Source: Hormiphora californensis (lineage: Eukaryota; Animalia; Ctenophora). Taken from it: a DNA stretch of 64,000 nt. How positions within the stretch are numbered: position 1 is the stretch's first letter; each line of letters opens with the position of its first letter. The notes beneath the pieces are model-generated. The model worked only from the letters and a program-made list of their open reading frames with translations, was not told where the DNA came from and did not search any database. The translations under genes were made by a program, and so were the position numbers. This document shows, in pieces, positions 1-64,000 of the stretch. The stretch spans positions 8,308,001-8,372,000 of the forward strand of contig CM035353.1 in NCBI GenBank assembly GCA_020137815.1, given 5' to 3'.

Positions 1-807
1 TAGGGAAGCTGAGAGATGGAGTAAATGGGAGGTAGGGTAGCTGAGTAGGGAAGCTGGGAGATGAAGTAAATGGGAGGTAGGGTAGCTGAGAGATGGAGTA
101 AATGGGAGGTAGGGAAGCTGAGAGATGGAGTAAATGGGAGGTAGGGAAGCTGAGAGATGGAGTAAATGGGAGGTAGGGAAGCTGAGAGATGAAGTAAATG
201 GGAGGTAGGGTAGCTGAGAGATGGAGTAAATGGGAGGTAGGGAAGCTGAGAGATGGAGTAAATGGGAGGTAGGGAAGCTGAGGGATGGAGTAAATGGGAG
301 GTAGGGAAGCTGAGAGATGGAGTAAATGGGAGATAGGGAAGCTGAGAGATGGAGTAAATGGGAGGTACGGTAGCTGAGAGATGGAGTGAATGGGAGGTAG
401 GGTAGCTGAGAGATGGAGTGAATGGGAGGTAGGGAAGCTGAGAGATGGAGTAAATGGGAGGTAGGTAAGCTGAGAGATGGAGTAAATGGGAGGTAGGGTA
501 TCTGAGAGATGGAGTAAATGGCAGGTAGGGAAGCTGAGATATGGAGTAAATGGGAGGTAGGTAAGCTGAGAGATGGAGTAAATGGGAGGTAGGGAAGCTG
601 AGAGATGGAGTAAATGGGAGGTAGGGTAGCTGAGAGATCGAGTAGATGAGGAGTAGGGTAGCTGAGAGATGGACTAGATAAGGGGTTGGGTAGTTGAAAG
701 ATGGAGTAGATGAGGGGTAGGGTAGCTGAAAGATGGAGTAGATGAGGGGTAGGGTAGCTGAGAGATCGAGTTGATGAGGGGTAGGATAGCTGAGAGATGG
801 AGTAGAT
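1..807. repeat. 32-bp minisatellite (TAGGGAAGCTGAGAGATGGAGTAAATGGGAGG)n, ~25 copies, degenerating rightwards
   Basis: Tandem units directly visible from base 1; truncated by the window edge. Confidence 0.97.
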
Positions 808-1519
808 CAAGATCAAGAAATATTTGATTCGGCACCGACCCTCTCTCTACTCCTCGATGTTTCCCGCCATGTTCTGCAGCTGCTGTGTGAGAGTTGAACG
901 CGAGCGCGTCAATAACATGACACGACATGCAACACGACATGCAACACGACATGCGAGATGCGAATTTCATTATTTTGAAGTTTTGTGGGGTTGCGATTTT
1001 TGTTTTAGGTCGGAGAGTGAAACGGCCGGTACAGTGGTAAACTAGATTAAAAACTGTACGCCTCGTTAGACGGCGATTTTTCCTATCTTGTCTGGTTCCT
1101 GAAATATGGCCCCCTAAAGAGTTGGTGTCTCAAACTGCTGAATCGGGGTCACGCGAGGAAAATGGGCATCAGTTTGCGTGTACTGCTCCGTTTTTCACGG
1201 GACTTGAACGAGGGTGACGGCAAGAGTCTCACCTATTACATGGTATCCTTACATTGTGTATTAAATCTAAAATGACTGAGCAGCATGCTTGTTAATGAAC
1301 CTTGACGTGTTTGCTTGTCTCGCAAGTGCGCTCGCGACTAGCAAACACGACATGCAGTTCACACCCTGATTACATACAATGTTCATTCATTTTGAAGAAA
1401 TCAGCAGGAAAATTTTCAGTTTGTCCTAATGTCAATTCCGAGAACGAATAACTAAATGAAAATGTCACTGTAAAAACACAGTAACATGTCACTGTACTGT
1501 AAAAACACAGTAAAATTAC

Positions 1520-3001
1520 CTGAACAAGTCTGGCACAAATGTTTGATATTTCTTTGTCTGTTAGTTTCCTCTGTTTGCTAGTCTTGGAGAGGTCCGAAAC
1601 AAATTTAGGGAGCTGTTTGACAGTCATTATACCGGTTCCTTCTTTATCCAAGCTGTCAAACACCCTGAGAGGGGAGAGGAAGTTGTCAAACACCCTAAGG
1701 AGAAGAGGGAAAGTGAAGGGGCGAGGATACTTGTTAATTTGCCCTAATTTGGGTTCCTAATTCAATCCAGGCGGGGAGGTTGGATTGAATTGAGTTGGTT
1801 GGCAACCTGTCGAAGTTTTCCTTCGTAAAGCGCTTCCTCAGTTTCAAGGCATTGTGAAACTTCTCTTCAACAGGGAATATAGACGCCATCTCATCAAGTT
1901 CTATCACTCCTGAAAACATGATCAACATGAATAATAGGGTTCCTTAAAGTTCCACTCAAATACTTCATCTCTAAAAGTAAAAGATCTCTGCCCTGCAGGT
2001 GGGGGACCCCGTTACCATTCGAATGGGTACACAATTACAAAGAATAGTACCAACTATTCAAGCAGTAGAACCTACCATTATCATCGGTGTCAAAGGTCCT
2101 GAAGAATGTATCGAGGTAGGTAACGTTGTTTAGATCCACTTTGAGAGAGTTGACCTTCATCATATCCCGCATAAAGTCTTTAGCTTCTATCATATTGGAA
2201 GAATGGTAGGTATTAGAAATTGGTTTAAATTATGAAACACACAAGTTTGAATTATGAAACAGATTATTCTTCTCATGTAATGGGGGAACCACATAATAAC
2301 AGTTGTATATACCAGTAAAATCCAGGTACCCACTAGAATCCTTATCATAGTGACACCATATCTCTAGGAAGTCTTGGCTGCTCAGCTGGGCCCCCATCTG
2401 TTGAGCCTGGATACTGTATACCAGCAGGAAGTTCTCTTCCGTGGGAATAATCTTGGACTGGGAGAGAATGGTTGATAGTGTCAGACGATTGAGAAGAAAA
2501 AGATACAGCGAGAAATAGTCTGAGAAAGGAGGGGTATAATTTGAATTAGAATTGGTAGCTTACCAATTCTTTAGCCTCTAACTTCCCATTTTGGTTGTCA
2601 TCGATCAAGGACATGATTTTACATTTGAACTTTTCATACTCGGCTTCATCAACCTCCTCCCCCAGGGTAACTTCTGTTAGATCCCTGAAATAAGTCGGGG
2701 AAGGGGGTAAGGAGGGGGTAAGTGGGTAAGGGGACAAGGGTACACTTTGGGGGTAAAGTTGGGGCTGTTTTATTTTCATACACTTCAGTACACCTCTTGG
2801 GCACAGAGTACTCAGCAGACATTAATTGATCTTCCAGTTCTCACAAACCTGAGGAATTGTTCTAATTCTGCAGTTTCTAGGAACCCGTTCTGATCTTTGT
2901 CATAATGGTCCCATAACCGTCTGAATTCTTTGCTGGTAAAGTGCTTCCTCTCATACAACTGGCACAAGATGGAGGACTTCCTGTTCAGAGACTGGGGCTT
3001 C
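1520..3001 (-). CDS. Calbindin/calretinin/secretagogin-like multi-EF-hand Ca2+-binding protein, constant exons (2849-3001, 2564-2684, 2313-2457, 2076-2186, 1807-1909, 1520-1664 or -1694); last exon uncertain
   Basis: Phase-compatible GT-AG exons encode EF-hands FRRLWDHYDKDQNGFLETAELEQFL, IDDNQNGKLEAKEL, FLEIWCHYDKDSSGYLDFTEAKDF, FDTDDNGVIELDEM and FDSLDKEGTGIMTVKQL, plus the family-typical linkers IIPTEENFLL and IFPVEEKF. Confidence 0.88.
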
Positions 3002-3563
3002 CTGGCAAGGGAGTAGAGTGTTAGGATACGATACAAAACTAATTAACTGGGAACTAAGTAATTGGTATCGTGGAAATGAGCTGAATCCAGTATCCACCCT
3101 ATATCAAGTGGAGTTATTAACTACATCCCTTGTTATACCCTTGTTATTGTACCACTATTGTACTGACAGGTGTCAGCTTGTGTTTGTTAATAAAATACAA
3201 GCTAGCATATCATAAGCATATTAACTACAATTCTATACGGAGCTGAGGGATATGTACTTTAAACAACTCGCCGATTGATGATACACGAAAATGTATCAGT
3301 ACTGTTATATATGTTTATAGAAGTTCGATGATATTGGGTAGAATGAAAATACGGGTATTTGAGGATACATTGAGGACACATTGAGGACACATTGAGGACA
3401 CATTGAGGAGTAGCTAACTGTAGATCCTAACTTTCGTTTTCAGACCTCACTCGGACCTCAATTAGACATCACTCAGACCTTACTCATCTGCCACACACGT
3501 GAGATGGATTGCAAACAAATAAACCCAGACCTAACCTATCAACTCCTCCTAAATCAGACCTAC

Positions 3564-3637
3564 CCATTGTCCTCCTGACTATGGCTTGACGCAATGATTT
3601 GAACTGACTGAACCCAAACAGCAAACTTTTTGAGCAT
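3564..3637 (-). CDS. Alternative first coding exon V1 of the EF-hand gene (MLKKFAVWVQSVQIIASSHSQEDNG)
   Basis: TTAG 5 nt before ATG, 74 nt open, phase-2 donor GG|GTAGGT. Confidence 0.65.
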
Positions 3638-4786
3638 TTTAACTAACGATTTGAAAAATAAACAAGATTTGAGATATTGATATTAGGGGTGGATCGTAAG
3701 CAGCAACTTATTCGACCAAGATTCAACCAAGACAACTTAAAAAGTAGGTTGTAAGATGAGCGATTAAACAAATTATTCTATAAACATTCGAGTGAAAGAG
3801 GACAATGCAATGATGCTAAACTTGGAGTTGGAAAATAGAAAGTAGAGGGGGAAGTAGAGAGGAGGGATAAAAAAGAGTGATAGAGGGAAAGTATAATCCA
3901 GGGAAAAGGATATCAAAGAGTGGCGAAGCGATCAAACTAAAAAAGAAGAAAGATAAAGAAAGAAAGAAAGAAAGAAAGAGATAGAGAGATAGATAGGTAA
4001 ATAGAGGGAGAAAAGACGACCAGGACGTTGTGGTAATCGCTGCAAGAGTTTGTTTGGATCGGTGTGGTGGCGTGTGGATCCTGGACACCTGCTCCCAACT
4101 TTTAGAGATGGAAGGAGAAAGAGGAGGGAGATGGAGGGAGAGAGGGAGATAGAGAGACTCTCTCTAAGAGAGAGAGTGGACAACGAACCGAATTGTGGCG
4201 CAATTAGATAAATAGTGAAGGAGAGTATCATGACTCAGATAAAAAAGAGATGGAGCTATGATAATAGAGAGACTGGAAGGCCGAAGGGAGAGGGAGGGAG
4301 GGAGGGAGGGAGAGTGAGAGAGAGATAGATCAGATAGAGATAGAGAGTCAGAGAGGGAAGAGAGACTATAGAGAGGGAAGAGAGGTAAAGGTCCAGTTTA
4401 TAATTATTATAGGTACACATCTCGGACGGGTGGTGACATGTTCTAATATACAGCTCTGGCTACTATTATCATAGCTACAGTGTAACAACAGATGTTGGTA
4501 CTACCTCATATTATATCCGATATATTATAATCTTTTTTAAACCACAAATAAAATCATTGGTATGTAAGTAAGGTCTAATGACAGATTCGGTTCATTCAAG
4601 TGAAGATTTTAAGTGACTGGTTACACATCGATTAAATCTCTCTTATATATCTCGTATGAAACTAATCTAGTCCTCGATTATAATGCACAGTGCGGGCACA
4701 GCTAGACACCCCCCCCTGTATTATTAATAGATGAGGGTTTCGCCGTTTCGGCCGAATAAAACCCGTACATTTCAGTTTTAACATAC

Positions 4787-4848
4787 CCTGAAGATTGCCG
4801 GGCTGAGCTGAGGAATTCCTGGACCACGTCCCCTGCTTCTGTTGCCAT
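4787..4848 (-). CDS. Alternative first coding exon V2 (MATEAGDVVQEFLSSARQSSG)
   Basis: ACAG 5 nt before ATG, 62 nt open, phase-2 donor GG|GTATGT. Confidence 0.7.
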
Positions 4849-4854
4849 GGTTAC
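4841..4854. promoter_or_regulatory. RFX X-box-like site GTTGCCATGGTTAC overlapping the V2 start codon
   Basis: Near-perfect match to the palindromic RFX consensus GTTGCCATGGCAAC. Confidence 0.45.
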
Positions 4855-5077
4855 TGTTATATGTGATTTACAGATTGGTACAACCTCAGTCAGTATATGT
4901 GTGACTTGCTGGGTACGGAATATATCACCCACAAATTTAAATCCAGAAAAAAAAGACCCTGCAAGCCGTTCTCGACAGAAGGAACTGTTACAAAATATGG
5001 TAAAACATACACAAGCTACCCTAACAAGCACTACTGCAGTTTAAATTTTAGCCTTGTTAGCCGTGGTGACAGCCCTA

Positions 5078-5318
5078 TACAAGCAAACCTCGATTTACCG
5101 GCACCCGATTTACCGGGACCTCGATTTACCGGGACCTCGATTTACCGGGACCTCGATTTACCGGCACCCGATTTACCGGGACCTCGATTTACCGGGACCT
5201 CGATTTACCGGACGAATAAATTTTCTCCAAGTTACGATTGTTCAACTCTAATACCGTGCACCTCAATATACCGTGTGACGTGTACCGTTCTGCTGGTCCG
5301 GTAAATCGAGGTCTGACT
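5078..5318. mobile_element. MITE with internal (ACCTCGATTTACCGGG)-type repeats; relatives at ~40696-40763, ~44110-44150 and ~45145-45170
   Basis: Terminal inverted motifs ACCTCGATTTACCGG ... CCGGTAAATCGAGGT; the same motif recurs at three other places in the window. Confidence 0.75.
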
Positions 5319-5445
5319 GCTGCTGATGCAGTATGTGCATTGTGCATGTATCATTCTAGGTTGTAGCATGACGTTCAGCTGGACCATGGGAGGTTTGTTT
5401 GTGTGTGTAGTAGTGTGTTGGTGTTGACAGAGCGATTGTAAAAGT

Positions 5446-5582
<137 letters not shown>

Positions 5583-5599
5583 ATGAAAAAATGGAAGGT

Positions 5600-6634
5600 T
5601 CCTGTCGTAGAAACGCACTGCACAATTATTAGAGACGCCCTGAGTATCAGATATAGCTACTTCGGGCCTAAAATATACCAAAAGTTCTACACAGACAGAA
5701 ACTACCCAAAACTAAGATTGTTTCTAGACGATAAGGAACAATGTGGGCCCTGGATAAATCCTCAATCCTGCAGATGAAGACATGTCCTACATAAGCACCA
5801 GGCACACTCATGTGTTAATGTCCCCATGGTAACATTACACCTCTCTGCTGCTACAATTTCTAGGCATCATTACTGCAGATGAGAGGGGCCGTGTTTTCAT
5901 GTGTCATTCCTCATCCGTGAAACTGAAGAACCCGGAAAATTGAAAGACTTTTAATTGCAAACGAAATTTCGAGACACTTCTATCTGAGCTGTAAGTTGCT
6001 GCTTCAACAAGAATAAATGGGTCATTCTCATGAAATTGACACCAAAATTTCAAACTTGTCCGATTTCGATAAAACTTATATCATCTGAAAGCACGTAATG
6101 GACTTAGTATTTCTGTATACGTGGACTTCATAATTATTGCATAATTAATATATGAGTATAAGCCGCGTACGTTACGCAACGACCGTACGTGATGAGTTAC
6201 AATGCATTTAATTAGCAATTGCTGTAAGATGACGACGTCCTATCGTAGACGTGCACAATATTAAGACCGCTCTGAGTTCGTATCTACTCCATACGTCGGG
6301 CCTACAGTTAATCACAGTCACTAACTATCGCCGAGAAACTACACCTAAACTAAGGTTTCTAGACACAAGGACAACCGCGTGCCCATATCCTGCAGATGTA
6401 CTGTCCTAATAAGCCCAACGCGGCACTTCAGTTTAATCCGTCTCAGTAACATTACACCTTCTCCGCTGTACACGTCTATGGCATCATTACTCAGATGAAG
6501 GCGAGGCATGATTAATTAGTGTCATTCCTCATCCGTGAAACTGAAGAACCCGGAAAATTGAAAGACTTTTAATTGCAAACGAAATTTCGAGACACTTCTA
6601 TCTGAGCTGTAAGTTGCTGCTTCAACAAGAATAA
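5600..6634. repeat. Local direct duplication: ~5620-6016 repeated at ~6254-6634
   Basis: The last ~115 bp (GTGTCATTCCTCATCC...CAAGAATAA) are identical; the preceding parts align only with many indels. Confidence 0.8.
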
Positions 6635-7621
6635 CTGCATTATGTTTCATAATGCTATGTTTCCCCGCCAACCTTTATTTTCATAACCATCTAATGTGAA
6701 GGCGGGACAGACATTTCCGATCATTTATGAATCACTCAAGCGGTATAGAACAAATCATTGTGTTTTAGTAGCACTAAATTGCGTGCCACATTGCGCGGCT
6801 CACATTTCCTGAAAACGTGCCATTGAAATATTTGATGCAGATGAAGGAGCAACAATTAACGTTGTCCCTCGCAACTGAGCGGGTTACGTTACAGCGTGAC
6901 ACTTCACTAGTATGTAAAATTGTCGAATTCTAAACCCCTATGCCTTTTTACAAAAGGCATCCGGGTGAATGCCTTCGGCATTCACCGGGCGGGGGAAATA
7001 AAAATAAATATCTACATTATGATAGAGGGGCAAGGGGACTAGTTCTAGGCGCTAGCTCCGTGTAAGAAGTTACCGATCTCCGCCTACACGCCTCCCCCCT
7101 CCCTAGCTCGAGGTGTGGGGGCCAGTGCAGCCTGTCAATACCAACCAATACAATCAATAATAACCGGCTGCTCAGTTAGCAAGTAAAACAAGACAGGTCA
7201 ACACAAACAATGCCGTAGCCTGCAGCAGAGTTTATCAACGTTGAATATGATGGTGTGGATTGTAAAGAAAACAAGGGGACTAATGAGCGGAACTCGGAAG
7301 ATAAATCCAAGATATTATTATTTTATGTAGCTGGGAGCGCTTTGTGAATTATTGATAGAATATATGAATCATAATTTCTTGTTCTAGTTCAGATGCTCCT
7401 GATGCTCCTGACTTCTAAGTCAGATGCTCCTGACTTCTACGAATAGTTCACTAGAAAGAAGATCAGATGTACAATTACAGAAAAAAGGAGGCAGTGAGTC
7501 AGAGAAAGAATCTAAAAATCCAACAATGACGACAGGCAGAACAGAAACGGCTGAGACCTGAGTACAATTTTGGGAACGATATCAAATCTGTCATCACAAT
7601 ATGAGATCAGAGAGGGTGAGA

Positions 7622-7626
<5 letters not shown>

Positions 7627-7675
<49 letters not shown>
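7627..7675. repeat. (GA)n microsatellite
   Basis: Direct inspection. Confidence 0.95.
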
Positions 7676-7678
<3 letters not shown>

Positions 7679-8089
7679 CGAGACAGGAAAAAGACATACA
7701 GACAGACATTACATGAGACAGATAGGTCAAAGCTTTGACACCAAGCAAGAGTGTGTTCCTGGCTATGTTGCTCATGTTTATAAGTACCAGGGTGTCAAAT
7801 TGACGCGTGTTTAGACTACTATACACATGAGCTATTATAACAGTAGCCAGAACATCAAATACTTGTGCGTCTGTGTAGGCTATAACCTGTTTAACTAATG
7901 TTGTAGAGTCCTAACACTACACAGAACAGGGAACCTTCCATCCGGGGACGGGGGATGAGGGACGGGGGATGAGGGATGGGCTTCCATCCTGTTCATATAA
8001 TCTCAATCCCACCACACAGAGATTGAAGTAGAGTATCATAGAATCTAATTCTACGTCTCTAATAGTCTAACCTATAAACAGGGTCTTAC

Positions 8090-8130
8090 CTGAGCGATAG
8101 AAGGTCCTCTGGTAGAAGATTAGCAGACAT
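8090..8130 (-). CDS. Alternative first coding exon V3 (MSANLLPEDLLSLR)
   Basis: AAAATG context, TAG 10 nt upstream, 41 nt open, strong phase-2 donor AG|GTAAGA. Confidence 0.7.
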
Positions 8131-9733
8131 TTTGTTAATTCTATATCAACAAAGTTGGTATCTTTTGTAAACACCTGGTTAACTATAGTTTGAAACAAAA
8201 ACACTCGGTGTGAGATAGATAAAAGTTGTTTCGTCACCCTTGCAAATAGATATGGGAGATGAATCAGGACTAAAATACACAGAAAAAGAGGACGCTGATC
8301 GAGGTCAACGTGTGTGCTATAGAAGCAGCTGTGCGAGTAGGCGTCGTGTAATAGCTAGTGTGTGCGGGGGGACCATTCACCAGAGAGGGGGTCATGTAGC
8401 GGTCAATGTGTACCAGCTGTACAACGTGTGTGTGTGTGATGTTGGGAATTTAGTGTGAAATATCTCACGTGTGAGAAATGCAGCACACAGTGAACATGAT
8501 AAATGAACTGATAAGGTTAACATACAAGAGATGCAAGATGTGAGAACTGTTCGATACAATGCAATGAGAGGGATCGCTGTATAATATAAACTCATTTGAG
8601 AATAGAGGCATGGGAAATTGTCATCAACTCATTATCATGGTTGGTATACCTCTCTCTCTCAGGAAACGTGTTGTATATTCATTAGACCCGTTAGATTGTA
8701 AGATCGAGTATAGGATCTGTGAAACAGCTGCTCCCTGTCATGTCCCTATAATTCACCTCTATTCAGCCTAACCACACAGCGTGACTTCTGATCTACTCAT
8801 CTCTATATAAGCAGCTACCTCTAGTTCCCCTAACTTGTGGTCTCAACGCAACAATCCCTCAATGAATACCATGAATATAGGCTTTCGGTTTTAGTATAGG
8901 CTGATTTGTGTGATAGAAAGATTCCATCGATTATACAAGGTGCCGTCTGGCGGCCAGACACTGTTTTGATCCTCACGCGAGATTGTGGTCAAATAGGGCC
9001 GCAGATAGACAAAATACTAATTTCCAACCCCCCCCCCCAGCGCGAGCGCTGGTCAACCATAGCCGAAGTTAAGATTAGACGACACGTGTAGTTTGAACCC
9101 AATCCCATCTTTCAATGACAATCTAACATATAGTATGTTAAGAGAACCTATAAGAGGGGTACAAGCACTAAAAGTAGACAAAACACGATGTAATATTGAA
9201 CTAAAGAATGATTTGTTGACTAAGTGGGGGAGGGGGTGGTCCCCGGTTAGTTCACAACAAAGAATGACCGCAAGTAGTATAGAACTAGTAGGGGATTACC
9301 ATGTATAAGGACCTGCATTTATTTAGCAGGCTCTGATCTCTATGCGAGCAATATAAAGATGCTAGTGTTTATCATTTATCAATGGCGCCTTGCTAGAGAG
9401 CTGCAGTATTTACCAGGGTATTGAAGGGCCCTCAATCAGCTCAGCCAACTAGAGATCGGTGACACACCGTGAGTATAATTATTGTTATGCTGTAATTGCA
9501 GAGAGAGAGAGAATATGAAGAGGCCGGCTCTGTACGTTGACCGTTGTCCGAGTTAATGAACAGATTTACAGATCAATTAATATTCGGTATATTATATACA
9601 GATTAGGTTCATAGTCATAATATTAGGACAGCGAATGCAGCCCTGTTATATTGAACCAACGCTAACAGTGAATATATGAGAAAATGCATGCTCTTTACTT
9701 TTACACAAGCATAGATTTAATTTATCTACTTAC

Positions 9734-9795
9734 AGGATATCGAGAAAACAACCAGAATTAGGAGTCGAGTCATCTGATGTAGATGATGTGGCCAT
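9734..9795 (-). CDS. Alternative first coding exon V4 (MATSSTSDDSTPNSGCFLDIL)
   Basis: TCTCCAG 6 nt before ATG, 62 nt open, phase-2 donor CT|GTAAGT. Confidence 0.72.
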
Positions 9796-9935
9796 GTTGA
9801 TCTGGAGATGTTAACTATAGACTGTTGTTATAGAGGAAATAAGTTAGTTCGGAAATTCTCTCGATCATCGCTCAACCGACACAATTAGTGGGCTATATTG
9901 CTATTATAATGGGCAGATTGGGAGACAGAGAGAAG

Positions 9936-10150
<215 letters not shown>

Positions 10151-11351
10151 AATATTGCAATATATCATGGCATGGAATTGGAAGGTAGTGCAGATCATAC
10201 AATGTGACTACAAACACACACACATGCATTGCATTTCTAATGGAAATTCTAGGAAAAGAAACTGAGATTAAAAGTTTCATTTTACAAACTTTCGGAACTG
10301 GCTAGTGTCTCTCAGCAAACTTGTTGATTGAGAGAATACAAGACTTCTAGTGCAGCAAAACTACAATTCAACAATCGATATGTACAGAATGTTTGAACTA
10401 AAACTGACCGGGTTGTGGGTATGATTTCAAATAAATCTGTATCAACACACGCCACACACTGGTTCACTCACATATACAGGGCTGCATGTACAGTAATTTC
10501 ATGTGGTGCAGCAATCTGATGAATAGTTTAGTAATGCTGGAAATGCTGCAAGATTGAGCTGCCTAGAGAGAAGTTACTAGACAGCTGAAATATCATCATG
10601 TGTTGCAGAGTCCAATATAGCGACTAATTTCAATGTAATGGATAAGCCAGGAAGTGGAACAGCCCTTATATCTTCAGTCTGTCCAAGGCATGGGGTTTCC
10701 AAGCCTGGTTGTGGGTCTTCCCGTACTTCCTAACATTGGTACCAATACCAAGTTGCAAAGGGTCAAGGGAAGTATAATAGAAGTGGCCAAGAAAGCTACA
10801 AAAACAAAAGATTTAGTTTCAAAAGAGTGTGAGAAGCTCGACTTTATGACATATGAAGCTTCCTATTGTGAGATGCAAGGAGCACTACTAATAGCACACA
10901 GGCTGTAGCTGGAACTGAGTTCGCAGTTCCTTCTCTCACTCTCTCAGTATCCTGCTTCATACCTCTCTGTCTCTTACTCTCTCAGTATCTCACTCTCTCT
11001 CTCCATGTATCTTTCTCGTCTTCTCTTTCTCCTTCTCTTCCTCTATCTTTCTCCCATATCTCTATTCTTTTTCATGAACTATTGGTACCCGTCACTGATT
11101 CATTTCTGCGAGAAAACAGAACTGATGAAAGGTATAGATTCCCCCTAGAAGTACTGCACAGTTCATACACACATTTTACAGCTTGCTCGACCCCTCTCTC
11201 ACCGACCCTCTCTCTCTCACCGACCCTCTCTCTCTCACCGACCCTCTCACTGCAGAACAGCACACACGTCACACAACCTACACGGACAGTGACAGCTGTT
11301 ATACTGCAGCATTGTTCGTATAGTACTACACGAGCTTGAATTATGTCTTAC

Positions 11352-11356
11352 CCCAT
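11352..11356 (-). CDS. Alternative first exon V5; coding part is only ATG GG, giving MGKPQS... after splicing
   Basis: Acceptor TTTTGCCTCCAG 39 nt upstream (11396-11397); ATGGG|GTAAGA phase-2 donor. Confidence 0.55.
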
Positions 11357-12246
11357 CCCCCCAAGTGGAAGATTAAAAGGTATGTAGAAAGTCACCTGGA
11401 GGCAAAATCAGGATATAAATTACTTTGTACTGCTAGTTCGCGTGACCGAAGGGCGAATACAATTCTATAAACACACGCTCGAGAGTACAACTAATTACTC
11501 AGTTCGATTCCACTAATGAGAGTCTACTAGATGCTGATTAGCTGCCATAATCTAGATCTTACAATGCATGCATATATCAATAAAGTAAAGTAAAGTAAAG
11601 GTAACGACGGCTAAAACTCTTTTCAAAATATATCATCACAGTTAGATAAATCCTAGTTCATCTCTAAAACTGCGTTTCAACCACCAATTTACTTGTGATA
11701 TCAGTTAATAGATATCATCTTCTCTGCAGTAAGAGCTTTATTGCACATTTTACTGTGACGTATAAGCTGTCAAGACTGTGCTTCTATCTATCTAGATAGA
11801 AGCCTGTGCTTGAGTAGTTAAAAGCTTTCAAGACATAGCACAGTGTGTAAGTTGCAAAACACAGTGTAACATATGGGGACATAACCTGCCGCGACCCCAT
11901 CTAAGCGCACCCATGTCATGGCGCCGCCATACCTAGGGTACATAACATACTTCTGTACACATCCCCATGCATCTACAGAAACAGGTAGTTAACTTCACTG
12001 TGCCACTTTAGAGTGTGCCATTGAAACCAATTGATAGTAAAAAGCCGGGGGTTATGGGATTTTAATATCCACTGCCCTATATCCACTACCCCCTAAAAGT
12101 AACCACTCCCTAAACAATTAAGTAACCACTAAGCATGAAACCAGTTTGAAATACCATGGTGGATAATGGATCTGTCTGCTGTACATCTGCTGTACATCAT
12201 GTAGACAACATATTGTACATGTAGACAACATTGTACATGTACTTAC

Positions 12247-12332
12247 CCAGGGGTGTCCTCAACTAATTCCTGGGGTTGTTGGGGTTTACCACCCATCAAG
12301 GTGACAAAGCGACCCCAAATAGAACGGAACAT
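12247..12332 (-). CDS. Alternative first coding exon V6 (MFRSIWGRFVTLMGGKPQQPQELVEDTPG)
   Basis: TTCCTCTTAG 5 nt before ATG, 86 nt open, phase-2 donor GG|GTAAGT. Confidence 0.75.
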
Positions 12333-13814
12333 TGTCGCTAAGAGGAACTTGTCAGATATGAATACACCAACTCATTAAAAGCCAAGGAAAGGAAAACTAA
12401 GGTATTGGGAAACATATCCCGCGACACATATTGAATAAAGATATCTTATAGAGATATATTGGATACAGAGATATCTATTAGTTACGTCACTGCAAGGTGT
12501 CTTTAGGAAAATTGAATATTAATGAGCTGGATATACAGAGATATAGCTGAATATATAAAACTCTTAAAAACATATCTAAAGGTCATTAATGAAACAAGCA
12601 ATCCAAAAAGAAGCAAAGCAGCTCCGATATAACACAGAGCTGTGATAAGTTGTACAGATAAAGTAACTGATAAAATGTCTTGGAAGGTATATAGTTGTTT
12701 GATGGCAAAATACTAGCAGCCATGAACAGACATTTTAAAATTGGATTATGCACACACACGTATTTCACAAAACAGCTCTCTATATATTGGACATTGGTAG
12801 TAGGTCATGTTCTTTCTCGACAGAACCGAGTCTGATTTCATGCTTTTGTGCTGCATTTTGCCGTGATATGACATTATGGTAGTTTAGTGGTAGTGGTAGT
12901 ATAGCGGTAAAAGGAAGCCTGGCTGAGCTTCACCTATAAACATAAAGCCTGGCTTGAAAATGGATGTGGAGTAGCTTGACCCTACCGCGTGTAAAAGGTA
13001 ACATTCTGTTGAGTACCTACATGCAGACATTCCTACGAAAGGATGGTCTTCACAATGGGGCCATGTGACTGATGAGGTGTCAGGAGTCGAACTGACCCAC
13101 TCTCGTGCTCTTAGCTCAGAGCGAGGAAGCATCGCTCTGACAGAGAAGGGAGGCTTATCTTTTGGAGTAAAGGGTTACTCAACAAGCCTTATCAGCTGTA
13201 TGGGGAATCAACGAACCCAAGAATCAAGGAATGGGGATGGTATGAATTTTCACACCCTAGAAAGTTTCATATTCCATATTTAGTATTGCCATGCTACACA
13301 GTCTGTCGTTCACGCGATGAATCGCCTCCGCTTACGTTTGCTCTTCAGGCTCACGTATAGTAAGCTTTGAGTCGCCTGACACTGTGTTCGTGTATGAACA
13401 ATTCAAAGTAAGCCCACAGAGCCGACACTCGACAGACTGGAACCATATCAATTGTTACCAAAGAATTCATGACATATTCACTCGATCTAATAAGTTTAGG
13501 GAACTAAAGAAATGCTCTAAAAAGTGAGTTGTCACAGAGAGAGAGAGATACAGAGACAGAGAGACAGAGCGGGAGAGAGATAAAGAAGCATTTTTAAGGC
13601 CATTGAGCCTAATAAGGAACCTACTATGCACTATCATGAATCATTCCCAATTTATCAATTTTTACATTACTGTCTTTCAAAAACTTCATTATCAAATGCC
13701 CCATAAGAGTGAGGCGGGGAATGACCCAGCCCCAAAAACAGTGATAAAAAGGGATGGGCGTGTCCCGGGAAAGGGTTTCCAGGGTTTCCCCAAAATTTTT
13801 AAGTAGGCCTATGC

Positions 13815-14450
13815 GGAGGGGAAAAAAGGGGGTGGGGGTAAAAATTGCCCCCGAGAGCGAGAGAAAAGAGGGGAGGAGGAGGGGGAGAGAGAGAGACGAG
13901 AGAAAAGGGGAAAAAAAAGAGAGGGGAAAAAAGGGGGGAGGGGGAAAAAAAAGGGGGAAGAAAAGGAAAAGAGAGAGAGAGAGAGGGGGAGAGAGAGAGA
14001 GAAAAGGAGAAGGAAAACGGGAGAGAGAGAGAGACGGAGAGAAGCGAGAGAGAGAGAGAGAGAGGGGAGAGAGGGGAGAGAGAGAGGAAAAGGAGAGAAA
14101 GAGAGAGGAGAGAAGAGAGAGGAGAGAGAGGAGAGAGAAGGAGAGAATGAGAGAGGGGAGGAAAAGGGGAAAAGGAGGAGGAGAAAAGAGAGAGAGAGGA
14201 GAGGGAGGGGAGAAGAGGGGGCGAGGGGAATTTGAGGTGGGGGGTGGGAAAAAAGGAGGAGGAGAGAGAGAAGGGGGGGAAGAGAGCAGAGAGATGGAGA
14301 AGAAGGGGAGAGGGGAGAGAGAGAAGAGAGAGAGGGGAAAGGGGGAGAAAGGAGAGAAAAGGAGTATTTTCCCTCTCAATTTTTAACCCTCTCCTCTACC
14401 CCCTCTTTTCTCTTTTCTATCTCTTTCTCTCTCTCGTTTCTCTCTTTTGG
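13815..14450. repeat. Purine-rich low-complexity tract, probably a poorly resolved (GA)n region
   Basis: Irregular G/A runs with no consistent unit. Confidence 0.8.
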
Positions 14451-14724
14451 GAGAAATAAATCATCAACTCTGATGGGGACAGTTTTTACAAAACCCGATT
14501 GTTTCCGAGGTTGATAAAATTAGAGGGGCGTTTAAAAAATTTTTTTCTAGGGAAAAAATATAGGTATAAGTAAGAATTAGAAACACCAACCTGCTTTGTA
14601 TAATAATTAGGTATAGTACTTCCCCAAAAACAGCTAATGAACAGTCGCGTTTTTAGGAACATTGCTACTAACATTGTGACTAACACTGTAACATTGTGAC
14701 TAACATTATAACATTACTACTCAC

Positions 14725-14882
14725 TGCATGGGCTCCTCGTCTGAGAACTCATCATCCTCTGGATCCTCAGGATCGTCATCCCGTAAATACAACTGTAACG
14801 AGTCATCACCAGGGGGAGGGGATGTAGAGGAGAACAGGCCACTGAATGTTCTAGTTAGTCGGGATAACGCCTTGTTGAACAT
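14725..14882 (-). CDS. Alternative first coding exon V7 (MFNKALSRLTRTFSGLFSSTSPPPGDDSLQLYLRDDDPEDPEDDEFSDEEPMQ)
   Basis: CTGCAG 3 nt before ATG, 158 nt open, phase-2 donor CA|GTGAGT. Confidence 0.78.
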
Positions 14883-17433
14883 ATCCTGCAGAGATTAGTA
14901 ATTGTGCAGTGACTTGATCGACCCTGTTTCAACTTTGTAAAACTGTTTGGAGGCCGGTACGATAGTTAGACTATTAGACAGTCTGAACAAATATATCATG
15001 TAATCTCTGAGATCTCTATCTATAGTATCTCAAGCAAAGTAAAAAACACTAGGGACATGTATTAGAGCCGCTCCATTATAGGGACATGTATTAGAGCCGC
15101 TCCATTTGGATCGTGATGAGGGTCACATTAGGAGCTTCTCAGGTGGCATTGGAGTTCAACATAAAATAATCCATCATGAAGCATACATGATCGAGGAGAG
15201 AGAGGGACTGAGAGGGGAAGAGAGGGAAATAGGTACTGAAAGGGTGGGAGAAAAATGAGGAAAGTGAGAATATTCGATCGAAGCACGATAGGATTTTGAA
15301 GGAGAGAAGAAAGATGTAGTACTGGTTAGAGGGGGAATTGTAATAGGATAATTCTATGCCCTAATAAGGAAATTAATGGGTGATAACTTAAATGCTAAAC
15401 TGGTTTTTGGCTCTAGAAAGTTCTCGCTATACCTATAATTATATTTTGCTAATCATCTTCTTTCCAGAAAAATCTGTCTGGCGGTGCCGGAGCGCACTGT
15501 CGTGAGAATCAAAACGGGGTCTACAGGACACTCCAGACAGAGGGAAATTGAGTGAACTTGTAAATGTGCGGAGTAGCTCAAAGTCAAAGGCATGGGAGGG
15601 CCAATTAACTGAATCAGTCACTTTGCTTCAAGAATCAGAACTAAAGAGAGAAATTGGCAATCCGCAGATGAACTTCGCACTACGTAAATTCCCGCAGTTG
15701 CAGGGAGAACATAATTACGTTGAAACAGGACGGGAGATCGAGAGAGCTGATCTCCCGTGCTGTTTCATCGTCAACTATCTCGAGACATGTCACAACCAGA
15801 TAGTATTCTGGTTGTTTTGTGACGTCACACCTGACAAACAGAATGCTGTCACATCTGATCTCCACCGACTTAATTGTCAAGTGTTTAGAGAACTGCAAAT
15901 ACAGCTTGTAACGTCAAATATGGGAACTATAGAGAATGAATTAACACACCGTATAATATTATAATTGCCTGCGTTTATTGAGTAAAGTATTGATACAGAG
16001 GAACTAAATACTGGGGGGAGAGATAAAATGGGGAAGTTGCACAAGAAATGTTTCAAGCAAGTGAAGTTAATGTTATGTACTTATCAGATAAGATAAGTTA
16101 TCTTGAACGGAGCGAGATAAAGGATGATAAGAGATATGTCACCTTGCTGCACAAATCAATCCCACGAAGACCCAATCTCTCTCGCAAGAGACCCCATCTC
16201 TCTCAAGAGACCCCATCTCTCGAAGGTGAGCTGCTGACGTCAAATCATCTACGCACTGTCGAGACAAGACGGAGAACAGCAAATTGGCGACGCCTCTTAT
16301 ACTGCAGCAGCACCAACCAGTGTCTCAATTTATGCTGGTTTGCATTGCTCGACCCTCGATCTCGCTGTGATCATGGCCCGGTAAATACAAATATCGTAAA
16401 GGATGGTTATAACATGACAAATGCTGGTGTAGGGGGGGATGAAAAAGTTCAAAGAGACACTTGTGGGTTGTGGTTATGACATTGACAAGCAGAGTGTAAC
16501 ATATAGAGAGGAAACATAATTTAAAATATTAGCTGGCAAGTGGCATAAGACATTCAAAGGGCACGCCAACAAATTAACCCTGAATATACATTCACATAAC
16601 TGCAATTCCATGTTATAGAATGTAGTATATAGCTTGTCATCAATTGAATATTTTCACAGTTTTGATCAATATAATATGTGTACTTGTGATGCACAACAAG
16701 TGCAGGTGTAATATTATTAAAAGTTAAGTGTCAGTTGGCAAGACTATCTTAGAGTTAGAGAAAGGGAGCAATTGATTCAAATTATAATACAAGCCCGATT
16801 AAGCACTGAAAAACACTGAAAAAGCTCACAGTTTAACCATATCAAAGAGGAACACAATAACAGATAACTGAGAGTATCAGAAGACATGGGAGAGAGGACT
16901 GGCATGAAAATGTAGGTATAGCTGTAGTTAGCACTAGGCCACTAGAATTATACATTTACAAGGTATTTCGCGGTTGGACGGAAACGGCCTAAATTATAAT
17001 TCACTTTTTTCTCTTTTTAGCAGCAACAAATTCGCACTCTGTTATTCTGTCCCCTGTCTCTCTCCCTCTCTGTTCCGCCCTGTCTCTTTCTTTCAGTGTG
17101 TGTGTCATGCCCCTCGCTCTCTCGCTCTCTCCCTTGCGTCATACTCATATCCGTATAAAAAGTTATGGATCTCAAATGAGAGCTGAGTATGAGAACTTTC
17201 AATACAAGTGAGAAATACGGACAATTTGATGTTCTGTTTATGTTAGTAACATCATGTTACAAATACACTGCAGCAGTTACTGTACTGGTGGTCAAATAAC
17301 TAGACAATGACATGACAAGAGACGAGGCGAAAGGACAAAGGTTAAAGAGCCGAACTGTGAGAGAAAAAGAGGATTCTAGAATCACAGAACAAGTGAACAC
17401 ATTTTCTACATGACCCCTGATTACACTTTGTAC

Positions 17434-17499
17434 ACTTACACTCGCGCGGTCACGTGACACCGCGCAGGCCCCTTCATCTTGTACAGTGTCACGTGACCG
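17434..17499 (-). promoter_or_regulatory. Paired inverted GTCACGTGAC E-boxes next to a GTAAGT donor; candidate promoter or leader exon of the EF-hand gene
   Basis: CGGTCACGTGACAC (17447-17460) and its reverse complement (17486-17499); minus-strand GTAAGT at 17439-17434. Confidence 0.4.
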
Positions 17500-18215
17500 T
17501 GCACTCTGTCTGTGTCACTCCAGCTGTTACAAACTCAGCTACCTGCTGTTCCAGTTTCACATGGTAGACACGCAAGCTTATTTCAATTTCATCAACATCC
17601 TTGCCGCCATGTCAAGGCCATTTACATTTAGCAGGTTCAACCATGGCTGAATTGTCATTGGCAAAGAACCAGGCAAAAATATAGCCACTGGCACTGGCAA
17701 CTGAGCTTCTGTCACCACGTTATGTGTACCCGTTCTAACCGTCCCACCGAATAATGGCAACATTAAGCAAGATTCCGGTTAAAGTTTTGGGCTGAGACAC
17801 AGATTGGCGAATACCCGCGGGTGTATTGATACCCTTTGCTACACTGTCCCTCGCCAACAGAGTGGCATGTCAATGATACCCCTATAGGACAAATCGACTC
17901 AAGTAACCCGCATTACTTGGATAAGGTTGGATAAAACAAAAGTTTCGGAATCTTGTTCAATGCTGCCAGAGTAGTAGTGAAAAGTCAAAAGACGTTGTTT
18001 TTTAAGAGGAAACTGAAAATCTGGCATACATTTCTATCATACAAAACTGTACAAAACTAACAATTTTATTATTTACACTCGCACATTTCAAAAGCTGTAT
18101 ATATTGTCTTTGTACATTTTCACACACTTGTTCATGGTTCACACACTCTGATTGTCACTGATTGTCACTGGGGGCCCTTACTCAACAAGGGGGCCCCTAT
18201 TTTTTAGAAGCTTCC

Positions 18216-21200
18216 TCAGATGATTTTAAGGATTGGTTTGGCACTACCCCACTGTAGGGAAGCATGTGATGAGGGGAGATTGAAGGAGGTTATATCAGTT
18301 CCATCTCTCTCGTGTACAGGACACTCCATCTTGGTAGTATTGCCCTCCTCTAACTGGTTCAACTGAAATGGGGGGGGGGGGGTAGTAGGGACCCTACAGC
18401 TAGAGTTAGAGAGGTTAGCCAATGAACATTATCAATGTGGGGGATTCTAACCAGTACACATGGACGCAGATGACATTCATATTTCCAAATGTAGAATGAC
18501 AACGTTTATCACAGAAACAATATGTATTTACCTCGGTGGATATGGGTGTCAGTAGTATAACAGGAAGTGGGAATGGTGGAGCTGATGGAAGTGTAGGATA
18601 CATTATGTTCTGCATGAAGTCCCAGCCCCCATTGATCAACTCCAGCCCCTCAATATACAACCCTGGAGTATCTTCAGATCCAGTAGTAGATGTGGCAGCC
18701 ATTAGGGACATGACTCGAACCTTGAAGGTGACCTGACTGAGAGATGTCCCACTAGTATAGGCCCAGTCCTTCAGGTAACTCAAGCAGGAAGTGTTTGGGA
18801 CGATGGAATGTTGACAGGGAGTATATCAGTCTAGTCTGGTCCTCCCCTCCTATCTGATCACTAGCTGATGAACTATTCCTATCTCCCTATACTCAAGCTC
18901 ACTGTGGGTATCTCCACCTAACCATCTTAGCAAGTCTCCACAGTTTATCAGATAGATCAGACACCCAGTTACCCAGACCTTGAACCGTTACCTCCCATGT
19001 TGGGGGCACCTTATTACTGGTGAGGTACTGCCAGATGGTGTCATTATGGAACACAACCCGCTCCCCAGCAAACCCCTCCTGTAGCTTGATCAGATCACTG
19101 GTAACCGTCCCCAGGAGGGTAGTATAGTACTTGGTCTCATTCTCAAAGAACGTTGAGAGGGCAGTGTGTCCCCGTGGGCCGCTAGATCTGGGTGGGAGGG
19201 GTAGGGCTGAGAGAATGTAGTTTGTTACAGTTGCCATATCCAGTCCCTGGGTGGGTTGTTGGAGTTTTGCCAGGGAGAGGCTCCCCTTGGATATACTAGG
19301 TAGGACGGCCACTTGAGGCATGCCCGTCAGGAACTTATCAACCCCTTGGGACACCAACAAAGCGTCCTCTGTAGTACTACACTTAGCACCATATGTCACC
19401 CTCCTAGCTAGTGCGGAGAGACACTCTGTGACATCAGATGAGGTCTTGTTGGATAGCTTCTCAAGCAGCTGAACGGTAGTCAGTAGGTCACAGTTATCCC
19501 ACACTGGACCACGAAGGTTGTGGAGGTATGAATGGAACTGTGCTGCTGAGGTTATAGCAGCTGTATCCATGGTGATCTCACCACCCATGATGCCCCTACA
19601 CCACCGGTCCAATCTAGTGGATAATCCCTCCTCTCCATCCCTGTGGATGTCCACGCTGAATCTGTTTAGCAGGTACTCAGGTAGGGTTAGTGGCTCGTAT
19701 AGGGAGGATACCAAGATGATAGCGAAATTATCATGAACCCGCTCCGGCATTGCACCCCTTCTGTTCTCCATCACTTTGGTAATATCATCTAGGAGCTCAA
19801 CAAGGGCCTCTGACCAGTGTTCCACTAGATGACAGTGTGTCAACACAACTTGGTACCCGTACCTGACACCCTGGGAGAGAAGGTGAGCTCCCTCCAGCTG
19901 GAGAGACTCACTAAGCAGGGACACCACCCTGACATCACCACCTCCTTGTTTCAGTGTCATTATCACATCAGGAACATTCTCACCCAGTATCAACACTGGC
20001 ATCATTCCAGATTGATCAGGTGTTGGGGTGGTTTTAATAACAGTGCTGGTATCTACCATCTCAGTTCCTAGCTCGTACATCACCAGATCTCGTAGCACCT
20101 TGTGCATCTGGCCGGGTCTACAGAAGGCCCAGAGTAACACCCGCTGGGTGACGGTCAGGATATGGATTTCATCCCAGGGGGAGGGTTCCAGGAGGACCGG
20201 GGAGAGAGTGAAGTATTCCTGGTATAGAGCCTGGTTGGCCTGGATGTGGTCTTTTAGACCAGCGAATGTGGGGAGAGATTCAAGGAGGTCTAGTGATTGC
20301 CAGTCGCTACGGGCTATCCAGTTGGGAACCTGCAGGGAAGGGTATTACAGAGTTTGAAAAGTAGCTAATTTTTGATTTTTGTTGTTTTTTAGCTAAATTG
20401 GACAACATTATTATATTGGCTGACTAAAGCTTCTCTATACATACCTGATCAGGCCGATAGGGGAACTGGTGCAGATCGTGATTTAGAAGCAGGGCATATT
20501 CCTCCTTCGTCATTCGTCCTGACATGAGCATTAGTCGTAGGGCGAGGAGGAGAGGGAAATAACCGATATCTGTTTTCCCCATTTTCATTTTGAGTTTCTT
20601 GAACACTTCCTGCTGTAGCTCTCTCTTCAGTTCCTCAACCTGAGATTTAGTGGTTACACAAAGATAACACACAGGTAACACCCTCCCGTGGTTACACACA
20701 GATTACACACTTAACCATGCAAGATAGAATAAAACACAGCCCTTTTGGGCCCGGGGCACTATCATGATATTATGACTTTTATTACCTTAGAAGAGACACT
20801 AATATTGAGTCCCGAATAAGATCTCTGTCTCCCGAAGAGCTCACTAAGGGTCTCAGTCACATCAGATAACTTGAAATCGTAGTGAAAGGAGAACCGGTTC
20901 AGATCACGTAAGACATCAGCCACCATAATGCCATGATGAGATAGTTGGATTAGTTCATTTGTTTTCTCACGGAGACCGGATAGCCGGTAGTTAATTTCAG
21001 AGATGGCCTGTTCTTCATTCGATATCAACTCCTCTGATTTCTAGATGGAGTTAAACGTGGTAATATTATGTAATATTAGAGCTAGGTGAGAGGTCGGGAT
21101 GAGCTATCTAGCTTACAATTCAGTAATTCACACACGTGGGATTCATTTGATTGTCTAAACCATTGTCTAAACATACCTTTACTAGAACGGGTAACTCAGT

Positions 21201-24200
21201 GCTATCTAGGAGACTGCCCTTGAACCCTGTTATAAAGTCCAACAGTTTATACTCTGCTTTTTCCACGCTCGCTTTCCTTGTCTCCAGGGACCGTATATAA
21301 GCAGCGGCCTTGCTACTTAGATGAACCGCCTGGGAGCAGTGAATTGTGATAGAATATTGGAATTGCAATTAAAAGATGAGAGGTAGATAGAGGGAAACTT
21401 GGAATTAGAATTATGACGGGGAAACATGGAATGGAGGGATTCTAATTACCTGGTTTCTAAGAATTATCTTTGAGAGAGTGTTTCTCACTCCATTTTGAGA
21501 CAGGGAAAAGTTCACGATTACGGTTTGGTTGAGGGGGATTCCGGAGAAAGATGCGACGGGAAGGGAGCTGGATAGAAGGCAGTGGTCTCTGTGGTCGGCT
21601 AGCCAGGGGAAGGCGAAGTGGTCCGCAGCTCCCTCCTCAAATACACCTAAGAAGAAGAGTTGTTGAGGGTGATGTTGGAATAGTGATAACATAAAAGACA
21701 CGATTATGGAGGATCATCATATTATACCTGGACTAGGTTGTTCCAATTATAATTGTAGGACACCCCAGTATAATTTTAGGGCACACAACATACCTGTGAC
21801 AATTGAGATTCCATTTCGTGGTAACTGTATAGGCTCCTCAGCAGCTAGCAGCTCCTTGATGGTGTGGTAGTAGACATTCTCACATGACATGTCCCCTCCA
21901 CCAAGGAGGTGAGTCGTACTGGCACCCTGTCATGGGAGAGGGTCATGGTGTGAAGTCTACTTAGCAGATCCCAGATAGGGAGACAGTTTGGAGTTTGGGG
22001 AAGGGATTTCATGGATTTTGTAAATCTCTAATTCAGAAAAGTGATAGCAGTATGTGTTAACTCGGGGGGGGGGGGGGGGGGGGGGGGGCCAACGCTCATT
22101 TTTTATATATTTTTATATATTTTATATACCTTTTTTTTGGAAAAAAAAAAACATAATTTTTTATATATATATAAAATATATAAAAATATATAAAAATACA
22201 TATGAATATATAAAAATATATAAGAATATATAAAAAATATATAAAAATATATAAAAATTGTGCCGAAAGTGTGAAAACAGAAAGCTGTTTTTCGCCATAG
22301 CGGGATCAAATATCATTCAATTGATCTCAAACTTGGTCAGCATCTTCATCTAGATAATCCTGATGATTTTCCGTCATCAATGTGACGTTTGTAACATCGT
22401 GACGTCGCGTCAATAACGTCATGACGTCAAAATGACGTCAAAAATGATTTGTTTTTTTTAGTTTCGCGATCCCAACCTCTCTTCACCAGTTCTAGTACAT
22501 CTGCACGGATCAACATACAAAAAATGATTGGAATCACACCAAAACTGGTAGATATTATTAGGCCGGAACCTCTCTTCACCAGTTCTACTTTTGACAGTGC
22601 ATAATTCACTTTTGAACACATTCTCAATTATGTAAAACAGCTATCACCCTCTCAAACACTTAAATTAACTCTATGAAACATATTCAAGTGAACAATAGAT
22701 GGAAATAATCCCCTTTTTTGAAAGTAAAAGGGGTGAAAAAAGGGTTTATTTTATATATTTTTATATATTTTTATATATTTTTATATAATATTTATATAAC
22801 TTTATATATTTTTATATATTTTTATATATTTTTATATATTTTTATATATATATAAAAAATTCCAAAATTAAGGAAATATATAAAAAATTCGTTGGCCCCC
22901 CCCCCCCCCCCGTTAACTTACCAGCTCTTCACTAGCAATACTAGCATTAGCGAACTCTGAAGCTGAGTCAGAGAATCTGATAGTACTACCACCACCACCT
23001 CCTAACGTCCCAAACTCTGAACTAGCAAGGTGAGCTACCAGATTACAGCTCCACTCTCTCAGCTGATTGTCAGGGTCGGATACCAGGATTTGCCGCTTAC
23101 TGTGCCTCAGTAGCTCCCTTAGTATCAGCACGTTCTCCAGGGTGTGGGTGTCATGTGATACAACCCCCGATACAGGTTTAGGTCTCATCAGGGATAGGAA
23201 ATCAAACATGGGAGACCGGTTAATGATCCCCTCGGTGATGAAACTCTGAGTTCTCTTTACACAACCAGGATCCTTCCACTTGTCCATGAACTTGACCCTA
23301 GACTCGGCCGAGAAGGGCCCAAAGTAGGTCACTGCCCCGGCTGCTAACATAGCATCACCATCAGACCTCTGGAGCTGGTCGTTCAGTTGGTCCATCTCTG
23401 TGGTCCACTGTGCCTTCTTCTTACATAACAGCTGTAACAGCGCCTCTGCTGCATGAACTGTCTTCTTCAAACCCTTCATCTGACTGTTAATATCCCTGAT
23501 CTGACCGTGAAACTCCTCCTGATGGCCTGCCTTCTTCTCAAGATCCTCCTGGAGGGTATCCAGATGTAGGTGCCGCTGACCCAACACAGTCTGGGCATTA
23601 ATCAGCTCACTCTTCAACTTGTCCATCTTCTCTTTGTTAGGTTTTAGTTTCCTGACAGTCGCACAATACTCGTACACACCCCGTATATAGGAGTTGATAC
23701 AGGTCGCAGCAGTATTAACACTGTTCAGGTTGCCCACTGAGAACCGAGGGTTGTCAATATAGTCCGTCTTGAGTCTATCTAATGTCTTCTTCTTGATTGG
23801 CTGGTAGGGTGCAGCAGCTATCCTAGATAGGGAGGATGGATCCCGCAACACAGCTAAACAGTCCTCCCAGGACGGGGTGGAGGAGGATACAGTGTCGGGG
23901 TTCCACTTTGGAGCAGTTCCCAGTAATACCACAAGGGCACCAACTGCAAATATGACAGCTTCGGGGGGATTCTGGAAGCTTTTTAGTTCAACAAAATCAG
24001 ACACTTTAATGCTGTCAAGGGAGGAGACGGCTTTCTCAAGGACGGGTGAGACCTCCTGGAGGTTGAGATCATGGAGATCGGATAATTCGGAGATTTCAAC
24101 CTCTCTCTGTTTGATTTCCTCAACTTCAGCTTGGCAAAGTGAGTTGTAGCTCGTGTACTCAGCTTTACAACTCTTTATCTCCTCTCCCCATCTCTGAAAC

Positions 24201-27200
24201 AAATAACATATTACATTGGGGCCCCGAATCTTCTGTGTAGAGGTAATATTACAAATCCGGGGAACGGGAGCCTCATGGCACCCATCCCTTACTGGCTAGT
24301 GCGAAGCACTAGCCAGCGTCCAGAAGAAGCGTCCAGAAGAAGAAGAATATTACAAATCCAGGACACCATATGCCTACCTGATGAACCATCTGGGCGAGTT
24401 TTAGGGATGGCTTCAGGCTGTCCATTTTGGCTCTCTTCCCATCCAGGATAGACTCAACTTGACTAATCTTGTCGAACACCAACTTGAACACATCCAGTTT
24501 GGCCTGGAAGAAACAGGGTTTTAGTCGCTTTTGGCATCTGGAATGTACAGTTTGTACACGGTGGGAAGATGAAGAACATGATTAGAAATATTTCCATATT
24601 AGCTCGACCTTACTATTTACCTTAATTTCTGATTTAAAGCGATGTTCCATGACAGTATAAAGGTGTAGAAGGTCAATAAAACTGCTCGGATTGACGTAAT
24701 TGTATATGTTTTCAGCACCTTGCTCCCCCTCCCCATCTTGCAGTGCGGTGAGGTGGATAGAGGATGCCAGATTGGACAGCATGACTCGGAAGGTCTTCTG
24801 TTCTGGGCTGTACCTGCAGGATGAGAGAAGGGATGGTAAATAGATGAACGGAAATGTAGAGGTAGGGGGGAGAGCATAAACAGTTATGATAGAGAAAGAT
24901 TGTTCATTTTTGAGTTTACACCCCTCAAAACCGATATATCTCACCTTGTAAGAGTGTAATCAGGGTTCCGCTTCTTTTCATGTTTCTCCAAGAACGTATA
25001 CGCAATCTCACTAAGCGTTTCATTATTCCACAGTGAGTAAAAGTCGATTGAGGTACACTTCTTCAGTAGTACAGGGAAGGAAGAGAACAGTAGGGAGAGG
25101 GATGGTGGTAGCTCACTACCGTCTGTATCTAAAGATAGCACAATGTGAAGGTGTTGTTGGACTCGTTTAAAGAGCACATCCATGTTAACGTTTAGTAGGG
25201 CCTGCTCCTGGTCAGGTCCAGCCTCCTCGATTAGCTTGATGTGGTGCCCTTCAGACAGGAAGAATGCTAGATGAGAGTAGTTCTCCAGGGACCCGTAGTC
25301 CTCAATAAACAGCATGATGGGACTGGTACCAGTACTGAAATGTATAGTATGGGGATTATAATAGGCAAACATTACATATAAGGGGGAAGGGGAAAGCAGG
25401 GTGAACCAGGGGAGAGGGGAGGTATCCTAAAAAAGAGGGGGACTGCAGCTGCAGGTCATATGTCACCTACCCAGCCTCAATAAGAATGTTAGTAAAGGCT
25501 CGTTTGAATTCCTCAGCGGTGTGGGAGCAGGGTAGGTATTGGAACTGGTACTTGTGAGCATGGGCTGTCACTTGTGCTACTATCTTCCTCCCACTACCCT
25601 TTGGTCCTAGCATGATGGAGTGACCACCTGACAGAATGGGGTTGTTAGGGGGTCTGTTGTAAAACTAAGAGATGAGAGATCCTCTATCTTTTAGGCGCTT
25701 TACAATCCTGCACACAGGTGCTATAATATCAATCTGGTCCAGACTCCCCCTGGTTAAAGTTTTCCCGTTATCTAAACAACTCCTCCCCCCACCCCCGTCA
25801 CGAACCTAGTAATATAGAGCGGGATAACCGGGAGGCGTGTTTAGCTTGTTTAGAGAATGTCAGCATGTTGTGATCAGAGCTCATTGTCATCATTATCTCA
25901 TCCAGTCTCTCCTGTAGAAATTATATTCTGCTAACTGCTAAACATTGATTACGTGAAACTAAAATAATGATTTACAGGGTGAACCAAAACGGATTGATCA
26001 TGAGTCTCATGTCTCATATCGAACATAGCAACACATGAACTTATTAACCAATGAACCTGATGGCATAGGACATGCACAGCCTCATTGTGTGACGGAACAC
26101 GTACCTCAATAAGTTTGACAGGTTCCTCTGAGTAGCTGTCAGACCCCGCTAACGTCTTAGTAAACACTAAATCTGATGCTGAACTAATAGGTAGACTCAT
26201 CCTAATATCGTCAATATCTAATAGAGCTGCACTACCATTGTACGTATCCAAATCACACCGTACAATCTCCTCTATCTGGTGAGCTGTATTGCTACTGAGG
26301 TCCGTGGTGAATTCAGCTGATACAGAACCACCATTCTTGGGGCTCCAGGGCTGACAGAAGAACTCTTGGATCGTCTCCATAACCGACCTGAAACACACGA
26401 GGTATGGGTTGCCGGGTTGGAACAATAGTCTGAACAAGCTGAAGTAAGTCAAATAATATCCGAAAATACGTCGAGTGATTTCTTATAGAATATCTGTTGC
26501 GAAACCATAAATCTCAACCTGGCTGATAAAAATTGGCTGGATACTTAGTATAATTGGTCACACTAATTAACACTAATCATTACCGGTAAATGAAGCTGCG
26601 TTTCTCATCAAAATATACCCGATCACTGAAGACCCTCTGGACTTCATGAAACCAAAGATGAACAATATTCCTTACCGATTCACTATCAACCGATTTCTGC
26701 ACTTTCATCCCTGAAAGAGTTCATATCAAAAGTCATGAAATTATTTGAGAGATAACATTCTTTGAGGCATCAATTGACTGTGAGTACAGTACCCATACCT
26801 TGTCGATGTCTATCACCCGCTTGTCCCCCTTTTATTCTCATCTGCCTAAACTTGGAGGCGGGGGAGAGAAGGAAGAAGCCTTGGAAGATCTGTGATAGAG
26901 AGTGGGCATCAAATATGTAGTGGGTTGCCCCGGGTAACGGTTTCAGGGCGTGCTTAATGATCTGGTATACCCGGCAGGTCGCTCCAACCAGAGATAACGC
27001 CAACAGTGACTTGGGACCTGTGAAAGAACAAGTGTGTAGTGCAGTAGTTAGAGAAGGGGAAATGACGGTCATAGATTGCAGTTCTGCTGAAATATTGGAA
27101 ACTTGTGCAAGACTATGATTTAGAATGCAGCAAACCTACCTATGTTATAAGCAGGGAAGTCGTCTAACCAACAGAGAACTATGGGCATGAATATTCCTCT

Positions 27201-30200
27201 CCATTGTAGCTCGTTGGGTGCGTGTAGGGGTAGGAAATTAAAGTGGTTACCCAGTCGGTGGATCATACCGCTCACAGCCACATCACCTGAAATATAGACA
27301 TACTTTATACCTTGGAATGTTGGCCTGGGTGTTAACCAGCTTTAACTAGTCTAGTTACCTCTGCACTACTTCCTCGCTCAATTAGAGATGGTGAGAGGGT
27401 GAGAGAGAGGGTAAGATAGAGGGAAATAAAAAAGTGTCGAGTATTGACCATTATAATTCACGTCGATTCGCAAGGACTCCCTCGCACACTTACCACCCGA
27501 TCCAAGACTGTCCACACTGTTACATGTGAGGAGGAAGTGTACTGATCCAAGGTGCCTGAAAACCTTCCGTTTGAAACTGTACGTCTCCCCACCCGCCATG
27601 ACCTTTCTTAGGATCTCCTGGAGTCCATCCCTTGGCCCTGTGAAGAGATGGAAGATTGATAATAGTATCCAACTAGTTACTAAAGGGACGTGAACGTCTT
27701 TTAACGTTATGAGTTGTGCGAATTATAAAACATATCATTCATCTCTCTCTTAGTAAGAGGGGCTCTCTCATATAATTCTCACGGCTCTTATAACTAGTAA
27801 AATAGTAGCTAGTAAAATATGAGTAGTTAACCCATAGCTCAATACGCAGGCCCTTATAGGGCAGTAACATTTAGCCATCAACATGACGATACCCAATACT
27901 CTTTCTCAAACTAGTTTTGCTAAAAACATAGCAAGAGCACCCCTAGGTCTGTGCCCACCCCCCCCCCCTCCTCCTCCAAAAATACGACCCATCAGGGCTG
28001 GATTACTCACCGTGTGTGGGTATAACATTGAAATCCTCGATCAGAAGAGACAGGTTAGAACTCCCCGTTTTGACTTGTTGTCTTCGTTGGTGCTGAATCA
28101 GCTTACTCTCAATCCTATTCTCCAGCTCCCTCATACTGGACTGGTGTGAGACCTGGGGAGAGGAGGGGATGAAAGAGGGGCGGGGGTGAGGAATCTAGGG
28201 CCACCGAATGGAGGAATTGTTAGAGGTAAAATAGCCAGAGCCAGGGATAGAAAACATATTGCAATAACCTGTAACTTGATAGGATGGAGTTTGGGCAGTG
28301 CACAATTCTGAACGAAGGAACTTTTCCCAGATGCAGAAGGTCCTACAATCACAACCTGAAGGAGGGATGAAATTTACACAATCTAGTGATAAGAACTTCT
28401 GAATGTAAGTAAGTTATTAATATTATGGCTCCAAAACCTGGTTATTTTTACCGTGTAACTGATCAAGTGTTAACTTACCGGTACCCCTGCATTTTGTAGC
28501 AGTTCCGTTAGGTACAGGAGGGTGTCATGGGTTACTGTTGGGGTGAATGACAGAGATAGTTGGGGTTTCACATCTGCAAAGTGCTCCCGCCATAAAATAA
28601 ACCTGGGGGAGGGTGGATTGTAATACTGAGCTGTATCCTGTTCTGTCGAACATGATACCAAACGTAACTCAGGCTTTTTAGTGTGTACCTGCTGGTTTGT
28701 CTGTTTGTACCTGAGTTTGTGAGGATGAATGAACCAATCAAAGACCGTTCCTTCACTTGGAAACTCCACAGTATGATTACACTCTACAATCTGCTGCTTC
28801 ACATACTCGTCAAATAGTACCGCACTTGACTCCGTTAGATTCGCACCAAACGACCAGATATACGCTGAATAAGAACATGATTTATAACCGAGATTTTGGT
28901 TTGGGTGAGTATGATATTTCACGAACTCATTAAATGTTAAATCTACGCTTGAAAAGGAAGGGTTGTTATATTTACCGTGTATAAAGATGAGGACGGTGAG
29001 ATGTATCAGTTCGCTCTCTGTCCTGCCCTTGTCTTGATCAGCGAACTTAGTAAACATGACATTTAGCCATCTTAGCAGTGCTGACACCTGTAACAATCAC
29101 ACGATAAGAACACGATGGATATCCCATGATTATCAACAATAGGAAGATTAGTATTGTTGAATCAGGTTTTTTACTATAGGGGTTTCGGAGTTTTGTTTGA
29201 TGAGACACGTTCTCTACTCAGATAATTGTGATCTGACCCAGCCTATCATGTTACTTTGGGTCTACCTAATCCTCACTTACAGCCTGGGCGTGGTTAGCAT
29301 CAGTATGTATGAGGTATTGAGCGTTCATATCCAGGAACTGAAGAATATGCCCTATAAATGTCTCCATGAGGACTGTTAGAGTAAACACCCGGGATTTTGT
29401 TAGCAGGAACTCCTTCTCAGCTTTCTTTAACCAAGATCTGAAACAGGTAAACAGGATCGTTAGGATGTGGGAACTGGGTATCCACTTCAGAGAATAAGAT
29501 GCAGGGGCTCATGTGTTCTAATCAGCGGCTGGCACATAAAGTCAATGTTATAGTGTTATACCAACTACCAACTGATGTAGCTGACCAATGTCCTACCTGA
29601 ATCGTTGTCTCCAGCCGATAACATTGTTGCTCATTACCACAACACCACATTTTGTAACAAACGAGGGAGAGAGGTCTGCCAGCTTGTCTGTTTCAACAAA
29701 GAACTGAACGTTATCTTTTATCCTGAATATGAAGAGGGATCAGCATTTGATATGGATATTCTCTTGCAGCTGCGTCTTGATAGCATGAGTTGTAACAGAA
29801 AAAAGGGGGTAAAGCAACAAATCGCTAATATATGATATCGGCACCTGATTTGAGAGGAATCAAGGGATGAAATAACTTTATTGCTGATGGCTGTTGATAA
29901 TAGGGACTCCATATAAACTTCCAAGTTGCCATCCAATATCACCCAGTTCTAGAAACACAGAAGGGATTATAACGAGGAAATTGATTTTGCTAGACCCTCT
30001 CTCACCGCGAGTTAGAACATAATGAGGCAATCCTATATTTATCAAACTACAAATCACATGATGTTTCTAACCTGGATATTTCCCTCAACTGCAGTCGGGC
30101 TACCCAGCTTCTTGCACAGATCAATAAACACACCATCATCTGCATCCGATATACCTAGGAAGTGGGAGATAAAGGTAGAGAGAACGATGTTTGATTTACA

Positions 30201-33200
30201 CTTTTCGACTTTGGAAAGAAGGGGGCCCCCGAAAGAAGGTAACACACAATACCAAAATATACAGATAAAAGTGAAGCAAATTGAAACTGTTTCAAACAGT
30301 TACCTGATCCAAGGAAATCAGCGACTGTGTGAGTGTTAACAAACAACCTGAATGTCCTGATCTTTTCAGCTGGGATGGAGTTTTGTAGCGCCTCTAAACT
30401 AACCCCTGACATCACTGAATCCGTACTGGAGAGAAAGGAGAAGTTGTTGAGTGAACGAAATATTAGTATGTACCAGGAATCAGGACTAGGAGGATCGGCG
30501 ATCGTAGCAGGGATCTAATCCTGGCATACCAGAACCCAAAACTATAACACACCGTTTTTCAGGTCGTTGAAGTATGTTGATCAGGGGTTGCTGTGGCTGG
30601 GGTGTTAGGTTGGAGACGAAGGGGGAATTACGGACTTTGGTTCCACCCTCATAGTCACTTTTTAGGGACACCCGCTTACTGTGGGACAGGGACGGGGCCA
30701 CCGAGTTAGCTCGGGATTCCTCCAACTGAAACGAATATTTTCATTATTTTAAACCAAAGACACAAGGATTATTTCTATCCGAAAGATAAAATATTGAATT
30801 TCCCCAGACCTGAATTGGAGTGTTGATAATCGGGACACCGGAAGTGGCACTTTTGAAGATTCTCGTATCCTTAGCTGAAATCCGCACGGCTTCCGTGGCC
30901 TGAGTAAATTGTAATTACACTTACTATCACATGATATTTATAAGTCCAGTAAAAAGTAAACGTAACTTCACATGAAATTCCATTGTTACCTGTCTGGCGG
31001 CGCCAGACCCCCATTTGATTCTCGTGCGACAGTGCGCTTAGATGTGGTCGCGGCGCCAGACAGATTGTTTTGTATTGTTCAACAGCACAAAGAGTGTTAC
31101 CTGCATAAAGTTTATGGCATTGCTAAGCATTTGGAGCATAGTGGTCTTGCCTGTAGCAGTTGATCCTACCAGTAGGACACATTTCCTATTCTGTATTACG
31201 TGGTATAACTCCAGAGTCTGCGGGAATTAGTTGATGCATTAGTAGAGAGGGAGAGAGAGATAGTGTGAGAGTGAGATATCATCAGATAGAGGGCCGGTTA
31301 CCTTCTCAATAAGAACGGGTACTACTTCACACTTGTTGCTTTCGAATTGTTCCAAGACCATTGCTCTGACACGAGGTGGAACATTGATGTTGTACACGTG
31401 CGAAACAGACAGGGGGAACACTTCTTGAAGCACCTAGAAAATGAGAAAATTGTTGAGATAGGAAGAGAACAAAACTAAAATGATCACCGTCATTATGAGT
31501 CACTAAATTAGTTCAACCCTCAGTTGTACCTGTTTCATCAGGCCCCGTTGTTGAGTGGCCAGCATGGGTGTTAGAGCGCTGACAATCGCCTCAATTAGTA
31601 ACCTCTCCTCCTCTATCTGCGTTACTGTTTCTTCCACAGAGGACACTGACACACTACTCAGATTCTCACTGTTTGTATCCTAACGAGAGAGAGAGAGAGA
31701 GAGGGGATCAAAGTTATGTAAATACTTCAGGCAATAAGTAGGTTAAATCAGGGTGTCCCCTTGCCTGGTAGGAATGCTTTTGCCCCCCCCCTGTGTACTT
31801 ACATTTGAAGCGAGGGAGAGGGTAGCGTAGTTTAGAATTGTTTTAACGATGGGTAACGTAAACAAATCAATATCAGACACCTGGGGAACAGTGGGGGATC
31901 AGTCTAACAATCATCATATTTTGAGTGCAGCGACATTTCACATTCTCTTTACCACTCTCTCATTCTCTCTACCCCTCTCTCATTCTCTCTACCCCTCTCT
32001 CATTCTCTCTACCCCTCTCTCATTCTCTCTACCCCTCTCTCATTCTCTCTACCCCTCTCTCATTCTCTCTACCCCTCTCTCATTCTCTCTACCCCTCTCT
32101 CATTCCCTCTACCCCTCTCTCATTCTCTCTACCCCTCTCTCATTCTCTCACGGCCCCCTACCATTGGGTCGAGGTACGTCAGGAAACATGACAACTTGGT
32201 AGTAAGGTGCTCGTATCTTCTGTAACCACTAGAGATGAGTTTAGCTACAATGATCTTCTCAAGCTCTGGCATGACCATCACCATTGAACGACAACACTCC
32301 TAGAGAGAAGGGGGTGTTACCAATATGAGAAATGGGGAGGGGGTAATGTTGTGTGAAGTTCATATTGTTTGTTCTCCAAAAAGGTTTTCTAACCGAGAGA
32401 TTGAAAGGAAGGATTTGGGTTGAGGGAAGGGTCAGGGCGCAGAAGAATGATGAACTGGCAGCAGTTAGTCGCTCTCCAATAGTAATATTTCCCAGAAAGT
32501 TAGGAACCACTCCTCCCACCGGGGGTGAGGGTGCTATTGCCTTGGAAACGGTATCCGGACGACGGTGATGATTCGTCAAGTGGTCCTGGAGTTGGAATAT
32601 TTGAAAAAAGTGGTCAGTCAAAGAAAATATAGATCCGGTTGATAAATTGAATCAGCTGATTCGATATAGGACCGATAAATGAGGGTACAGCGGGTAACCA
32701 GCTAATCAGTTAATTAACATGCCTACCTGGATATCCCTGTTGACCCGTGACACAGGCTCCTGAGAGAAGGACCGAGTCCCATCCACCTGTGATGGGATGG
32801 TAGGGCATGCCCGTTCTCTGTAGATAGGAGCATCCACAAGGGACGTGTAACCGTGGTGGATATTCTGGAGTATCTGACCTAGTTCAGATAATAGCTCACA
32901 TTCCTTAAACATCCTCACCACCAACCAGCACCCTGTAATGGGGGGAGGAGTTCCAGTGAGTAAGAGTGGGGGGGGGGGCAACCTTAATAATCTGTCATTG
33001 GATATGACGATGAGACTTGGAATATTACCTGTCTGTATAAGTCCAGATAGTAGGTCCCCCATTAGGATCGGTTGGAGGGTATCTGAATACTCGACACAAT
33101 ACCGTCCCAGCATCTGAAACAATGACGTCTCCATAGTTACCAGTTCAGTTGCTATGATGTCATGGTTCAGTTGCTATGACAACCTTACAATGTGAACTTA

Positions 33201-36200
33201 CGTTTGCGTAGTCTTTGATGGTTTCAAACTTTCCAGAGTGACTAGGTCCCGTAATGGCGAGGGTATGTCGTAGAGTTATTGCTGATGCTATGCTGCAGTG
33301 GAATGGTGATCGAGTTAGAAACTGGGTACTGAAACTTTGAGTCCCCTGACACTGTGACCGTGCTCCGAATAAAAAGAAAGTATGAACAATTCAACTGAAA
33401 CTATAGCCTCTAATCTAGTATTGTGTCATAGTGTTCTAACCTGTATTGAACACGAAGTGTCCCAGGGGTAACTACCAGGCGCTGGTATCTACCCAGATAC
33501 TCATAATCATAACTCATCTCTGCAGTCAGCTGCCGGACAGTCACGTTCACACAGGGCGACTTTCTCTTCAGTCCATCAGGTGAGAGCCAATCAAATCGAC
33601 CCATTGTTGTTACAGCTTCAAATCGAGCCGTTGCAAGGACATCAAATGTGTTGGGTTTTAGTTGCTCTAGGGAGCGTAGCGCTGGGGGAATGGAGATATT
33701 TTGGAATCAATGACACTCTAAACAAGGATAACAATTGTACTATTTGAAGTAACCGCGGGGGACTAAACCCTAAAACGGCCCTATGGATATACACTGCAAT
33801 AGTGAGACCCACCTTATGCTACGGGGCAATGGTCTGGGCTAATGCAATGCGAACCAAAACAAACAAAGAAAACATGATAAGGGTACAGAGGCTAGCACTC
33901 AAGATGGTAACTGGGGCCATGCCCTCGACGCCATCAACAGCCCTAGACACAATCACAAACACCGCCCCGATCACCGACCATCTGAGGTACTGTGCAGCCA
34001 AAACTGCATACACCCTAATGGCAACGGGAGAATGGGAAGGGCCAATAAAATCAGACCTAAAGACCCCAAAAGTGTTCACTTCGCATGCCAACACGGTATC
34101 ACGTGATCTCAGAACTCTGGAAGCAGAGGGCAGATGTCACGATCTCACAACCCCGGAACTCACCCTAGACAGGGAATTCTCGTTAGAAATCCCAGAAAGG
34201 GAGACGTTTTTGGAGGATGGAGACAAGTACACGATAGTTGCACACACTGATGGGTCAAAAATTAACAACAATGCCGGTGCAGGATACATTATCCACTCTG
34301 GCGAAACAGAGCTTGCTCGAAATTCGTATAACCTAGGCCCCGAAGGAACTGTCCCGGCGGCAGAAATGTATGCCATACAACAGACGGCTCAATATCTCCT
34401 GAATAGGGGAACGGCTAACGAGCGAATACTCATAAACTGTGACAGTCAAGGGACAATAAAGACCCTAGACTCCACGACATGCAGATCAAAAACCACGATA
34501 AAGACTATCAAAAATCTGAACACCCTAGCCATATTCAACGATGTCATGATTAGATGGATCCCGGCCCATCAAGGGTACGATGGAAACGAAATAGCAGACA
34601 TCTTGGCAAAAAGGGGTGCTCAGGAAATCGAAGAAGTTACTCTCATACCAATTCCCAAAGCGGCAGCATATGCAGCCCTCAGGGAGAAGGTTAAAACCGG
34701 ACCCATCAAACAAACCAAACATATGGACATGATGTGGACCGAAAGATATGAGAGACCTCTTCAAAAACTTAATAGAACAGACCTAAGGGCGGCGACACAC
34801 CTACTCACAGGGCACTGCCACCTTAACTACCACATGAAAAAATTAAAAAAAGTCGAGACCACAACCTGTGCAGCATGTGGGATGGAAGACGAGACAATAA
34901 AGCATGTACTTACTGAATGCCCCGCCCTTTGGAAACTCCGACAGGAATCCTTTGACAGGCTGGGCCTCAGCATGTACGAAATTAGACACCATCAACCCCT
35001 TAGAAAAACGATCTCGTTCTATAAGAAGGCGATGGAGATACTTCACCCCCCTGAAACCACCCCTTAAAGGGAGGTTTCCCCTGTGACCTGGTATGGCACC
35101 AGCTCCCCAAGTCTCCTTGGGCCGAAGCAGTTGGCAACATACCAGCCACACCACCCAGGACGGGGAACGGGAGCCCCATGGCACCCACCCCTTACTGGCT
35201 AGTGCTTCGCACTAGCCAGCGTCCTCCCAGAAGAAGAAGAAGAAGAAGTAACCGCGGCCCTGACTTACAATTGAGAGTGTCCCTTTGTGCGAGTGATTGT
35301 AGGAGGAGGGCCTGAAGGGCGGCACTACGTCGTTCAGTCAGGGGGCACCGTGGTGAGAGCTCTCGAAGGAGGGAAACCATGGCCTCTTGAGCGTTATGGA
35401 GCCAACCACTAGAGGGAGAGAGACAGAGGGGTTAGGCCACGGGGTGTGGGAGAAGGGTTGTTGGACTGAGTAGTAACGAGAACAGGACCTACTTTATTTC
35501 GCTGTAAGATATTCTCTGCATTGTCCACTGTCTCAGCTTCACAGAGAACGCCACGTTATGGGTAGTCAGTATACACTGCAACGATACATATTGATACTCG
35601 GGGGAAGAACTCGGGGGAAGAAGTCGTGGCAAAATGGGAGTATTAATCCGAATCAAGGATCCGAATCGAAGACCAGAGCCTCTGATGAGCAATGACCTAC
35701 CTGATATGGGAAGTCGGTGACGAGGCTGAGAAGGCATCCCTCCCTATTGATATAATCCCGGAATGCACCGTCCGTACTAACAGGGTCAGACAGGACAGCT
35801 GTGGAGGGTAGCCCACATTTAACCTGGGGTAGGAATTAGGAATTAGGGTTACATGGGTTATATTGTGAGAGGTCATTGTTTGGCCATTGTCTATTTCGTA
35901 GACCTAACCCTAACAATAATATTCTAACCAACACACATTATATTCCCCACATATTCCCTACAACTACCTCAGTTTGTTCGACAGTAAGGAGGGAGTAGTA
36001 CAGCATACTATTGAGTGTCTCCTGTATAACACCCTGTAGTTGTGGCAGCCAGGTTACCAGGTGGGATGTCAGGGGAACAGGAGTGAGAAGGGGTACTATC
36101 TCTCCACCAACACCGTGAATTTCAGTTATCTTGGGCGCTGGAAAGACTAGAGGGTTAGTGTTAGAGCGGGTTTCGTGTTCATGTAGAAACTGCGAAAGAA

Positions 36201-39200
36201 GCAGCTTGATCTGGTCGAGGACCTCTCCAAGTAAAATAAAAAGTATTTGGTTAAATTTTTCAAACCCCAGCTCACCCATAGAGGGACTATGCCCATATAT
36301 GGGCACCAGCTGGGATTCCCTATACTTACGATCTTGTTCGTCCATTCGTGGTTCCACAGTAATATCTACTATGTTGGGGAAACACGCCCCGACAATATAC
36401 CTAGCCGTCATTGGGCTGTCTGCGTTGGTGAGCGCGGCTAGCAGCTCGTTATTGCCGACAAAGTTCAAACGGGGCACTTTATCTGTGGAACAAGGTGATA
36501 AGAGTGAGAGAATGGTAATGTGGAACAACAAGAGAAGTGAAAGAGAAACTATGGTACTGGACCCCCCCCCCCCTCCCCGACTCCTCAGCTCCTCCTGGAG
36601 AAAGGGAGGAGTCCATTCAACCATTCGGATAGACATCACTGAACACACCTATCTAGCTAGCTTCTAATACATCACTAGCTAGCGTCTTATGTAATACCTT
36701 TGCTAGCTTGAACAATATCCTCAATCCCATTCAGTAGACTTTCCTGAGTTCTCTGGAGCATTTCCAGTCGGGTAACCAACTTGTCACCCTGTAGCTCTCT
36801 CAGACTCTCCTTTTTCCCAAACAGTGACATCACTAACGGGTCCTCCCATGTTACCAGGAGGAGTTGCTACAAAGGGAGTTGAGTCTTAGTAAGTATCATA
36901 TATACTGAACACTTGACCTGTTCAAACTTAACCAAGGGGTCGATCAAGAAATTACTGAGTGTTTACCCGGAAGTCTCTGTCCATATCCAGATATGCAGCG
37001 GTTTTCTCGTCACCCAGCACCACAAGCTTATTGGCAACGTATGCCTTCACCAGATATAACCACTGAAAAATAGTGTGATAGGGGAGAAAGATGATTATCT
37101 TTAGGGACCTTCTCTAACATGAGACAGTACCCTCGTATCAGTTCGTATTGTAAGGGGTTCCGCCGCTAATGAGCTACACCGAATCATAAGTATGGAGCAG
37201 TACCCTCGTATCAGTTTGCATTTTAAGGCGTTCATTAGCGGCAGAACCACTTACAATGCAAACTGATACGAGGGTCCATTAAAGGGTCGGGCTTCTTCTC
37301 ACCTGCCTACGGCCGGTGGCTCCCTAAACCATAGTATATTTAATCGGCCTGAATGGAAATATTTCCGTCTCTCTCCATCTGCCATCACCCTCTCTCACTT
37401 TCTCTCTCTTTGTCACTGATCTCTATCTCGCCCTATACGTTTAAATGCTTATATTTATATTATATGTATTAATATTTCTGACTTAAACGTTTAAATCTAC
37501 CCCATCGGTAAAAAATCGGTTATGTAGTCAGAGTCTGTATCAATTAAAACCCACATTTTTAGATGTTGGCACAATTTGAGACAATTTTTTGCCATAATTC
37601 AGCCATTATAACATATTTTATTATAATATAATTTCATAATTATATGATTTAAAATATATCTCCGTCTCTCTCTGAAATGCTTTTATATTTAATCGTTTAA
37701 ATCCCCGTCGGTACAAAATGGAGATGTTGGCATCATTCAGCCATTAAAAGTTATATAAAGTCCTTGTGTTGGTACTACGCTTGATATTAGTCACTTTATC
37801 AATATCAACTAAACTAATTAAGCCATTTCTCAACTAATTTCGAAAATCTTGGGCTCATTAAGAGCATGTCGAGATTTTCATAGGACAATTATAATTTTGA
37901 GAAGAGTTTGTATTTATTCTCCTATTAGTTATGGCTCTGTTTGCCGATGGAGGCTTCTCCACCCCTGATATTTATATCGTCATTTACCTCGTGCTCCTCT
38001 CGGCACTCGGCGTCACCCTGAACGGGACAGTGATATACAGAAACATCCGCAAAAAATCCACCATTGCTCGGAATCTCTACCTATCCCTGTTCATCACAGA
38101 CTTCCTGACCTGTTCCACCCTACCCACTTACTTTGCCTACGCCACCTTCACTCCCAAGAATTGGAGATGTTTTGAGGCGGAGAAAGATCCCGAATCTGGG
38201 TATCTTATTAACTGTACCACACACTACTTGTACTTTTGTTGGCCTAACCCAACCATCGGGCAACGTCTCCATGGTAACCTCGTGCGGACAATAGTTACAC
38301 ATCCTTGTCTGGTTACCGGGTGCCTTGCTACGTGCCGCTTTTACCAAATCCGATACCCATTCTCTCGTGTACCATCAAAATACCCCCTCGCTTTCATCAT
38401 CACCACTGCAGTATACAGCCTGGTGTTCAAGGTGGACCTATTGAGGCCTAAAGGGGACGACACGGTGGCTTACTATTTTGTGATCCCCCAGGGGGTCTTT
38501 GAAACTTTAAAGGGTGGACCCTTTACTTCCTTGGGTATAACCTTCAACTCAACTCTAGAGTTGTTCATTGCTTCCAACATCTTCAATGTTCTAGCCCAGT
38601 TAATGGGTCTCATCGCTTCAATCCTCACAATACGTGAACTAATCCTAAACTCAATGAAACAACAAGTGGCTAACCCGGCTTTAGCCCGCTCTGAAAACAG
38701 GAAACGAAGGAGCACAATCATGATCTTGGTGTACAACTTGGGAAGCATCACAACAGTGTGTTCCTGTATTGTCTATTCGATCAACCTACTAACACATGAG
38801 AACCTGGTAGAAATGGCGATCAGGAATCACACACCCTATGATATTCCTATTTCCATTGTACTCACTGCCCTGGCCTATTTCTTGTTTGTCCCCAGCTTCT
38901 GCTCCCTAGTGGATCCCACTGTGTGTATCCTGTTTACACCCAGAGCGGTACCACGGGCCGTGGGTCCACCCCGTGTCGCACCTTAGTGTGTATAGGATTT
39001 TTGGTCTTCGGACCAGGCTATAGCCATGGCTAGAGGCTGGTGACCAAACGGAAACTGAAAACTCCGGCCTTTTTCCTGGCCAGCGAAGCCGGATTTTCAG
39101 TGAACTCTGAACTATATTTGACAATGAGGGACTAATTGACAGTGGTGCTTGTAGTGGCACTGGCAATACGGTACTTTGCGGAACAATCTTCACGGACAGC

Positions 39201-42200
39201 ACACTATGACAGTCAGTGCCCAGTCAGTGTGCCAGTCAGTGTGTACTGAGTGTGATGTCATTTACAGAACTCTATTTAAATGAAATGAAGAGCATGATGA
39301 TGATTCACGACCCAATTTGAAATTGCATGAGACTAAAAAAAGACGATATCAGTGGCATTATTATACCGTGTGGGGCAATAAAAATGCCCCCCCCAAGTCT
39401 ACCATAGTTCCAGATATCTTGGAGCGCTAAAATTTGGTACAGTAACTCTATGAGACAAATAAATAACTTGACCAAAATTTCAGACCTCTAGCTCAAAATT
39501 CATTTTTTTGATAGGAATGAACATTGTCATTCATTCCAAGAAAAAAATATTTTCGGTCCAGAATTCAAGCAATTATCTTTGGCCATCGATTAGCTTTCCA
39601 ATGTGACCAAGATCATCTAAATTGGGCAACCACAAGAGACACAGTGTCATGTTTCTTAAAGTTAGTCAGGTCATGTGATCTTCACCGAATCGTTGAGTGT
39701 TCAGTATTACGAATCGGTCTAAGTGGTAGAGAATCACGTATCACGGCTACTAATGAGGGATGACGATGCTGATTGGTCATGAGATCTGTAGCTCTTTGAT
39801 AAATGTCCTCTTTCCTCGAATCACATTACCCTGTATTGGTACACATACCTCATTAGCGGCCGTGATACGAGATTCCTCTGCCCATTGGCTCGATTAGCAA
39901 TCCCGGATAATCAACGATTCGGTGAAGATCACATGACCTGACTAACTTTAAGAAACATGACACTGTGTCTCTTGTGGTTGCCCAATTTAGATGATCTTGG
40001 TCACATTGGAAAGCTAATCGATGGCCAAAGATAATTGCTTGAATTCTGGACCGAAAATATTTTTTTCTTGGAATGAATGACAATGTTCATTCCTATCAAA
40101 AAAATGAATTTTGAGCTAGAGGTCTGAAATTTTGGTCAAGTTATTTATTTGTCTCATAGAGTTACTGTGCCAAATTTTAGCGCTCCACGATATCTGGAAC
40201 TATGGTAGACTTGGGGGGGCATTTTTATTGCCCCACACGGTAGAACCAAGAAATGCTATGTTGCAACATAGCATTTCTTGGTTCTACAATGTCAGACATT
40301 GTGCTGATGTTCTCGCTCAGAAGAGAGTAAACTACTTAGCTAGATCTTTTTTCCAAGCTCGAGCGTTACCCCCAAATATTAGAAGGAGTACTATGTAGTT
40401 TCCTATGTATTCCAATGATGTTCCTTATCACTAGAAAATAATTCGTTTATTTGTATAACATCACATTAAGTCTCAGCATTACCCAACACATACTCACATT
40501 GGTATGGCAGAGGGGCCACAGGTGCATTATAACGTGTAGTTGTTGAAGAAGGACTAACCATGACTCTGCCTTGGTGTGCAGGTCTGTAACGTAGGGGGAA
40601 GCCAGGATGGATTGAAGGAGCACTTGGTGATCCTGAGGGAGAGAGAGAGGCTGAGTTTTATCTGCTGCAAGTGAAGAGGGTCTTATTGGCGTAAATAGTC
40701 GGAGTCCGATTTACCGGGCAAAATCCTTTCTCCCGAGCATCCCGGTAAATCGGACCCGACTGTGTAAATAAGAGGCGACTGTCCGGTTTATATCTTACAT
40801 CTATCTGTGTGACAATATTGTCCTCGGAATCCAGCACGAAGACACTCTCCGATGCTCCCTTTCTCTGTCCATGACTCTCTGCAAGAGGCACAGTGTTTTA
40901 ATAACAGAACTCAGATCAAGCATATAATACAAAAATATAATCAGATCTCATTCATGATACAATTATAGGTCAAAAAGTTTTATTTTAGTTACGTTTGGGG
41001 ACAGATATTTTCCGCAGTGTAAACTCTCTCTCCTCCCAATAACTTTCCATCTCAGTCATGCTTTGTTCCAAGGTATGCTCGGTAAGGGCCTGCCCACAGA
41101 TCCGTGATATAACCTCTGAAGGGGGGGGGGGGGGAGGCAAGATGAGTTTATTGTATTCCTTTTATTCTATGGATTACTGGAGGATACAGATCTAAATCAA
41201 TTTATGTACAATTACAGATCTACATCTACCTCTATTTTGAAGTAACTTATTGGTTAGCAAGTCATTGACAGTCATCTCCGTTTCACCGCTGTAAATCTCT
41301 GACAGGCAGATATAGATCTCCTGCCAATGGTGCGCCTGAGAGGGGTCAAATAGTTTAACCTTGTCTCATGTGCGCGACGTACAGTCAGCGCCTGAGAGGG
41401 GTCAAATAGTTAAACCCGGGTGGCAGCTAGAGTACAGCTATATTACTGGTATAGCTGATAGTCCCACATTGGAGAGGGAATAGCTGGGAGAGTGATCAGC
41501 AGTTCTAATATACCCACCTTCACACTATCAGAGCTGAGCTGCACCAGTATCGGTAGAAACTTGGAGATGTGATCCACCTTCACCTCCAGCTTCATCAACA
41601 CTTTATCCTTTTCAGGGAGTAAAGCTCTCAGCTGCTCAGAAACCAACAACCAACATTGTATTTGGTCGGACGCACCGATCGTGTCAAACTGCGAGAGAAG
41701 ATTAATTACATTTGAGTAGACACTAAGTACACGTAATACGTCATGTGCTTCCAACGCTATATAAATTCAGTGTTTATGTTGGATATCATGTGGTACACGG
41801 CAGTATGTTAACGGATGCACGACGATTTTATAGTGAATGCGGGACTTGTCACCCGTTGAAATATAACGCACCTCGGAGAACTTGGTTGCTTTCCAGGTGT
41901 CCACTGTGTCCATGACAGATGAGAGAGTTGTCCATACTTGGCATCTCGCATCCACTCGTGACTGTACCAACTGGGTGGGAGTGTTGATATAATGTGATAC
42001 TGAACTATTGTTTGTAATCATGTCTCTTGTATTGTGCATACTGCCCGAGCTGTTGAAGGAGATTCGGAACAACCCATGATGCAATGAGGACAAGATTTGT
42101 TATGTTCAAACCCTCCTTTACATTTGTAAAAAGGGTCGAGCTAGGCAAGACAGTATACACGTGTACATTGTACAAGCTAATATACCTGTATTTTGGTAAG

Positions 42201-45200
42201 GTTATGATGATTGTTGGTGATACTAAACTTCCAGTCACTAAACGTTACCATCTTCTCTTTCAGTGCGACGATCTTCTCTCTAGATTGTCCAACCTGAAAA
42301 GTCAGTTTTCATTTCCCCCTGCCCTTCAGCATCCACCCAGGTGATCGTTTTGGCACGTGTACTAAAAAGATACAGTTCAGGGTACTGAAATCCTGTCACA
42401 GAGATCATAGAAATTCTGATTCTTTATCAAACCAAATAACAAGTTTCGTGAAACTATTACACGAGTAATTACCAGGGGAATGATGTGTTTTATGTCAGTG
42501 AGAGGGTTACAGAACGCACTATCGGGAGCAGATATCTTTCTTAGGATCATCTCTGCCTCTATCTCTAACGCCTGGCAGTAGGGAAATATTAGTAGGCTGA
42601 GCTGTACTATACAGCCCAAGTAAGAAGAGGGGGTGGTTGGGGTAGTCCCGGGGGTGGGGGTGGGTGGAGGGGTGGTCCCTACCTTGATTTGCTCCTCCAG
42701 ACCCTGGAGCATCACAGGAGCCTCCTTGTTCAGGAATGTTTCACCGTCATGTAGCACCACTAGGAACAACTCCCACTGAAGTTCCAACCGTTTATCTGGG
42801 AGAGAGGGTTACAACATAACAGAGGGAGAGGGTTACAACTGCAGTGGGCCTTTGGTTACGAAGAGACATGATTATCTATACCTATCTCGGCCATGAGAGG
42901 ATTATCCACCTTCAATGTTTTCATGATCCTATACAAGCTCTTCACATACACTTTCTGCTCCAGCAGGGTAGATTTATTTGCCTTCACAACAGCCAGCGAT
43001 TTAGCATACTCAGCGAAACAGCTTACCTCTGCCTGCTGCGCTTTTAGCATCTGGTGGACGTACTAAAGAGTTAGCATTAGCAACACGTAGCTTTAGCAGA
43101 TCTGTAAACATGTATAAAACGTACTAAAAGTCAGCTCGACGATTTAAAAGTTAGCTGACACCACATGGTATAATTCCAGTATTACAACTTCACCTGGTGT
43201 TTTTGCTGTGTTTCCTCTATCAGGGACGCACCCCGTGTCTCGAACTCCCCAGTTACCATGTCCAGTAGCCGATTATAGATCTCCCCAAGGTTGGGCTGTA
43301 GAGCACTATACAGGGCGCTACTACTGACATGAAGAAGATGGTTGGAGGTACTGAACTCTGTTGCCAAGTTCTCAACCTTCTCGATCCATCCCCCCAGACG
43401 CTCTAACCATTCCTGCAACGGAGACTAGGATGAGACACATGGGGTCTATAGTCTGCCTTATCTCATCTCTAGAACGTCTGGCAACCACTTGGATATTGTT
43501 CTATTATAGTTCGTTCATTAGAGTCCTACCAGTATGTAGGAGGCCTCCTTGCCTCGGTAGTCTTCGACAGAGTTCCACCGTCTCACAAACCCGTGGATCT
43601 CACACAGCCACTCGTGTAAGCTGCACGTGGAGACGGAGGAGGGTTAGAAGAGGAGAGGGAGAATACGAAAGAGAGACGGTAACTCCCCTCGCAGCTACTA
43701 ACCGTATGTGACTGTTGACCTCTTCCAGTGCTGTGTTTAGAGTATCATGATACACCTTCACACGCTCCCCGTAGTCCAAACTGAGGAAGGTGGGTAGTGG
43801 TGGAAGCTGTGCATAAACGTAGCACCCCGTAGCTATCTAGCTATATTGTTCTAGCAACTTTATACAGTCATTTTGCAAGAGCTTACTTGAAAGTTGAAAT
43901 TGAGGATCTACTTACTTGAAGTTCAGAATCTGGAGGACTCTATCTCGACCTAGGAGTGTATTCTCAGGGAACCACTCCCTACCACATGACATTACAGCAC
44001 TAACAACACCATCCAGTAGGTTTTGAAGCACCTGATGGGGGGAGGGGGGTAACAGACGAACAAAAACATTCCGTGAAAATGGGCCAAAATAATTCGGGGG
44101 AGTTTACCCTCCCGGTGAATCGAGGTTCTGGTAAATCGGGGTCCGACTATATTTATATTCCACATAATCGTCCAGGGGAGCAAACAAACAAAAAACAGCG
44201 TACCTCCTGTAATCTTGATACAGTAGGGTAACTGATTATGTTATCAGTATCTGTCCCGTCCACACTGTACACTAGATTAATAGTGACTAGTGATCCACTA
44301 CCGTCACTGGTAAACTTTAACACTTGATCAACCTGAAATGTTCTCTTAATTAGTCTCTAATGAGTCTCTTATTAGGCTCTAATTAAAGTCGATCAGTTCT
44401 ATACACGCCCCACAAAAACCACACTCACCAGATGAACGGTGGAATTGGCTACAAAATCCACCACCATCTGCTGCACCCTCATCTTGGTAAGCTCCCTGAA
44501 ACATGTAATATGTGATACGTGTAGATCCCCCTAAACGTGCTGAGTCCCATTCTTAACTTGGTTTTTAGTTCCAGCTCTACACAATTAGTAACAGAAGCCA
44601 CGTGCTCAGTTACACATGTGGTGTCTCCACTGTATAGTTTTCTAACCTGTAAGCCGATAACCGGGAATGCTCGCTCCGGCATCTTCGCAGATGTCTCAGC
44701 CGAGCATCTTTCTTCTCCCGCTGTACTGATATCGGGTTTGTAAGGTAGTCGGGTGAGGGCCGGTTGTTTACTGTAGCTTCTTCCAGTTTAGTTCCCAAAT
44801 ACTGAAATAGAGGTAGGAGTTTGCCATCACGTGTTTATCATATCTATTACACCCGGAACTCGTTTGCCTATCACAGCTCTATATGTGACTCCATTTGTTA
44901 TTTATGTTATTTCATCCACCAACCTGCTCAGCTGCTGTGTCTAGTTGTTTGACGAACTGAAGAAAGCGTGTCAGGTACTTGAGAAGGAAATGAAGTTGTC
45001 GCTGGGCCGTTTCCGAGAAGTTAGCCAGGGTTCCAGGTATCAGGTGGTCTAGACTTGCCATGGGGATAGTCTGCAGCTAAATCGGAGAAATATCTTTGTT
45101 TAGAACTGAGCATTTTATAATTTATTTACTGGAGAACCGAGAAATCCCGGTAAATCGAGGTGTGAATGTATCTAAAATAGAGTAGATCTATAATACCTCA

Positions 45201-47168
45201 CACACGAGAGATTGTATTTGTAGGAGGTTCGCCCCGAATGTTGGTATGACACACAGTAGGTTTGTTGTTATCTGCTCCTTTTGACGGTGGAACCTCGTTA
45301 ACACAGCGTTCATTCTCCACCTGCAGTAGGAAACAGGTACTGCACTGCTTGTACATTATAACTTGGTCAATTAGATCGCTAGTACTAGTTCCTAACCTTT
45401 CTCTATCCAATAGGAGGTGTAAAATACTAATCAATATGATGATCAATGTCCAACTCTAGATTTAGGGGGCGTATGATCATGTATATACCGTAAGAATTGG
45501 CGATGTAGTCCAAAGTGCTTGAAAAAGGGGATATCCACAATGTGATCGTATATCTGTGCACACCGCAACCACTTTGATAGGCTCATAACCTCTAGAATTA
45601 GGAATAGAAAGTATTTGAATAGTTTTTAATTTACAAATAGCAATAACAATAATTTAGTTTCCAATCACAAAGTTCTCACCGTTTTCCCCGTTAGGAATGA
45701 CATGCATAACTCCAAAGCTAGAGATAATAAAATGTTCCTTGTTCAGCTTGCTCTTGGGTACCACAATTAGATGGTAGGGTTTAGTTGTGAATGGTTTGTT
45801 CAGATACGCAATGTAAGTCTGATCTGTCAACATTCCACCCAAAATATGGTCCACTACCTGAAATGTTCACGAGAAACTTAGAAAACAGAGAGATATTCGT
45901 CCTGACTCCTGGTCCAGAAATTTCATTACTCCCTCTTATCAGCAGACACGTAAAATAAGGACACCTTACCTCACGTCCTGTTTTGGGTGTTCGAGGTTTT
46001 GGCATCTCATACGCAGGTCTACCAGCTTCAACATCGGGGCTTGTTTCCCTGACCCTCTCTTCCGCCTGTTGTGAGATAGTAATAACAATCTTCACTTTCC
46101 TTCTTTTACATACTACATCATGTAGTCTACATGCAAGTTACCCCCTTGATAGGAGCTGCACGAGGGCTAATCAGTTATTGATACCAGCACCGCTAGTAAG
46201 GACTGACAATGATCCCTTGATAGCTCTCTATTATATTCATGCTCTCTCCTTACTATTGTAGCAGGGCGGGGTGGTGGTTCAGTTCCCTCTAGCTCCAATC
46301 CAAGGGCCAGAGCGGTAGTACCAGTACCTCTCCTCCAGGCCGTCTCATAGCCCGCCATCTCGAAGGCAACACTTGGCAGAGATTCTCTCAGGTCGGCCAT
46401 CGTCAGTAGTGCTACCTGGGCGAGAGAGAAAGAGGGGAGGGGGAGAACTATATATAGAAGGAAAGAGAAGGTGTGAACGAAAGAAAAAAACCTGGAAATG
46501 AGAGCTAAACTCTCGGTATATAATCAGGAGGGCAATTATAACCAGGATGTGAGCAAGAACAGGAAAAACAGACTGACCTTCTCTTCCTCGTGATTTTGTG
46601 GAAGATCGAATATATCGGGTCTTTCTCTAACCCGAGGTCTCCTGCATGACGTATTTGGTGTTCCTGATATCACTGGGGGAGTGGGTTGTCCAGCCATCCA
46701 CTTTTCCTCACGATACTTCTCTACCAGCTGCAGAAAGAAGGGATATATTAGTCTCTACCACACTTAGTTTGAAACAAATTTAGCTGCAACTGTGTTTCGA
46801 ATTGCTACCTTAGGGAAAGCGGATGTTATCTTGTCGCGGAGTTCTGGGTTTGGATTCCGTTCTAGGTAGAAACATATCCGCTGAACATAATGGGCCACTT
46901 GGGGGTGATCTTGGAGGTCCGGAGCCAAGAGGGAAACAGAGTCCAACAATCGTATCAGCTGCTCTGGACTTGTTGTTCTGTAAGGAAGGTGAGAAGGGGG
47001 GTGAGTATAACGGAGTCAATAATTATTATAAACAGAGCTGGAAAACTGTTATATTGCCTACCCGCAAAGAAGGGGGACAGAGACAGATGCGAGACGTCGT
47101 GCTGTTTCTCCCAACACGCACAATCCATGTCTTCCACTGCTTTCATCTATTCCTATCGACTCTGCCAT
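18216..47168 (-). CDS. DNHD1: Divergent dynein heavy chain, DNHD1-like, many exons
   Basis: Collinear dynein heavy chain segments: VPRLNFVGNNELL, YDYEYLGRYQRLVVTP, AAA1 GPSHSGKFETIKD, AAA3 GPSASGKS, AAA4 GGHSIMLGPKGSGR, QHLHIVLSL, stalk/MTBD ELKSFQNPPEAV...GDAMLAAGAVTYFGPF, NKVPPTW, GLYIEGLELINGGWD. First exon MAESIGIDES... splices in frame to the 46764-46949 ORF; stop at 18216 and AATAAA at 18070-18065. The DNHD1 assignment rests on overall divergence and the degenerate AAA1. Confidence 0.82.
22063..22912. mobile_element. Non-autonomous DNA transposon with C(G)nCCAACG / CGTTGG(C)nG termini and AT-rich subterminal repeats
   Basis: Inverted termini; flanking direct repeat TTAACT (22057-22062 and 22913-22918); TTTATATATT arrays near both ends; intronic. 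Confidence 0.8.
24259..24345 (+). mobile_element. 87-bp 3' fragment of the LINE family at 33.8-35.2 kb
   Basis: Matches 35162-35244; 14-bp target-site duplication AATATTACAAATCC (24245-24258 and 24346-24359); (GAA)n tail. Confidence 0.92.
31956..32149. repeat. 20-bp minisatellite (CTCTCATTCTCTCTACCCCT)n, ~10 copies, intronic
   Basis: Direct inspection. Confidence 0.95.
33759..35244 (+). mobile_element. 5'-truncated non-LTR retrotransposon (RNase H-bearing, LOA/R1/I-like) in a DNHD1 intron; ORF 33802-35067
   Basis: RT thumb end (RPTLCYGAMVW...RVQRLAL), RNase H (HTDGSK, AEMYAI, CDSQ, WIPAHQGYDGNEIADILAK), C-terminal CxxC...H...C motif; (GAA)n tail; 13-bp TSD GAAGTAACCGCGG at 33746-33758 and 35245-35257. 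Confidence 0.95.
37125..37277. mobile_element. Small MITE-like inverted-repeat element with internally duplicated left end
   Basis: ACCCTCGTATCAGTT occurs twice and is inverted as AACTGATACGAGGGT; arms GTTCCGCCGCTAATGA / TCATTAGCGGCAGAAC. Confidence 0.6.
37931..38986 (+). CDS. Intronless rhodopsin-class-like 7TM orphan GPCR (351 aa), nested antisense in a DNHD1 intron
   Basis: Seven hydrophobic segments; TM1 GxxLN, TM2 LxxxD (LFITD), TM3 end CRFYQIRYPF (DRY position), basic ICL3 end RKRRST, TM7 VDPTV. Confidence 0.88.
   Translation: MALFADGGFSTPDIYIVIYLVLLSALGVTLNGTVIYRNIRKKSTIARNLYLSLFITDFLTCSTLPTYFAYATFTPKNWRCFEAEKDPESGYLINCTTHYLYFCWPNPTIGQRLHGNLVRTIVTHPCLVTGCLATCRFYQIRYPFSRVPSKYPLAFIITTAVYSLVFKVDLLRPKGDDTVAYYFVIPQGVFETLKGGPFTSLGITFNSTLELFIASNIFNVLAQLMGLIASILTIRELILNSMKQQVANPALARSENRKRRSTIMILVYNLGSITTVCSCIVYSINLLTHENLVEMAIRNHTPYDIPISIVLTALAYFLFVPSFCSLVDPTVCILFTPRAVPRAVGPPRVAP
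39366..40240. mobile_element. 875-bp non-autonomous Tc1/mariner-type element with ~330-bp TIRs
   Basis: 39366-39696 is a near-perfect reverse complement of 39911-40240; TA on both flanks; no transposase ORF. Confidence 0.9.
40241..40286. repeat. Perfect 46-bp palindrome abutting the MITE
   Basis: TAGAACCAAGAAATGCTATGTTG|CAACATAGCATTTCTTGGTTCTA. Confidence 0.9.
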
Positions 47169-47320
47169 ATTTCAGTCATTCTTCATCACTTCAAATCTCT
47201 GTTCATGTGCTAATATAACAGGAGGTGTGAGTTGACAAGGTGTCAAGGATATATTCATTATTGAGTGGTTAAAATCGTGGACTTGGAGAGACCGTGAGAA
47301 AAAGGCCCCCACAGACCGGA

Positions 47321-47334
47321 GTTTCCCCAGTAAC
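47321..47334. promoter_or_regulatory. X-box-like motif GTTTCCCCAGTAAC ~150 bp upstream of the DNHD1 ATG (copy at 49277-49290)
   Basis: Resembles RFX GTYNCY-NN-RGYAAC; position is typical of ciliary gene promoters. Confidence 0.4.
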
Positions 47335-47499
47335 CGCGCACAAACGGGGGTACTTTCATTTTGGGAGAGTTCAGAAAATTGAAGGAACTGGGGGAAATGG
47401 ATCTTCTAGCAAACAAAATCTTTCTCTCTCACGTTCTTTATGTAATGTATAATAAAAAGCACGAAATAATTTTGTCTCAATTCAATAATCAATTCAAGT

Positions 47500-47636
47500 T
47501 CAACTGATCATTTGAGCCACTATACTGTTCTATAGTTTCCCCTTTGAGAGATAGCACAGCTATGTTTCCGTCAGCTCCTTTGGTGCAGTAAACTGGAAGG
47601 TAACGGTAACGTTGTGTCCTGGCTCTACCACACCCT
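47500..47636 (-). pseudogene. Orphan decayed duplicate of the CFAP74 terminal exon
   Basis: Matches 49632-49791 but has internal deletions in the 3' half. Confidence 0.8.
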
Positions 47637-47679
47637 GAAATGAAAGAAGATTAATCTTAAAGAATAATCTTAAAGAAGC

Positions 47680-48010
47680 ACCCTAGAATAAATATTTATT
47701 ATTCGAGCTACGCCGGTGCGTAGACAAACCATTGGTCATTCTTTGTGTGCCACTCAGTGATAAAATGGTCATTGGTCAGCAGCATTATCATTATTATGTT
47801 TGAGTAATAAAAACCCCTCGTTCCCTCTCTCGCTCACTATTTTCCATCCCCATCTATCTGAGAGCTGAGAGGCTCAGCCCTAGAATAAATATTTATCGGG
47901 GGCTGCAGCATTCCATGACAAAATGATCATTGGTCCGCAGCATTATATAGCAGTAGTAAAAACCCCTCTCTCGGTCTCTCTCACTCCATATTTCCACTCC
48001 ATGCATATGA
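47680..48010 (+). repeat. Two diverged tandem units (~200 bp apart) upstream of the crystallin gene
   Basis: CCCTAGAATAAATATTTAT...AAAATGRTCATTGGTCMGCAGCATTAT...TAAAAACCCCTC present from ~47681 and from ~47878. Confidence 0.7.
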
Positions 48011-48167
48011 GTTTTAACCATCCCCATCCCCATGCTCTCTGGAGCTAGTCAGTGAGAATAGGAGAGCATCATATGGGTCACAAGACGACACATTTTGATG
48101 AGGAATCCTTAGTCGGCCTGCTCCTGTATAAACCAACCATCCCACTCTGATCCAATACCCACTCAAA

Positions 48168-48533
48168 ATGAAAATGTTGATTGTTCTCTGTGCAACTCTG
48201 CTCGTGGCGGCCCATTGCGGTGACTGTACGAACAACAAGCTTTCTCTCTACCGGAAGGCTGGCCAGCGGGGAAAGGCCATAGTCCTGAATGAGGATATAG
48301 AGGCACTCTCCGCCACTAATTTCGACAACAAGGTCTCTTCTTACTATGCAGAATGTGGAAACTGGGAGTGCTACAAGAAAAAAAACTACAAAGGGAAGAC
48401 AATTAAAATTCGAGAAGGAGCATCCGGAGGATTTGAAGAAAACGATGAATGGAACAATGCAATAAGCTCTTGCAGGCTAGTGGAATTTAAATCAGAAAGA
48501 AGTTTTTGGGATTGGATTTGGTCTTTGGGATAG
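48168..48533 (+). CDS. Secreted single-domain beta/gamma-crystallin-superfamily protein (121 aa), intronless
   Basis: Signal peptide MKMLIVLCATLLVAAHCG; two Greek-key motifs (LYRKAGQRG...FDNKVSS and GNWECYKKKNYKG...WNNAISSCR); TATAAA at ~48127. Confidence 0.85.
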   Translation: MKMLIVLCATLLVAAHCGDCTNNKLSLYRKAGQRGKAIVLNEDIEALSATNFDNKVSSYYAECGNWECYKKKNYKGKTIKIREGASGGFEENDEWNNAISSCRLVEFKSERSFWDWIWSLG

Positions 48534-48721
48534 GGGATGCTTCGGGATAGGGGATGTCATCCTTATAGTGCCGGTGATATATCGTTGGCAATCTGAGGCA
48601 CTTATACGATCGTAGTAGAACTAGTAGGATTTTTGCATGATTGACATGTTATGTTTAACTTTAAACTTACTTTTCTCCCAAATGTATTTGTAATATTTTC
48701 ACACGAGCCAGTCAATCACCA

Positions 48722-49120
48722 CTTACCAGGGATGTGTTTTATGTCAGTGAGAGGGTTGCAGATATCTTTCTTAGGATCATCTCTGCCCCTACGCCTGCTA
48801 TCTCTAACGCATGGCAGTAGTACCAGTACCTCTTCTCCAGGCCGTCTCATAGCCCGCCATCTCGAAGGCAACACTCGGTAGAGATTCTCTCAGATCGGCC
48901 ATCGTCAGTAGTGCTACCTGGGGGAGAGAGAGAGAGAGAGAGAAAGCTGGGGTGTGAATGAGGGGCGACTGGGAAATGAAAGCTGTTCTTGGTATGCAAT
49001 TATCTCATGTACATTATCTGAGAGCAAGTAATCAGGGTGTGGATGGAGAAAACATACCATGTACTGACCTTCTCCTCCTCGTGGTTTTGTGGAAGATCAA
49101 ACTGCTTTCATCTATTCCAT
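48722..49120 (-). pseudogene. Collapsed duplicate of the DNHD1 5' region
   Basis: Consecutive matches to ~42470-42580, ~46312-46430, ~46572-46610 and ~47138-47168, in the same order and orientation. Confidence 0.88.
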
Positions 49121-49631
49121 ATTTCAGTCATTCTTCATCACTTCAAATCTCTGTTCATGTGCTAATATAACAGGAGGTGTGAGTTGACAAGGTGTCAAGG
49201 ATATATTCATTATTGAGTGGTTAAAATCGTGGACTTGGAGAGACCGTGAGAAAAAGGCATGCCCCCACAGACCGGAGTTTCCCCAGTAACCGCGCGCAAA
49301 CGGGGGTACTTTCATTTTGGGGGAGTTGTCGCGCGCCACGTGAACCAATGCCGGGGAGGTGTGACTCATACTGCACATGGGACACAAGCCATGTGCAGCA
49401 TCAAAGATTGTAACTGCCAAACAGAGTGTTGTTGATATAAATAAGGTTTTTCATTACTGAGGGAAATGGAATCACGGTCAGAGGGGGCATACATTGATTT
49501 TGACAACAGAAAATTGAAGGAACTGGGCAAAAATGGATCTTCTAACAAACAAAATCTCTCTCTTACGTTCTTTATACAACTATAATACAACGCCTATAAT
49601 ACACGAATTAATTTTGTCTCAATTCAAGTAT

Positions 49632-57266
<7,635 letters not shown>

Positions 57267-57876
57267 CAGCTACACAAATTATTGGATAGTTTTAGTTTTC
57301 TGGTAGAGGGGTTTAGTACTCGAGGTTTATAAACACAATACTTTCTTTATAAAACTCAGGTTCATTGACATGCAAGATTTGATTATAATGAGAGATAATA
57401 CACATTAGTGTTGCTTTAGGCGCAGCCCAACCTCTATTTAAATCTAAGAGGAGTAGAATCACAATACAAGGAGACGGATATATACAAATTTCAATGTAAA
57501 CACAAAAACCCTCAAATAGGTAACCTCACCTAGCTAGCATTCATCTAGGCAATAAGTAGTATTACAATATAGGTCGCCATCCGAATATGGAAGGGAAAAC
57601 ACTGCTCCTACTCTCCACCCCTCCACACACCTCTACAGAGTGTAACGGTATCCGATACCTCCTCCGCTGGGTGGATTCATGCAACCAACACCGCTTCCGT
57701 CTTCTTGGTATTCCTTTAAGGATTGTTTTCTCGTGACAAAACATCCTAGGATACGCTATATTGTTTGGTGATGGGGGAGGTGGTGTAATGGGGACACCAG
57801 GAGGTGAAGATGTTGGAATGGAGGGTGGTGATGGTATTGGTAAACAGGAGTAGGAGGAGTTTAGTTCTCGGCCTAG

Positions 57877-59349
57877 TCACAAGATTTGCTTGGGGGCCAC
57901 CTCTATTAAACTCATCTTAAGCGGCTGACTCTCTCTGTGCTGTTTAGCTTCTTTTATCCGATCCAATTCAACAGTTGCTGTACTAACAGTACTAGCGGTG
58001 TCTGTTGACGATACTGGTTTTCGTTCAGATGAGGTTCGTTTGGGGGGTCTACTCCGCCGGGTGGGTGCTGATTTGCTAGATGGCGGTTTCCGAAGGATCT
58101 GACATTTGATCGGCGCTAGCTCCGAACCTCTGTAGATGAGTTGAGTTTGCTGCTGTTTCGTGTCGGTACCACAAACCTGCAGTGGTCTGGCTATCGTAGC
58201 ATCCTTTGCAGAGGTAAAGAGAAGTTCGAAATTGTTGGCACTCTGGATAGGGAACATGGCCTCACCAGACCGTTTCTTGTCGAACAATTCAATTGATATT
58301 CCTAGCGTCTCGTTGATGAGAGAGGGTAACATTTGTTCAAGGACACCACAATTTGTATGGAGTGCAGGGTTTGTATTCACCTCAATTAACCAAACATTTA
58401 GATTGTCATCAAGCATGAAATCTAATCCATACAAATCAAAGTATCCTAACCGAGGGGTCAGGCTCGATTGGGCTGATTTGAAGACTGTCAGTGCCAGAGA
58501 TTTCATCCTATCGTGGAGAGTTGTTTCGACCCAATCATCCGGTAAACCTAACTTCTCCAGTACTCCTTCCGACCTAAGGTACTCACTAAACCGGCCCATA
58601 TCCCAGACTGTGTCCTCTCTCTCTTCAGAATATTTAGGGTGTTTCTTCTGCATGTACTGGTTGGTGAGATGGGTAGCCATATCAGTTGATTCTGTGTCGT
58701 ACGGGTCAATAGTTAGACGAAGATACCCCGTGTGAAAGAAAACATTGTACGGCCGAGTACTGCCCACAAACAGATAAACTCTGATGTCGAACTTCCGTCC
58801 ATTTACTAGGAGGGGGTTGTCAATATACCTCTGAACGATTCGTGATGATCTAAGTCGGTGGTTCTGAGATCGTTTATCAATGTACGCTAGTAAGTCTGAT
58901 TTACCATTTAGAATGAATATTCCCTTTCCCTGGTTAGCATTGGATGGTTTACATATCCATTTCTCCGATTCTCCCATTACAGATATGAGCTTTTCACGCT
59001 CTCTGTGCTCCCCTAAACGGTATGTTTCAGGGAAAAAGCGATGAAGTTCGTTTTCAGGTGGATCTTTGGCTGTCATCACGGTATGTCCGAAGTAGCTTCG
59101 TAGTGAGTAGAGGAGACCTGATTTTGTTGTAATGCACCCCGAGGATGGAATGTGGTTGACCAACTGCTTTCCCTCGTTAAATCCATCGTAATCTATCCGC
59201 GATTTCAGTTCAGTCCATTTCAGTGTAAAATCTTTTTCATCTTCAGATTGCGTCCAGCCCAGTTCAGTTAAACTATTGGATATGAGTGAGTTTCCATTGT
59301 TTCCAACAATCACAAACTTCCTTTTCCGTGACCTTCCGGGTCTGGACAT
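57877..59349 (-). CDS. TTLL10: Tubulin tyrosine ligase-like 10 (polyglycylase), single coding exon, ~490 aa from the first in-frame ATG
   Basis: TTL domain with WICKPSNANQGKGIF, VQRYIDNPLLVNGRKFDIRVY, HLTNQYMQKKHP, FDLYGLDFMLD and LIEVNTNPALHTNC; the NQG and HLTNQxxQKK...P pattern fits TTLL10. Confidence 0.9.
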   Translation of the reverse strand: MSRPGRSRKRKFVIVGNNGNSLISNSLTELGWTQSEDEKDFTLKWTELKSRIDYDGFNEGKQLVNHIPSSGCITTKSGLLYSLRSYFGHTVMTAKDPPENELHRFFPETYRLGEHREREKLISVMGESEKWICKPSNANQGKGIFILNGKSDLLAYIDKRSQNHRLRSSRIVQRYIDNPLLVNGRKFDIRVYLFVGSTRPYNVFFHTGYLRLTIDPYDTESTDMATHLTNQYMQKKHPKYSEEREDTVWDMGRFSEYLRSEGVLEKLGLPDDWVETTLHDRMKSLALTVFKSAQSSLTPRLGYFDLYGLDFMLDDNLNVWLIEVNTNPALHTNCGVLEQMLPSLINETLGISIELFDKKRSGEAMFPIQSANNFELLFTSAKDATIARPLQVCGTDTKQQQTQLIYRGSELAPIKCQILRKPPSSKSAPTRRSRPPKRTSSERKPVSSTDTASTVSTATVELDRIKEAKQHRESQPLKMSLIEVAPKQIL

Positions 59350-59511
59350 GGTCACCGAGTGTTCATAAAATCCTTGCAGAGTGACATGCACTAGAAAATG
59401 CTGGGTTAGATACCGAATGACTTGTCATGGCCGTAAGCAAAAATTCATACCCATTGAAAATAGTCGAGAACGAGGTGCAATGGAAATCAAGTCACAAAAA
59501 CCTAGAAAAAC

Positions 59512-59760
59512 GGCCAGCGTTAAAATCTGGGTGTTTCGTGAGTGCTGACAAACGGTTTTTTAGGGTTAGGGCTAAAGTAGGGTTAGGGTTAGGGTTGGGG
59601 TTTGGGTTGGGGTTAGGCCTTGACATTCCCTACCAGATAAACTTTGAATTAGCCAAAACGGTTGAGTGGTTCGGCGGTTAGAGCCGTTTTAGTGAATCAA
59701 CTTTTTTGGCAGCGCGCACCTGTAAACAGGCCACCAAACACCCAGATCGTAACGGCGCCC
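59512..59760. mobile_element. MITE-like element with internal telomere-like TTAGGG repeats
   Basis: Inverted ends GTTAAAATCTGGGTGTTT / AAACACCCAGATCGTAAC enclose degenerate (TTAGGG)n at 59560-59616. Confidence 0.5.
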
Positions 59761-61150
59761 TAGAAAAACCAGCAAAAAGATCTTTAAAAGTTGGCATACG
59801 TTGCAGGCCCCTTATAATATAATATAAGGGGCCTGGAGGGAATACCGCGCTAGGGGGGAATACATAATCAATCATATCTCCGGTTCCAGATAAGGTACAG
59901 AAATCGTTTTGGTAGCGTTGGAAAGAGGAAGATAACAGCTTTCAAATGCAACCGGTTTCAGGTCTCTATCTTATCAGGAACAGGAGATATGAACCAAACT
60001 CCGCAAAATCGAGTGCGGTAAAATCAAAATTTGAATGAAATTTTAAAAAAGGAGTCCCTGCAAGAATCTGTGACGTCACTTTTTGAAAACAACCCATCTT
60101 TCAACGGCTATTGCTCAGCCTCCTTAAGTCCAATTAACTTCTCTCAAAAACAGCAAGGTAGATAATCGTCAGATCTAACAACTGGTGAAAGAATCAAGTC
60201 AAACGGACTTCAGGAGCCAAAGTTATAAGCACCGCCGTTTTTTCGACCGCAAAGTTATCTTCGACCCAGCCGGGATCAGGCCAAACGCGCGCGCGGCATT
60301 CCCTCCAGTCCCCTCGTTGCGGGGGTGCGCGCATGAGGGGGCTGCAGCGCATTCCAACTTTAAAAGGCAACAACAAAAAAACCGGTCGGGCCCGACAGAA
60401 TTTTTTTGCGTCGCGTCGGACAGAATCGCAAAAGTGTGATGCATTTTCATGGAATAAACGGAATCGGCTAGATTAAAATGATAACAACGCTGCTTTTCCT
60501 CCGCGCGCGCGATCACGATCTGTTTTAAATTCCCAGACACGAAAAAACTTCCAAGCTCAGTCACTTTTCCGCTTTCGTTTGTGCTCCGTGTGGGAAAATG
60601 CTGATAAAGAAACTTATTGTGAAAATATGTGAGAAGAGTATGGGTCCTAATTGGGACAGTCGACCCTTTTACAAGCTGTGGAGGACGAGGTAAGCCTCCT
60701 AAATACTCTAGGAAAATAAGAAGTTTCGACTTTCGAGCTCCGGTCTCCACTACTGCCAAGAGTTTCATCCCTGGTTCTTGTCTAACTTTTCTAACTCTCC
60801 AGTAACGCCAACGCCATTTGGTTCGGTACGTGGACGTTGGGGCTTGGGTTGCTACTGACTTCTTACGACCCTCTGAAAGGAGAACTTCCCGGTGATCCCA
60901 AACATTATCCCGACCACTCGAGACCAGAGAACTTCAGGAAAACAAGATGGGAATTCCAGTCCCTGTGAAAACAATATAAAGCTGGGAAAAGACTTGTAAC
61001 TTATTGAGAAATTGCTAGAGAATCGTTTTGTAAATTGTTTGTACTTTGAACGACATCGGTCAGCTAGAGTCATGATATTCCTGCTATTTCTCAATTCATG
61101 CATTTCTTACCTTCTACCCCCGCGTTAGCAAGGCTCCCTCTCTCCACACA

Positions 61151-64000
61151 ATGGCCACTATGACTGAAGAAGGTGCTGAAAATGATCTGCTCGACTACGA
61201 GGAGGAGGAGGCAGAGACCACCACCGAGGTAAGAGAGGGAGGGAGTTGTTAGAGGGGGGGGGGGGCACTGCACCGAGGTAAGGGAGGGAGTTGTTGGGGG
61301 GGGGGGGGGGCATTGTACCACCGGGTTGAGAGAGGGAGAAGATGGTTCAATCTCTGATGGAAGAGACCGAACCATACGGCTTTGATCCAACAATTTATTT
61401 AAGTTGTTACAACTTACAATAACACACATCCCTCATAAGGCCGCTAATGGGGCCGCCACTGAACCAGCCAAGAAGGATGTTAAGGGAAGTTACGTGTCCA
61501 TTCACAGTTCTGGATTCAGGGATTTCCTTCTAAAGCCTGAGTTGCTGCGATCTATCGTGGACTGTGGTTTTGAGCACCCTTCTGAAGGTGAGTTAGTGTA
61601 TTGTGTCTTCAATCCCTGTAGTACTACCGATACACGTATACACATGAATATATTCCATGTACCCCTAATTTACCCCCCCCCCCCCCCCCATTATTACTCA
61701 GCTCTAAACCCCCTCTCCCTCAGTTCAACACGAGTGTATCCCACAAGCCATCCTATCCATGGATATCTTGTGCCAGGCCAAGTCTGGTATGGGAAAGACT
61801 GCTGTGTTCGTGCTGGCAACTCTCCAGCAACTGGAGCCCGTCGATGGACAGGTAGGAGAGAGAGAGAGAGAGTTAGATAGTGGCAGAGGGATAGAGAGTG
61901 GCGGAGTTAGAGACAGAGAGGGGCCAAGGCCCAAGATAGAAGACAACAAAGGGAGACAGAGAGAGGCCGAAAGAGATCAAGAGCTGCCACAGGTGTATAT
62001 TCTAATAACTACCCCCCCCCCCCCCCCCCGCCAGGTTTCCATCCTGGTTATGTGCCACACACGAGAGCTTGCCTTCCAAATTTCAAAGGAGTATACCCGG
62101 TTTGCCAAGTATTTGAGTAACGTTAAGGTCGGTGTATTCTTCGGAGGAATGCCTGTTGTAAAGGACAAACAGAGGTAATTATTTGACTACAGTAGTAACT
62201 GATTGTACGATTCTTTGAAAGGAAAGCAAGGCCTTGATTTGTTGGTATCTGAGCAGTGTTTGTACAGCTAACCCGGATATATGCTGTTCTGAAACAAATC
62301 GTCTTTATCGGTTTCTCTGCTCACAGCTCAACTCCCTAACCCCCTCTCCCTAATCCCCTCTCTCCCCAGGCTGAAGACAGACTGCCCTCACATTGTCGTT
62401 GGAACCCCTGGACGAATTCTAGCCCTTGCTCGGGACAAGAGTCTGAACCTGAAGAACTGCAAGCACTTCGTATTGGATGAGTGCGACAAGATGCTCGAAC
62501 AACTTGGTAAGATTTCAAGTGGGGCAATAACACACCCGTCCCCCAACTGCAACCATATACCACCCTTTCCTCAACTAAATCATCCATCTAACCTCCCTTT
62601 CTCTCCTTGTTCAGATATGCGAAGAGACGTCCAGGAGATCTTCAGGATGACCCCAGTAGAGAAACAAGTGATGATGTTCAGTGCCACACTCTCTAAAGAT
62701 GTCCGGCCTGTCTGCAGAAAGTTCATGCAAGATGTATGTTGTTGGGCGCCTCTTATCACCGGGGCAGCGGGGTGATCTTTTCTACACTGTACCCTGAGAG
62801 TACTGCCCTCTCTCTATCTCTATCTGACCCATATTTACACAGCTTGGTATAATTGGAACAAGCTACAGCTGGACCTCCGTTCCTTGGATCATAACAACCC
62901 GTCCCCCAATATATTAGTATCGTTTGAGATCTCATCTCTAATGTTCCAGACTGCCAAGAGTTACCGCATCTTTCCTGTGTATCTCATTAGTTCCAGAACC
63001 ACCCAAATATAACGTGTTCTTGAGTCTCATGTCTCAGTTGTTCCTGAATAACGTATCGCTATTCTTGAGTCAGTTCCAGAATCGTGTTTTCCAATATATC
63101 TCCTCTCAGTATTTGATTGTTGGTGTTTTGGCAATTAGTTGACGGTTTTTACAATTGTTCCAGAAGTTTGGTTTGATTGTGTGATTTAGGGACTGTTGGT
63201 TTGGTTGGTTCCAGATTGTATTGTTGTTGTTTGGGACAAAGACGACACAGCGGGGATAATGGATATGTGGACCTCTCTCTGGGAGATGTGAAAGTGAGTG
63301 ATGCTGCAACCAACCCAAGGTAAGTGAGTGCGTGTTGTGTGCAAAAAGTAACCGATTCAGTTGCGTGTAAAGCACATAGTCTGTTAACATTTCAAATGCG
63401 CGCGCGGCCCCTTTCTCTCTATCCCCTCTATCTCTCTTTTTCACTCCCCCACCTCTCTCAACTGTCCAGATGTGCTCTGGCAAGCTCTCCACGAGACTAC
63501 TCCCGATCCAGCCCACGAGACACTGTGAGAGGTTCGGCAGAACACTATCCAGACCAATATTAGTTCGAGGATGACAGTTAGTGTGGAGCTGTTGTGTTTA
63601 TCAGGCCTTCCGTCGGTGGATATCGGTCAGCTTTCGTGGGTATCTTAGTTTGTGGATATTGGTCGTCATCTTAGTAAGCGGAGTTCTTGTTTCGTTTGTG
63701 GAGTTCTTGTTTCGTTAGCGGATATCCTATGCAGTAGATCGATCCAGTTTTTCATAGTCAGTGGAGTCCTCTAGATTCGTTAGCGGATAGTGGAGCCCTA
63801 TATATATATATATCACCGGATCATCTCAACATCTTGTTCCAGGCACTCTTCTAGCGGTGTGTGGGTTGTGAGTACAAACCCCATCCACCCCCATCGGCCA
63901 TTCCATCTCTCCCCTCCCCTCTCTCTATTAACAATCCCCCTAAACTCTCAGGCCCTGGAAGTGTTTGTTGATGATGAAACCAAGTTGACTCTACACGGTC
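61151..64000 (+). CDS. DDX39B: DECD-box RNA helicase UAP56/DDX39, multi-exon, truncated by the window end
   Basis: [90 protein letters not shown]. Probably co-orthologous to vertebrate DDX39A and DDX39B. Confidence 0.97.

Follow-up and report, generated by a model that had tools for sequence, protein, structure and literature searches.

A putative array of alternative first exons upstream of a calbindin/secretagogin-like EF-hand gene in the ctenophore Hormiphora californensis

Results

A constant EF-hand core on the minus strand

Within the window (a 64,000-nucleotide stretch of Hormiphora californensis contig CM035353.1, positions 8,308,001–8,372,000), six minus-strand exons between positions 3001 and 1520 encode a calbindin/secretagogin-like core. 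Constant exon 1 (2849–3001) is entered in phase 2, lacks a Met and carries EF-hand loop 1; loops 2 and 3 lie in exons 2 (2564–2684) and 3 (2313–2457), loop 4 starts in exon 4 (2076–2186) and ends in exon 5 (1807–1909), and exon 6 (1520–1664) bears loop 5. Across the six exons, 259 codons are read without a stop, and four canonical loops are followed by a degenerate fifth. A search for a last coding exon beyond 1520 gave no significant match, and an open read-through frame at 1373–1520 showed only non-significant similarity.

The acceptor at 3001 and the missing Met of the first constant exon, both part of the original prediction, were confirmed in the sequence. The junction agrees with ortholog isoforms (see below) and with a contig of another ctenophore, which is spliced into exon 2 and breaks away from the window sequence at 3002, beyond which it bears a different in-frame 5' part. 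The matching contig of RNA run X1 differs from the window at 26 positions in 136 nt, and sequence comparison indicates that this run probably stems from a ctenophore other than the window species. Over 14460–22040, run X1 yielded three repeat fragments only, none of them on the exons of cassette C7 or of a dynein-like gene (both described below), an absence that carries no evidential weight.

With Mnemiopsis orthologs as queries, all seven PDB matches at E≤1e-10 were calbindin, secretagogin or the zebrafish EF-hand protein 2be4 (calbindin, E 6e-35; secretagogin, E 9e-30), the nearest solved relatives being 6fie, 2be4 and 6jlh. The top ten rows of a fold search with the Mnemiopsis ortholog comprised the same proteins, at TM-scores of only 0.24–0.51, and the predicted model of this ortholog has helix pairs consistent with six EF hands. 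The window core shares 35–39% identity with the named calbindins and calretinins in the comparison, and the ctenophore proteins form a clade on a long branch in a tree of 28 rows that contained no named secretagogin. Judged by its loop sequences only, the core may bind Ca2+ and act in buffering or sensing.

Seven candidate first exons upstream of the core

Upstream of 3001, seven short minus-strand cassettes had been proposed as first exons, and at the stated coordinates each of them indeed has an ATG followed by an open frame that ends at a phase-2 GT donor. We number them C1–C7 by rising coordinate. All seven have a purine at −3, and the nearest AG lies 5, 5, 10, 6, 39, 5 and 3 nt upstream of the ATG, respectively. 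C1 (3564–3637) encodes 24 residues with a Met-Leu start and a net charge of +2 and is a likely first exon, as is C3 (8090–8130; 13 residues), which has the strongest donor (11.2 bits) and is the only cassette whose inclusion as an internal exon would also keep the frame. We consider the acidic C2 (4787–4848; 20 residues) quite likely to be a first exon and the Ser/Thr/Asp-rich C4 (9734–9795; 20 residues), which has a competing phase-1 donor at 9753, reasonably likely to be one. C5 (11352–11356) contributes five coding nucleotides, so that the joined product begins Met-Gly and has Ser at position 6; it has a strong acceptor 39 nt upstream (10.2 bits) and a donor of 5.3 bits, and its status is uncertain, the chances for and against being about even. 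C6 (12247–12332) encodes 28 basic residues with a Met-Phe start and Trp at position 6. C7 (14725–14882) encodes 52 residues, with a predicted basic amphipathic helix followed by a Pro-containing, acidic linker; its donor scores poorly (−0.6 bits). The peptides had been described as unrelated to each other, which is true of their sequences, but three of them share a Met-Phe or Met-Leu start followed by a basic stretch.

Two weaker minus-strand candidates fared poorly by their splice-site scores. At 13017–13030, the donor (4.9 bits) lies 4 nt from a stronger phase-1 donor at 13021 (7.5 bits), and this candidate is probably due to chance and very unlikely to be a first exon. The candidate at 16143–16216 starts in a short tandem duplication, has acceptors of at most 3.7 bits and showed no clear match among outside N-termini; it, too, probably arose by chance and is an unlikely first exon.

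Orthologs carry several N-termini on the same core

In Mnemiopsis, five distinct proteins (six accessions) under one locus tag, ACHWQZ_G015187, differ only upstream of the junction, and the Bolinopsis ortholog is represented by six distinct proteins (seven accessions) that differ only before the same junction; these counts come from 15 of 19 cluster members, and the isoforms of both lobates are GenBank/RefSeq database annotations. A second cluster look-up, again with 15 of the 19 members, returned no further isoform. The window core is 78–80% identical to these orthologs. In the lobate genes, the third residue of the constant exon is a Met, which gives rise to a bare isoform; the window gene lacks this Met, as do P0026 and P0027, the outside sequences with which it groups (94/96). 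The original prediction had overlooked this difference from the lobates.

The N-terminus of Mnemiopsis KAL5252334 (51 residues before the junction) matches C7 at 17 of 28 positions (pairwise E 2e-08), with an anchored score of 69 for C7 and 21 for the next peptide in the window. C6 ranks first among 1040 scorable ATG peptides of the window against a profile of five outside N-termini (17.6; next, 10.0) and is identical to the outside sequence P0002 at 9 of 27 positions. The C7 and C6 classes are common to the window gene and its lobate orthologs, and these matches make C7 almost certainly, and C6 very probably, a conserved first exon. A 35-residue ORF from ENA contigs, P0005, contains nothing but a C6-class N-terminus and stops at the junction, which makes this N-terminus a likely separate exon in another species as well. 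Against P0026, C2 gives the best Met-anchored match, though only narrowly (21 versus 19), and against P0027 it shares first place, but BLAST produced no alignment to P0027. Among the 17 outside N-termini, none matched C1, C3, C4 or C5, the C5 peptide being too short for homology comparison.

Further searches broadened this picture little. A search with C7 only gave no candidate among proteins of 28–91 residues, a profile-free search of representatives recovered one full-length ctenophore protein and exon fragments but no new N-terminus, and the ESM Atlas held no usable match for the C7-class helix. A metagenome scan returned seven loci, two of them ctenophore transcripts and five distant matches (28–30% identity), which were set aside.

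Several candidate first exons can thus be joined in frame to one acceptor, as seen in the window sequence, in the ortholog isoforms and in the conservation of C6 and C7. The predicted layout of variable first exons on a constant core is borne out by the isoforms in two annotated ctenophores and by these two conserved cassettes. We suggest, at a probability of roughly 0.55, that first exons are used in a mutually exclusive way to put different short N-terminal tags on the EF-hand core, and that each of them likely has a promoter and a spliced-leader acceptor of its own.

Conserved N-termini as possible address tags

C6, C7 and perhaps C1 would then provide basic amphipathic helices on a flexible linker that serve as address tags. 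The model of the Mnemiopsis C7 isoform shows a helix at residues 2–17, an unstructured linker and the EF core, with low confidence for the N-terminal helix (pLDDT 52 and 42, residues 1–20). The hydrophobic moment is 0.82 for C7 and 0.61–0.84 for C6 homologs, as compared with a background 95th percentile of 0.66; C6 of the window reaches only the 85th percentile (0.51) and C1 the 83rd. The conserved tags are predicted to tether the core to membranes or organelles. C5 could provide a form that is myristoylatable or minimal and stands in for the bare, Met-started isoform of the lobates, and C2–C4 may yield soluble or partner-specific forms. Against a role as address tags, N-termini of the NatC type do not generally decide localization in yeast (PMC3626706).

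The tags of C7 and C6 might instead be cleavable mitochondrial targeting sequences, which would make some isoforms mitochondrial Ca2+ buffers. Phe2, the basic amphipathic start and the lack of acidic residues within the first 25 (C7) or 22 (C6) positions fit the yeast signature given in PMC10482271. However, the C6 homologs P0002, P0006 and L002 have an Asp at position 4. Moreover, presequences diverge fast, which makes 61% identity between distantly related ctenophores high. We regard mitochondrial import as possible but doubtful. It is opposed to the address-tag step only and is compatible with the proposed splicing.

The phase-2 class and chance

Most of the cassettes might be chance AG-ATG-GT arrangements picked for their phase, only C6, C7 and perhaps C2 being real. 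We counted cassettes with a strict filter that took no account of phase or strand and required an A at −3, a YAG no more than 12 nt away and a best donor of at least 6 bits; its thresholds were chosen after the cassettes had been seen. Counts for plus-strand phases 0, 1 and 2 and minus-strand phases 0, 1 and 2 were 1, 2, 0, 1, 2 and 6, respectively. The last class had a shuffle mean of 0.76 and none of 300 shuffles reached 6; one of its six members is an internal ATG of C1 (3564–3637), leaving five that are independent. C1–C4 all pass, which argues against a chance origin, while C5 and C7 fail. Under nine filter settings, P for the minus-strand phase-2 class ranged from 0 of 200 shuffles up to 0.275, the enrichment being much weaker under loose filters, and minus-strand phase 1 was often close behind phase 2 (6 versus 7; 9 versus 10). 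The proposed control by phase and strand places the class above chance with the strict filter; the excess fades under loose ones.

A chance origin is favored by the expected number of minus-strand phase-2 cassettes (1.3–3.7 under moderate settings, about 7 under the loosest), by unlisted phase-2 look-alikes at 15719–15768 and 5272–5354, and by the four of seven cassettes without an outside match. Yet most of the 5–6 N-termini of each lobate ortholog likewise lack a cross-species match. On balance, it is unlikely that only two or three cassettes are real. The claim of at least seven first exons is nevertheless not shown, because clear outside support exists for only two of the seven, with a weak hint for one more (4787–4848) and none for four.

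Spliced-leader acceptors and the choice of first exon

The AGs upstream of the cassettes are likely spliced-leader trans-splice acceptors, a point missed by the original prediction. At least 56% of Hormiphora Iso-Seq reads carry a leader (PMC8527503). Two homologous transcripts from other species were retrieved, L001 and L002, which belong to the C6 class, and both have leader-like 5' ends: the end of L001 equals the leader end AATTTGAG of PMC8527503 and that of L002 is similar. The leader joins 116 nt ahead of the ATG in L001, which has 3 upstream ATGs, and 124 nt ahead of it in L002, which has 1; a spacing of 3–10 nt between AG and ATG is therefore not conserved, and an AG so placed could act in cis. 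Three short leader motifs revealed no leader gene in the window.

In the mechanism that we favor, with separate promoters and leader acceptors, transcription would start upstream of one cassette and the leader would be trans-spliced onto the AG of that cassette, because no donor precedes it. The donor of the chosen cassette would join 3001, and downstream cassettes would be left out, as most of their AGs make weak cis acceptors and including these cassettes would break the frame. The nearest AG scores at most 3.0 bits in four of the seven cassettes (47 modelled cis acceptors: median 10.8, 10th percentile 5.5), and entry from a phase-2 donor at the nearest AG leads to a stop or frameshift in six of seven. 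The strong acceptors at C5 and C7 (10.4 bits at the latter) fit poorly with skipping by weak AGs. Promoter choice might differ by cell type.

Alternatively, a single promoter, or operon-like read-through from a co-oriented gene, could give one long precursor on which the choice of leader acceptor picks the N-terminus. The high share of leader-bearing reads and the ends of L001 and L002 would suit such a precursor, as would a dynein-like gene on the same strand that stops at 18216, 3.3 kb before C7. However, an upstream cassette donor on this precursor should capture a downstream AG in cis. The cassettes also lie 0.9–3.3 kb apart, whereas the median modelled intron measures 123 nt, a spacing that seems to allow for separate promoters. 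We consider a common precursor improbable.

In another alternative, slightly less probable still, the isoforms would share a non-coding first exon, joined in cis to one of several mutually exclusive coding second exons, and the AGs would be ordinary acceptors. Such an exon could be accommodated in the long UTRs of L001 and L002, which contain upstream ATGs; the donors at 15831, 15950 and 16318, upstream of C7, lack a phase-2 ATG; and the strong acceptors at C5 and C7 also suit this reading. Against it, four of the seven AGs are weaker than 90% of modelled cis acceptors, and no shared exon was identified. It is very improbable that leader-acceptor choice on a single precursor, rather than promoter choice, acts as a phylum-wide address switch among at least seven N-termini, with one or two of these directing a six-EF-hand Ca2+ buffer into mitochondria.

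Discussion

Alternative first exons are a known class of mechanism, and isoforms of the present gene are already in the database annotations of two species. Our literature search found no paper on the first-exon array of the window gene and no such array for the calbindin/calretinin/secretagogin/calbindin-32 family; a check of PMC12221973 for six terms related to trans-splicing or alternative promoters found none of them. By sequence and fold, the nearest solved relatives of the Mnemiopsis ortholog are calbindin-D28k, calretinin, secretagogin and calbindin-32. Mnemiopsis ACHWQZ_G015187 and Bolinopsis calbindin-32-like/calretinin-like X1–X4 are orthologs with the same junction and several N-termini. 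The sea-urchin isoforms described in PMC3296734 differ internally. A Secretagogin/Calbindin transcript has been reported from Mnemiopsis nerve-net neurons (bioRxiv 10.1101/2021.03.31.437758) and may derive from the ortholog of the window gene. Gene-level expression counts would merge the isoforms of such a gene.

UGT1A, clustered protocadherins and plectin had been put forward as analogies. The variable exons of UGT1A and the clustered protocadherins are duplicated, domain-sized paralogs, while plectin has short targeting exons. The window cassettes, which are 5–158 nt long, dissimilar and not duplicates, are unlike the former two; the likeness to plectin holds, and together with the KChIPs it is the closest. 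An origin by protocadherin-like duplication was rejected, since the peptides are dissimilar and, of at least 60 repeat families, the 20 largest include none that pairs two cassettes.

Vertebrate KChIP1–4 (KCNIP) resemble the window gene in having an EF-hand core with short, unrelated N-termini from alternative first exons. They use alternative promoters and first exons, and their N-termini set membrane association and differ between neuron types (PMC3973911). We infer that the variable N-termini of the ctenophore gene could likewise diversify one Ca2+ buffer or sensor by cell type or subcellular address. The KChIPs, however, belong to the NCS proteins, have four EF hands and bear myristoyl, palmitoyl or transmembrane tags, whereas the window gene has a calbindin/secretagogin-like core, conserved tags predicted to be basic amphipathic helices and first exons that are likely leader-trans-spliced, and its likeness to the KChIP design would be convergent. 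If our reading is true, conserved N-terminal tags let ctenophores diversify a single calbindin-family gene, where vertebrates use paralogs.

A calbindin-family core entered in phase 2

The constant core of the calbindin-like gene comprises six minus-strand exons modelled from sequence (3001–2849, 2684–2564, 2457–2313, 2186–2076, 1909–1807 and 1664–1520), which join into 259 stop-free codons with five EF loops, the first four canonical and the fifth degenerate. Its first exon lacks a Met and is entered in phase 2 at 3001. Used as query, the 60-codon frame of this exon matched three proteins at 80–84% identity, whose clusters include Bolinopsis microptera "calbindin-32-like/calretinin-like" isoforms and Mnemiopsis leidyi ACHWQZ_G015187; these matches mark the window as ctenophore DNA, and the core is 78–80% identical to the lobate proteins. 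The nearest solved relatives of the Mnemiopsis ortholog are calbindin and secretagogin, by sequence search and by a fold search with low TM-scores. According to the available part of PMC3296734, six EF-hands define the family, and the isoform differences it describes are internal only. The last exon was not found within the window and may lie beyond its start. Just past the sixth exon, a tandem array with a unit of ~32 nt occupies positions 1–800.

First-exon variation in other ctenophores

Database annotations hold five distinct proteins for Mnemiopsis, under one locus tag, and six for Bolinopsis; by eye, these isoforms share the same core and vary only upstream of the junction equivalent to 3001. 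The Bolinopsis gene appears in two accession blocks (XP_063677998 and XP_063678408) with an identical X1 protein in both, which points to duplication either of the locus or in the assembly. In addition, a contig from run X1, probably from another ctenophore, continues into exon-2 sequence, departs from the window sequence at 3002 and carries a different in-frame 5' part beyond that point.

We compared the minus-strand cassettes with 17 outside N-termini. C7 (14725–14882) is identical to KAL5252334 at 17 of 28 positions, with an anchored score of 69 versus 21 for the next ATG peptide of the window. C6 (12247–12332) ranks first among 1040 scorable window peptides (17.6 versus 10.0) when scored with a profile that was built, after the likeness had been noticed, from five outside N-termini resembling it, the C6 class; pairwise, it shares 9 of 27 residues with the homolog P0002. 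C2 (4787–4848) is weakly similar to the N-termini of P0026 and P0027, homologs that also lack an internal Met and form a group with the window protein (support 94/96). C1 (3564–3637), C3 (8090–8130), C4 (9734–9795) and C5 (11352–11356) had no match among the 17. P0005, a 35-residue ORF from ENA contigs, consists of a C6-class peptide alone; as its longest contig and that of an exon-2 fragment both measure 133,883 nt, this peptide is likely a separate exon in that source as well. The protein P0025 and its cluster mate P0004 differ in their C-termini, which suggests alternative last exons too.

We regard a variable-first-exon architecture as real and common across ctenophores, with a probability of about 0.93. 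Of the seven cassettes, we judge two to be well supported, four probable and one a toss-up, and we consider the weaker candidates at 13017–13030 and 16143–16216 likely due to chance.

Cassette anatomy and frequency

The ATG, open frame and phase-2 GT donor of the original prediction were present in all seven cassettes upon inspection. Serial inclusion is ruled out by frame for six of the seven, so the cassettes must be alternatives. Splice matrices were trained on sites of the sequence-modelled dynein-like exon chain and the six constant exons (48 donors and 47 acceptors), with five doubtful donors and six doubtful acceptors left out. Cassette donors scored 5.3–11.2 bits (training median 7.9), except for that of C7 (−0.6).

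Counting cassettes by phase and strand, as had been proposed, gave a mixed outcome, with an excess of the minus-strand, phase-2 class under some filters and none under others. A plain consensus yielded 12 such donors with an in-frame ATG, versus 1, 8, 7, 8 and 6 in the remaining five classes, while two looser definitions gave no excess. When candidates were filtered by acceptor and start context, six of nine settings gave enrichment of the class at P ≤ 0.03 and the other three did not (P = 0.075, 0.23 and 0.275). All four settings of the best-donor mode showed enrichment, with none of 300 shuffles reaching the observed count; the strictest setting retained five independent cassettes (C1–C4 and C6) versus 0.76 expected. 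As the thresholds were set after the cassettes had been seen, this enrichment supports the class rather than each member.

Several repeats lie in the first-exon region. An identical 11-mer with a sense-strand AG inside occurs shortly upstream of C3 (8178–8188) and C4 (9810–9820), either by chance or as a putative trans-splice or promoter motif common to both. A 119-nt direct repeat of 99% identity (5901–6019 and 6519–6637) sits within a longer, more diverged duplication, and a 16-nt repeat is present in seven copies at about 5090–5210.

Selection of first exons

Separate promoters would be the simplest route to first-exon choice. Alternatively, acceptor choice on a single precursor might pick the first exon. 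According to the available text of PMC8527503, a trans-spliced leader ending in AATTTGAG is common on ctenophore mRNAs, which would give a reason for the AG ahead of the ATG in first exons. This leader end begins L001 and a similar one begins L002, homologous transcripts from other species that both encode C6-class N-termini. In both, over 100 nt separate the leader junction from the downstream ATG, so the exact trans-splice acceptors at the cassettes are putative. As cis acceptors, four of the seven cassette AGs are weak, which would favour their being skipped; C5 and C7 are at odds with this. A shared non-coding exon preceding the cassettes might likewise take the place of separate promoters.

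Predicted roles of the N-terminal tags

The C7 peptide has a hydrophobic moment of 0.82, the highest among the region's ATG peptides, and a net charge of +3; C6 reaches 0.51 and its homologs 0.61–0.84. In the predicted structure of the Mnemiopsis C7 isoform, residues 2–17 form a low-confidence helix, joined to an unstructured linker, that gives no indication of packing against the core. Gly at position 2 with Ser at position 6 is a myristoylation pattern; C5 would yield this combination, and the C5 form may replace the bare isoform started from an internal Met in lobates. The accessible part of PMC3626706 places NatC-type starts (Met-Phe, Met-Leu) in amphipathic membrane-targeting helices, e.g. 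in Arl3, and states that such a start does not signify membrane targeting as a general rule; that of PMC10482271 finds them also in mitochondrial presequences. We favour tethering to a membrane or organelle rather than import, given the Asp at position 4 of C6 homologs and the good conservation of C7. The full mechanism, with the N-termini as address tags, has in our view slightly better than even odds.

Neighboring genes

A divergent dynein heavy chain-like gene (minus strand, 18216 to at least 33681; Pfam MT, Dynein_heavy and Dynein_C) lies upstream of the calbindin-like gene on the same strand and ends 3.3 kb upstream of C7; judging from the translation, the exon ending at 18216 is probably its last. 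Its exons appear to extend past 45000. Among them lie a plus-strand RNase H-containing retroelement fragment (33748–35064) and, apparently nested antisense, an intronless plus-strand ORF of ~350 residues (37931–38983) that contains several hydrophobic segments, resembles a GPCR by eye and has no Pfam match; its ATG is preceded by an AG at 2 nt, as in the cassettes. Two long inverted-repeat elements (about 22060–22910 and 39330–40230) resemble non-autonomous transposons by eye, the latter with mirrored tblastn matches at 39636 and 39971. Several exons appear locally duplicated (about 46300–47640 and 48790–49800, by eye). Further along are a small plus-strand beta/gamma-crystallin-domain ORF whose start is hydrophobic and signal-like (48168–48530), a CFAP74-like Ig-domain gene (52600–57266, minus strand), a gene of the tubulin-tyrosine-ligase family whose open frame spans 1.5 kb (57880–59349, minus strand) and, by eye, a DDX39/UAP56-like helicase gene (61151–64000, plus strand); a short run of degenerate telomere-like hexamers (59560–59617) separates the last two.

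Comparison with known systems

The likeness to protocadherin and UGT1A loci originally drawn does not hold, as the cassettes are not duplicated, domain-sized exons. A search of the open literature, with subscription papers outside its scope, turned up no paper on first-exon variants of calbindin-family genes, in ctenophores or elsewhere; the available part of 10.1101/2021.03.31.437758 has one line on nerve-net expression of such a gene in a ctenophore. In its workings, the arrangement comes closest to the KChIP family, in which alternative promoters give rise to variable N-termini that, according to the accessible text of PMC3973911, set membrane association and are used in a cell-type-specific manner.
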